Shown in pieces: positions 1 through 64,000 of a stretch of 64,000 nucleotides of DNA. The notes under the pieces are model-generated. The model was not told the DNA's origin and made no database searches. It saw only the letters and a program-made list of their open reading frames with translations. The stretch lies in assembly GCF_964204645.1 (NCBI RefSeq), contig NC_134030.1, positions 21,660,210-21,724,209 on the forward strand, given 5' to 3'. The number at the start of each line of letters is the position of its first letter. The first letter of the stretch is position 1. Origin of the DNA: Tubulanus polymorphus (taxonomy: Eukaryota; Animalia; Nemertea). The position numbers and the translations under genes are program-made.

Positions 1-576
1 AAGGGGCACTGGTACTAAGATATAACCCTATGAATAATATTTGGGAAAAGGGCACTTTTCCAAAATTTCTTGGCAACTGCCCCTGCTAAATACGGACCCC
101 TGTTTCTATCTAGCACCGATTCAAAACAAACAACTATTAAACAAGCTTTATTATCTTTCGTTACAAACAGATACGTCTGAAATTGGTTTAACAAACGAAC
201 AACATTGATTAGGTTGGTTTACCGAAAAACTTTACAGGATTCATCCAATGAAAAATGTTGCAAATTCAATCATCTGTTGTCATAATTTACAATATTTTCC
301 AACAACATATTACTTGATCGATAAAAACCGAAAAAAATTGGACAATGACATCATGAGACCGAGGACACACTGCTCATATCGATAAAACCTTAATGAACAA
401 GTTAATCAGCATTTTATAAATCATTGAAAAACAACATTTTATTCAATTATACCTTGATGAAGACAATTTTGAGATACGAAAAAAACATATTGAAAAAATG
501 GACATCATAATAAGCAACGCCAAATTGTAAGTTTCTGCTGTGAACCATCAAAGAAATTTGAAAACGACTGATCTTC

Positions 577-698
577 GTCTGGCCTCTACCCCTAGACCTG
601 TCTGGTATGGTTGAACCTGCCAGGAGATATTATACCCCCACCAGCATAGCTCTCAGGATCATATGGAGGCACACAAGCTACTACACCACGTCAAGGTG
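577..698 (-). mobile_element. Conserved 5' region fragment of an RTE-clade LINE or RTE-derived SINE
   Basis: The minus strand reads CACCTTGACGTGGTG..GCTTGTGTGCC..GATCCTGAGAGCTATGCTGG..CTCCTGGCAGG..CCAGACAGGTCTAGGGGTAGAGGCCAGAC. This resembles, from memory, the conserved 5' UTR block of RTE/Expander-type elements. There is no ORF. Confidence 0.5.
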
Positions 699-825
699 TC
701 AGTCACGTAGTAGGAGACCGTTTATAAAGTTAGTTATATAGCAAAGCTATTTCAACAAAGAGTAAATAAAACCTTCAAAAATTTTCTTTTTGTGCGTGTA
801 CTTTACAAACGATCCCTTAGTAATT

Positions 826-1500
826 TAAGTCCTCATCTTCCATAAAACAATTATATTCACGTAAGTGAATCGGTGGGTGCTACTTCAATGAAAGCTTGGT
901 CTTTCATCAGTTATTTAAAGCATTCTATTAGTTATTATTTAGTATGTTTTTTTTAATTTAGTTGTTTTTGGTTTATGCATGAACTCATGAGTCCATGGTT
1001 TATGGTTATTTGTTTGTTTATTTTGTTTATTACTAACTGAGCTCATAGAATGCTTTAAAAATAACAACAGAAAAGATCTCGAGATGCTGGCGTACTTAGA
1101 GGAGGTTGTTTTATGATAATGAAGAACCTTATATACTAAACATGTTATAAAATTATGTTTTACATTCTTTTTAATTATAAAATACACAATACAAATACCA
1201 GATTTTAGTAAGTCCTCACATCCATAAAACAATTAGTATTCACGTGTAGAGTGAATCATCGGTGGACATTTCAATGAAAGCTTGATCTTTCATCAGTTAT
1301 TCATTCAAAACATTCTATCATATCAGCCATATTTCGGTGTGTTTAATTTAGTTTTAGTTGATGGTTATTTCTTTGTTTATTACTAACTGAGCCGATAGAA
1401 TGCTTTTAAAATAACAACAAGAAAAGATCTCAAGTTGCTGGTATACTTAGAGGAGGTTGTTCTATGAATGAATGGACCTTACGTATTTACTAAACATGGT
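826..1500. repeat. Diverged direct duplication of about 380 bp (about 826-1150 and about 1208-1500)
   Basis: Blocks such as TAAGTCCTCA..CCATAAAACAATTA, TTCAATGAAAGCTTG.TCTTTCATCAGTTATT and TTACTAACTGAGC..ATAGAATGCTTT occur twice in the same order. Confidence 0.8.
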
Positions 1501-1835
1501 ACATCATATTGATGAATATCTGATTACCTGGTAAAAGCCTGATTTATATCAATTGATATCGATTATATCCAGATTTCACACTCACATTTATTTAATTCCA
1601 TCACAATCATACCGCATTCACACTGTTAAAGGGGCCCCGTTTACAAAAGCGCTATAACGTCACTGCAGTTCCTGAATCATTGTTTATAATCCACTATCGT
1701 CTTTGCAGCTCCTGGATCAATGTTAATGAAATCCATGTTTGCAGCTCCTGAATCAATGTAGAAACTATCACCATAGAAGAAATCCACGGTTGAGTCTCGC
1801 TACAAGCTCCAGGATGAAGAAACTTGAGTTCATTT

Positions 1836-2560
1836 GAGTAGACCTGGAAATAGAAGAATCAGAGACGACAGAAGTATGTTGATTGTTGGGGGTTAGAGGC
1901 GAGGGTACTCGGGAGGGGGCGTTAGGAGGTCTTTGAGACTCCGGTGTTTGGTTTGTAGACAGTAGCTACCTGTTGGGAGTGAAAGAGGGTTTGATTATGA
2001 AATCGGAAATCGAAGTACAGATATAGTTGTGTGATCGGTAGTCAAATTTACAGAAATTGTCGGAAAAATCGAAGTACATACGGTAATTATTGAAAATTAT
2101 TGAAATCTACCCGGCAGCTAACCGTCAGGCCCATTATGATGACACAGAAATGATATATCAACTTAGCTTTATTCGTGATGCCAGGTTCAGTTTTGACGGG
2201 GCTCTTCAGGCTGGTGCTTGATGATGCTGTGGTGGCGTCTTCATGGGCTGTCTCTACGGCGGTTGAATCTGCGACATCTTTGTGTGTTGGATCTCGTGGT
2301 GCCTCGATGTCGGGTTGACGGAGGTCTTTGAGTAGACCTGGAAATAGAAGAATCAGAGACGACAGAAGTATGTTGATTGCAACTTCCCTAGCAGCTATCC
2401 CTCAGGGCTTGCATGATAACCCAGAAATGACAAATAAACTTAGCTTTATGTGATGTCTTCACGGGCTGTCGTCAGATCCCAGCGGCGGTTGAATTCCTGG
2501 AATCTTTTCTTTTTTCTTCGTCGTCTTCCTGGCATCTTCGTCATCGTTTTCTTCAGGTCA
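1836..2560 (-). mobile_element. Degenerate fragments related to the Neptune-type Penelope-like element at 18.0-19.1 kb
   Basis: GAGTAGACCTGGAAATAGAAGAAT occurs at about 1836, 2330 and 18617. The flanks also align (TCTTTGAGACTC..TGTTTGG and GGTGCCTCGA.GTCGGGTTGACGGAG). Confidence 0.6.
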
Positions 2561-2834
2561 ACCTGAAATGAGAGAAAAGAGAGAACGGAGATGAAAACCT
2601 GGTACGGAACAAAACTAATGTCCGAAAGCGTTGGCTCCCCGGCGCCGGTCACGTGCCGAGAACGACAGCTGACGAGTCAGCCAGGAAACACTCGTCCCTA
2701 CGTGCCTTCGCACGGGGAACGCAAACCAGGGCTCCAACACCTCACATTCACCTACCTACAGGATGTGCCGGGCAGCATCAATAACTGACACATCTACCAG
2801 ATCGCTAAAGACAAAAGAGAGTAGCGCTAACTGA

Positions 2835-3180
2835 GTCGAACTAGAGTTAACTAGTTGCCGATCGAGAACAAATAGAAGTGCCCGGAAAACCAAAGGTCAA
2901 CAATGGCCAGAACTAGAGTTAACTAGTTGCCGGAGAACAACTCAGGAGAGAAGTTCTGCCGGAAAACCAGGGCGACCAATGGCCAGAACTAGAGTCACTC
3001 TAGTTGCCGGAGAACAACTCAGGAGAGAAGTTCTGCCGGAAAACCAAAGGTCAACAATGGCCAGAACTAGAGTTAACTAGTTGCCGGAGAACAACTCAGG
3101 AGGGAAGTTCTGCCGGAAAACCAAGGCGACCAATGGCCAGTTAACTAGTTGCCGGAACACAACTACAGTCCTGCCGGAAG
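2835..3180. repeat. Tandem repeat, unit of about 78 bp, about 4 copies
   Basis: Repeated GAACTAGAGTTAACTAGTTGCCGGAGAACAACTCAGGAGAGAAGTTCTGCCGGAAAACC..CAATGGCCA. Confidence 0.85.
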
Positions 3181-4128
3181 GGTGACCAGTATCACACCAC
3201 TCAATCTTTTACCCTTAGTAATCCGATAGATTCGACAGTCATTGACGTCACTCAGTACACACTGTAGGCAGATAATGATGCGAGGCATTGTCGTCCTGGT
3301 TTGCATTCCCTGTGCGAGGGCACATAGAGACATTATTTCCTGGCCGACTCTTTCCTGACGTTCTTGACAAGTGACCGGCGAAGGGGAGCTGACGCTTTTG
3401 GACATTAGTTTTGTTCCAGCAAACGTTGAAATTCGACAGAGAAATCGGCCCTGAAAAATAGAACGGGTTAAAGCTGAAAAATAGAACGGATTAATTAACA
3501 CAGAACAGTACAGGACAGCACGGAGACGAACAGTAACACATAAAACATAAAGACGTCGTTCCTCAGGAAGCAGGAACAGGAGCGGGAGCGGGAGCGCAGC
3601 GAAGATCGCCAGGAGGAGAATCCACGGTAGCATGTTCACAGTGTGAGTAAGCTGAGGTGAATGACTGGCCTAGCGATTCTACTTACTGTCGACCGGTGGT
3701 GTATTTCAATATTGACCAATAGGCAGCCGCGCTGTTTGTCTCTTATTGTGAATGGGGGGTTTACTGAAGTTTGCGGAACGTTACGCCGAGTACACACGCG
3801 ACGTCACCTCTGTATACATCCAGCATATAAACCAGACACGGGTCCCATTCAGATATTGATCTATAGAAATATCTCTGAATTGTCGAAGTAACCGCATGAT
3901 AAAACACTGGACGCGGCGTCACCTTTATACACTCGGCATAGGCCTATACTATAGTATATGGCATAATCTTTAGCTAGGCCACGCAAAGAAATACCCTGTT
4001 TCTCATCAGCTTTTTTGGAAAAGTGACGAGGTTGGCAGGTTTTTATTTTGACCCTTCTTTAAAATGTAAATAAAAAGCCTCATTCAAAATTCCAGAAGTG
4101 ACGAGGGTCTGGAATTCCTCAAGGGCCA

Positions 4129-4255
4129 TACGACTTACGAGTTACGAATTACGAGTTACGTTTTACGAATTACGACTTACGTTTTACGAGTTACTAATAC
4201 ATTTCCTTCAATACGTTACGACTTAAGATTTACGACTTACGTTTTACGAATTACA
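4129..4255. repeat. Heptamer tandem repeat (TTACGAN/TTACGTT)
   Basis: TTACGAC, TTACGAG, TTACGAA and TTACGTT units are directly visible. Confidence 0.85.
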
Positions 4256-4659
4256 CGGCTTCAGATCCGAAGGGCGCGTTATTCAAAAAACGGGACTTCG
4301 GAATGAACTCGAATTGTCATTCCAAACAGAATAATAATTAACAAAAGTATCTATTGTAGATAGTGAGATCACGGCAGAAAATCCTGCGCGGTGACCAGCC
4401 GGTCGGTACGGCGTCAAAATCTATCAAATGTTGACAAAATTAAATTACGCACACTGCGCACGAGACGATCTTCATTTCAATAGACTCTTAGCTGGAAATG
4501 ACTTTTTAAAAGCCACGGGGCGGTGATATAATTTGACCCTCAGTGATCCCGATCCCTATAAAACAAGTCTTTTTTATGTTTTCAACAATTTAGAAATGTT
4601 TATCTAAGGTAGAAAGTCTAGATAATTCAAAATCCAAAGAAGCAAAAACAGTACAAATC

Positions 4660-5085
4660 TCATTTTAATAATATGTATTATATTAATTCTATCGAACGTT
4701 TTCGGGAGTTACATTATCCCTTCTTCAGGCATAGCGCAAGTGATTACATTTACATATCATACTGGTATTTATATAGAATAAGACGAAGTTAATTACAAAC
4801 AATTTCAAATTACTGAGTTACAGGATAATTATGATATAAAGATAATTTATTACACACAATATGAATTACTGAGTGAAGATATTTGACTAGTAGTTAATTA
4901 TCTAAAAACATTGAGAATGAATCCTGACCCGTGTTCGAATAGTTGTTGTTGATTAAGGGAGGGCTGTTGAGTTTTGATAAAAAGTGCTTTTCTAATTTTG
5001 CAATTTAAATCAGAAGATCCTTTATCTAGAATTTTGAAATTCTTTTCGCTTAACGAGACCTGACAGTCACGGCAATTTGACAGAT
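4660..5085 (-). mobile_element. 3' fragment of a Penelope/Poseidon-type retroelement (GIY-YIG C-terminus plus 3' region with hammerhead)
   Basis: 5083->4898 translates LSNCRDCQVSLSEKNFKILDKGSSDLNCKIRKALFIKTQQPSLNQQQLFEHGSGFILNVFR*. This is the FKIL..(E)ALFIK..PSLN pattern typical of the Penelope endonuclease end. Confidence 0.8.
4689..4734 (-). ncRNA. Minimal (Penelope-type) hammerhead ribozyme motif
   Basis: The minus strand reads CUAUGC-CUGAAGA-A-GGGA-uaauguaac-UCCC-GAAA-ACGUUC-GAUAG. It has the core boxes, stem II, the palindrome AACGUU and an imperfect stem I, and lies about 165 nt downstream of a Penelope endonuclease stop codon. Confidence 0.7.
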
Positions 5086-5412
5086 CATATTCGAGTTCTT
5101 GAATTTTACTAGGAAATAAAGTTTTAGTTTTTAGTTTTTAAAATGAAGTTAAACGCTTTCGGCGTTTAAAACATCCGAATTGATCGGATTCTATGATGGA
5201 CCAATTCAATTCAATTCAATACTTTATCGTTCCGTATGTATACAAGAAAACGCGTTGGTTACGAATACGATAAAGTAAACACAATATACATAATTATAGA
5301 AACAAATAAAAACAATTAGGCAGCATGAAATTTGAAGTAAGTGAGAATAAATTTAAAATAAACGTCGGACCGTCAACTAGCGCCACCTGCGTGAGACTGT
5401 ATGGTTGACAAG

Positions 5413-11152
<5,740 letters not shown>

Positions 11153-11712
11153 CACGTCTCAACGGCGACTTCTCCGGTGTAGAACCGCTTCCTGACGAGA
11201 CGCATTTCGGGAAGACATTTTTCAAAGCTATTTTTCGTGATAAGAATAACATGGATTTCTGTATGTGTGTATTAGTACGGTAATCGCTCGGAAATTTTAG
11301 ATCGATAATCGTTACTCCGGTAGATTGGCTCCTGACTTGCCGCGCGGTCGATTGGCGCGGATTATCGCGTGCTTTCACCATCGCGATTGCCGACGAGTTG
11401 ATTTCGTAGGATTCTCGCGTGACGCAAAATAATCAACATTGATTCTGGTTCGGTCGACATGGATTCTAGGAGTTATATCATTGAATCAATGTTCGCGGAT
11501 CATAAATCAATGTTAGTAGGATGTGAGTTATTAACATGCGAGCTAAATTTTCGTTCATTTCGCGGTGAGTTAACTCCGAGAGTTAAAGTCTCTCGACTCG
11601 AAAACCGTGGAACCGGATTCGGAATGTGTCTGTCTCGGAAAACAAATCGAGACAGAATCAGAACTTCGAGATGTATGTTATCGCATGTCCAGTAATTCAT
11701 GTGATAATGACC

Positions 11713-11955
11713 CGGGCCCAGTTTCACAAAAAGGATTAATCCCTAAATCGATTTAAGATAAACTAAATGAATGAAGATATTAAATCGATTTAAGAGTTAA
11801 ACCTTTTTCGTGAAACCGGGCCCAGGGCTCGGTTTCGCAAAAAAGTTATACTCAAATTTTTGGTGTAATTGCCAATGGTTACTTCATGTTTTCAACGAGG
11901 ACAACAATTCAAACTTAACCGTTTTAGGCTTAAACTTTTTCGTGAAACCGGGCCC
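11713..11955. mobile_element. Two adjacent short palindromic MITEs (GGGCCC..GGGCCC, PIF/Harbinger-like)
   Basis: GGGCCCAGTTTCACAAAAAGG..CCTTTTTCGTGAAACCGGGCCC is followed by GGGCTCGGTTTCGCAAAAAAG..CTTTTTCGTGAAACCGGGCCC. Confidence 0.65.
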
Positions 11956-12467
11956 AGTAGTCACTCGGAAGTCGATTGTGGTGAAAATTCAACATTGGTC
12001 CCGTGGAATCTGAGTCAACCTTTTAATGTTACTGAAACGCAACATTTTTTACGCCCGTTGTAACTCGATGGTTATGTGGACTTTTTTCGACGCAGTTATT
12101 AATTTTAATGTTTGTATTTTTTTCTACCCGGTCCGCGCGCGAGTCTATCTATATCTTGTGATGTAAAGTGAATCTGACTTTCTATCAATGCAAAAAAAAA
12201 CACTCAGTTTTTATTATTCGATGTTTTATGTTTGAAAAACAAATGTTAAATGTTATATATGTATAATTGTCCACTGAAATTATTTATATACGCACAGTGT
12301 GACTGTATCAAGATTTCGGAGTCTGTTGATTGACTCTTGAGTCAGTGGAAAAGTCCTGTTCACACGACTCCTCAATAGTCGGTGAGTTCTATTATATTGA
12401 CTCTCAGAGTCAGAAAATTCACGGAATAGTCGCGCTAAGATGACTCCAGATTCTGAGATAAGTCCCT

Positions 12468-12606
12468 GGGGCCGGTTGCAGAGTCATGGCTTTGACTTAA
12501 GACCAGTCTAAGACCAACTTAGTTCTATAGTCAATCGAACAACTTAAGACCAGTCTAAAGATTTAATACCACTTTTGGACTTAAGTCACGACTGTGCAAC
12601 TGGCCC
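12468..12606. mobile_element. PIF/Harbinger-like MITE with CWG target duplication
   Basis: CTG|GGGCCGGTTGCA..TGCAACTGGCCC|CTG. A near-identical copy at 26038-26175 is flanked by CAG/CAG. Relatives occur at about 28337-28660 (internally expanded), 52912-53040, 60058-60167 and 46940-47022. Confidence 0.75.
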
Positions 12607-13667
12607 CTGGAACTGAGTTTATATCAAAGTCGATGAAATTTCCCTGGAACTGGGTTCTATTGAGGTTCATGACTCTCTCAATACAGGGCTCCCATTGAAA
12701 TAACCGAAGTCATGTATGCATTCCAAATATTGTAAAATCTAGGTTGACTCAACAGTCTCAAGTTAGCTCATTTCTGATGTAAACATCTCCATTGCAGTAG
12801 TTATACATGTAGTTTGACTCCAAACAAGTGTTAAAGCTAGAGTCAAAGTTATAACTGTCTTACAGGGTTCTTACAGGTTTTAGAAAGTTTCGGAAAATGG
12901 GAATGTTTTTTTCCAGACCCTCGAAAATCTGTGGTATGTTTTTCTTTGCTCGTTGGCTATGGAAAAGAGAAGGAAAATTAGAAAATGGTCTCAAAACAAA
13001 ATGTTCCATCTATTTCGAATTTTAGTCTATGCGCCTAAAATTTGATAACAAACTTTATAAAAACACTTGGTCAATGGTATTGATGATTGGCACTTATTTA
13101 CTTTTAATGGGCCTATATTGCATGTTAAACGTTTTTTTTTTTATATCCTCAACCCGCTAAGCGCCGCGCAGGGAATTATAAGCGGGTTCGATGTTTCTTT
13201 TTTCCAATGGAGGAGAGACCAGGGAAGAACCTTCGACCAAGAAACTCTGTCGCCGCTGAACCCCGGATTGACGAAACCATTGACCGGGTTGGCGATATGT
13301 AACTTAGGGGTTCTGGAAAATTGTAGTTTGAATATGGAAAAGTTTTGCTGAATGAGATAATACACTTATGGCGATAAGGATGATGTTTAATTTAAGGGGT
13401 TTATGGAATTATTGTCATCTGAGTAATGAGATGAAATCAGGAAACTTGCAGGAACTCTGGTACGTATTTTGCGGTACTAGGGTTAGGGATAATAAGGTAT
13501 AGTTGTTGTTCCGGTAGTGGATCTAATTCATTTATTTATTGGTTTCATAATTTTTTTGATTTTTGATCCGTTCGTGGATACTCGATAGCGTGAAAGTAGG
13601 AAATGTATTTATATTCTTTGAGTTGGCGCGAAATCTGAAATAACCAACAGAAACAAGTACATGTATT

Positions 13668-14215
13668 TCCACAGTTGTCGTCTCTGGAGCAAGTTCCGCA
13701 GTTGTGATCTGTGCAGTCAATTCCACAGTTGTCTGTAGACACAGTTCCACAGTTGTGTTCTGTGCAGTCAATTCCACAGTTGTCTGTAGACACAGTTCCA
13801 CAGTTGTGTTCTGTGCAGTCAATTCCACAGTTGTCTGTAGACACAGTTCCACAGTTGTGTTCTGTGCAGTCAATTCCACAGTTGTCTATAGACACAGTTC
13901 CACAGTTGTGTTCTGTGCAGTCAATTCCACAGTTGTCTGTAGACACAGTTCCACAGTTGTGTTCTGTGCAGTCAATTCCACAGTTGTCTGTAGACACAGT
14001 TCCACAGTTGTGTTCTGTGCAGTCAATTCCACAGTTGTCTGTAGACACAGTTCTACAGTTGTGATCTGTGCAGTCAATTCCACAGTTGTCTGTAGACACA
14101 GTTCCACAGTTGTGATCTGTGCAGTCAATTCCACAGTTGTCTATAGACACAGTTCCACAGTTGTGATCTGTGCAGTCAATTCCACAGTTGTCTGTAGAGC
14201 AATTTCTGCAGTTGT
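13668..14215. repeat. 51-bp minisatellite, about 10 copies
   Basis: Unit CCACAGTTGTCTGTAGACACAGTTCCACAGTTGTGTTCTGTGCAGTCAATT. Confidence 0.95.
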
Positions 14216-14937
14216 GAGTTGAATTTGATAATATAGTCTAATAGTCACAAATAAAAACAATTTCAAGAAGAAGAAAGTTTTAAGTGGAAATTTTGGAACT
14301 GGTTGCCAGAGGGGGATTGGTTGAGTTGAATCTGATCTATTTAGATTGAAACCTTAATAAGTAGTAATTTAAACTGTCAACTGACGAAGAACAAACATGA
14401 TCGCACGACAAATTATTCAAGAAAAGTATATAATCCATATTTTATCGAGGGTTTTCCTCTGGTATCTTAGGTTCGCGAAGCTAGAAATCTGTAGAATAAT
14501 CCTTTAATCGTTTTGTTATGAAAAAACTCTCTTAGAAACTTATGTTTGTTTTGTAAAATTTGTTATCATTGCTAAATAAAGTTTTATAATATATATTGAT
14601 GAGAATTGTGAGAATTTGTGTCAGATTATTGTTTGATTGCGGAGGTTTTCTCTGGTTCATCTGTCCTTCCTTTAAATGGGCTTTTTGTGATGTTAGAATA
14701 TAGGGTGTCGTAGCATTGAGATTTTACCCCGTATTGGTGGCCAAACACAATGGTTAGTAGAATAACCACACTGAAACGTGGTGAACGGTTATTACCCACT
14801 ATGTACAAATTAAACATATTTTTATTTTTAAAATCGAGAATTTACTTTATCAAAAAATGAAAATACTCGGATGTTTCGATCTTACCCTAGATATCATCGT
14901 CAGGTGTGAACCTGAGCTTCAATATGTCGTGAGCTAC

Positions 14938-16035
14938 TTCAACTTCCACAGTTTTCGGTTCAGTGGACCCAGTCCTACTGTCCCAGACTCCACTTCCACA
15001 GTTTTCGGTTCAGTGGACCCAGTCCTACTGTCCCAGGCTCCACTTCCACAGTTCTCGGTTCAGTGGACCCAGTCCCACTGTCCCGGACTCCACTTCCACA
15101 GTTCTCGGTTCAGTGGACCCAGTCCCACTGTCCCGGACTCCACTTCCACAGTTCTCGGTTCAGTGGACCCAGTCCCACTGTCCCGGACTCCACTTCCACA
15201 GTTCTCGGTTCAGTGGACCCAGTCCCACTGTCTCGGATCCACTTCCACAGTTCTCGGTTCAGTGGACCCAGTCCCCACTGTCCCAGACTCCACTTCCACA
15301 GTTTTCGTTTCAGTGGGCCCAGTCCTACTGTCCCAGACTCCACTTGCACAGTTCTCGGTTCAGTGGACCCAGTCCCACTGTCTCGGATCCACTTCCACAG
15401 TTCTCGGTTCAGTGGACCCAGTCCCACTGTCCCAGACTCCACTTCCACAGTTCTCGGTTCAGTGGACCCAGTCCCACTGTCCCAGACTCCACTTCCACAG
15501 TTCTCGGTTCAGTGGACCCAGTCCCCACTGTCCCAGACTCCACTTCCACAGTTCTCGGTTCAGTGGACCCAGTCCCCACTGTCCCAGACTCCACTTCCAC
15601 AGTTCTCGGTTCAGTGGACCCAATCCCACTCCCGGACTCCACTTCCACAGTTCTCGGTTCAGTGGACCCAATCCCACTCCCGGACTCCACTTCCACAGTT
15701 CTCGGTTCAGTGGACCCAGTCCCACTGTCCCGGACTCCACTTCCACAGTTCTCGGTTCAGTGGACCCAGTCCCACTGTCTCGGATCCACTTCCACAGTTC
15801 TCGGTTCAGTGGACCCAGTCCCACTGTCCCAGACTCCACTTCCACAGTTCTCGGTTCAGTGGACCCAGTCCCACTGTCTCAGACTCCACTTCCACAGTTC
15901 TCGGCTCAGTGGACCCAGTCCCACTGTCCCAGACTCCACTTCCACAGTTCTCGGTTCAGTGGACCCAGTCCCACTGTCCCAGACTCCACTTCCACAGTTC
16001 TCGGTTCAGTGGACCCAATCCCACTGTCCCAGACT
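14938..16035. repeat. 50-bp minisatellite, about 22 copies
   Basis: Unit CCACTTCCACAGTTCTCGGTTCAGTGGACCCAGTCCCACTGTCCCAGACT with 48-51 bp variants. Each unit has a CAGTGG/CCACTG hairpin. Confidence 0.95.
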
Positions 16036-16227
16036 GTTTTTGTTCACTCTTTTAACACGAGTCAATTAAACTTTAAAAGAGAGGAAACTGGAGCTATTAT
16101 AACTGTGGTTTTTTAACTCTAGGGAATATTATTCAGAAAAGCATTTTCCCTCCGCCAAATATTACGACATATCTCTAGAGGCTTTAGATCTAGACAGTGA
16201 GACGTTAATCGCAACGCTGCGCTCTAC

Positions 16228-16568
16228 CATCCTCCCTCTGCAGGGACTCGAACCTGATGGCATCGCTACACTCAGCCACGGCACGAACCCCTGCATCAGT
16301 AGACCGGGTGCGCAGGTACATGCGCAGCTTTCCGAACGAAAACTGGCGGCACCAATCAGATTGCTCGTTGTATAATCGTTGAGGCAAATTTCAAGGAAGA
16401 ACTATAAATGGGAAAACCCGGGATAAAATAAAACGGGATTTCTGATTGGCTAAAAATCACATCATCTGAACTGCGCATGTATCTGCGCACACGGTCGATT
16501 ATGGCACTGGGTTTCGTGCCGTGGCAATCTCGATGCCATCAGGTTCGAATCCCTGCCGGGGGAGGATG
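16228..16568. mobile_element. Non-autonomous DNA transposon (MITE) with CAT..ATG termini, imperfect TIRs of about 100 bp and an 8-bp TSD (P- or hAT-like)
   Basis: The TSD CGCTCTAC is at 16220-16227 and 16569-16576. The TIR is CATCCTCCC..GCAGGGACTCGAACCTGATGGCATCG / CGATGCCATCAGGTTCGAATCCCTGC..GGGAGGATG. A second full copy is at 49636-49967. Confidence 0.85.
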
Positions 16569-16998
16569 CGCTCTACAAGCGGCGGTTTTGTCGTGGTACT
16601 GAATGTAGCCAACCCGGCAGATATCCTTAAAACACTTTACCACGAACCTTGCCGATGAGCGAGTCGTAATCGACCTGTGGGCTCAGTGACAAACAAATTT
16701 GCAATCGGCGGAAAATGCTCGACAAACGCTTAAGGAAATGATCTGTAGCGGTTTTTAGATTCTGGAGCATCGACGACAAAGATTCTTGAATCTACTACAC
16801 ATAATGAGATTAATGGAAAATGAAAATGCGCATGAATCGCTTTGTATGCGTGGCCACCGCCTTATTTTTCATCTAGCCCATCTACTTCCCTTTGACTCTT
16901 AAAATAGAAAAATACACGGACCCTTGTCCGTCACGGTCTTGGTACTCGCCTTGCTTAAGCACAGTAAAATCTACCTGTTTTGTAATAAATTATCGAGT

Positions 16999-17383
16999 CC
17001 AGTTGTCGGGTTGATTGCACCCTGCGCAATCGTTCTGATAGTCAACACGGGTAGGGGCCCTGGTCGTAACGACGTGACTTCGATAGCGTAAAAATCTAGG
17101 CGCCTCCATATCATCCTCGCCGCAGAAACAAGCGCTGAAAGGCGGCTCGAATCCGGGTCATTTCGACGAGTATAACATTCCTGATTCTAGAGATGCCCGG
17201 TTCGTTTTCAAGTGCGTTCCGTACGCGCTGCCAGATGCGTTAATTTGGGAGTTAGCGATGGATATCGCTGTGATCACCAGCGATTTAGATTCATGCGTTA
17301 ATTTCATGCTGTATTCTATTGTCAATAAACAGTTTCGACAAACTATGAAGCAAATGATAGCTGTAGCGGTCTTTAGATTGTGA
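16999..17383 (+). pseudogene. Rhodopsin-like (class A) GPCR pseudogene fragment, TM5 to helix 8
   Basis: With frameshifts it reads PVVGLIAPCAIVLIVNT (TM5), RKNLGASISSSPQKQALK, VISTSITFLILEMPG (TM6) and DIAVITSDLDSCVNFMLYSIVNKQFRQTMKQM (TM7 NFxxY variant plus the helix 8 FR motif). A related helix-8 remnant RQTLKEMI is at about 16720-16760. Confidence 0.7.
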
Positions 17384-18009
17384 AATAACGACGACAACCG
17401 ATTCTCTTGACATTACCACGCTACGCACCCATCCAGCGGAACTTCTATTCCAGCAAAGAGGATTAAAACCAATAGATAAAAATTTTGAATGAATCCATTA
17501 AACCTTCGAAGGCCTGGAGTAGGCTACACTGACGTCCTGTCCAATGATGATATCAGGCCAAATAACCACGATTTCCGAAGTACATTTTCTCTTCGACATT
17601 TTAGCGCGCAAAATGAAATAATTTAAGTTTTTGTGCGGTGATTTGTGCGCGTTCTCGTGGAGGATGAAAAAATATTGATCTATGTCTCGAATCAGCCGCC
17701 ATAGCTACAGAAATGAACTGATTACAAGTTCTTGCAGTTTAGAAAAGTGTTGGACCTGGGCGCCATTCGAGTCCGTGCCGGTGTATTTCCGCCCTAACGG
17801 GGTTTTTTTTACAAATCAGCCGAAATAAACTTGAGAAGGGGGATATTTATCGAAAATGTGAGCTTTGGGGAATTCCGGGAAATCGAAATTCCAATTTTTG
17901 GGGCTTGCACTGCAGCAATAAATCTACATTTCATTGCAATTTGGGTAATGTTTTAGAGCATCCACGAAACGGAAGTGATATTGGAAGAAACAAAATGGCT
18001 GCCTTTTTA

Positions 18010-19085
18010 ATCGCTGAAGGGTTAGGGCCTAGATGGTCCAGGGTTTAGGGTCAAGAGGGTCCAGAGGGTTAGGTTTAGAGATAGAGGTTACGGGACCAAC
18101 CGAAGGTTTGGAGACCCCACTAGTGCACGGGCAACGGGTTATCCCTGTAAAAAAGTAGTAAGAGTTAATTGTTGTAGTGAGGCGGTCTACGGGACGTTGA
18201 TCCCTCGGGGCGTGTTCGTGTCGAGTCGTCGTATCCAGTCTTGTTCGGCTGCTTCGCGGATCGGTCTCGTGGAGCCTGGTAGGTGTTGGAGACCGTACAC
18301 CCGAAAGTGTTGGCGGGTGTGGTCGACCTGGTTGAAGTGGTCCGAGACTGGAGTCGAATTCTTCGTTCTGATGCGAGACGTGATGTGTGACGCGTTCTCG
18401 TAGAGACATTCCGGTTTGGCCGACGTACAGCATGTTGCACTTGGTGCATTCGATGCAGTATATAATTTCACGGGTCGCGCAATTAATTGTGCTGCGGATC
18501 GCGTGCATTTTGTTGTGGCTGCGGCAAACGGTTGTTTCTCGGACGAGTGGACACGTACGACATCTCGGTGTTCTGCATTTATTGGTGCCTCGACGTCGGG
18601 TTGACGGAGTACTCTGAGTAGACCTGGAAATAGAAGAATTGGAAACAACGGAAGTATTTCGGTTAAGATGCGATGAAGAGGGGATTCGGGGAGGGGGTGG
18701 CTCTGTGGGTTTGAGCTGCGACGAAGTTAAGGAGATCTTTGAGACTCTTGTGTTTGGTGTAGGCGGAAACCGTGGTTACCTCGCCGTAGCCAGTTCCGTA
18801 AATCTGGTTCGGATGTTACGGGCTAGGGTTCGGTTGGCTTCGGAGTGAGGTAAGATAAGCGGTAGACGCTTCGGCGGTTCCGGCGTTGGCCCGTTGTTGT
18901 TCTCGTAGATCTCGTTCGGCGTGGTGCCGTAGAGCTTGGCTTTTGATGTGTCGCAGTTCGCGGTCTTTGTAGCCACGACCTCTGAGTACTTTAAGGAGGG
19001 TTCCGGACGCTGCGTGTAGGTCCGAATCGTTATTGCAGATGCGCCTGAACCGGAGAATTTGACTTTTAACTGGGTTGGGTACAGT
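18010..19085 (-). mobile_element. 5'-truncated, frameshifted Neptune-type Penelope-like element (RT thumb, Zn-finger linker, GIY-YIG endonuclease)
   Basis: Translated pieces are VKSQILRFRRICNNDSDL..LLKVLRGRGY (thumb), KCRTPRCRTCP (Cys linker), INCATREIIYCIECTKCNMLYVGQTGMSLRERVTHH and PVSDHFNQVDH..REAAEQDWIRRLDTNTPRGIN* (GIY-YIG). A CCCTAA-rich tail follows. Confidence 0.9.
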
Positions 19086-20665
19086 GGTTAGAGTAAAACG
19101 CTCGTACGCGTACCGATCTTTCGTGTTCGAATCCCAATTTTTCGGTGTTATTTCTAAGTCCCATGTATTCGCGCATGCGCATTGGTTGTTTCGTGGATGC
19201 TCTGAAACATTAAACAACTTGCTATTTCATTGAATTTTGGAAGCGTTAACCAGTCCGAAATCGCCATTTAGGCAGATGAGCATGCGCATTACGGGAGGTC
19301 AGCCCGTGATAGAAGCGAAATGGACAGAACTATGAGTCACACTTGTAGACTGGTTACCTGGAGACCGATAACCAGTCTAAAGGGGAAAACCCAGAAGCTA
19401 TTGATAGCGTTAACAACCCTGGCACAAATTCCATTTAGATTTATTGGCAGAGCAGAATTTTGACCGTTTTTTTAATGATTATTCGAACACGACAGCAAAC
19501 TAGTGACCTTTATTCACTTATCTTTCATTGAATAGTGAGTTTCAAACCCAAACTTAACATGAGAACAGGATAGGTGGGCCTGTTTAACCGCTATTTCGAC
19601 CCCTCTAGTCAGTCAGACTACGCCCCACATCCAGTTTTCATCAACTAGAAATGCTTCAATTTGAAAGTGAAACTAGATAAAGTCTATTTTTGTCTGACAC
19701 CGATTATTTAGGGTTATTTCCGCTAAAATTTTGAATAAATAGACATTAGGATTCAGTTCCACAGTCGTTAGTTAGAGTTATAAACTCTTAATAGTCTTTC
19801 AGACTAAAATTGACCTCATCCTTTTAAAAGAAAAAACTGACGCAAATCTAATACTTTCATCCTCGTGGCCTTAGTTAAAATCAGTGACATTGTCAACGAG
19901 TGATCGTCTCTTAGTTTTGAGTCAAATCTTATCTCAGATCTGTGAACGGTCGGACTCTCGTATTTGGGCCATATGCCACAAATTAGGCAAACTATTTTTC
20001 AACGATCCGATGAATTATTATTTTTCTGACTGAACTTCGCTTACCTTCTTAAACCTCTCTACTACAGATAGCCAGAGCCGGAGGGAATACCTCCCCTTCA
20101 GCCTCGGCCTGTCAGGCCTACACTAAAATGATTAGCGACGAACTCGTACGGAATCGGTGATTTTTATCTAACGGAAGTTCGATGACACGCCATCTTGTGG
20201 CCTATTCCCCGGTCCCGAATTTTGTTGACAGAATTTTATCAGTACTGATAACGGAAATTTAGAAATAATTCCAAATATCCTCTGATAATCACCGTCGGCA
20301 GTCGAGTTTTATCGGCGGTTAGATTTAAACGCGATCAAACAAAACCCGCGACTGAATTCTATTGATAACGAGCACGTGCCAAATTTGGCCCGGAACAACT
20401 GTTCACACGGGTGCCAAATGGGCCCGAGCCTGTTTGGCCCAGGCCAAATTTGGTACCGACCAAAAACGTCGGACCAGCAGGGTCTTAGCCAGAAATGAAT
20501 ATGTACCTATCAAAATTGGAACATCCGAAATAATCAGCCAGTCCAACTCAAGTGGTGCCGCAGGCGACACCCGAGGTGCCCGAGCCTAATTTTAGCACCA
20601 GAAAAATGATTGCATTTGAATTACAAGTTCTTATATTTCTAGGTTGTATGAATGGATGAATCAAT

Positions 20666-23600
20666 ATGAGGAATCAGTCGAGGAATCTGCAGCAGTGTTT
20701 AGTGATCATACTGTTGATTCTAATCCCGAACAACAACAATCCACAAGGGTTTAGAGTCAAGAGAAATACCGGTAAGATACTTTGACACCAGTGCAAGAAC
20801 ATTTCATCGGAGTATCGTGGAAAATGTATTACGTAAAATAAAACTTAAAGGGCAAATGCCATCAAAATAGAATATTGTGTAAAATTCATTTTCAAATGTG
20901 ATGTATTCACAAATATCAAATATGGAACTGGTTTGAATTTTAACGTGATAAAACGACGCAATAAATCGCGAGAGACGATTGGAGTTGTACTGGACAGTGT
21001 GAATGTATTGAATTTTAGTTCAGCCATTACTGAGAAATATGACTTTTAAATCGCTTAGATTTAGCGCTGTAGGTCAGTGAATACCGTGAACAAATGATGT
21101 TTATTTTATTGATCATACATAGGCTACGCGTACTAGCGCGCACATGTGCTTGTGTTGATTGTCGTAGTTAACATCATAAATAGCGCCACCCGTCGGTTGA
21201 ATATGAACTATACGCACGGAGTGAAGGATAAATAGATAACTATTCCGCTAACTATTACGACTAATTTGTGCTCCTTTTTTCAATAAGTCACATCTCGGGT
21301 CGCTATATGTACTAAACTAAAGTTTCTTCTGGTAAAAAAATCGCGGAAAGTACAATTTTGATGGCATATGCTCTTTAACACCAGACTTGGAAACTTGTAT
21401 TTGAAGTACACAATGATAGTAGCTTATCAACCACTTGAACTGGTAAGGCAAAACAAAAATGATACCTTGTTTCTCCGCGCAGCGGCCGGGTCGTTTTATT
21501 GTAAAATATGATAATATTTGTAAACAGTTCATTTTTATAGCTGCCCGGGGTCTGTTCACAACCTCTTCACTACTGCAGATAAGGTAATGCCCCTCACCAG
21601 GACTGGACAGTGTGAATGTATTACCGGGTACAAGAATATTACGTATATTGTGTATTTGATATTTCAGCACCTGATGGAGTTGTACTGAACAGTGTGAATG
21701 TATTACCGGGTACTAGAATATTACGTATATTGTGTATTTGATATTTCAGCACCTGATGGAGTTGTACTGGACAGTGTCAATGTATTACCGGGTACAAGAA
21801 TATTACGTATATTGTGTATTTGATATTTCAGCACCTGATGGAGTTGTACTGGACAGTGTGAATGTATTACCGGGTACAAGAATATTACGTATATTGTGTA
21901 TTTGATATTTCAGCACCTGATGGAGTTGCACTGGGCAGTGTGAATGTATTACCGGGTACAAGAATATTACGTGTATTGTGTATTTGATATTTCAGCACCT
22001 GATGGAGTTGTACTGGACAGTGTGAATGTATTACCGGGTACAAGAATATTACCTATATTGTGTATTTGATATTTCAGCACCTGATGGAGTTGTACTGGAC
22101 AGTGTGAATGTATTACCGGGTACAAGAATATTACGTATATTGTGTATTTGATATTTCAGCACCTGATGGAGTTGTACTGGACAGTGTGAATGTATTACCG
22201 GGTACAAGAATATTACGTGTATTGTGTATTTGATATTTCAGCACCTGATGGAGTTGTACTGGACAGCGTGAATGTATTACCGGGTACTAGAATATTACGT
22301 ATATTGTGTATTTGATATTTCAGCACCTGATGGAGTTGTACTGGACAGTGTCAATGTACTACAGGGTACAAGCATGTTACTGTCGCAGGAAGGTAAAACT
22401 GTTAGTATTACCTGTAAACAGAGCAGCTCTACAGCAACTGGTGTTGAATTCCAGCTACTAGTGAACAGTGGAGCAGGAGGCACCTGGACTCTGTTACATA
22501 CAGCATCAGCACCAGTTTGGGATATTGTACTTGACGCTGGAAAACAGTATAAATGTGTAGCCAAGAATTCTGCTGGAAAGAAGGAAAGTCAAATCTACCA
22601 ATCGGATGTAATCAGTGAGTATTGCCCGTTCTTTTTGACGTAAAGACACAGGTAAACACAAAAAAGTTAAGAGGAAAATCGATCATAGCATGATTGAAGA
22701 AGCCATGTTTTCACATGTGTATCCATAATAAGGGTGGCTCCAAACATGTCTGAATCACGGCAATATGACCAGTCTTAGTTTTCATTGCTATTGTGGATGT
22801 TTTCATTTTTTGATACGGATTCTCTGTGGTTTGATTTCATTCGTCATAAATGTTCACTAATTCATCGTTGTAACTGAAAACCATGTGAAACTGAGAGAAA
22901 CTGTTAATTTAACTTAAGAACCATCCGCGCTTGCCAGGGATTGATTGCTTCCTTCTGAAACTCACTCCCTACCTGGCCAGTCCAATACATCTCCCGAGAT
23001 TTCTTGGGCACATAGGTTGCGGAAGCCAATCAGACACATTGTTTTTACCAGCAGATTCGCTTCGCGTTTGGTTGGCTGGATATATAGACTGGTGACCGCT
23101 TATTGGGCAATGCAATTGACCAATGAAGGGTTTGCGGCCAGGGTTTGTGTTAACGTGAGCTTAAGCGGGCGGCAATCGAACCCTGGCAAGCGAGGATGAT
23201 TCGAACAAAATGCAAAGGACCTGAAACCTCACTGTTTCAGCTCTTAAAAATCGTTCTAATATTTTCATTTATTTGTGTAGAGTTGCCATTTTAAATTTGT
23301 ATTTCATCAATAAAACATAGAGACCGATAATACTTTCATCAGGTGAATGAGTCAAGTACTATCTGTCTCTATGTTCTACTGATTCATTCATTCAGTTCAT
23401 CTTAAATCGATTTAAGAGTTGATGCTTTTCGTTTGCCAGTTTCACTCCGATATAGATTTGATTTGTGAATGTTTTCATGTAAATCTATTATAGGTATAAA
23501 GATAAATGAAAATCCGTGTAAGGCAGCTCAATTCCAACCATCACTGGCTTGTACTTGTAAAGCCACTAGTAAGATTGGTAATCCAAACATCAAAGTAAAA

Positions 23601-26600
23601 TGGTATGCTGATGGAAAACCTAATGATTTAACGGAAATTGACAATATCCGCGATCAAGGGGTAAATACTCCGCTGAAAGATGGAATTATCAACAGGAATC
23701 AGATAGGTTATGAAGCTGTGAAGAAATCAACATTTATTCAATGTCGATTGAGGAAATACAATGAGATACAACTACAGAGACCACTTCAATTTCAAATACT
23801 ACATCAAACTGTGATGGATGTTACGTGTAAGTAAAAAAGACATGTTTATGCCCCAGGCTTGATTTTAACTGAGAGGGGATAGATTTACCCGCGTCGGAAT
23901 ATGCCGTCGCTGCCGCGAGTGACGTTGACAGCCTGGAGGACGCAATTGTTGACCGATTTTTTTCAAACTTGGTACACAACTGGGGCATCACTTTGGCCAG
24001 AACCATATCATAAAGTGGGTCGATGCGGTTCACATTATGGTCACCAGGGGCCGCCATGAGAAACGACGTTAACAGTCTAGAAGCCGCTGTTGTCGACCGA
24101 TTTTCTTAAAACTTCATACATGAGTAGGGCTTCACTTGGGGGAACCCTATTTGAGATTAAGTTGATGCGATTTAAATTATGGCCACCAGGGGAAAACAGC
24201 CCAGAGGCTGCAACTGTTGATCAATTTTTTGATACTTTCTAACGCATTTACCACAAACCCTGTAACTTCACGTGTGGCGGTGAATTTCGGGTCGCTTTGC
24301 CTCATTCTAGTTATGAGAGAATTTCCAGACAATATCATATTGACGTCTGGTATGAGTTAAGGATATTTATACAGGAATGTCCCTGTCATATTTTAGATTG
24401 CCCGACAAACGACTTATGTCGCATGAGACCTGAACAAGTTTCAGGAGTCACTCAAACGTGTCCCCTGATAATCAAACATTAATTAAACATTTATGGGAGG
24501 GTTTAAGTAAAACTTTGTACTGCCCTGGCTTTTGTACAGCCTGATATCAGCCAAACACCTGCCACCACGAATGATATATTTTTCCATATTTAATGGATGA
24601 ACATTTTCTCATAGTTAAACGGGTCCAGTAGAAATATGAAAAGATGATAAAATGATTAAGTAAATAATTAATGATATCTAAAAAGTACATTTATATCTTT
24701 TTCTTTCAGATTTTCCCGATAGAATTCAAAGACGAGGTACTTTCACCGGACAACCTGATATTAAAACTGAAGGAGAAAATGTAGACTATATTTGTAGAAC
24801 AGAAGGTGGGAGGCCCGATCCTACAGTGATATACCAACAGAAGAGAAGAGGTTCTGAACAATGGGAAGCAATTCCTCCTGATCCACAAACTAAAAGAGTA
24901 GCACTCAAAGGGCATTTAAAAGGTTTTGACACGACCTACAAGTTCAAAGCTAATTTCAAACAGCACAATGGAACGTCATTTCGATGTGCTGTAAAGGAGA
25001 ACCTTACGTTTCCAGAACCTCAGCAATTTAATCCAATCATTGTTCATTGTAAGTAACAGATTTATTTGTTGTATTTGAGAAATCTTCCTAAGAATAACAG
25101 CATGGGTGGATCTAGGATTTTTCAAAGGGGGGGGTCTGCGAGACGGGCGATCGAAAATAATTTTATAAAATTGTGAAAAATCCTCGGGAAAATGGTGGAA
25201 TTCGATGAAATCTTGCTGCTGAGTCATAGTGCTGCGGTTACGATGAAGTGATGATAATTCTAATGAGATACCCACACGATTCATGGGGAAATGTATTTAT
25301 CTAAAATGTGTCATTATAATTTACAATTTTGGTTGTATCTTAAACGTTTTCGCAATCGCAAAAATTCAGATTATTTTGATTGGTTAAATGACCGTTTATC
25401 GGACACAGACTATAAAGTTTAGCGGAATGGCTGTAACCGAACGAAAAAGAGGGTCTCATGACAAATATGGGTCGGATCTTCACTGATATAATGACATATA
25501 CACAGCGCTGGGGTGATAGCTGCGCTACTGTAAGATCTGATTCTGAGGCAGAGAAGTACCAATCTCATGGGGCCTACTGCAAATAATCTCAAACCATTTT
25601 CATCTTCGGTTTTCCATAGACAAGTTTTTGAAAATGGCTCATAGATTTGAGTGGAAAGGTCAAACTATCAGATAGTTTTTTTTTTTTTATCGTGGGTTTT
25701 TGTCGACCATTTTCATCTTCTTAATTCAACAAACAGTGCGAGTTATCAGAAACGCTTCATAATTTCGATGTGAAAAGATTTGCTGATCTCGCGCTGAGAC
25801 ATGCTTGCTCGTGGGGGCGGGGGTTTCACGGTTGCGAATTTGATTCCTCAACCGAGTCAATCATGACCTAGCGCGCCGATATCTGCCGAACTGCCGTGAA
25901 GATTAGAGCTATTTACATGAAAAGACCTTTTACAAATTTTTCGGGAGGCATTAGAGGGGGTACAGCTAGCCACCCTATTCACCCCCTAGATCCGCCCCTG
26001 ATAAATGTATAAAGTTTTCCCTGCTACGATACCCCAGGGGCCGGTTGCATAGTCATGGCTTAGACTTAATACCAGTCTAAGACCAACTTAGTTCTATAGC
26101 CAATCTAACTACTTAAGACCAGTCTTAAGATTTAAGACCACTTATGGACTTAAGTCACGACTGTGCAACTGGCCCCAGGCCTTTGTAGACCTATCCGCCC
26201 TTAGTATAGTCAGGAGCGTGGCAGGAATTTCACAATGTCAAGTTCCAATCCCTACCAAGGGAGGAACGTGGCAGAGTCTCACGATGTCATCAGGTTCGAA
26301 TCCCTGCTGAGAGAAGATGGGTCTACTATGACAGGGCTTAAGAACTGTGCTAGGTCAGATATTACTTTTACTAATGTTTTGTTTGTTTTTCAATCAGATT
26401 TTGCTGCACCAGTTTACAAGAAATCCAGTGAAAATGAAACAAATGCAGCGTATATTGTAACAGTCAATAGTAACCCATTGACTCAACAAGTTACATGTGA
26501 CCCTCCAGCTGTCGTTCAAAAACTATCAAACTCTCAGTGGAATATAACGATACCTCTCGTAAATAGTACCACAACTGACTATAGAGGGCAGTGTTTGGCT

Positions 26601-29600
26601 GATGGTAACAAAGAAAGGGTCATTGATGTCGCTGGTTATCATCACGCCGGTCCAACTGATGAACCAGGTAAGATTCCGCGTCAGAACTGGACTTGTTGAC
26701 CCCACTCAGCGCGGGACTTAGGCAAAACGTTTTGTGAAAAACGTGTTTTCTGTTTTGGCGAAACAAATGTTATTTCGTGTGCGGCTAGGTTAATTCTCAA
26801 TTTGAAGCTAAGCTCAGGTCCGTATCATGTTGTCGGAAACGGTCTGCGATGTTTTCATCGGGAATTCTGAAAATTTGATGCGTTTTAGGCGCATTTCCAG
26901 CGAATGTTAGTGAATAGAGTTCATATGAAAAAGTCGCTGAAACACAATGCGTAATCTAATGAATTTTCTTTGACAAAATTAGCGGAACTCGGGATCTTCG
27001 TGGGTTCGCACCCAACACACCCCCCTTGGGTACGGGCCTGATACTATTTCTAATTACAGGGAATATCATGCAGGTGTGAAGTGGCCTAGTTTACAAAGTA
27101 GACCTACAAATCAAAACACGCTCAGTAAAAATGAGACACCGCGTGTGGAAAGTTGTTTATCGATACTTTGGTTTTTTGGATTTTGTACGTAATGTGTCTT
27201 CGATGGTGATTTCTAGGTCATTTCTGCCAACTTTTCAATGATTGAAAAGTTGTATTTTTGAAGAAAAGTTTGATGTACTTTTTTGACATGATGAAGGTGA
27301 AGTTCCTTGTTCCTTTATATTGTTTTACCAATGTATGTGTTATTTTGAATCGCGCCAATATTTGAATTTATAAAGTACTTTGGTAAACAAGGGTCAAGGA
27401 GTATGAACAAGTTCTATTTTCTAAGACCTAATCAAAATGGCCGTAGCCAATCAGTGATGAGTATTACTACCACTGTTCTTACGACTAGATGACCGCGTCA
27501 TAATTCGACCTGAGCTTAGTTTAAGTCGTCTAAATCTAAAGCCATCATCTGGGTAGTCACATAACTGTGGGTCAATTTTTGTTTGCAATTTAATTCACGA
27601 AAATTGTAAAAAAGATTTCGATACGTCAACATAGTGGAGTCTTGTGATGTCATCAGATTTGAATCCCTGCACAGGAAGAACAGGATGACTTGACTCTCAG
27701 TATTAACTGAACTCAGCGTATTACATTCAAATAATACTTTAGCATTTTCTACTTTCTATTTCGAAACTGTTTGACCCGATCGAGGAACTGTTAGTTGTTC
27801 GCATTTCGAAAACAACTTATTTACTTTATTTAGACGCTATTTGAGCTTTGAAATTATGGAACAATAAATTTTTGTTTGACCTAGTTAATTATTCAATTCA
27901 ATTGCTGTTACTTTTATCAATAGTTACAATAGAATAATTTCTAGCTTTATATAATTCAATTGCTGATTTGTTTGAATTTCAGTTCCAGATGAAGGGATTG
28001 GGGGAATAGTGTTTGGTGTACTGATATTACTGATTCTGATAATACTGTTTATACTGTGTCTTTGTGGCTGCTGTAAGTTTGACCTAAAACCATCATTTAA
28101 TCTGAAAAACAATAACAGACAAACTTGAAATAAAATACTGTGTTATTTCTAATTGACAGTGCGGTGCAGAAAACCTGATGATCAACTGTGTAGATGTGGA
28201 AATTGTAAGTCCTGTAATAATTCATTATACATAATGCTTAAAATTGAAAAAAATAGTTTACAAGGCTGGAGGGAGTCAAGGGTCCCAAGGTGGTACACAG
28301 TTGATTCTCGATTCTCAGTCAAAATTTTAAATTTCGGGACCCTAGTTGCAGAGTCTTATTCAAAAAGTGGTCGTAAAGTATTAGACTGGTCTTAAATTGT
28401 TAGATTGGTTATAGAAACCAAAATGAGCTTAGACTGATCTTAAGCTGTTAGATTGGCTATAGAACCGAAATCAGCTTAGACTGGTCTTAAGCTGTTAGAT
28501 TGGTTATAGAAACCAAAATCAGCTTAGACTGATCTTAAGTGGTTAGATTGGTTATAGAACTAAAATGAGCTTAGACTGGTCTTAAGCTGTTAGATAGGCC
28601 ACAGAACTAAAACTGTCTTAAACTGGTCTTGAATCTAAGCCATCACTGTGCAAATGGCCCTATTACAAAACATTTAGTTCATTGTCGATTGAAATGATTG
28701 TACACTGACAAGACTGTTCCCGACAGTGGCAGATAATTGAGAGTTCATGAGATCTGAAATTATAGCCTCACCTCTAGATATGCTTGATATTGCATACATG
28801 GGTTCAAGATCAATATAATTTTGTGTGCTCGCATTTGAACGGAAAAATGATAATTCAAAAAATAATTAGTCACTCCAAACATAAAAATACTGTATTTTGT
28901 TTTCCAGTGCTGTGTATCTATAGAAAACCTGCTGATAAACTGTTTAGATGTATTTGTCGCACCGAGGACTCGTCGGACGATGAACTATGTGTTTGTTGTT
29001 GCTGTAAGTGTCATAGAAAAATACCATCGTAGAATCGTAGAAAGGATTATCGCAAATTAGAATAATTTGTTTGTTTGTTTTAAGTGACTTGCAAATTACC
29101 TGCTGCCGATGAACCTGATAGTAAGGATGCCTCCTCAGATGAACTGTGTCATTGTTGTTGCTGTGAGTTCTATATATAAACTGATAATGATTAATAGTCA
29201 GTAACTGTAGAATAAACTGTTGTATTATTTCTATTTGCAGTGGTGTTGAGAAGTGAGCCGTGTACATGTAATTGCTGTAAGTTGTATTAACATTGAAAAC
29301 ATTGATGATTGATCCTGCAAAATTAACTGTTATTGTCATTGGACATTCATACAATTGAATTCAAAGTCTAAGAGTGTTTGAGAGTCTTCGTTCACAGTTG
29401 GTATTGATGTTAATAATCTTCAGACCGAGTTCATCGTAGATGATTAAAATCAGTTTTGTTTAAACACGAGAAAGTTTCACAGTATCATCAGTTCAATTGT
29501 GGCCTCAAAATGAATCATAGCATTAGCTACGTTTATGGATAGCATTAATATTATCCTATTTCTCTGGTGGATCAGTTGGTTAGGTTTTGTTGTGTGTCAG

Positions 29601-32600
29601 GTGATTGTGCTTCATGTAAATAAACAGTATTTCTGTTTTCTAATTAACAGTACCGTGTTTGTGTCCGAAATCTAAAGATGTGATTGAATTGTTGCGTTGG
29701 ACAAGTGAAACCTGGTATGAAAAAGGTAAGATTCTCTCACATGATTTACTGCGCATATTCTCAGATATCGGTTTGATAATGTTTAGGTGTTGTTTTCTCT
29801 TTGTAGATCATGAGAATTGGGTGAAAACACGTGACCAACTGCAGCCGGGTATTTATAGAATTATTAACCCTTTATTTCTATAACATGTAGAATATCTCGC
29901 ATGAATACAGTTCATAGTTTTAGAAATCATCCACTAATCATCTGAATGATATACATGTACAACAGATATTGCTTCATTTGTATCACACAATCACAGTTGT
30001 AATTTATAACCTCGAGTTAATGCTTTTGCTAATCACTTCAGTAGTTCAAAGATTGTCATGATTGCAATCAAGATGGCTGACTGGTGGCTATTTTTGTTTG
30101 GCAAAATAAGCTATTTTTTCTAATTTTTGAAGATTTTTTTATCAATTTTTGTAAGGTTTATTTGCGGCCTAAAAATTGGCATAATTGTCCAGATGGCTGA
30201 CTGGTGGTCATTTTTGTTCGCTGAAAATGAGTTTTTGCACATTTCAAAGGTTTCTTGAGAAATATCAAAGATGTTTTGATATTTTGTATGAACACTGTAT
30301 CTAGCTGTTCACGTGTCTTGAGGGTTGATGTATGCGTGTATCAGCTCCATGGTAGCCATTTTTCTTCCCAAAAATAAATACTATTTGCACATTTATTAAG
30401 TTATCTATAGAGAAACTTTAAAGATGCTTTCATAAATTTTTCCCGATGTTTGGTTTATACATGTATCTACCCTAGACATATCAGCAGTTCTGAAATTTGA
30501 ATCATCGGAATCAAGATGGCCGACTGGCGGCTATTGTTTGGTAACATCAGCACTTTTTGCACAATTTACTGACTCATATGTGGAACCAGCATGTTATGTT
30601 TTATTGTTTGTTTTTGGTAGATGTTTAATGCAATTAACTCACAATTAACTCACAATTTCTATCTGTGAAGCACATTTGTAATAATGGCCTCCTAGATTAA
30701 CTCACTGGATACAATGGAAACTCGTTTACGCAATGAAATAAACCAAATAATTTGGACCAAGAAACTTTTAAATTTTTCCATGCATTTCAGGTGTCATCTC
30801 TTAGGGCTACAGTTATTTTGGCTCACGTGGCAACCTATCAATATATTATCATATATTATACATTATGTAATTGTTCTTTATTGATGAAATTAACATTACA
30901 TTACTTAAACATTTATTCAAACCGTAAAAGATGACTGCCTCCGAAATCTCCCTATGACATCATCAAATTGCTTCTAGTGTTCGGTTCTATAGACCACTGC
31001 CAGATGGGAGAAAATGATCCAATCAATTTGATGATGTCATAGGGGGATTTAGGAAGAAGCTGAGTTGTAAAACGAGGTTCCGCTGTACACAGAAGGCTTT
31101 ATATACAAGATGGTCGTTTCTCAATATTTTTCTATCGTGGAAATCTTCTTCTGACCAGAAACTGGTCAATTACGTCATCACTTGGCGATCAATGATTCCA
31201 CTTGTGGCAAGTGAGGATCCACCAGGTGTCGCTAGTGTGCAGTAAGACCAATAAAGGATTCTGCTCACAGCAAGTGAGGATCCACCAGGTGTCGCTAGTG
31301 TGGAGTAGGACATCAACTACTGCTGCAAGAGAGGATTCCACTTGTGGCAAGTGAGGATCCACCAGGTGTCGCTAGTGTGGAGTAGGACATCAACTACTGC
31401 TACAATAGAAGATTCCACGTGAAAATGAACTATATGTGAGAAACACCCTTAATTAAAGAACGCTTTTAAATGTCGCTTTTTCATTTATATTCGTAGCTGG
31501 AGACTTTGAGGTCATTGAAACATTCAGTGCAGGTATAATCATTGTAATATCATTTGACTTGAAAAAAATATGAATTCAAAATGTTCGTTTGTAAAACAAC
31601 TGTTTGTTTGTGACGTCAGTGATTTCATTTGAAACTTAATTTACTATGAATTATCTATTTCTCTTTTATAGAAATTGTAAGAATTATTGTTGATGTTTAC
31701 GGAACTGAGAATGATTGGGTGATAACAAGAGATAAGGATAAACAAGGTAAGAGGAGTGAGAGGTAAGAGTAGTGAGTGGTAAGTGTAGTGAGTGAAAAGA
31801 GTAGTGAGAGGTAAGAGGAGTGAGTGGTAAGAGTAGTGAGAGGTAAGAGGGGTGAGTGGTAAGAGTAGTGAGAGGTAAGAGGATTGAGAGGTAAGAGGAG
31901 TGAGAGGTAAGAGGAGTGAGAGGTAAGAGTAGTGAGTGGTAAGTGTAGTGAGTGGTAAGAGTAGTGAGAGGTAAGAGTAGTGAGAGGTAAGAGGAGTGAG
32001 AGGTAAGAGGAGTGAGAGGTAAGAGTAGTGAGTGGTAAGAGAAGTGTGTGATAGGTGGAGAGTGTTGTGTCAGTAATCGTTGAGGTGATGTGGGTCTCTG
32101 ATGCCAGGGAGGAACAGAACTGGAACAGCTTTCGTTGGTTGGTTCCAATCATGGATACTGTCTGTCTCTAAATATGACACTTCTGCCTCCTATCTTCATC
32201 CAACAGTAATTCAAACTGTTTGATGCACAGTTTATTTGAATATTGAACAAATACTTTCTATATTTCATTTCAGCAATAGCTATCAGAGAATTCCTGTTTG
32301 GACAGTTATCACATGATCAAAGTAAGTTATTGTTTACCTATAGTTTGTTTTAACTTCATATACATGATTACATGCACATGTGTGTTTGTTATGTGAACAT
32401 GTACATGTGAGTTATCCATACATGTACATGTCAGTTATGGGAACATGTACATGTTACGTTTAAATGGACTTCTGAGTACTTCTGCATACATGTACATACA
32501 TGTTAGTAATACATACATGTATGTACATGTATGTGCACAAGTAGATGTGAGTGATGTTAACATGCACACGTGAATTCCTGTAACATGTTGAGTTCACTTG

Positions 32601-35600
32601 TGCAAATGAGTTCAGATTACATGGAGTTTGATCAATATATTTTCAGGTATGTTAGATTTGGTGAAAGAAATCCTAAGTAAGTTTACGAAACGACTCAATA
32701 TTTCCTCTTCAACTCGAATCTTGGATTCAAATGTGTTTATAATTATCTATTGACAGGAAAATACGCGAGAATAAACAATTTAAAAACGAAACTATCAAAT
32801 GAGATCGGTAAGAGTTGATTGAATACAGTAATTGATGTAATGAGTTTATTGATTATTATTCTACTGTCAACTCATTTTGTAAATGTATTACAGATACATT
32901 ACTGAACAAGAAGAGGTCAATAGATGGCGCTGATGCAGTTTACAATAGAGATGAAGGTACCGCACTATTATTCACTGATATTCACTGTTCACAGCTAGAG
33001 AGTTTGTAATCTGTAAACCTGATAGAAGCGGCCGGTAGAGAGTTTTTAATCTGTAAACCTGATAGAAGCGGCCGGTAGAGAGTTTGTAATCTGTAAACCT
33101 GATAGAAGCGGCCGGTAGAGAGTTTGTAATCTGTAAACCTGATAGAAGCGGCCGGTAGAGAGTTTGTAATCTATAAACCTGATAGAAGCGGCCGGTAGAG
33201 AGTTTATAATCTGTAAACCTGATAGAAGCGGCCGGTAGAGAGTTTGTAATCTGTAAACCTGTTAGAAGCGACCGGTAGAGAGTTTATAATCTGTAAACCT
33301 GATAGAAGCGACCGGTAGAGAGTTTGTAATCTGTAAACCTGATAGAAGCGGCCGGTAGAGAGTTTGTACTCTGTAAACCTGATAGAAGCGGCCCCGGAAG
33401 AGAGTTTGTAATCTGTAAACCCGATAGAAGCGGCCGGTAGAGAGTTTGTAATCTGTAAACCTGATAGAAGCGGCCGGTAGAGAGTTTATAATCTGTAAAC
33501 CTGATAGAAGCGGCCGGTAGAGAGTTTATAATCTGTATACCTGATAGAAGCGGCCAGTAGAGAGTTTGTAATCTATAAACCTGATAGAAGCGGCCGGTAG
33601 AGAGTTTGTAATCTGTAAACCTGATAGAAGCGGCCGGTAGAGAGTTTGTAATCTGTAAACCTGATAGAAGCGGCCGGTAGAGAGTTTGTAATCTGTAAAC
33701 CTGATAGAAGCGGCCGGTAGAGAGTTTGTAATCTGTAAACCGGGTCAGGGTCAAACTTAAGTTATAGCAAAATAATGAGACATATATTGATTTCTTCAAG
33801 TGGTTAATGTTTTAACATGTTTCAGGTGAAATTCATGTTAGTTTTATTACGCAATTGAATGAAGAGAAAAGACCCCTGACAGACAAAGAGAAACAGTTCA
33901 ACAGAGATGGTGAGTAAAACTATGAATTCTATCTCCAGTTGAGTTCCAGTTTGATGTTTGCGCACAGCGAATTGCCAACAAGTTTTAAAAGTGCTTTATT
34001 CTGACACAAAGTATCAATTTTCACTGAAAATGCATTTTGAAATATGTCTTCCAATGATTCGCAAAATTAAGCGAGTGGTTAAAGAGCTACTACTTTATGT
34101 GAATCACTGAGCTTATACTGGAAGCTAAAAACATTTTATATATTGTAGTTTTTGTCAGTTTCAAATCCTCAGTAAACGGTTTTAATGTATTTGCATATTT
34201 TCAGTTGCTTCAGCAGTTGAAGCTATTGTTGATTTGTTTGCTAAAATGTCCGGTAGGTTCCATAAATCATTTCAGTAAAAATACTGTGGAGTTTGTTGTG
34301 GAATCATTGAATAATTGATTGTGTTTATTTTTACTGTAGATGCTGAATTATGTGAACGAGGAATATTCAACATAAAACGTAGGTTTTAATTCTCATTTTA
34401 TCCTCAAATGTTTATAAATACATGTGCTCTATAATCTACTTTACATGTACATGTGAGTTCTCTGTACATGTACATGTCAGTTCTCAATACACATACATGT
34501 TAGTTCTCTGTACATACGTATACAACTGAGTTACGTGTACATGCGACTTTTCTTACTTGTGAGTTCTGAGCGAAATATTTTCTTCAAATACTTTTTCGTT
34601 ATATTTCAGCTACTGTTGAAATTGCTGGTAAGTTGTAATATTCACTATGATGTTTAAACTGGAGTCTGTTCATTTATAACTGAAATATCACTGTATCTTT
34701 TTATAGAAATGTTTGTGAAAGATACACTTAATAAAGAAGTTAAACAACAGAATGGTGAGTGTTCAGTTAATCTAGGAATCTATCAAGGGAGGAGGGCTTA
34801 CGACTATAAACTGATTACAAATTAAAAATATTTTGTCTAATTACAGGAAAACTAGTCACACAAATAGAAAACCAGAAAGTAACTGATGAAACAAAGATAG
34901 GTTTGTTATACGATAAACTAATTATCATAATTTATCCATAATTTATTGAAATATTGTCAGTGAATCTTGTTTATTAAACTATCTCCCGGTACTGAAAACA
35001 TGTAGTTAGAAATTAACCCCGCGATAGTTATACCTTTATGGTTGGTATTACAGAAATGGGAGTGGCTGACCGGGACCGTTCTGTGAGCAAAGATATCTGT
35101 GGTAAGACTGAAAATGTTGTTCTTTCCTTATTTTTCACGCTTATTACAAATCATTTCCTTAATGAAAAATCCGAAGTACAATAAAACCAGCTAGACCCGG
35201 TGATGTAGAACAATTGGTAACTTTGTCGAAATTCATCCGCTTTGTGGGAAATTTAAGGTTTTATAAAACCCGATAACCCAGATGTATATGGATGAAATTC
35301 TAGTTTGAACTGATCTGATCAATATTCATGTTATTTTATTCTATTCATTTGTAGAATCAGTTTTATTGGCGTCAAGTTTGCAGAAATTAGAAGAGAACAA
35401 ACATTCTACAGAACTAGATAAAAGTAAGTTTAAACTTTCTTTGTCCCTAGAACTAAATTTACCGAGTATTTGATGACCATGAATTGAAGATGAAATTTAT
35501 CGATGTCATCGGATTATCAGAAGCATCTGTTATGATTCAGAGCCAAGTTTTAAGTGGTGTTAAACTAAGAATGTTGCTAGGTGACAGTTTGTATCGATAT

Positions 35601-38600
35601 GAATAATCTTCAGACTGAGTTCATCGTAGATGATTAAAATCAGTTGTGTTTAAACGCAAAGAAGTTACCCAGTATCGTCAGTACAAAATCAATCAGTTTT
35701 AAGAAACCGTGTTTGGATTGTCATGCATACATCACATTGGGTAGCTCTGAGAATATCCAAATCATATCATTAGAGGCTAGCTGAGGGTGATTTCTGTCCA
35801 AATGTTCCATTTTGGGAAATTATTTTTTCATTTATTTATTTCATTGTTCAACTATATTTTCAGGTATTTTTGAAATAAGCCGAGATGTTTTAGGTAAGAA
35901 CTAAATATTACTAACAAACTATAAATACCGAGGTCTAGGGTCGAGAGCAGACGCTTTAAAAGAAATTTCTAGCGGACAAACTCTCAATTTTCTGATAAAA
36001 AACTTGTTGGATTGAATTTTAATCAGATATTTGAAAAGAAGTTTAGATTAGAAGTATTGATTTTAGCAGTAGTTGATGCTGTGTTTGATCAAACCTAATC
36101 ATGAATTATTCTTTTTTTCAGAAATGAAATTGAAAATCGCAGTTTTCAAATCTATCAAAGGTAAGAGGTCTCTGTATGGAATATACATCAGAGTCAGCAG
36201 GGTTTGTTCTATCATTTTCCAAGATTCAACCTGAGCTCAATTTGTTTTCTGAGAACTCAATTTCAGTTCTGATGTCATTTTCCTGGTAATTTATCTTCAC
36301 GAATCACTTCTAGAATTGTACGCCGGACGAGCTGAAAGATTTCAGAAAGAACTCAAAGAGAAACTGAAACAAGAGGAAAATGAAGAGAGAAAAAATGAGG
36401 AGGAATTGAACAGAATAATTCACAGTTCAGTTTGTCAGGCGTTTAAATATATCACTGATATGAATGAAAGTAAATATCGATTTTATATATCAAATTATAA
36501 ATGTCACATATTATGTGTGAATGAATGCACATGTAACATGTTGGTTCTTTGATACATTTCAGAAACTCTGATGGATAATAAAGTTGTAGGATATGGAGGT
36601 TTGTAAATAGTTCAATCACAAACCAGTTTTTATCATGAATAATCAGTTTGATTTTCTCTATTTATATTTCAGTGAGTCCAGAAGAGATAAGTGAGTTCTG
36701 ATTGATATTTATAAGTATTCTCAGTAGACTGCGCGCTTGCCGCTGATTTCATGTTGTAATTCGTCATAGTTACCTGTTTATAAGTTGTTTGTTTCTATAT
36801 TGATAGATTCTAAACTACATGAATTAGCCGATAAAGAGTTTAAAGATAAGAAAGGTACTGTACACATTACAAAGTGTGAAATTCAACATGTTTTATTTTT
36901 AAATCTTATTGATGTTTAATATCAATGTTTATTACAGTCGGTAGATTTAATCAAATAAAGACACCTGAAGAAATAGTGACTCTAACACTGAATATACCGG
37001 CACAACTCCGCACTGGTAAGTGACTATACACTGAAACTGTGCAGAATGTAAATATTTCACTGAGTTGAGAATCAGGCAACTCAGTTTGTCACAAACTTCC
37101 GAATGTGTATTTATACAATTTTTACAGTGTTGGATTCAGCTGAAAGATATCGCGTTATTCTGTGGGATAAAGCAGGTATTGTATATAGTATAGGAATTGC
37201 TAGTGTTTTATGAGTATATTTTATACCTGGTCTTTTTAACAATACCTGTAATTGGAAATCTATCCCTGAAATCCGGAAACAGTCCCCCTCAACAGATGAT
37301 GAAATCTTCCTTTACTGCAAGGAAGAATCTTTGAAATCGCTTGGAATACCAGTCCCTGCAAAACAGTCCTCTAGCCCCTGATTTTGAGGAATGCGCCATG
37401 AAAGTAACGATCTATCAGTGGATTATGAGGTTTATCTATCTTCAGAAAAAAACTTAATATCTGAAAGCAACAGTTTAAAAAGTTCCTAGTTTATAATGAA
37501 ACCAAGCTCAATGAATGTTGTGTCTATGTTTGCTGTTTTATATATGAATTTCAGTGGAATATTTCAAGGACGAATTCATTATTGCAATACAATCTGATGA
37601 ATCATTGAAAACTGCTACTCAAACTGCTTTAGATAACAGTAAGTTACATCTACAGTAAACTACATTTACATCTACAGCAAACTACATTTACATCTACAGT
37701 AAACTACATTTACATCTACAGTAAACTACATTTACATCTACAGTAAACTACATTTACATCTACAATAAACTACATTTACATCTACAGTAAACTACATTTA
37801 CATCTACAGTGAACTTTATTTACATCTACAGCAAACTAAATTTACATCTACAGCAAACTAAATTTACATCTACAGTAAACTACATTTACATCTACAGTAA
37901 ACCTAAATTTTACATCTACTGTATTACATCTACAGTAAACTACAATTACATCTACAGTAAACTACATTTACATCTACAGTAAACTACATTTACATAAACA
38001 GTAAACTACATTTACATCTACAGTAAACTACATTTACATCTGGTTTATTCCCATCTCGGGGAAAGGGCGAAATCGGAAGGGGCAAAATGGATAGACACCC
38101 TTACATCTACAGTAAATTTGTTATACATCTACAGTAAAATGCAATTACATCTACAGTAAACAATAAGTTTCAATTATCCTGTTAAGATTTTCATTGAAAC
38201 TTGTTTTTGTTTTTTTCAGATTCAAGAAACTTGAATGATTTATTGAAAAAAGAATTTTTGATAGGTAAAATTGTCTGTCTATTGAAATAATTGTTTTTTT
38301 TTACGAATAAATAATGAATCAATATCACTGCTATAAATTCATATAAGGCCAAAAAATGATCTTGTTTTTCCTAAATGCCGGGTTATTTTTTAAATTCCAA
38401 TATAATCTGTAAGCTGTTCATTTCTAAATCTGTTCATTTCTGGGTCTGTTATTAGCTTGATCATGTGTCTAAAAAAAGTTTTGAACAGCGGCTAAAGGGC
38501 TACCAAGCCCAATGAAATGCTTGTAATAATACTACTACATGGGAGATAGGCGGCCGGCAGGGTCAACTTTTAAGCCCAGCAGAAATGAGAAACAAGGTAT

Positions 38601-41600
38601 CAATTTTTTAGCCTTAACAGCTGATTTTACTGTGTAAAACAATTAAATGATTTTCTTCTATTTTTAGTTAATAGAATTTATCGTGATGTCAAATTCAAAA
38701 TACAATCAATTCCTACAGGTTTGTAGTTTTAGTAATTCACTATCAATTCTTGCATCTAAAATGTTTAATACATTTTCACATGTTGAAGTTTTGTCATATA
38801 TCACATCATGTCATTTCATATGACAACATCATCTGATATATATATGCTTTTAAAACATTTCAAAAATCATTTGTTTATTCATTCTTCATGACTGATTCGA
38901 TGCTGAATTCATATTCAATGTCTATTTGTGATTTCAGAGGAATTAAAGGAACGAGGAATCGTAGCTTATAGAAGTGAGTTAAATTCAAATATTTGTTCAT
39001 CAATTACACATTTTCAAGCTTCCCAATACCCCTAAACTACCTCTAAACTCCTATTAATAGACTCCTAACACTAACTTCCTAACACTAAACTCTTAACACT
39101 AAACCTCTAACACTAGACTCCTAACACTAGACTCCTGACACTAAACTCCTAACACTAGACTCCTGACACTAGACTCCTAACACTAGACTCCTGACACTAG
39201 ACTCCTAACACTAGACTCTTGACGCTAGACTCCTAACACTAAACTCCTAACGCTAGACTCCTAACGCTAGACTCCTGACGCTAGACTCCTGACGCTAGAC
39301 TCCTGACGCTAGACTCCTGACGCTAGACTCCTGACGCTAGACTCCTGACGCTAGACTCCTGACGCTAGACTCCTGACGCTAGACTCCTAACGCTAGACTC
39401 CTAACGCTAAACTCCTAACGCTAGACTCCTAACGCTAGACTCCTGACGCTAGACTCCTAACGCTAAACTCCTAACGCTAGACTACTTACGCTAGACTCCT
39501 GACGCTAGACTCCTAACGCTAAACTCCTAACGCTAGACTACTTACGCTAGACTCCTGACGCTAGACTCCTGACGCTAGACTCCTGACGCTAGACTCCTGA
39601 CGCTAGACTCCTGACGCTAGACTCCTGACGCTAGACTCCTGACGCTAGACTCCTGACGCTAGACTCCTGACGCTAGACTCCTAACGCTAGACTCCTAACG
39701 CTAGACTCCTAACGCTAAACTCCTAACGCTAGACTACTTACGCTAGACCCCTGACGCTAGACCCCTGACGCTAGACCCCTGACGCTAGACCCCTGACGCT
39801 AGACCCCTGACGCTAGACCCGTGACGCTAGACCCCTAGCAATAGACCCCTAGCAATAGACTCCTGACACTGGACTCCTGACACTGGACTCCTGACACTGG
39901 ACTCCTGACACTGGACTCCTGACACTGGACTCCTGACACTGGACTCCTGACACTGGACTCCTGACACTGGACTCCTGACACTAGACTCCTGACACTAAAC
40001 TCCTAACACTAGACTCCTATAACTAGACTCCTAGCAATAGACTCCTAAGACTAGACTCCTAACACTAAACTCCTAACACTAGAATCCTAACACTAGACTC
40101 CTAACACTAGACCCCTAACACTAGACTCCTAACACTATACTCTTAACACTAGACTCCTAACACTAAACTCCTAACACTAGAATCCTAACACTAGACTCCT
40201 AACACTATACTCTTAACACTAGACTCCTAACACTATACTCTTAACACTAGACTCCTAACACTAGACTCCTAACACTAAACTCCTAACCCTTAAACTCCTA
40301 ACCCTTAAACTCCTAACACTAGACTCCTAACACTAAACTCCTAACCCCTCAACTCCTCAGCTGAGTCTCAATGAAATGAGCAAATATTACAATCTTAAGA
40401 ATAAGTTATATAGATATAATGCATTGAATAATGATACAATAAATCGAATACTGTAATTATATTAGATTAATGTATTCTACAAATAAATAAGAATTTTCCA
40501 GATTTAGATTTTAATCAGAAGTAAGAATTATATGGTTAAAGTGAACTGTATAAGTTTACCAGTTCAGATCTACCGGTACTCAATGTTTATATATCCGGTA
40601 TTTGAATTATTGTTGTTTTTTGTTTTTCAGTAAAAGACGAAACAGCGCGTAAGTACTGATAACAACTGATTCGTTAAACTCTACATAAATAAATAACACA
40701 ATATGATATATCCTATATTGAATAGAAGCGGTTCTTATATAGCTCTGAATTCTGTGAAGCTGTTCATGAAATACTTCCTTTAGGATTGGAAAGAATAACA
40801 TGTTTCTCTCTCCCTGCAGTAATCTATTGTGTTTATTCTGTTTCAGTGAAACACATCAAACCAATTATTGCTGACAGAATCCAATATTTTGAAGGTGAAT
40901 ACATTGTATTGACTGTTAAGGGTATTAATTAACAAGTTAAACCAGTACAGAGTAAGGGTGAAGGTCGACTGTATTTTGTAGGAGGATATTTGGCGCTATT
41001 GCAGCATAAATAGTTTAAAACATCAGTCAATGTTGTAATAGTTTCTATTTTCTAAGTTGTTTTGCTCCTCATTAGGTACATTGTAACATGTATAATTACA
41101 GATTCGCTAGAGACTGTTTTAGAAGAGAAATGTAAAAAGGCTCTCAGTATGTGGTCATCAAAACACTGGAAATATGATATATCTACTGCGAGTAAGTTCA
41201 CAGAGAAATCAATTTGTGATTTATAATATTGTATAAAAACTTGTCTATTGTTTATTACATATAGTGTCTGAACTCAGTGAATTTACCAGTAGAACTTTAA
41301 AGACAAACACAGGTTATTGGAAACAAGTCAAAGAATGTTTTGGTAAATAATGAATTCTTGTTCACTGAACGTTTTATTAAATGATCTGATTTTTAGGTTT
41401 TGAATAATAATTATTTGTTCTGTTTGAATAGGAGATGAAATTAACGGTGAAACAAATACAACTGAACTGACAGAAATAGGTGAATATAAAAAAATTCAGA
41501 TAAACAGAAATATAGTATTGAATTCATTGAAGATGAAATTCATCAATGTAATCGAATCTTCACAGAGACCTGTTTTGATTCAAAGCAATATAAACTAATT

Positions 41601-43379
41601 TTAAACTAAGAGCGCTTGAAACCCTTTGGTCTCAGTTTGAATCAATGTGAAAATTTATTGTTTATAGTTACTGAATGTTTGGGTGAATGCAGTAAAACAA
41701 TGCGTGATAAATGGAACACTGGTGAGTACCCCTCATGAGTACTTCTCATGAGTACCCCTCATGAGTACCTATCATCAGTACCTCTCTTGAGTACCTTATT
41801 CAAATGACCACCGAGCGTCTTGAGTACTGTTAAGTACAGGACTTGAATACAAATTGTAATTCGAGCAGGAAAGTTGATTGAGTACCATTTATTAACTGTC
41901 AGGATATGTAATTAGTGTGGTGAGTACAATGAGTACCAAATACAGACACTCAACTGAGTACCCGGCCCCGGTACCTGAATTGTGTAAAGACATTTAAATG
42001 ATGTAATTCATTGATCAAGTTGAAACAAACTGCAAACTGAACCAGTTTATTTGTGAACTAATGTTTCATGATTTGATATTTTTAGACTATTTTAAAAACC
42101 GAAAGATGATTGTAGAGACAGGTAAATATTGCGTAGCTCTGATATTCAGCCCAGTACTGCCCCCTGGTGACTTTATGAGATGTAACTATTCTGTTATTTG
42201 TATTTTAGACGAGATTGTTGATGAGATAAAACGCGAATATTTTCAGACTCCCGAATTTAGAAGTAGGTTTCCAGTAAAATCAGAACCTGTTTCAACAACC
42301 AGAACTCAAATATTAATATCTGTATGTATTGTATTATTATTTATAGGATCAGTTGAGACTGCAGTGAATGAAGCTATCAAGAATTCAGGTAATTAAATAT
42401 TCTTCATAAATATGAATTCTGTGTTTGAATATTTCCAATTAGTCGAATTTAGATTTTGAATTGACTTCAGAGAAGAGCTTGGCCAAAGGTGTATTTTCAC
42501 GATGTAAACATGTATTTACTGCAGGTCAAATTCAGATTTTGAAATGACTTCAGATGTTTAGTGAATGTGTATTTTTTTCAATGTAAACTTATATTTTACA
42601 GAAAAATCACAAGCCGGCAAAAAACCGAACTATGAAGTTGCAGGTTTGTAACATTTCTGGTAACGAATTTGACCTGATGGATTTCACAGATTAGAAAACA
42701 AATTCCCTGGGAAAAAACAAATTCCATTTTAAATATGTCAACTATTTCGTTCCATGGTTTCCTGTCGTTACTAGGGTGGTAGTCACCCTTGTTGATGATT
42801 TACCCCTAAGGGTAACTTTGAATCGCGGTCTATGAAATCAGGAAGATTATGTAATATTCTGTTCAAAATTATATCTTATTATTTCAGAGAAATGGATAGC
42901 TGATGAAATGAAAGGTAAATTGACTGATGATAAATACTCAGTTTTATGATGAGTTTGTGTTGATGTTTACAGAATCATTTCTAATTTCAGGTTTCACGGT
43001 TAAACCATCTGAAATTTATGGTATGTGATATTGTTTTATATCTATATATGTTGTATGGGTGGCTCATCAGTCAGACAACTGGGCGAGAAATCGAGTAACA
43101 ATTCACTAAAAATCCTGATGTTTTTTTTTTCAGAGCGTAATGAATTTGCTAAACTTGCACAACCAAAAGGTAATGAATAGATTATGTGTGTTAAAACTGA
43201 TGTTATCGATTTTGATAATGTTTTATAATGTTAAACGTAATTTAATTTCTATTTCAGTAACGAGAAAATCAAGAGAGTTGATAAATGAGATACGTGCTAT
43301 AACAGATAAAGGTAATCAATATTGACTTCTATAAACATTTTACTGACTCAATATTTCCATATTCATGGATTCATGTTTC

Positions 43380-43410
<31 letters not shown>

Positions 43411-46400
43411 CGTGTCTTATGGTCCCCAAACCGGGAAATCAGGAATTGCAAAATAATATTTCATCATGGCTCAAAATATTTGCGTTGTAAGTTGATAGAT
43501 TTTCCTCTCATTCTGGAAGTATTTTGAAAATTTATTTTGCGCTTCAACTTTCTTCACCAATCTTTCTTGAAAATCACCTACATCAGCCAATCACCGGTAA
43601 AATGTTGACGTCACTGTAGTGTATGATGTAATCTGCTAAATCTGGAAAATGAAATCAACACCCATGAAATACTCGGGTTTATTGACTTCATGTAATTGTG
43701 AGAACTATCCATAAATTCTGTTTTGAGTTCGATCACAAACTTGTTTGGTCTTTACTTCTTTAGATTTGAAGTTTATCTGATGTTATATGTGAATGATACA
43801 ACTGTTTATAGTTTGTATGCATCAGTTCATATATTGTTTTCATTTCATTTTTCAGGCGAATTAAAAAAGCTCGGTTTCCTGGTAGAGGAGTCGAGTAAGT
43901 AAATTATACAGTCATCACTTTCTGATTTAGACTAGGATCGAGAGATGAAATAGTTTGACATACAATAAATCGACAAAATTAAGATGAAATTAAGTTTCAT
44001 TTTCTCTGGTTTGTGGGAGATCCGAAGTATATGATTAAACCGGTTTAATCCGGATCACTGGGGGAACCGGTGAAATTCATCTGGTTTATGAGAAATCACG
44101 ATTTAAAATCGTATTCTGTGAGATACAAGTTGATCGTTTAATAAATAGTCATAAAACTGAACGAAATCTTTAAGAAACCAAGAAATCGGATTTAACTGAT
44201 ATTGATTCAATGAGTTTGATTTGTATTTAGTGTTCTAATTTCCACTGAACAGTTTAACACATCATCAACAACTATTTCATTTATTTAGGGAAACCAACAA
44301 TATCCAATTCAAGACATTAGGCTAAAAAAAATTGATACCTTGTTTCTCCGCTCTGCTGAGCCTAAATGTTGACCCGGCCGGCCGCCTATCTACCCTATAC
44401 ATTACTTTTTTAAAAATCGTGATCAATTTTACCATAACAGACCCGGCCGCTATAGAAATGAACTGTTTATAAATTTTATCATATTTTACAAAAATGACCC
44501 GGCCGCTGCGGAGAAACAAGGTATCATTTTTGTTTAGCCTTATTCTTACGTTTCGTGTAGAATCCTTCCACACATCTTCAGAGTTTATTTGAAAAATATA
44601 TTTATAATTTACTGATATTCATCAAGACTGGAAATAGTCTTAACGGTTTACAACAATGATCAACAGTGTTTGATAATGCAATTCAACTAAGAGTCTAGAA
44701 TGTTTCCTTGAGCTAGTGTAGTTTATCCAACGTTTCGACTTGATCCTAAGTCATCTTCAGGAATACTGTATTCCTTGAGCTAGTGTAGTTTATTCAACGT
44801 TTTGACTATATCCTAATAGTCATCTTCAGGAATACTGTATTCCTTGAGCTAGTGTAGTTTATTCAACGTTTCGACTTTATCCTAATAGTCATCTTCAGGA
44901 ATTCAGGAATACTGTATTCCTTGAGCTAGTGTAGTTTATTCAACGTTTCAACTATATCCTAATAGTCATCTTCAGGAATACTGTATTCCTTGAGCTAGTG
45001 TAGTTTATTCGACGTTTCGACTATATCCTAATAGTCATCTTCAGGAATACTGTATTCCTTGAGCTAGTGTAGTTTATTCAACGTTTCGACTATACCCCAA
45101 TAGTCATCTTCAGGAATACTGTATTCCTTGAGCTAGTGTAGTTTATTCAACGTTTCGACTATACCCCAATAGTCATCTTCAGGAATACTGTATTCCTCGA
45201 GCTAGTGTAGTTTATCCAACGTTTCGACTTGATCCTAAGTCATCTTCAGGAATACTGTATTCCTTGAGCTAGTGTAGTTTATTCAACGTTTTGACTATAT
45301 CCTAATAGTCATCTTCAGGAATACTGTATTCCTTGAGCTAGTGTAGTTTATTCAACGTTTCCACTATATCCTAATAGTCATCTTCAGGAATACTGTATTC
45401 CTCGAGCTAGTGTAGTTTATTCAACGTTTCGACTTTATCCTAATAGTCATCTTCAGGAATACTGTATTCCTTGAGCTAGTGTAGTTTATTCAACGTTTCA
45501 ACTATATCCTAATAGTCATCTTCAGGAATACTGTATTCCTTGAGCTAGGGTAGTTTATTCAACGTTTCGACTATATCCTAATAGTCATCTTCAGGAATAC
45601 TGTATTCCTTGAGCTAGTGTAGTTTATTCAACGTTTCGACTTTATCCTAATAGTCATCTTCAGGAATACTGTATTCCTTGAGCTAGTGTAGTTTATTCAA
45701 CGTTTCAACTATATCCTAATAGTCATCTTCAGGAATACTGTATTCCTTGAGCTAGTGTAGTTTATTCAACGTTTCGACTATATCCTAATAGTCATCTTCA
45801 GGAATACTGTATTCCTTGAGCTAGTGTAGTTTATTCGACGTTTCGACTATACCCCAATAGTCATCTTCAGGAATACTTAAGTGTTTGTGAAATTCCAAGT
45901 ATAAACATTATCTAGAACTAAGAGCCTTATCAATTAATAAGACGTGATAGAAACTAGGGGTAATAATTAATGATGTAAGAACAGTTACAAATTTGAAGCA
46001 GAACAAACTCAAAGGGTTCTAATATGATATAGTAGTGAATATAAGTTTATGAAGTCGAATGACTTTAGGATGTTTGCAGTTGTTCGGTGTTTGGTTTATA
46101 TTGTGTATTTATTTATAGGGCTTAGTAGAAATCTAAGTAATGAAACTGCTGGTGAAGGTAGATCGGGTACTGGCCGACCAGTGAGTGGTGTGTCGAGCAG
46201 TGGCCGACCAGTGAGTGGTGATGGTGGATCACTTGGTGGTGATGGTGGATCACTTGGTGGTGATGGTGGACCAGTTGGTGGTGAAGGAACAGTGAACGAT
46301 GAACCTGCTGGTGGTGTTAGTCCGACTAGTGACACTGTGTTCACTGGTGGTGGTGGGTCGCCTTATGGTGGTCAGGGTGATGGTAGTATACCTCCTAACT

Positions 46401-46459
46401 ATGATCGTCGATCTAGTGGTGGTAGCGGGCAGGATCCTGGGGGTTTATCAAACTCTTAA
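20666..46459 (+). CDS. Single-pass Ig-superfamily receptor with 4 Ig-like domains and a micro-exon-encoded cytoplasmic tail (about 1405 aa, 54 coding exons)
   Basis: Signal exon 20666-20771 (MRNQSRNLQQCLVIILLILIP..FRVKRNT). Ig exons 22324-22614, 23494-23826, 24710-25048, 26398-26667. TM exon 27983-28072 (GIGGIVFGVLILLILIILFILCLCGC). Tail exons: 28160-28204, 28908-29003, 29085-29162, 29241-29276, 29651-29725, 29807-29848, 31497-31532, 31672-31746, 32274-32321, 32647-32676, 32757-32807, 32894-32956, 33826-33909, 34205-34252, 34340-34378, 34610-34627, 34707-34754, 34847-34900, 35054-35101, 35355-35423, 35864-35893, 36122-36160, 36314-36469, 36563-36598, 36673-36690, 36807-36854, 36938-37015, 37128-37175, 37555-37638, 38220-38264, 38668-38718, 38938-38973, 40631-40648, 40847-40894, 41102-41191, 41265-41342, 41432-41479, 41668-41721, 42086-42121, 42209-42262, 42347-42388, 42602-42643, 42888-42914, 42991-43020, 43134-43169, 43258-43311, 43856-43894. 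Terminal exon 46119-46459. All internal exons are bounded by AG/GT, are phase 1 and are stop-free. Confidence 0.8.
21600..22350 (+). repeat. 82-bp tandem repeat made of the intron end, splice acceptor and start of the Ig1 exon (9 acceptor copies)
   Basis: TTTCAG|CACCTGATGG with the acceptor G at 21667, 21749, 21831, 21913, 21995, 22077, 22159, 22241 and 22323. Confidence 0.95.
23846..24312 (+). mobile_element. Possible non-autonomous Helitron/Helentron-like insertion
   Basis: It starts TTTATGCCCC, has an internal repeat of about 125 bp (GACCGATTTT..AAACTT..GGTCACCAGGGG) and ends ..ATTCTAGTT. It is absent from the paralogous intron at 61424-61500, and a related GGTCACCAGGGGGC motif occurs at about 48040-48210. 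Confidence 0.45.
26038..26175. mobile_element. PIF/Harbinger-like MITE (same family as 12468-12606)
   Basis: CAG|GGGCCGGTTGCA..TGCAACTGGCCC|CAG. It is absent from the paralogous intron near 63410. Confidence 0.75.
31747..32042 (+). repeat. 16-bp purine-rich tandem repeat, most units carrying a G|GTAAG donor-like site
   Basis: GTAAGAGGAGTGAGAG and GTAAGAGTAGTGAGTG units, about 18 copies, starting exactly at the donor of exon 31672-31746. Confidence 0.9.
32995..33741. repeat. 40-bp minisatellite, about 18 copies
   Basis: Unit TAGAGAGTTTGTAATCTGTAAACCTGATAGAAGCGGCCGG. Confidence 0.95.
37645..38160. repeat. 22-bp minisatellite with one short insertion
   Basis: Unit TACATCTACAGTAAACTACATT, beginning at the donor of exon 37555-37638. 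Confidence 0.92.
38347..38614. mobile_element. MITE with GGCC/GGCT-AAAAA..TTGTTT TIRs; related copies at 44320-44539, about 21445 and about 3977
   Basis: TAAGGCCAAAAAATGATCTTGTTTTTC ... GAGAAACAAGGTATCAATTTTTTAGCCTTA, with a TA/TWA target context. Confidence 0.6.
39030..40360. repeat. 14-bp minisatellite, about 90 copies
   Basis: Units CTAGACTCCTAACA, CTAGACTCCTGACG, CTAGACCCCTGACG and CTGGACTCCTGACA arranged in homogeneous blocks. Confidence 0.95.
44320..44539. mobile_element. MITE (PIF/Harbinger-like, TTA target)
   Basis: TTA|GGCTAAAAAAAATTGATACCTTGTTTCTCCGC ... GCGGAGAAACAAGGTATCATTTTTGTTTAGCC|TTA. Confidence 0.75.
44706..45877 (-). ncRNA. Tandem array of 17 minimal hammerhead ribozyme motifs (69-bp unit)
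   Basis: The minus-strand unit is AAUACAG-UAUUC-CUGAAGA-U-GACUA-uuaggaua-UAGUC-GAAA-C-GUU-GAAUA-AACUACACUAGCUCAAGG. It has stem I UAUUC/GAAUA, intact CUGANGA and GAAA boxes, stem II, the palindrome ACGU and an NUH triplet (GUU, or GUC in two copies). Units start at 44706, 44773, 44842, 44919, 44988 and so on to 45814. Confidence 0.85.
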
Positions 46460-47151
46460 CCGTCGATCTAGTGGTGACCGGAGGAGTGGTTATGGTAGAT
46501 CTACCTACCGCTGATATTGTGTTGTCAATGTTTAACCTCACCTGCTGTTTGACCTGTTTGCGTATTGCGTATTGTTTTAGAATTGATTGCTTTGCGTCAC
46601 CCGGTAGAAAATACGCTTCAATCTTGCATGTTTCAATATTTCAAAAACCGGAACTATGTTATACAGAACTTAAACCTCATGTTAATTTCGACCTATTTAT
46701 ATCGAATCTCAGTTCATTTGAAGATTGATAATTTTTCAGGAATTCTTTTTTATTCACAATCTCATAAACTCGTTTTGTAGTTTCTAAATATCGCTATTCG
46801 TGTTTTTTCCTCTCGTGGCCAAATTCACCCAGAATGTCATAGCTTTTAAAAGAGAAAATGTCTGGGGCGCGCCCCCGGGCCCATGGCCTTCGACATCTGA
46901 AACAGTTCAACTGCAGAGACTCAATTGCCCCCCCCCCTCTTTGGGTCTAACTCACGACTGTGGAACTGGGTCTAATTCATGACTGTGGAACTGGGTCTAA
47001 CTCACGACTGTGGAACTGGGTCCTGTATCACTGTTTGATGCTGCTTACAGGTATTAACTTTTTGCGCTTTTTCAAGTACGATTTTATACGAAAAGAAAAG
47101 AGAAAAAGAAAAATATGTTTAATCCCGTAAAAGAAAAAAAATGTAGTTTTC

Positions 47152-47157
47152 AATAAA
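47152..47157 (+). promoter_or_regulatory. Candidate polyadenylation signal of the Ig receptor gene
   Basis: AATAAA about 690 nt after the stop codon, followed by T/GT-rich sequence. Confidence 0.45.
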
Positions 47158-48484
47158 ATTATTGTTATTTATGTTATTTTATTTTTGTGCTATTGTACTC
47201 CTACATGTTCTAATTAGCAAATTATTTAATTATTCTCGAGTAGTTTGTGCTTTTCATGGAATGAAAAGATTGAATTTAATTCTAGTTTCATTTATTCAAG
47301 GATGATTTATCCAAGATCAATCAATAATATTGATTTACTTATCGTTTGTTCGTTCATTATATTATAATGTATCATATTAGAAAAAGATGGCTGCCGAAGC
47401 CGCATACCATTTCATTTGGTCGCATTTAAATCAGTTTTAGTACTATTAATATCTGTGTAAATGACCACCACGTTCGTCATGGTGGTCATTTATAAAGGCG
47501 GCCATCTTAGGCGAACGAGCTAGTCATTTCGATGTTTGAAACTAATTTGTATCAATTCCATTCATTTTTATGAATTAAAGGTAGATATATTTTGATTGTA
47601 GATACAATGTAGAATGTGCTACGTAGCTGTAGTTTTAGTTACAGTCGTGGAACTGATTAAGTGTAACTGGACAAACTTTTTTTTTGAAGTAATTTCTGTG
47701 AGAAAACAGTTTGAAGACTTCTATTTTCAATGAATTATTCTTTTTATATTTCATCATTTATTACTGGAATGTAGTATGTTTGTTTAGCGGTATTCTTTTG
47801 ATTACCTATTTCGTGACATAATTTGATATTCAAGTTTAGAAAAAAAGTCGAGCGCGATTGAATATTCTATTTGTTATATAGATAATGCAATGTACATTTT
47901 TGGAGGAGTTAAATAGCGCGTTATGCATATATATATTGGTACCTTATTGGATATTTTATAACCGCAATCAATAACAAAGTTATACCCTGTAACATGTTAT
48001 ATGATTGTTTTGAATTTCAAGGTCGTTGGTTTTTGTATATGGTCACCAGGGGGCGTTGAATAGCCAAATAGCTTAGTATTTCCATATTTTATTGGTACCT
48101 AGGCATATTTTGTAGCCACAATCAATTGCAAAATTGTAGTTCGCGACATTTTCTACGATTGTGGTGAGTTTCCAGGTCGTGACTTCATTGATATGTTCAC
48201 CAGGGGGCCCTGAATATTGAAATTTCCTTATCATTGACCTTTTCCCTGGACCCTTGGTTTGTTTTCACGCGCGAGAAAAAATCATTTTGGTTTACTTTGG
48301 TGCGTGTATGGATTTTGAAGTATACCTAGGGGATATGAACGTCATATTTTTATAAACTAAAACATCTCTCAAAAGTGAGCATTATCAGAATTTGGTTGGA
48401 AATATAAGGGATATAGACATCATAATTGTCTATACTGAAGATCGGAAAAACTGAATCTCTTAAAATGTATATATCGGTAATTAC

Positions 48485-48952
48485 CATCTAAATACATGTA
48501 TCTGTAACTAAGATCTAAATACATGTATCTGTAACTAAGATCTAAATACATGTATCTGCAACTAAGATCTAAATACATGTATCTGCAACTAAGATCTAAA
48601 TACATGTATCTGCAACTAAGATCTAAATACATGTATCTGTAACTAAGATCTAAATACATGTATCTGTAACTAAGATCTAAATACATGTATCTGCAACTAA
48701 GATCTAAATACATGTATCTGTAACTAAGATCTAAATACATGTATCTGTAACTAAGATCTAAATACATGTATCTGTAACTAAGATCTAAATACATGTATCT
48801 GTAACTAAGATCTAAATACATGTATCTGTAACTAAGATCTAAATACATGTATCTGTAACTAAGATCTAAATACATGTATCTGTAACTAAGATCTAAATAC
48901 ATGTATCTGTAACTAAGATCTAAATACATGTATCTGTAACTAAGATCTGTAA
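48485..48952. repeat. 27-bp minisatellite, about 17 copies
   Basis: Unit TCTAAATACATGTATCTGTAACTAAGA. Confidence 0.95.
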
Positions 48953-49090
48953 CTGTATTTCGATTAGAATACAGTTTATAACTGTATTTTAATGAGAATA
49001 CAGTTTATAACTGTATTTTAATTAGAATACAGTTTATAACTGTATTTTGATTAGAATACAGTTTATAACTGTATTTTGATTAGAATATAG
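48950..49090. repeat. 29-bp self-complementary tandem repeat, about 5 copies
   Basis: Unit AACTGTATTTTGATTAGAATACAGTTTAT, with an AACTGTATT/AATACAGTT stem. Confidence 0.85.
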
Positions 49091-49635
49091 TGTAATTTTA
49101 TTCTTAATTGAATACAATTTAACCTGAACAATGGTTTACCTGGATTACAATGTATTATACACTGTGCTGTTATTATTCATTTGATTGTATTTTATCGTTA
49201 GTAACTATTGAAAACGTTATATTTCATTTGAACCAGTTTTGCAAAACATGACACTTTTATGATGTATTGAAAATTGATGTTTGATGCGGTTTGTAAAACA
49301 CGTTTATTTAGATCGTGATCGGTTCCTGGTAAAACCAGGCGATCGTAGGCTCCTGGTAAAACCAGGGAGATCGTGGACTCCTGGTAAAACCAGGGAGATC
49401 GTGGGCTTCTGGTAAAACTTTGTGCTGTGTTTTGTTTGTGTTAGAAATTGCTAATGATGTAACGAGCTTATTTTATTCGCTGAAATAAAAGGAATTCATC
49501 TATAGAAATAAAGTCATTATTTTCTTGTGTCAACTGTAGCCGAGGTAGAATCGACCCGGGTCGCGGTGAAGTTCAACGTTTGCTGATGATGGAGCACCAG
49601 TTACAGAAGAGGAAATCGAGTTTGGTACAGGGGGG

Positions 49636-49967
49636 CATCCTCCCTCTGCAGGGACTCGAACCTGATGGCATCGCTACACTCAGCCACGGCACGAACCCCT
49701 GCCATAGACAACCATGTGCGCAGTTACATGCGCACTATCCGAACCAAAACTGGCGGCACCAATCAGATTGCTCGTTGTATAATCGTTGAGGCAGATTTCA
49801 AGGAGGAACTATAAATGGGAAAACCAAAAATAAAACGGGATTTCTGATTGGCTAAAAATCACATCATCTGAACTGCGCATGTATCTGCGCACACGGTGGA
49901 TTGTGGCAGGGTTTCGTGCCGTGGCAATCTCGATGCCATCAGGTTCGAATCCCTGCCGGGGAGGATG
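49636..49967. mobile_element. Second copy of the CAT..ATG MITE family
   Basis: Highly similar to 16228-16568. The flanks AGGGGGG and AGGGGGT resemble an imperfect TSD. Confidence 0.85.
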
Positions 49968-50634
49968 AGGGGGTACTCCCTCAGCGTGAAACGTCAGTAA
50001 AACGGGTGGCACACTTCTATCAATAAGGTCATGAGATCTGATTTTTGGTTTACCTATGCCGTCACTTATGAGCAAGTGCGCCGATTTATATGGGCGTAAA
50101 CGGTTCAAGACATTAGCGCCTAGCCAGAACCGGGTTCCTAGGGAGATTTCTGCCGAAAACGATATTTTTGACGGCCGATTTTTCAGATCCTCGGTTTTAT
50201 GGCATAAACATCCGATGACCTACATCTATGACGTTTTGGCGTAGATTCCTCATTAACGGGGTTCCCTATGCATCGCAACAACCAATCAGAGCTACGCGCA
50301 CCTGCTACGGAGTCCCGTCGATACTCTATTTAGTAACTTGTATTCTAAATCTATATTGTATGAATAGAAATATCAATTTGAAAACATCTTGCTTTCTAAA
50401 ATTGATATTTGTTGCACCAGGGCTTATTTTGGTGACTAAAACGTGCGTATGAATATGCCGATGAATTTTACGCAATACTTATTTGCATATGAAAAACACC
50501 GAACAGGTGAACTAGTATTGTTTGCGATATAACTAATCGTCATACTCGACGCCATAATCAGTAAGTCTGGTCCGTCTCGAACCTCTCAGATGCACCGGTA
50601 TCGTGTGCGAAACACGTGTAGCATGTCTAATTGC

Positions 50635-50888
50635 CATCCTACCATGACGGGGATTCGAACCTGACATGTACCCGTGGTATACGCGTAGCTTACGTGGTGT
50701 AAGTGACAGCCAATCGGAAATCCCGCTTTTGTTAGCCTATTTTTAATTCTTACTTTACCGATTACACAACTAGCAATTTGACATGTGCCGGTGCGGTAAA
50801 CCTTTGCACCCGGCTAGTGAGGCAGGGGTTCGCGCTGAGGCTGGGTATAACGATGTAATCAGGCTCGATTCCTTGCCGTGGTAGGATG
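50635..50888. mobile_element. Diverged member of the CAT..ATG MITE family
   Basis: CATCCTACCATGACGGGGATTCGAACCTGA ... TCAGGCTCGATTCCTTGCCGTGGTAGGATG. Confidence 0.65.
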
Positions 50889-51240
50889 GAAGTAATAGGG
50901 ATAATGGGCATTCAAGCCAAAGGTCGAACGGTCGAGCTCGTAAAAAATGAAAAAACATTAAAATAATAACAATTTCTACTTGAATTACTCGCGAAACTCA
51001 TAAAAATGAAAAATAAATTCTCACACGCTCGAATTTATTTTTCATTTTTTACTCGCTAAAAAGTAACGAGTAATTAACGAGTTGTTTGAATTGATATTTT
51101 AAACATATTTCAATATTTATATTTGTATGAGTTAGATTTTTAAACATTAAAGTGTGAGTAAAGTGTGAGTGAAATAATTCATATTTAAAACATTGAATAT
51201 TTATATTTGAATGAGTTTTAATAAAAGTTTTGTTATAAAA

Positions 51241-51559
51241 ATGAAGAAAGAAGAAGAACCATAATTACATAATTAATATTCTTAAAACTCCTTTCAATAA
51301 TGATGATATAATACTTTCAAAAGATTACAATGATTTGATTAACTTAAGAATTGAAAAAAGACAATTATATTATTTCAATTTTGATAATAAACAAATTATC
51401 TATAATGAAAATTCATCAAATATTGGAATTCAATGTGAATTAGATAATAATAATTCTTATAAAGATATTGGAATTCAATGTAATTTTGATGATGAAATTG
51501 TTGCGCCTAAATATAATCCTAATGAAAGCGTTTTATGTAATTGTGGAAAATATTACTAG
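51241..51559 (+). pseudogene. Frameshifted small ORF inside the Polinton-like element
   Basis: ATG AAG AAA GAA GAA GAA CCA is followed by an extra T at 51262. Removing it gives MKKEEEPNYIINILKTPF..NIGIQCELDNNNSYKDIGIQCNF..VLCNCGKYY*. Confidence 0.5.
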
Positions 51560-51631
51560 ATAAAGTAACTTATTGTTTTTTTATTTAAATCTTTTTAATT
51601 TCTATTCGCGTTATTGGTTAACAAGAATTGA

Positions 51632-51907
51632 CTAGATTATGTTTTCATCTAAAGTTTCTTTAAAATTTAAAACTGTATTGAATACTTTAGGATTTTTAAC
51701 ACCATTATCAAAAGTATCTACTAGTTCAGTAATTAAATATGTTTCATTTGATAATATTTGATTAATCATAGTTATGTTATCGATTTTATAATACCTTGCG
51801 GACACTAAATTTGTTGCTGAAATATAATTTTTAATGTAAAACTGTGAAAATGATTTATTGGTTTCATTGATTTCGATTTTAAAGTTGGGTTCTTCTTCTG
51901 TCTTCAT
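51632..51907 (-). CDS. 91-aa hypothetical ORF inside the Polinton-like element
   Basis: An intronless, AT-rich ORF MKTEEEPNFKIEINETNK..KETLDENII*. It shares upstream sequence and N-terminus with the convergent + strand ORF. Confidence 0.5.
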   Translation of the reverse strand: MKTEEEPNFKIEINETNKSFSQFYIKNYISATNLVSARYYKIDNITMINQILSNETYLITELVDTFDNGVKNPKVFNTVLNFKETLDENII

Positions 51908-52789
51908 TTTAATAACAAAATTTTTATTAAAATGAATCCAACGCATATAAATATTCAATGATTTATGAATTATTTCACTCACACTTTACTCACACTTTCT
52001 TCTAGCGAGTAGAAAATGAAAAATAAATTCGAGCGTGTGAGAATTTATTTTTCATTTTTATGAGTTTCGCGAGTAATTCAAGTAGAAATTGTTATTATTT
52101 TTATGTTTTTTCATTTTTTACGAGCTCGACCGTTCGACCTTTGGCTTGAAAGCCCATTATCCCTATTACTGATGGAACTTGATGGCATCGCTACACTCAC
52201 TCGGCCACGGCACGAACTCCTGTCACACTCGGGGTTACGCAGCTAGGTGCGCAGATTTGCCGCAGGAAAACGCGCGATGGAATCGGTCTTAGTCTTACTG
52301 ACGAATTTATCGGTAAAGTGGCTGATGCGATATCGATCTGTCACGCTATGATTGATTTACCCCAATGGATAAAAATCCTCGCCTGACAAAAACGCTCTTA
52401 CTTCTCGATGATCATCTTTACGGGGTTGAACACGTCTGTCGTGCTTTGATGCCGTCATCATTTTGCGCATCCCTCATTGGATACACGCGCATAGAGTTTC
52501 AGGCACGCACGGTAGTACGTAATCGACGCACAATTCTATATCGGCCATCCTGAAGGCTCACCATAATCAACAGACCCGACGACTCAAACTCCTCGGTGAT
52601 GTCGCCGGTAAGCGTGGTGGGTATTTGCTCCTGTGCAGCGGGATAAGGCACACGAGAACGTTGTGTACCACCGGGTCGTACCTATGTTTTAGAACACGAG
52701 ATGTTCTAAAACGTTGGTACGACCCGGTATATCGGGTCCGGGAACTCACGATAAACGCCTTCACGAAACGACGCGAACAGATCGGTTTA

Positions 52790-53142
52790 ACATCCGTCGA
52801 CGAACGAATTCAATTTTCAGTTCTTGTTTTGACATACAAATGCATTCACTGCCTAGCTCCACCCTATTTACAATCGAATTGTACACATCAAGCCGTTCAT
52901 TACGATCCTCCGGGGGCCGTTTCAATAGACAAGGCTTAGACTTAAGACTGGTCTAAGACAAACTTAGTTCTATAGCCAATCTTACAACTTAAGACCAGTC
53001 TTAAGATTTAAGACCACTTTTGGTCTTAAGTCTTGACAATGGTCTATTTCTCGTGCCGCATGTGGAATAAGCTTCCCCTCTCTAATAGGGCATCAGACAG
53101 TTTAGCGATCTTCAGACGAAGTCTGAAAACATATCTGTTTGT
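52790..53142 (+). mobile_element. L2/CR1-group LINE 3' fragment interrupted by a MITE
   Basis: Translated pieces ERIQFSVLVLTYKCIHCLAPPYL, RSLRSS, WNKLP and SDSLAIFRRSLKTYLF match the typical ORF2 C-terminus. Confidence 0.75.
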
Positions 53143-53199
53143 TTAAAATCATAAGGTCCATAGATAAGTTTGTGTCCGTCTAAAGTACATAGTTTGAGT

Positions 53200-56100
53200 T
53201 TTATGAGGTATTATCATTTATATCGACATATATTCTATTCATGCATAAGAGCCATTAGACTTTCATCAATCTGTTTAACTGAGTTAGCTTCACTTCGTCT
53301 CACTCAGGTTTGCTGTGACCGGTTTCTATAGTTTTCACAAGTTTCGGCATATCACTGCACGACTGTCTAAGGTAAATAGTTTGATATGACACATTTTGTC
53401 AGTTAATCAGGCGGTTCACAGATCATTTTGTGTCTCGATATTTACCAACCAATCATTTTGTGTCTCGATATTTACCAACCAATCATGTGGTGCCTCGATA
53501 TGTACCATCCAATCATTATGTATCTCGATAAATACCAAGCAATGACTTCGTGCCTCGATATGTAGATGAACCGACCGATGTGTTTACCAGGTGTTATCAT
53601 TATAGTGACTCATATTCTATTCATCCATTATTAGATCAAGCACATTCTAATGATCTTAAAATTTTTATCAATACGGTTTGTTCAATTCAGTTACTTTCAC
53701 TTTGTCTCACTTTAAACCCATGTTTTAGTCTCAGGTTTGCTGTTACACTTTTTTTCATTTAAAGGCCCACTGGCAGTATAAAAGCCCAATCAATGTCAGA
53801 CATGGCAGTATCTTTGAACCCGTGGAGCAGTGAGGAGCTCCAACGGTTGAAACTGGAATTATCCTATTTTCTCTGTCAGTTATCCGATTTGGATCCTCCT
53901 TTTTGTCAGACATATGTATTAATGCATAATATATTCATTTCTGCAGTCAAAATTATGTTTTAGGCCCTCCTCTTGGAGTAATTAAGCAATTTCGTTGGTA
54001 TTTTCTTCTAAGTATAAATCTTTGAATGACGTAAAGGGAGGAGTTATCCAGTGAATCAGTGTAGCTTGCACGGCACAGTAACAGTAACATGATACCCTAG
54101 GTCATCACTACACATAAACAAAAATATAGGCTAATTCATAGTACCTAAATCTCACTACAAAAATCTTTTTTCCCGATCAAGGAATCAGTCTGAAATTTCA
54201 TACACTTGTTAAGCTTTCTACCTTCAGTGTTATGCCAAAATTTCATCAAAATCGGATAAAAATTGATAATTTTTAAAAATCTCAAAATTTCGCCAAATTC
54301 TTTAATCTTGGTCCTTTTCTTACAGAAAATGATCACAAGCTTCAGATTTTCATCCCCAATAAGACTGCACCATTTAAAATTACCTCAGAACTTTATATGA
54401 AAATTTATGAATTTGTCAGATATTACAGTGTGTGACCTCTACAGTTACAATTGTGAGCCACCCTTACTCACTGTAAACATCATCAACATGTTAGTGTAGC
54501 TAGTGGGACGGCCCATCTCAAGTGCTTACCACCCGGTTAACTACTGCTCATACCAATGGGCCTTTAATCAGACGGTTCACAGATCATTTCGTGCCTCGAT
54601 AAGTACAAACCAATCACTTCGTGCCTCGATATTTACCAACCAATGATATGTAGATGAACCGACCGATGTGTTTTACCAGGTGTTATCATTATATTGACTC
54701 ATATTCTATTCATGCACAGCGTTTATCGTCAACTCAATACATTTTGTATAGTTCCATTATTCACCCTCTAAGGATTATATTTTAGTGGATACTTCCATTT
54801 TTCAAGATATTTCCTTCGGGAAAATGAGGATGTGAAATTAATAATTGATCGTTCAGATTTTTTGACTTTTCAAATGCATATCAAAATCGAGGATTAGTTG
54901 CTTTGTTTATGGATATTTAGAGTAGTTTCACTTTGTTTTTTTTTCATTAAGGTAAAAATCATTTCCTCCTTAAACTTTTCACATCTGGGTTTCGTTTCAT
55001 GAAAAGGTTTAAGATTTAGACAGTTAAATTTGAATTGCTCTCCTACAAACTTGAAGTTACCAATCATAGCAGCTGAACTTGAAATTCACTGTGTTTTGTA
55101 ATATTGGACCCTGAGCGAGACTCCTGGTTTTGATGTACACATGTCTTGTATGCAGTGACTATCCATCACTTGGACGTTACCAAAAATACAAATGAAATTG
55201 AAAATGCTGATCGAATTAATACTAGGAATAGTTCGTTAAAGGCCAAGTGCCCTCTAACTAGAAATAGAATATTGTATAAAACCTATTTTCTAAATGTGAT
55301 ATGTGTATAAATGATAAGTGTGTTACTAATTCTGATTTAAGTTTTAGCAACGCTATTTTTCCGCTTACGAGTCGTTTCGGGAACTAGCTCATTATAGATG
55401 ACGAAGACTACGATTTTTCAGTTGTTGATAATATTTATTCCAGACGCACTTGGTATGTGTCTGATATTTGATACAGACTCCAAGGCTGACTTCACGAAAG
55501 TGTCTGAGTGAATGAATGTGTCGGAGTGATTCTTCTGAATCTTACAAGTTATATACGATATTGGTTACAAAAAGAACATGTGACAGGCAGGTGACAGGTG
55601 CCAAATTGGTCATTGTTTAACACATTAGTGGGCATCTGTCTGAGCACGGATTAACGAATTACTAAACAAACAAATGGGCAGATAGTTATAGCATGGATAA
55701 AATAATAAGACTTAAGATACAATAATATCAAAGTAGAAATGGCTTTGTTATATTCTCCCTTATTACGTTTGGAAAGTTTTCGTCCTCGAAAATAAAAGAA
55801 ATATAATAAGTGGAATATAGAGACTGCTTGCTAAATATATGAAAGAGACTAGATATGACATTTAATTAATAAGAAAATTTAAGGAATTAAAATAAGCAAA
55901 TAATTGTTTTGTTACAAAGTAAAGCCATTACTGAGAAATAAGACTTTAAAGTCGGCTATTTTCACCAGTTTACCGTACACAGCAGGTGCACGTTTGTTGT
56001 GAAAAACCCACGATTTCTGACGTCATTGTAGTCTAACAGTCAAACGACTATTGTCATAATATGATCTATAAAACAGTTGTATCGAATTTCATGAAAATAA

Positions 56101-56745
56101 TAAACCATGAACTGACACCAGAAACCCTCATTCCGGTTGAAACACACATCTCTAATTGTACTTTTTAATTTTCTCATCATTCCGTTCATTTCAGTTACTT
56201 TCACTTTGTCTCATATCTAACCCATATGTTCGTCCCAGGTTTGATATGACGTATGTTTTCCAGTTAATCAAGATTTACAGGATTACTGTTTTAGTAGATG
56301 ATTTGAGTTTTATCTTATTTATATTCTGTTCATGCACAGCGTTTATCGTCGATCCATTACATATGTGTAGTTTCATTATTCACCCTCTAGAATTATATTT
56401 TCGATACTTTCACGTTTCCAGATATTTTCGTCAAACTGATTAAGGATCATGTACAATAAAAAATTGATCATGTAGTTTGTTTAACCTTTCGAATGCATAT
56501 CAGAATTTGGATTAGTTGTTTTGTTTATGGATACTTGGAGTAGTTTCACTTTTCGATATACAGTTTGTTTCATTGAGGAAAAACTCACTTCTTCCTAGAC
56601 TCCTTTCACATCAGAGTTTGGTTTCCTCTAGACGATTAAATTTGAAATCGATTACAAGTTTGAATTACTGTCCTCATCAAAAACCTAAGTCCTCAGCTAG
56701 ATAAAACTTCAAGTTTTCTTCACTTTTTTGTGTGAATTGGACCCT
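53200..56745. repeat. Degenerate local duplications (blocks at about 53200-53760, 54568-55110 and 56160-56745)
   Basis: Shared motifs include ATATTCTATTCATGCA, CAGTTACTTTCACTTTGTCTCA, CACAGCGTTTATCGTC and GAGTAGTTTCACTTT. Confidence 0.6.
53763..54563. mobile_element. Kolobok-like non-autonomous DNA transposon (801 bp)
   Basis: TTAA|AGGCCCACTGG ... CCAATGGGCCT|TTAA. Removing it restores the TTAATCAG.CGGTTCACAGATC motif seen uninterrupted at about 53403. Confidence 0.7.
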
Positions 56746-56986
56746 GACCTGCTAGTCTCTTAGACTCGGTGTACAGTAAGTTATTTGCAATAAAAAAACA
56801 TTAAACTCTTTTTGATGGAACCAATAATTTCCTATACTTTTTACGTACAGATATTTACATCTTTACAAGTGAACACGTCTCGTCTAAAGACTAAAATGTC
56901 CTTTGGAAGATCATTGTTTACTATTGTTTGTATGTGACGATGATCTGAAGTTTGTTTCTATATTTCTAGGTAATGAATGAATCAAG

Positions 56987-59900
56987 ATGAAGAATCTATG
57001 GAGGAATCCGCAGCGGTGTTTAGTGATCTGCGTGATTATACTGTTGAATCTCATGGCGTACAACAACAGCCCACAAGCGTTTAGAGTCAAGAGAAATACC
57101 GGTAAGACACCAGTGCAAGAACATTTCATCAGAGTATATATCTGAAAAATATATTATGCATGTATTATCATACGTAAATAAAACTTATCACCAGACTTTG
57201 GAAACTTGTATTTGAAACATCTGGGACAAAATGATAGTAGCTGAATAGTCCACTTGAACTGATACATTTACCTCGAATGAAAACCCACAATCTCTCAAGT
57301 GTTTTATATTTTACCTTTAACATTTTAACTATTCAATAATTGTATTTTATCTTCTAAAACTCCATCTACACTTGATTCTTATACCCGGGTTATGCGTCTC
57401 CATTACACTCGAAATATGGGTTCAATGAAGAAAGAAATGTTTTTTAGAAACCGCTCTTGAAAAAGTATGGTACTGTTCCGCGGTCCCTTTCTCTATTGTC
57501 TTTTTCCTCTATTACAAACTCCGGTCCCTGGCGAGACCTCGAACACAGAAACCCGAAAACCAAGGAATAAAAGGAACTCCGGATTTAAATATGATAATAC
57601 TCAACTTTAATTCTACAATTTTAACTGAACTTTAGTCTCAACAATTTATAAAATTCCCTACCTTTTAATTTAGAATTTTGTTACAAATCCCGCACACAAA
57701 AAGATGCAATTCAACCGGATAGCCGAAAGTTATCTGTTCTATAGTCTTCTAATGCTTCCCCTGAAAATGCTTTCTAAAAGAGTCCGCTCTCTCTCGAGGT
57801 GCGGCCCCTTTTATACGGCTGCGTCCACACCCAAGAAAAATCCAGAACCCTGCTTGCGGCCAGCCGTAAAAGGGAACGAGCAACCAACGCAGCACCACGA
57901 CGCAGAGCTGGGGTCCTGATTCCTAGACTTTTCATTCGCTGCTAACTTTAACCCGACCCTCGACGTCATGATACCTGCCGGTCTGCTCTCCTTCAGGAAG
58001 GAATATCGAAACAAACTAAATTTTCATAGTACCCATGCGCCATCTAGCGTAAAACATTCTAAGTATTTCAGTACTTTGCGCAAACAGTCGTTTCGAAGTG
58101 TATTTAGTCGATCAATATCGATTAATATATTACTCTAATTGCGCGGACCACCTTGCTACACTAAAACGGCCATAGTTTTATCATCAAATGGAATTTTACC
58201 ATCAAATTCTCAGATAATCATCAAAACATACTGCAGAATAGAAATTCTACACTCATACACATTATTGAAGTACAGAAACTGACAAAAATATGGAAGCATT
58301 ATCATAGTACAGTCAACCCCCGAAATACCGCCCTCCCATATACCGCAAACCCGCCTACCGCCAGGTTTTCACGATGTGCGTCTATATACAAATACATAGT
58401 AAAACACCCCCGATATACCGCTATACTCTCTCTATACCATCAAAATCGTTCTGCACCGATGTGGGCGCAGTATATCGGGGGATGACTGTAGATTAAGGAG
58501 ATACTGTTTGAGAGCAAGTTTAAAACAGGAGGGGATCAAAATGAACTTCAGAAAGAAACTTACGGCAATAAACTTGGCTTTGAGTAAGGTTTGATGAATC
58601 CGGCCGCTGGTTAACACCGCAAGCTCCTCTGAGAATCTCCAGGCAGTTTCACATCAGTGAATTGCTAATTATACAACACTAAAACGATGATAAATGTTTG
58701 CATTGCAAGGAATCCAAGAATATACTTACGGGAGTGTTATATCAATTGAAGGATCACTTTACCTTTAAGCGATCAGCAACTAAATATTGCATTCAAAATT
58801 GTCAGTTTGATCGTTAGAATTAGTTTGAATATTGACCGAGGCAGCATCACAGGATACAGTGTTAAAATCATATGGATAATGCGTGTGAATATTATATTTT
58901 AAAAACATCAAATCAGATAATTGTTTATTTCTTGTTTAACTTCTTCAAACGGAAGACAATTTCCTTATGCTTAAGTCAGGGGCTGCGGTTGCTGTGAAGT
59001 TGGTTTAAGTTTCCCAGTGAATGAAATTGAGATGTTCATTGGTCAATTTTGACTAACAATGGCTTTGACTATAGAAAGCTCTATTGCCATTCATTTCAGC
59101 ACCTGATGGAGTTGTACTGGACAGTGTGAATGTATTACCGGGTAGATGAATATTACGCACATTGTGTATTTGATATTTCAGCACCTGATGCAGTTGTACT
59201 TGACAGTGTCAATGTATTACCGGGTACATGAATATTACGTATATTGTGTATTTGATATTTCAGCACCTGATGGAGTTGTACTGGACAGTGTCAATGTATT
59301 ACCGGGTACACGTGTATTACTGTCGCAGGAAGGTAAAACTGTTAGTATTACCTGTAAACAGAGCAGCTCTACAGCGACTGGTGTAGAATTCCAGCTACAA
59401 GTGAACAGTGGAGCAGGAGGGGCCTGGACTGCATTACCTACAGCATCAGCACCAGTTTGGGTTTTTAAACCGGAGGCTGGTAAACAGTATAAATGTGTGG
59501 CCATTATATCAGTCGGAATTAAAGAAAGTCAGTTCTACCAATCAGATGTAATCAGTGAGTATGCATCACTTATCAAATAATGTTTGGAAAATAGAAAAAC
59601 TTGTTTTGGTATCTGTGTATCTGATCATGATGATTAAAATCAGTTGTGTTTAATGCATGAAAGTTACTCAAAACCAGTTGTCTTTAAAATTAAGCAAAGG
59701 TGGCTCCAAACATACCCAAATCATGGCAATGGGAGAGCTCCGATGGTCTTAATTTTCATTAGCTAAGATTATACATTGGGACTTTCCCCTGCCTTCCACT
59801 GCTGGTTTGATTTCATCAGTCATAGGTGATATTTATTTATTTATTCATTTATTTCAGAGATAAATTGCAACAATGTGAACAATGTTATTGTTAGTACATA

Positions 59901-62900
59901 ATGTTGTAATATAAAACTTGGGTTTCAGAAAAAGCAAGGCTTGTATAAACTGAAACCCTGAAAAGGAATGCTAAATGTACAAAAAGTAGTAGTTGGCCGA
60001 AAGGGAACTACTATTCAAAATTAACTGCGATAAATACAGAGATATTTTGATACACCTGGGCCCAGATCCACAGTTCTGAGTTAAGATTTGACTCTGGGTT
60101 AAAACATTATTATGAACTAACTTTAACTCAGAGTCAACTCTAACTCACGACTGTGAAACTGGGTCCAGTAATGTTAAATATAAATTTAGCAGTTTAAAAT
60201 GAAATGAATAAAGGAGGATAATCAATTAATAAGTAGATACATAATGGCGTTTCATCTTTGATTTGAAAATATATTCAAATTTTTACTGGTTTTTATTGAT
60301 TGACTAATTTGATTCCAAAGTTTGGGACCCTTTACTCTCAATGAAAAATTTCTAACATGAGTATGGTAATGACTTAAACGGAGATAAGTCCTCGATCTGG
60401 TGTTGTGATTATGAATTGATGCATTTAACTCAAAAAGATCTGCGAACGTAGAAGGTTGTGTGAAATAATGACTGCCCAACAAGAAGATTGTTTACATCAT
60501 GGAGTTTTAAGATTTGAGCAGCTTTGAATGAATATCAATTTTACTTCATTTTTCAAATTTCCTAATTCACGGTACATTGATATTATGGGGCTTTTTTAAT
60601 AGCGGTTTTGGGCGCAGTATATTTTAAATATACTGCACCCAAAAACTGTTCACATTCGAACACAAGATGCCAATAACAACTTGGACAAGTTTCCTGATCG
60701 AAGTCGTTATCAAAATCTAAAATTTCGATGATCACCTCCCTTAGTAATAATTTTAGTAGTTTTTCGCACAAATGAAATACATTTTCATACATCGAAAAAT
60801 AGTAGTTTTCAAAATTTTCTGTGACCGAAATTTCATAAAATGCTATTCGTATTTCGCAGAGCAGATACCATTATAGGTTAAACTAGTTTATTTAGGATAC
60901 GAGCTTTCGTTACTAACGTCTAGTAGGTTCATCAGGTGAACGAGTGAAGTACTATCTGTCTCTATGTTCTACTGATTCATTCATTCAATTCATCTTAAAT
61001 CGATTTAAGAGTTGATGCTTTTCGTTTGCCAGTTTCACGGACTCCGATATAGATTTGATTTGTAAACGTGTTCATAATCTGTTATTGTAGGTATAAAGAT
61101 AAATGAAAACCCGTGTAAACTGCATGAATTCCAACCATCACTGGCTTGTACTTGTAAAGCCACTAGTAAGATCGGTAATCCAAACATCAAAGTAAAATGG
61201 TATGCTGATGGATTTACTGAAGGTTCAACAGAAATTATAAATATCCGCGATCAAGGCGTAAATACTCCGGTGAAAGATGGAGTTATCAACAGGAATCAGA
61301 TGGATTATAGAATCATGATTTACTCAACATTGATTCAATGTCAGTTGAGGAGATATAATGGTATAATTCTACCGAGACCACTTCAAAATCAAATACTACA
61401 TCAAACTGTGATGGATGTTACGTGTAAGTTAAAAAAACATCGTTTTCTATCGGTTATGTGCAAGTTATGTAATATTTTCATAAGATATCGGACTGAATTC
61501 TGGTATGAGTTCAGTATATTTGTACGGAGTGTCCGCATGCGAATGTCCCTGTCGTATTTTACGATGCCCGACAAATGACCAACCAAGTTTCAGGACTCCA
61601 CGGTGTCTTAGTCGGGCACTATCCTGTCATTAGAGTGAATTTTTGTCGAGACACTATTGTCAAGGAAACCTGACACGACTGCGGAACTATCCCGATTTAC
61701 AAACACCAACAACTTCGAATGCAAAAGTTTATGAAGTCTATGTACGAGTAGAATTAAAGATATAGTTATGACATCGTAGCACCCGAGACCGCGATGTGGT
61801 CGCGCTGACTCCTGTCTGGAAAGAGAGAGGGAGAGGAAGAGGGAGAGGGAGAGGGAGAGGGAGAGGGAGAGGGAGAGGGAGAGGGAGAGGGAGAGGGAGA
61901 GGGAGAGGAAGAGGGAGAGGGAGAGGGAGAGGGAGAGGGAGATGGAGAGGGAGAGGGAGAGGAGAGGGAGAGGGAGACTCCAAGCCTTTATAATAGATAA
62001 TGAAAAAAATATACTTACGTCTTTTTCTTTCAGATTTTCCCGATGAAATTCAAAGACGAGGTACTTTCACCGGACAACCTGACATTAGAACTGAAGGAGA
62101 AGTTGTAGACTATATTTGTAGAACTTTGGGTGGGAGGCCCGATCCTACAGTGATATACCAGCAGAAGAGAAGAGGTTCTGAACAATGGGAGCCAATTCCT
62201 CCTGATCCACAACCTCGTAAAGTACCTCTTAAAGGGCATTTAAAAGGTTTTGACACGACGTACAAGTTCAAAGCTGATTTCACACTGCACAATGGAACGT
62301 CATTTCGATGTGCTGTAAAGGAGAACCTTACGTTTCCAGAACCTCAGCAATTTAATCCAATCATTGTTCATTGTAAGTAACAGATTCATTTGTTGTATTT
62401 GAGAAATCTTCCTAAGAATAACAGTATGGGTGGATCTAGGACTTTTCTAAGGGGGTGGCTGACAGCTGAGACGCACTGAATCAGCGAACTGAAGAAAATT
62501 TAAGAAAAGCTTGAAAAATCCTCGGGAAAATGGTGGAATTCGACGGCATTCGAGCGAAATAATGACATCCTGCTGAGTCATAGTGCCCGCGCGGGTAGTA
62601 TGTGGTGTTGGTAATTCTAATGAAATACCCGCACGATTCATGGGGAAACGTATTTATCAAAATTTTGTCATTATAATTTACAATTTTGGTTTCGGGAATT
62701 TTTGACACGGATTGGGAAAAATTCAGATAATTGAGATTGAGAAAATGACTGTTTACCGGACACAGATTATACGGCCTAGCGGAATGGCTGTAACCGAATG
62801 ATAAGTGGTCTCATATCGGGTGGAGCTTCACTGGTAAAATGTATGTATAAATGTATGATGAATTCGCTACTGTTGTTCTGGTTCCGAGGCTTATTTTACT

Positions 62901-64000
62901 GCGGCGAATTCGGACGCGAAATAGCAGGACCTAATAACAAATATCGGGTGGAGCTTCACCAACATAATGCATGTATAATTGTATACGGCGATGGATTCGC
63001 TGCGCTACTATAAGTTCCGATTCTGATTCAGAGGCAGAGAATGAACAATCTCATGGGGCCTACTACGAACGATCCCAAACCATTTTCATCTTTTTAATTC
63101 AACAAACAGTGCGAGTTATTAGAAACGTTACATAAGTCAATGTGATAAGTTTGCTGATCTTGCGCTGAGACATGCTTGCTCGTGGGGGGGGGGGGGGGGG
63201 TTCACGGTTGCGAATTTGATTCCTCAATCGAGTTAAACATGAACAGCGCCGATATTTTTGATCAAAGTAATGATTTAAGGCGAAAAACCCTTTTCAAAAT
63301 GTTTCGGAAGGCATAAGAGGGGGTGGGGGGGGTATAGTTAGCCACCCTATTCACCCCCTAGATCCGCCCCTGATAACAGTATAAAGTTTTCCCAGATACA
63401 ATACAAACCCCAGTCCTAGTAGTCCAGACCTATCCGCCCTTAGTATAGTCGCGACCAAGGCGGGAATCTCACGATGTCATCAGGTTCGAATCCCTGCCGA
63501 GCGAGGAACGTGATCGAGTCTGACGATGTCATCAGGTCCGAATCCCCGTCGAGGGAGGATGGTTCTTGTCTAGTACCTAGCCGTCGTTCCCCAAACAACT
63601 GTTGTAGGGAACCCGTAACGACGACTGGTATTCAGACTAGGATGGCTCAACCTCTGACAGGGTTTCAGAACTTTGCTAGGTCAGATATAAGTTTGCTAAG
63701 GCAGTATGCTTGTAAACAACCTTCACTAATGATTTGTCTTTTATCAGATTTTGAACCAGTTTACAAGAAATCCAGTGAAAATGAAACAAATGCAGCGTAT
63801 ATTGTAACAGTTAATAGTTACCCATTGACTCAACAAGTTACATGTGACCCTCCAGCTGTCGTTCAAAAACTATCAAACTATCAGTGGAATATAACGATAC
63901 CTATCGTAAATAGTACCACAACTGATTATGAAGGGCGATGTTTGGCTGACGGTATTAATGAAAGGGTCATTGATGTCGCTAGTTATCATAACGCCGGTCC
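56987..64000 (+). CDS. Tandem paralog of the Ig-superfamily receptor (5' part; runs off the window)
   Basis: Exons 56987-57101 (MKNLWRNPQRCLVICVIILLNLMAYNNSPQAFRVKRNT), 59264-59554, 61091-61423, 62034-62372 and 63748->64000. The Ig exon sizes (291/333/339) and phases match the first copy and the frames are open. Confidence 0.88.
57474..58160 (-). mobile_element. Possible solo LTR
   Basis: The minus strand begins TGTAGC and ends GGAACA, with TATAAAAG at about 57815 and ATTAAA downstream. No matching TSD is seen. Confidence 0.3.
58310..58488. mobile_element. Tc1/mariner (pogo-like) MITE
   Basis: TA|CAGTCAACCCCCGA ... TCGGGGGATGACTG|TA. Confidence 0.8.
59830..60540 (-). mobile_element. CR1-group LINE 3' end with (AAAT)n tail and a nested MITE
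   Basis: The ORF2 end reads HNHNTRSRTYLRL..FSLRVKGPKLWNQISQSIKTSKNLNIF. An (ATTT)n tract is at 59830-59853 and a MITE at about 60058-60167. The element is absent from the paralogous intron. Confidence 0.75.
61822..61977. repeat. (GAGAGG)n hexamer microsatellite
   Basis: A directly visible purine run of about 25 copies. Confidence 0.95.

Follow-up and report, generated by a model that had tools for sequence, protein, structure and literature searches.

Several described systems share features with the locus analysed here. Sea cucumber receptors with immunoglobulin (Ig) domains, transmembrane (TM) segment and NACHT domain bind microbes (PMC8699970), and AjNLRC4 among them has two TM segments and no LRR (PMC8699970, PMC13133943). 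Besides microbe binding, phagocytosis characterises membrane NLRs of the AjNLRC4 type. In crustaceans, a single Dscam gene encodes 10 Ig and 6 FN3 domains and has mutually exclusive exon clusters for the ectodomain, and its tail is rich in motifs and divided among about 13 exons (PMC6851185). In Penaeus monodon Dscam, 7 tail exons can be skipped, and the tail isoforms number at least 384 (PMC6851185). Products of the Schistosoma micro-exon genes (MEGs) are secreted and no longer than 189 aa; the genes have 10–20 exons, mostly of 15 nt, separated by long introns (10.1101/2023.06.21.545858). The sponge aggregation factor genes are clustered and have 154 of 155 introns in phase 1, which was interpreted as a signature of exon shuffling (PMC5400394). 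ITAM/ITIM motifs occur in the tails of the Hydractinia Alr family, for which the accessible part of the source mentions no NACHT-LRR (PMC9546547). Alr receptors are further characterised by homophilic binding that is allele-specific.

The window, i.e. the whole 64,000-nt stretch that was analysed, contains Tubulanus polymorphus LOC141906732 (RefSeq protein XP_074652139.1), a gene for a 1405-aa type I membrane protein with an Ig ectodomain and a single TM segment. With a probability of roughly 55%, it is a NACHT-less member of a young, Tubulanus-specific family of recognition receptors, the intracellular part of which was diversified mainly in the germline. To our knowledge, nemertean immunity is little described.

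Gene model and tail exon chain

Our own model comprised 54 exons, all on the forward strand, and ran from the ATG at 20666 over 1405 aa to one final stop; as it is open over this length, all 53 of 53 introns are in phase 1. Exon 1 (20666–20771), the signal-peptide/leader exon, ends in phase 1 and matches the N-terminus of XP_074652139.1. The ectodomain is encoded by four exons, one per extracellular domain: Ig-like domain 1 (22324–22614, 291 nt; Pfam ig, E 0.0015, below cut-off), Ig-like domain 2 (23494–23826, 333 nt; Pfam Ig_2/C2-set_2, weak, E 0.05), Ig domain 3 (24710–25048, 339 nt; CD80-like C2-set, PF08205 above cut-off) and the membrane-proximal domain 4 (26398–26667, 270 nt). The latter is conserved in paralogs, contains two Cys, gave no match in the Pfam scan and is Ig-like by eye only. 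Pfam returned no FN3 match in the ectodomain exons, and alternative exon clusters were not found there. The TM exon (27983–28072, 90 nt) encodes the sole internal hydrophobic segment according to hydropathy, and the Gly/Ser-rich terminal exon with the stop codon is located at 46119–46459. NACHT was detected neither within the 64-kb window nor in the P0050 tail. The paralog that follows on the same strand, LOC141907671 (P0049/P0057), is represented by its 5′ part at 56985–64000.

Between the TM exon and the terminal exon, splice-site scans yielded 47 exons with a total of 2448 nt (816 aa), reproducing the chain of symmetric phase-1 exons proposed in the initial annotation. All 47 are 18–156 nt long, have a length divisible by 3, are bounded by AG/GT and are free of stops in the phase-1 frame, so that any subset could indeed be skipped in frame as had been claimed; stops occur in the other two frames in 36 and 42 of them. 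The term "micro-exon" is generous given these sizes (median 48 nt; 31 exons of ≤51 nt, only 4 of ≤27 nt). Introns measure 73–1657 nt, many of them 73–95 nt, and splice sites are mostly strong.

The exons had initially been picked partly by frame, and three lines of evidence uphold the chain nevertheless: a frame-blind scan, the RefSeq model and the keeping of frame in paralogs. In the frame-blind scan for splice consensus, 24 of 30 candidates were divisible by 3 (binomial p 2e-7 vs. 1/3), 22 of these 24 being open in phase 1, and three control scans returned 0/16 open symmetric candidates. XP_074652139.1 equals our model minus exon 7 (31497–31532), an exon present in most paralog RefSeq models; it contains 46 of the 47 tail exons. 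The reading as a single gene for a type I Ig receptor is supported. Another candidate exon, near 40500, was discarded because it had no symmetric open reading. Among paralogs, the frame is kept in 145/147 exon copies, and indels in the flanking introns are a multiple of 3 in only 23/155 cases. It is hardly credible that the family is a largely functionless, recently amplified gene set: the high dN/dS and some broken or split copies (C6, 17.59 and 18.08 Mb) would suit this, but almost every copy retains its frame and splice sites, and at least 13 long open RefSeq models exist in the family, most with isoforms.

Tail parts and searches for relatives

The tail begins with a Cys-rich juxtamembrane part encoded by exons 1–6 (28160–29848; exons at 28160–28204, 28908–29003, 29085–29162, 29241–29276, 29651–29725 and 29807–29848), with 23 Cys within residues 470–570. 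Exons 1–4 vary among paralogs; exons 1, 3 and 4 also occur in NACHT-LRR paralogs. Proposed module A is encoded by exons 7–14 (31497–34252; 31497–31532, 31672–31746, 32274–32321, 32647–32676, 32757–32807, 32894–32956, 33826–33909 and 34205–34252), and proposed module B by exons 15–23 (34340–36469; 34340–34378, 34610–34627, 34707–34754, 34847–34900, 35054–35101, 35355–35423, 35864–35893, 36122–36160 and 36314–36469). Proposed modules C (exons 24–31, 36563–38718; 36563–36598, 36673–36690, 36807–36854, 36938–37015, 37128–37175, 37555–37638, 38220–38264 and 38668–38718) and D (exons 32–38, 38938–41721; 38938–38973, 40631–40648, 40847–40894, 41102–41191, 41265–41342, 41432–41479 and 41668–41721) are duplicated together in many paralogs. 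Exons 39–47 (42086–43894; 42086–42121, 42209–42262, 42347–42388, 42602–42643, 42888–42914, 42991–43020, 43134–43169, 43258–43311 and 43856–43894) encode proposed module E and the last small exon.

Long-range junctions in paralogs (39>25, 15>40, 23>32, 38>47, 33>40 and 47>32) fall at or beside the proposed borders, which were set partly after one junction had been seen. Exons 31–34 resemble exons 14–17 in sequence and in size (51-36-18-48 vs. 48-39-18-48 nt), with a z of 3.3–4.1 for exons 16/33 among 820 junction pairs. Modules B and D were aligned by hhalign at a probability of 8–14% and E 0.002–0.004, other module pairs scoring near shuffle level. Module homology is convincing for B vs. D only, and a five-module repeat is supported only in part. 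A SAM-like motif noticed by eye at exons 15/32/47 was dropped, as it had neither Pfam nor fold support.

The tail is helical, charged, long and rod-like, and partly repetitive. AlphaFold modelled module E as a helical bundle of about 110 aa that folds alone (pLDDT mostly 80–95 at model residues 261–360), which makes it a candidate new interaction domain; most of the tail was modelled poorly, and the N-terminal half gave no fold (pLDDT 39). Searches for relatives were run with single exons or RefSeq proteins as queries. No homologue of the tail was found outside Tubulanus polymorphus among proteins of about 200–2000 aa, in a search that needs shared 5-mers and would let longer or distant kin escape. 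In Pfam scans of tail parts and paralogs, the tail matched no family, and neither PDB sequence searches nor fold searches with Foldseek, VIA and Atlas produced a significant match, in agreement with the initial annotation, which had recognised no known domain in the tail. The motif search detected no ITAM/ITIM-like and no P-loop motif in the tail, and no intronless donor gene was present among the scored candidates in the species' own genome. In two Atlas feature searches with different tail parts, clusters of Sey1_3HB (0.85, 0.92), GBP_C (0.79–0.81) and GVIN1 (0.76–0.77) appeared both times. These hits would fit a tail descended from the stalks of dynamin-like GTPases (three-helix bundles of Sey1/atlastin, GBP C-terminus, GVIN1) and acting on membranes or oligomerising likewise; such descent is very unlikely. 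Pfam, PDB-sequence and fold searches gave no match, most of the tail being poorly modelled.

Paralogs, tail types and splicing

LOC141906732 heads a tandem array. Ig exon 3 has 24 genome copies at ≥73% identity, and the largest tail exon (exon 23) has 18; all top Ig3 matches looked up belong to Tubulanus polymorphus. Full paralog structures were taken from RefSeq proteins and match coordinates. The downstream paralog LOC141907671 (P0049) contains the same exon series plus a duplicated block, and paralogs in general duplicate or delete exon blocks in frame.

The same ectodomain occurs with tails of four types: the exon array alone, NACHT-LRR alone, the array with NACHT-LRR behind it, and a short tail. 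NACHT lies in the same chain in paralogs P0001, P0002 and P0055, the last joining tail exons 15–23, 32–37 and 47 to NACHT-LRR. At the hybrid loci (C6 22.26 Mb, C9 0.31 Mb and C19), of which two are derived from coordinates only and the third is split by RefSeq, the TM exon and exons 14–18, 23 and 33–35 lie ahead of the NACHT exon on one strand; at two of these loci, exon 47 also comes before the NACHT exon. Clades by tail type were rejected with an Ig3 tree (AU p 0.002–0.012). This tree is built on one 336-nt exon, is poorly resolved and open to gene conversion, and contains some genes twice, with two Ig3 copies each.

Divergence between paralogs amounts to 11.5% in tail exons vs. 10.8% in nearby intron flanks, with a dN/dS of about 0.7 in the tail exons. 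Together with the kept frame and the fusion of the array to NACHT-LRR in hybrids, these values would be expected of a fast-evolving bait, i.e. a decoy or sensor for intracellular pathogen effectors that is guarded by or fused to NACHT-LRR like the integrated domains of plant NLRs. We regard a bait as improbable: the genome and databases yielded no host protein to mimic, relaxed constraint in young duplicates would likewise give a dN/dS below 1, and the N-terminal tail half is 87–92% identical among complete paralogs. Improbable, too, is a family of adhesion or structural receptors without immune function (in epidermis, proboscis, gland or gamete), in which the helical tail and a C-terminal PDZ-type motif anchor the receptor to the cortex and the NLR fusions are a side branch. 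The long charged helical rod would serve this purpose, many paralogs end in a T-x-V motif, and the nearest ectodomain matches outside the family, probably multi-Ig proteins, are long and match over many stretches; LOC141906732, however, lacks the C-terminal T-x-V motif in its terminal exon, and immune loci typically show such fast tandem expansion, exchange of tails and recurrent coupling to NACHT-LRR.

RefSeq lists one isoform for LOC141906732 and 1–4 for each of 13 family genes, every isoform being one event from the longest, although such counts underestimate rare splicing. In the isoforms of the 13 genes, a whole tail exon is skipped in eight cases and the TM segment is removed in three. 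The skips recur at few exons (1, 7, 25, 30, 32 and 38–39), mostly near proposed module borders. The only three sequencing runs that contain this region read through introns without any GT-AG joint and are therefore DNA. Support for the combinatorially spliced signalling tail of the initial annotation is weak, with single-step skips in paralogs against the one isoform here. MEG-like splicing, by which cells or tissues would skip subsets of the 47 exons and draw a large signalling-tail repertoire from one gene, is permitted by the exon symmetry, agrees with the skips and TM-removing events and has a precedent in the shrimp Dscam tail (PMC6851185). It is nonetheless unlikely, as paralogs have at most four isoforms with single events at few, mostly border exons, splice sites are mostly strong, and skipping inside module E would break its predicted compact fold. 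Variation seems to reside mainly between germline copies rather than to arise from heavy splicing of one gene.

Proposed mechanism and comparison with known systems

The best reading is a family of lineage-specific, immune-type receptors with shuffled intracellular modules. Unequal crossing-over or gene conversion between neighbouring copies would rearrange exon blocks and, since every intron is in phase 1, would nearly always give an open protein, which would explain the exon symmetry without massive exon skipping; the uniform phase thereby allows intracellular parts to be shuffled. About five helical modules in a row may make up the tail; as a rule it would be included whole, and exons close to module borders would now and then be skipped. 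The receptor would be clustered when its Ig domains bind ligand. Palmitoylation of the Cys-rich juxtamembrane stretch is probable, and the array of helices may act as a docking or oligomerisation scaffold. Because the same array precedes NACHT-LRR in hybrids, NACHT-less members are most likely sensor partners or tuning competitors of membrane NLRs, presumably in innate immune or self/non-self recognition. The immune role put forward initially is plausible, because sister genes carry NACHT-LRR; the spliced signalling tail attached to it is weakly supported. A broader version is unlikely: an undescribed invertebrate immune receptor system in which one Ig ectodomain is joined to an orphan, exon-encoded helical array, and this array is rearranged between genes, also spliced combinatorially in each cell, and connects NACHT-less sensors to membrane NLRs with the same modules. 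If true, it would bring a new domain for intracellular interactions and a novel means of diversifying signalling output.

One locus thus combines a receptor ectodomain with intracellular parts that can be exchanged. Among these parts are an NLR module and a region of 800–1200 aa without detectable relative. The family is also a test case for symmetric small exons serving splicing diversity vs. germline shuffling. No paper on this Tubulanus receptor family was found, and the initial annotation likewise recognised no receptor family with such a cytoplasmic design; skippable tail exons as such are known from Penaeus monodon Dscam.

Runs of short exons divisible by 3 partly resemble MEGs, and 42/47 tail exons lie inside the MEG range of 6–81 nt. 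MEG products are small, secreted and without TM segment, whereas LOC141906732 encodes a 1405-aa type I membrane protein with a cytoplasmic, probably folded tail from 47 exons (median 48 nt) and many introns of 73–95 nt. Crustacean Dscam likewise is an Ig receptor with a tail of small exons, some skippable; Tubulanus differs in its multigene array, four ectodomain exons and 47-exon helical tail. The Ig-TM genes of the Hydractinia Alr family likewise form clusters, are divergent and lineage-specific, use a separate exon for each domain and have diverse tails, some of them alternative (PMC9546547), but LOC141906732 is without ITAM/ITIM-like motif and without detected Alr homology. Phase 1 in 53/53 introns recalls the sponge aggregation factors, in which symmetric exons encode extracellular Calx-beta/VWA/Wreath domains, none of them matched by Pfam in exons, tail parts or paralogs here; in Tubulanus, they encode an intracellular orphan helical region. 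Like AjNLRC4, LOC141906732 has extracellular Ig domains and a TM segment, but unlike it no NACHT. AjNLRC4 has two TM segments and no LRR, whereas the Tubulanus NLR paralogs have one TM segment and a C-terminal LRR-like region. A small-exon helical array is not among the features described for AjNLRC4/AjNLR-new. Ig ectodomain, membrane anchor and NACHT are joined in one chain in AjNLRC4/AjNLR-new as in P0001, P0002 and the hybrids.

Exon chain, ectodomain and membrane region

The exon chain of the window gene, all of it on the plus strand, was rebuilt by splice-site scans of the window and then fixed by coordinates. It opens with the leader exon (20666-20771); four exons encode the ectodomain between this and the TM exon (27983-28072), and 47 tail exons (28160-43894) and a terminal exon (46119-46459) follow. 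The tail exons sum to 2448 nt (816 aa); all 47 have lengths divisible by 3, AG/GT ends and an open phase-1 frame, with stops in 36 and 42 of them in the remaining two frames. The complete model comprises 1405 aa, with phase 1 in 53 of 53 introns. In a frame-blind scan, 24 of 30 candidate exons were divisible by 3 (p = 2e-7), and control scans gave 0 of 16 open symmetric candidates. Because the rebuilt chain and the frame-blind scan show the same bias, the initial annotation was right in exon count, symmetry, phase and lack of stops; its term "micro-exon" is generous, the tail exons (median 48 nt, only four of ≤27 nt) being small, not strictly micro.

The RefSeq protein XP_074652139.1 (LOC141906732, P0050) equals the rebuilt model minus the 36-nt exon 7, and the presence of 46 such exons in an annotation pipeline model suggests RNA support behind it. 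Three sequencing runs covering the region behaved like DNA. Searching with Ig exon 3 returned full-length proteins, all those looked up being 'uncharacterized' RefSeq entries of Tubulanus polymorphus.

Pfam assigned a C2-set Ig domain to exon 3 and weak Ig signals to exons 1-2. Compared with the next paralog (61091-61423), Ig2 (23494-23826) had a dN/dS of ~0.93, Ig1 of 0.41 and Ig3 of 0.52; judged from these sequences, Ig2 is a candidate ligand-binding domain. One internal TM segment is followed by 23 Cys within 100 residues. A DHHC palmitoyltransferase exon (PF01529, E 3e-13; 6767-6859, plus strand) lies about 14 kb upstream of the Cys-rich receptor cluster, which may be coincidence. An 82-bp tandem repeat (9.5 copies; 21602-22380, plus strand), also present at 59093-59310 and at another locus (L008), has as its unit the Ig1 splice acceptor and exon start; every unit holds a 42-nt in-frame AG...GT stretch and a 40-nt spacer, and copy number varies among paralogs. 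Elsewhere, the window contains a perfect (TGA)130 microsatellite (9582-9971) and a GIY-YIG endonuclease fragment (E 6e-4; 18029-18508, minus strand), probably from a Penelope-like retroelement.

Proposed modules of the tail

The tail is Glu- and Lys-rich and helical by prediction. As initially noted, it has no known domain: Pfam, PDB sequence and fold searches gave no significant match, and homology searches found no homologues beyond Tubulanus polymorphus. Of the structural check proposed at the outset, only part succeeded: AlphaFold gave a helical bundle for exons 40-47, the final 110 residues (pLDDT mostly 80-95), but did not model the first half with confidence (pLDDT 39). Atlas features twice pointed to dynamin-like stalks (Sey1, GBP, GVIN1), a lead only; no ITAM/ITIM-like or P-loop motif was found in the tail, and its action as a GTPase stalk is improbable.

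Exons 14-17 match exons 31-34 in size, and no junction pairs scored higher than these (z up to 4.1; low-probability hhalign matches with E 0.002-0.004). Short motif exons resembling one another occur at positions 7, 15, 24, 32, 39 and 47, and six long-range paralog junctions fall at or beside them. From these features the tail is interpreted as a series of some five modules, each 107-167 aa long; the support is good for B (exons 15-23) and D (32-38), tentative for the rest.

Two direct copies of a 16-nt sequence, 55 nt from each other, surround the stop codon (46406-46476, plus strand). Beyond it, another frame briefly resembles the P0072 paralog's C-terminus, and a small insertion is the probable origin of the C-terminal end as it now stands. 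The last intron holds 17 copies of a 69-bp unit (44704-45877, minus strand) with hammerhead-like CUGAnGA...GAAA motifs and a three-stem fold of z only -0.6 to -1.4 on the minus strand, and without an Rfam match. Further downstream, long inverted repeats flank an AT-rich core (about 50885-52176), a transposon-like element with a 116-aa ORF (51632-51982, minus strand) lacking a clear Pfam match.

Germline variation and splicing across the family

In the 268-Mb genome, Ig exon 3 has 24 close copies, of which 12 form a tandem run beginning in the window (spacing mostly 33-40 kb). The largest tail exon is present in 18 copies, and NACHT-LRR frames of one subfamily, each intact and within a single exon, number about 18. 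When window exons were mapped onto RefSeq paralogs, the same ectodomain was found with four architectures: (a) the array alone, in which exons 25-39 or 32-47 are doubled and single exons missing, differing by copy, and many C-termini are T-x-V; (b) TM, exons 1, 3 and 4, then NACHT-LRR (P0001, P0002); (c) array then NACHT-LRR; and (d) short tails (P0004, P0008). For type (c), P0055 joins exons 15-23, 32-37 and 47 to NACHT, its TM half being a separate RefSeq model (P0077) on the same contig. By coordinates only, TM, tail exons and NACHT follow in order on one strand at C6 22.26 Mb and C9 0.31 Mb of the genome; at C6 22.263 Mb, the exon 47 region has 73 nt identical to the window's, with a NACHT exon about 1.9 kb further on. 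The window gene is of type (a), and no NACHT remnant was found in it. That such arrays act as effector decoys is unlikely.

In a tree of the 24 Ig3 exons, AU tests rejected single clades of array-only, NACHT-bearing, array-bearing and NLR-only copies (p 0.002-0.012). Ectodomains and tails have therefore been repeatedly recombined or converted, one short exon giving limited resolution and no direction. The receptors of a related family (P0013, P0019; C6 about 20.4-22 Mb, C9 about 4.2-5.1 Mb) have a single Ig (about 45-55% to Ig3) and tails in which YxxM-type tyrosine motifs are repeated; single-Ig genes also sit within the tandem array. Two near-identical tail copies (G000 C6 17.59 and 18.08 Mb; L040, L043), split in RefSeq, have lost an acceptor, exon 32 being 38 nt; a NACHT-LRR exon lies near both on the opposite strand.

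Germline variation between copies is large. Frame was kept in 145 of 147 paralog copies of exons 27-47, length-changed copies included, compared with lengths divisible by 3 in 23 of 155 intron indels; that the array is junk is very improbable. Paralogs diverged by 11.5% in exons versus 10.8% in aligned intron flanks, with dN/dS about 0.7 for tail exons and about 0.48 for Ig3 pairs.

Among 13 long array-type RefSeq genes, each encoded 1-4 distinct proteins, each one event off the longest. Eight whole-exon tail skips occurred (exons 1, 7, 25, 30 twice, 32 twice, 38+39); in isoforms of three genes (P0062, P0067, P0070) the TM helix was wholly or mostly removed, by which ectodomain plus tail would be secreted, and the other events changed an end of the protein or moved a splice site slightly. 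The annotation thus shows genuine but modest skipping, and it undercounts such events. The combinatorial tail splicing first proposed is weakly supported by these single skips; as the main explanation it is unlikely, if the strongest of the alternatives.

Proposed mechanism and known systems

Architecture, copy number, tail types, in-frame changes of exon blocks and a limited amount of skipping in the annotation are established. Beyond these, a joint mechanism is favored at a probability of about 0.55. Uniform phase 1 would make recombination between neighbors frame-safe; the array would be a mostly constitutive helical scaffold, organized at the membrane by ligand-driven clustering and probable palmitoylation; and array-only receptors may partner or compete with NLR-type paralogs bearing the same modules. 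A non-immune adhesion role for these Ig receptors is unlikely, marginally more so than the decoy.

The structure is real and unusual, present in RefSeq models yet uncharacterised, and the tail is an orphan; a literature search found no paper on this Tubulanus receptor family. Sea cucumber has receptors of the Ig-TM-NACHT type (PMC8699970, PMC13133943). Shrimp Dscam has tail exons that can be skipped (PMC6851185), the genes of sponge aggregation factors lie in clusters with all introns in phase 1 (PMC5400394), and schistosome MEGs contain symmetric micro-exons (10.1101/2023.06.21.545858). In Hydractinia, Ig receptor genes are clustered and their tails vary (PMC9546547). Because a defining test was negative for each, the window gene belongs to none of the five; by analogy, its way of working would be closest to that of a family of invertebrate immune receptors that is clustered and shuffled.

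Follow-up and report, generated by a model that had tools for sequence, protein, structure and literature searches.

Mosaic Ig exons and one fast-changing copy in a tandem family of Ig-fold receptor genes in the ribbon worm Tubulanus polymorphus

Introduction

When the coding sequences of two paralogs differ in patches and the intron beside them is almost unchanged, is positive selection on a binding surface the cause, or does the history of the family account for the pattern? The question is raised by a 64,000-nt stretch of the T. polymorphus genome (assembly GCF_964204645.1, contig NC_134030.1, positions 21,660,210 to 21,724,209 of the forward strand), referred to here as the window, in which two related genes, copy A and copy B, lie on the same strand. 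The original prediction for this locus was that the paralogous Ig domains of the two genes diverge by clustered amino acid replacements while the adjacent intron DNA is nearly identical, and that positive selection acts on ligand-binding surfaces in a tandem receptor family. We followed up this prediction with comparisons among the paralogs of the family, codon models, recombination tests, structure predictions and literature searches.

Results

The duplication of the two genes is real, as copy B (56972-64000) matches copy A (20651-26653) at a spacing of ~37.3-37.6 kb. All exons of both copies are of phase 1-1 and have canonical AG/GT splice sites. Exon 1 of copy B (56987-57101, forward strand, as are all features of both copies) holds the start codon and signal peptide and is 80% identical by blastn to the signal peptide exon of copy A (20666-20771); it ends in phase 1, its last G forming an alanine codon with the CA of the Ig1 exon. 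Three Ig exons follow, located in copy B at 59264-59554 (Ig1, phase 1-1), 61091-61423 (Ig2) and 62034-62372 (Ig3, a C2-set-like Ig domain), and in copy A at 22324-22614, 23494-23826 and 24710-25048, respectively. Exon 4 of copy B (63748-64000) extends past the end of the window and has an in-frame 3-nt deletion at its start relative to exon 4 of copy A (26398-26667), the acceptor of the latter being confirmed by run X4, in which a spliced loose end bears the terminal 14 nt of an Ig3 exon. From the signal exon through Ig1-3 to exon 4, the five 5′ exons of copy A all have open reading frames and canonical splice sites. Ahead of Ig1, both copies contain tandem units of 82 bp. In copy B (59094-59263) each unit duplicates the Ig1 acceptor together with the initial portion of the Ig1 exon, giving three Ig1-type acceptor motifs, two inside the stretch and a third (59258) that is used by Ig1; in copy A (21662-22323) there are nine such motifs, eight inside the stretch and the ninth (22318) used by Ig1.

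The exons were searched and folded one at a time. Only Ig3 of copy A exceeded a profile threshold (C2-set_2, 24.9 bits versus a cut-off of 21), Ig3 of copy B scoring 16.2; Ig1 and Ig2 gave sub-threshold matches to ig, I-set and Ig_2, and a PDB sequence search of the exons returned nothing below E = 0.1. The triad of cysteine (B strand), tryptophan (C strand) and cysteine (F strand) is present in Ig2 as C21, W36 and C83, which are invariant in the family. Ig1 has the family-invariant residues C30 and W54 and a Y-K-C77 motif, and C28, W51 and C92 of Ig3 occur in all aligned paralogs. The predicted model of Ig1 (copy B exon; pLDDT 76.6) has eight strands, and its top 50 Foldseek matches were mostly Ig-like domains (TMq 0.49-0.70, E-values of 1.1e-3 or weaker), including antibody V domains, Fc-gamma receptors, a twitchin Ig, RAGE and PD-1. 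A beta-sandwich Ig fold is therefore predicted for Ig1.

A tandem array of ~12 units, repeating every ~37 kb, begins with copies A and B, and the family to which it belongs comprises at least 27 genes, so that the tandem receptor family that had been proposed does exist, as a large tandem family of Ig-fold receptor genes. Exon matches with at least 57% identity to the query are all open, and stops were found only in four distant Ig3-type matches (40-47%).

Comparison of the two copies bore out the counts of the original prediction in detail. The amino acid differences number exactly 17 of 96 in Ig1, 25 of 110 in Ig2 and 12 of 112 in Ig3, exactly six codons of Ig2 are synonymous-only, and all six named patches are present (DIVLD/VFKPE, AAQ/LHE, KPNDL/FTEGS, IGYEAVKK/MDYRIMIY, EIQLQ/GIILP and TKRVA/PRKVP). 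The proposed clustering was recovered as well when adjacent replaced codons were counted against 20,000 permutations (p = 0.035 in Ig1, 0.003 in Ig2 and 0.098 in Ig3). Codons with two or more base differences numbered 27, compared to 11.9 expected under scatter, and 14 of the 22 synonymous-only codons lie within two codons of a replacement, compared to ~38% expected. The codons that differ between A and B sit where the other paralogs vary too, with an entropy of 1.1-1.2 compared to 0.5 (p down to 6e-7). Pairwise dN/dS between A and B was 0.41-0.47 in Ig1, 0.94-1.22 in Ig2 and 0.52-0.57 in Ig3, with an exon dS of 0.13-0.26; the family pairwise median was 0.55-0.61. We found no support for dN exceeding dS between A and B or on either branch. 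A ratio at or below 1 combined with scattered sites would run counter to selection on these patches; here the ratio is at or below ~1, but the sites are clustered.

Many of the differences recur elsewhere in the family. At 51 of the 111 base differences between A and B both states are present in other paralogs, which indicates shared cassettes rather than new substitutions. Cassettes such as DIVLD, VFKLE, KIVPE, LHE and FTEGS recur in family members that are not neighbours; DIVLD of copy A Ig1, for example, is common to the paralogs at C6:21.870 and C6:22.026. The closest relative of copy B is a different paralog for each exon and is never copy A: Ig1, with its VFKPE cassette, is nearest to C6:21.984 Mb (92%), and Ig3, which is near the family consensus, to C6:22.766 (96%). 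Ig2 of copy B is a mosaic: over 63 polymorphic sites in a row its 5′ half is identical to C6:22.027, while its 3′ end is identical to C6:18.410 over 47 sites. At all 12 codons of Ig3 that differ between the copies, the residue of copy B recurs in other paralogs. The PHI test detected recombination in all three Ig exons (p ≤ 0.001 at w = 50), and a shared-run test, which is confounded by regional variability, gave 67, 70 and 7 pairs at p < 0.01 in the three exons versus 3.7, 3.7 and 2.5 expected, among them long tracts for copy B Ig2 and the DIVLD tract of copy A Ig1. An AU test on Ig1 did not reject a clade of A and B (p = 0.275), and we therefore make no case for mosaicism at the exon level on the basis of Ig1 by itself. 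Taken together, recombination, an excess of shared runs and conflict between exon and intron histories place these genes among families with exchange between paralogs. Recombination of this kind yields clustered differences, synonymous ones included, and also inflates site-model tests.

The intron beside Ig2 shows a more restricted pattern than had been described. The intron segment that was said to be almost unchanged (23335-23465 versus 60928-61062) is indeed identical at 128 of 131 bases, with a 4-nt indel. It belongs to a block directly before Ig2 (23335-23493 in copy A, 60928-61090 in copy B), of which the final 28 nt are only 84% identical between the copies. The contrast between intron and exon thus holds for this short block and fails as a general one, as in sliding alignments the Ig1-Ig2 and Ig2-Ig3 introns could be aligned only in the ~160 nt before Ig2, with 30-60% identity and large indels elsewhere. 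In the intron after Ig3, the first 77 nt are 95% identical, the stretch 25049-25459 is 86% identical and alignable pieces farther 3′ are 80-82% identical; as a neutral yardstick, the 80-86% of this alignable intron is close to the exon dS. The exons are overall far better conserved than the introns, and the oddity of the locus is one short conserved scrap of intron, not fast exons.

This scrap is shared by three members only, A, B and C6:22.341 Mb (reverse strand), with 90-98% identity among them (96% between A and C6:22.341, 90% between B and C6:22.341). Between A and C6:22.341 the block has K = 0.04, while dS in Ig2 of the same two genes is 0.28. The exon tree places C6:22.341 away from A and B with support of 99/94, and an AU test of the three as one Ig2-exon clade gave a borderline rejection (p = 0.054). 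The block has an abrupt edge at 23334/60927, and in its centre it matches a repeat that is dispersed in at least 37 copies. A proximal motif of ~60 nt is partly retained in five further paralogs, and most others have unrelated sequence there.

Codon site models were run on 24-29 paralogs per exon, with relative branch lengths fixed and with recombination and multi-nucleotide mutation ignored. M2a was preferred over M1a in all three exons (LRT 25.3 in Ig1, 38.2 in Ig2 and 17.9 in Ig3), with a class of ω2 ~3.2-3.5 that covers 4-9% of codons per exon and ~2-5 codons per domain with ω > 1 at a posterior above 0.95. When half-exons were rerun with separate trees, the LRT values were 6.7, 17.4, 9.7 and 0, so that the signal persisted in three of four halves. 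The signal may nonetheless be a false positive, since recombination is present. Only the IGYEAVKK/MDYRIMIY patch has codons with ω > 1 at a posterior above 0.95 in both the whole-exon and half-exon analyses; TKRVA/PRKVP, which was covered by the whole-exon analysis alone, has one such codon, and the other four named patches, including DIVLD/VFKPE, have no codon above this posterior in either run. The codon models proposed as a check on positive selection agree with it in preferring an ω > 1 class at a few codons of every exon and depart from it in that these codons are not spread over all patches, which overlap with them only partly. The pairwise ratios and the shared states of 51 of the 111 differences also speak against it. 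As for a ligand-binding surface, none can be demonstrated, as the Ig2 model is poor (pLDDT 56.5); by strand order in this low-confidence model, the patches would follow strands A, C, E and F and so lie at both ends of the domain.

The changes private to one copy are unevenly distributed, with 50 of the 111 base differences private to A and 10 to B. The end branches for Ig1, Ig2 and Ig3 are 0.089, 0.19 and 0.068 in A, and 0.025, 0.006 and 0.017 in B. Copy A has 12 private residues in Ig2 and seven in Ig3, compared to family medians of 2 and 1. Three of the seven in Ig3 (R18K, P53A and P60T) alter columns that show no variation among the other paralogs, and the framework is constrained in copy A, as the 127 invariant columns contain only three of its 20 private residues (Fisher p = 0.019). 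Branch and branch-site tests, run with kappa and scale fixed, gave ω on the A branch of 0.20 in Ig1 (below 1 at p = 0.0016), 0.92 in Ig2 and 0.78 in Ig3; it was never significantly above 1, and the Ig2 and Ig3 values did not differ from 1. The B-branch values were 0.99, 0.62 and 0.17. The branch-site test on A was marginal (LRT 3.9 in Ig2 and 3.4 in Ig3).

For the private patches of copy A Ig2 (23613-23640, 23703-23730 and 23763-23792) no donor was found elsewhere in the assembly; KPNDL, IGYEAVKK and EIQLQ had none at up to three mismatches in 24 nt. Conversion from an assembled paralog was therefore rejected as the source of these patches. A contig of run X1 matches A without any difference for 183 nt, a stretch that includes the A-only patches, and then has six changes within 23 nt. 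This alternative haplotype, the one contig on which the evidence of allelic polymorphism is based, differs at the last Ig2 patch (patch 4, 23763-23792), and all six base changes are nonsynonymous.

Discussion

On balance, with confidence only slightly above an even chance, we read the locus as shaped by gene conversion that left mosaic exons, by rapid change in copy A and by a limited amount of diversifying selection. The mosaic structure of the exons, the imbalance between A and B and the constraint on the framework are shown directly by the results above. We hypothesize that family members swap short tracts, from tens of bases to ~130 nt, via gene conversion or unequal recombination, the former being the mechanism that we infer. 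Because homology is confined to exons across most members, such swaps would import into exons whole blocks of differences that include synonymous ones. The intron scrap common to A, B and C6:22.341 would have stayed near-identical, so that at this spot a patchy exon lies next to conserved intron. Copy A has accumulated about five times the number of private changes found in B, mostly replacements at family-variable positions, and has retained the conserved framework, with ω of ~0.8-0.9 in Ig2 and Ig3. Recurrent replacement at ~2-5 codons per domain is consistent with diversifying selection. A counterpoint is that a function, and not recent exchange, could have kept the intron scrap conserved.

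The explanation of the original prediction, in which, after duplication, diversifying selection fixed point mutations in the ligand-contact loops of both copies while neutral intron remained nearly unchanged, is in our judgment unlikely. Clustered replacements at family-variable positions, the preference for M2a, dN close to dS in Ig2, the marginal branch-site tests on A and the wholly nonsynonymous differences of the X1 allele are what it would lead one to expect, although multi-nucleotide changes are known to mislead tests of the branch-site kind. It is at odds with a pairwise dN/dS of 0.4-1.2 and an A-branch ω never significantly above 1, with a copy B that is hardly altered, with nearly half of the differences being shared with other paralogs and with the lack of ω above 1 at DIVLD/VFKPE; most intron DNA, furthermore, is unalignable rather than unchanged, and exon dS approximates the divergence of alignable intron. 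That copy A is simply drifting under relaxed constraint, as a redundant duplicate or one becoming a pseudogene, with patches that are chance clusters or multi-nucleotide mutations, is quite improbable. Its open exons with canonical splice sites, the avoidance of invariant columns by its private residues and the low ω of its Ig1 all argue against drift, even though ω in Ig2 and Ig3 is indistinguishable from 1, private residues exceed the family medians severalfold, three of them alter otherwise invariant Ig3 columns, and short contigs of run X4 cross-map between paralogs, so that A-specific expression is not separable.

Two further explanations concern parts of the pattern. The intron block could be a functional non-coding element, splicing or regulatory, that is kept by selection and is uninformative on the neutral rate or on exchange. 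Its identity in three paralogs with far more divergent exons and the partial retention of its proximal motif in five more are in keeping with this, but the unrelated sequence at that position in most other paralogs, the match of its centre to a dispersed repeat and its abrupt edge make such a function very unlikely. The private patches of copy A, being templateless in the assembly and in one case still polymorphic, could instead reflect untemplated clustered germline mutation, or long-lived balanced allelic lineages at a nemertean receptor locus of histocompatibility type. We regard this as a long shot; if true, the locus would be the first molecular candidate for graft recognition in ribbon worms.

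Under the mosaic reading, the locus carries a warning: where many paralogs are available as sequence donors, patchy exon differences next to conserved intron in a single pair of genes do not amount to evidence for positive selection. The classic cases of exons evolving faster than introns are the snake-venom PLA2 and conotoxin genes, in which conservation extends over entire introns and dN is higher than dS throughout the mature peptide. The worm pair resembles them locally, where intron is better conserved than the adjoining coding sequence, but only ~160 nt of intron are conserved and dN/dS is at or below ~1. A literature search for intron-versus-exon precedents yielded nothing usable.

Closer parallels are found among receptor clusters. 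The vertebrate MHC and KIR/LILR-type clusters undergo birth-and-death evolution, interlocus gene conversion and site-limited positive selection. Like these, the worm family has tandem arrays of Ig-fold receptor genes, short cassettes that recur across paralogs, differing exon and intron histories, and a few codons that appear to have ω > 1 on a constrained framework; it differs in that it has no detectable sequence relationship to those receptors and that polymorphism is represented by a single contig of an alternative haplotype. In the sea urchin, the Sp185/333 (SpTransformer) cluster is an immune-type family diversified via repeats, segmental duplication and recombination (PMC5103432), and similarly the worm family is clustered and owes its diversity not to point mutation alone; the sea urchin proteins, however, are not Ig-fold, and their diversity consists of element patterns and short tandem repeats within a single exon.

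The Alr genes of Hydractinia (PMC9546547) and the fuhc-linked receptors of Botryllus (PMC12582321) are at extremely polymorphic loci tied to fusion or rejection. By description, the worm family may be likened to them as a large clustered invertebrate IgSF family with divergent Ig-like domains that score weakly with standard profiles and with variation concentrated in membrane-distal domains. Our literature searches found no described nemertean Ig receptor family. Graft rejection has been reported for the nemertean Lineus (PMC2248247), with no gene known to be linked to rejection, and if population data confirmed high polymorphism of the patches, the family would become a candidate for the nemertean self/non-self recognition observed in such grafts, a role that we infer at present. 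Patch 4 of copy A Ig2 provides a specific case of allelic variation by patches that lends itself to testing. Overall, the locus appears to be a lophotrochozoan Ig-receptor array that evolves like the vertebrate immune clusters, in that genes duplicate, paralogs exchange short tracts and a small number of sites change fast.

Gene Structure of Copies A and B and Transcription of the Family

A multi-exon gene is present in the window as two tandem paralogs 37.3-37.6 kb apart: copy A, which spans 20651-26700 and continues onward, and copy B, which runs from 56972 to the window end. They have an identical exon plan, with every junction in phase 1: a signal exon (A, 20666-20771; B, 56987-57101), the Ig-like exons Ig1 (A, 22324-22614; B, 59264-59554), Ig2 (A, 23494-23826; B, 61091-61423) and Ig3 (A, 24710-25048; B, 62034-62372), and exon 4 (A, 26398-26667; B, 63748 to beyond the window). 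In both copies every one of them is open, with AG/GT splice sites. An in-frame 3-nt indel sits right at the beginning of exon 4 (26398-26412 in A, 63748-63759 in B), with FAAPVY in A versus F-EPVY in B.

Ig identity was assigned based on Cys-Trp-Cys triads, which are invariant throughout the family, on a profile match of copy A Ig3 to Pfam C2-set_2 (the remaining Ig exons were sub-threshold), and on the predicted structure of Ig1 (pLDDT 76.6), whose best structural matches were mostly Ig-like domains (TMq 0.49-0.70, E 1e-3 or weaker). The predicted structure of Ig2 was poor (pLDDT 56.5); sequence searches and structure predictions were made exon by exon rather than on the joined spliced protein. 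Contigs from X4, one of four sequencing runs, covered exons and not unique intron, and in one loose end 26398 directly follows the final 14 nt of an Ig3 exon. This indicates that the family is transcribed and spliced, evidence that stands at the family level as short X4 contigs cross-map among paralogs.

Several repeats were observed in the two gene units. An 82-bp tandem unit (A, 21662-22323; B, 59094-59263) duplicates the Ig1 3' splice site along with the exon's initial ~50 nt, and its copies provide nine Ig1-type acceptors in A versus only three in B. One possible reading of this unit is a 42-nt phase-1 micro-exon and a 40-nt intron; contigs from X4 run across unit borders unspliced (e.g., 21823-21882). 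Copy B, unlike copy A, has a long stretch of simple repeat in its Ig2-Ig3 intron, directly before Ig3 (61738-61993); the repeat can be read as (PL)n or (GR)n. Contig depth in the intron stretch 26013-26211 was extreme in 4/4 runs, up to 244,000, indicating a very abundant repeat; it has relatives at 12464-12610 and 52909-53055. Outside the Ig exons, a 330-nt element (49636-49967 versus 16228-16568) is 93% identical between the two gene units, with partial inverted copies nearby.

The Gene Family

Searching the genome with each exon recovered at least 27 genes with Ig1-Ig2(-Ig3). They occupy 18.06-18.43, 21.68-22.09, 22.28-22.37 (minus strand) and 22.76-22.82 Mb of assembly contig C6 and a site at 0.30 Mb of C9. 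A more distant group was located at 20.4-20.6 Mb. Copies A and B are units one and two of an array of ~12 units with a period of ~37 kb. The closer family matches are all open, and stops are confined to four distant Ig3-type matches. In some members (G000:C6:18408821-18411592 and C6:22277305-22288550) Ig1-Ig2 exon pairs are themselves tandemly repeated over a few kb, suggestive of genes encoding at least four Ig domains.

Divergence between Copies A and B

The original prediction held that the Ig exons of A and B diverge by clustered replacements beside nearly identical intron DNA. Its amino-acid difference counts were exact (Ig1, 17/96; Ig2, 25/110; Ig3, 12/112), as were its six synonymous-only codons in Ig2, and every patch it named was found (A state first: DIVLD/VFKPE, AAQ/LHE, KPNDL/FTEGS, IGYEAVKK/MDYRIMIY, EIQLQ/GIILP, TKRVA/PRKVP). 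Replacements do cluster: neighbouring replaced codons exceeded permutation expectation (p=0.035, 0.003 and 0.098 in Ig1, Ig2 and Ig3), and 27 codons have two or more base differences versus 11.9 expected. The intron block upstream of Ig2 (23335-23465 versus 60928-61062) is indeed identical at 128/131 bases. As a general statement, the contrast of fast exons with unchanged introns did not hold, as the Ig1-Ig2 and Ig2-Ig3 introns could not be aligned save for ~160 nt before Ig2. A 77-nt stretch following Ig3 is 95% identical, and other alignable intron is 80-86% identical. Exon dS between A and B (0.13-0.26) is similar to alignable intron divergence, and thus the exons are not outpacing the neutral rate. 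What stands out is a single short piece of conserved intron, rather than fast exons.

The divergence is also asymmetric. Among 111 A/B base differences, the state is unique to A at 50 (36 replacement, 14 silent) and to B at 10 (5 replacement, 5 silent), while at 51 both states are found in other paralogs. In no Ig exon is A the nearest relative of B; that place is taken by C6:21.984 (Ig1, 92%), C6:22.278 (Ig2, 91%) and C6:22.766 (Ig3, 96%), paralogs being named by contig and Mb position. End branches for Ig1, Ig2 and Ig3 are 0.089, 0.19 and 0.068 in A versus 0.025, 0.006 and 0.017 in B. Copy A is still constrained, with only 3/20 of its private residues in the 127 columns invariant across all other paralogs (Fisher p=0.019).

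In the main, the patches are discrete cassettes common to non-neighbouring paralogs. DIVLD is found in A, 21.870 and 22.026, VFKLE/VFKPE in B and six other paralogs, and LHE and FTEGS in most family members. KPNDL, IGYEAVKK, EIQLQ and TKRVA are A-only; for the first three, which are in Ig2, an assembly-wide search allowing up to 3 mismatches per 24 nt returned no donors.

Introns in contigs of a second run, X1, differ by 1-2%, and X1 is another haplotype or individual. A 254-nt X1 contig is the same as A throughout A's private patches, with flanks identical over 183 nt including A-only patches. At 23769-23791 it carries CAA>ATT, CAG>CCG and TTT>ACT, six nonsynonymous changes within 23 nt, giving EIILPRPLQT versus EIQLQRPLQF in A; 2/3 changed codons restore the family-common state. 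Ig2 patch 4 of A is thus an allelic, clustered polymorphism.

Evidence for Exchange between Paralogs

PHI tests with a 50-nt window were significant in all three Ig exons (p<=0.001) and, with a 100-nt window, in Ig1 and Ig2 and not in Ig3. A permutation run test, partly confounded by regional conservation, gave 67, 70 and 7 pairs at p<0.01 in Ig1, Ig2 and Ig3 versus ~3.7, 3.7 and 2.5 expected. In this test B Ig2 is identical to C6:22.027 across 63 polymorphic sites in succession at its 5' end and to C6:18.410 across 47 at its 3' end, and the DIVLD tract of A Ig1 is common to 21.870 and 22.026. Synonymous-only codons lie beside replaced codons in 14/22 cases versus ~38% expected, an adjacency that imported tracts or multi-nucleotide events would give.

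The pre-Ig2 intron block occurs at the same position only in A, B and C6:22.341. Between A and 22.341 its K is 0.04, versus an Ig2 dS of 0.28. The exon tree groups 22.341 with 18.387 and 22.288 (support 99/94), and forcing A, B and 22.341 into one clade cost 40 log-likelihood units (AU p=0.054). At its centre (23383-23432) the block matches a dispersed repeat present in 37 or more copies across the genome, at 84-86% identity. The block is thus more like a shared insertion than a family-wide functional element. The palindrome TTAAATCGATTTAA lies inside the block in both A and B, and at two loci of the dispersed repeat an inverted copy adjoins the match.

Selection and Alternative Explanations

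Selection was analyzed with codon-likelihood code written for this study, with relative branch lengths fixed at IQ-TREE values and no recombination model. Family M0 omega was 0.43-0.59. M2a was preferred over M1a in each exon (LRT 25.3, 38.2 and 17.9), with omega2 of 3.2-3.5 at 4-9% of codons; half-exon reruns with their own trees gave LRTs of 9.7 and 0 in Ig1 and of 6.7 and 17.4 in Ig2. About 2-5 codons per domain had a posterior >0.95, located in the IGYEAVKK/MDYRIMIY patch, in the stretch immediately following KPNDL, at codons 16 and 41 of Ig1, and at four codons of Ig3. In the whole-exon and half-exon site models no codon of DIVLD/VFKPE, AAQ/LHE or EIQLQ/GIILP reached 0.95. On the A branch, omega was 0.20 in Ig1 (below 1 at p=0.0016), and 0.92 in Ig2 and 0.78 in Ig3, neither significantly different from 1 or from background. 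Branch-site tests on A were marginal (LRT 3.9 in Ig2, 3.4 in Ig3 and 0 in Ig1), and such tests are sensitive to multi-nucleotide changes.

That positive selection on ligand-binding surfaces accounts by itself for the pattern, as originally proposed, is unlikely. The variation does sit at recurrently variable positions, and to that extent the proposal stood; however, on dN/dS the A/B pair falls short of the proposal's own yardstick, with values at or below about 1, and the proposal overlooks both the A/B asymmetry and the shared cassettes. Relaxed constraint on copy A is a doubtful explanation, opposed by the conservation of its framework and by omega for Ig1 on the A branch. We consider it improbable that the intron block is a functional element, given its absence from most paralogs and its repeat content.

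Overall, the best-supported account, which we favor with modest confidence, is that this is a tandem Ig-receptor family under birth-and-death evolution whose paralogs may often exchange short tracts, in which copy A is one fast-evolving member and diversifying selection would be restricted to a few codons.

Graft rejection is on record in the nemertean Lineus, without a linked gene (PMC2248247). Our literature search for a description of this nemertean Ig-receptor family found no paper. Evolution in the mode proposed here is well known in the vertebrate MHC and KIR clusters. The same mode has been discussed for the invertebrate Alr, fuhc and Sp185/333 clusters (PMC9546547, PMC12582321, PMC5103432).
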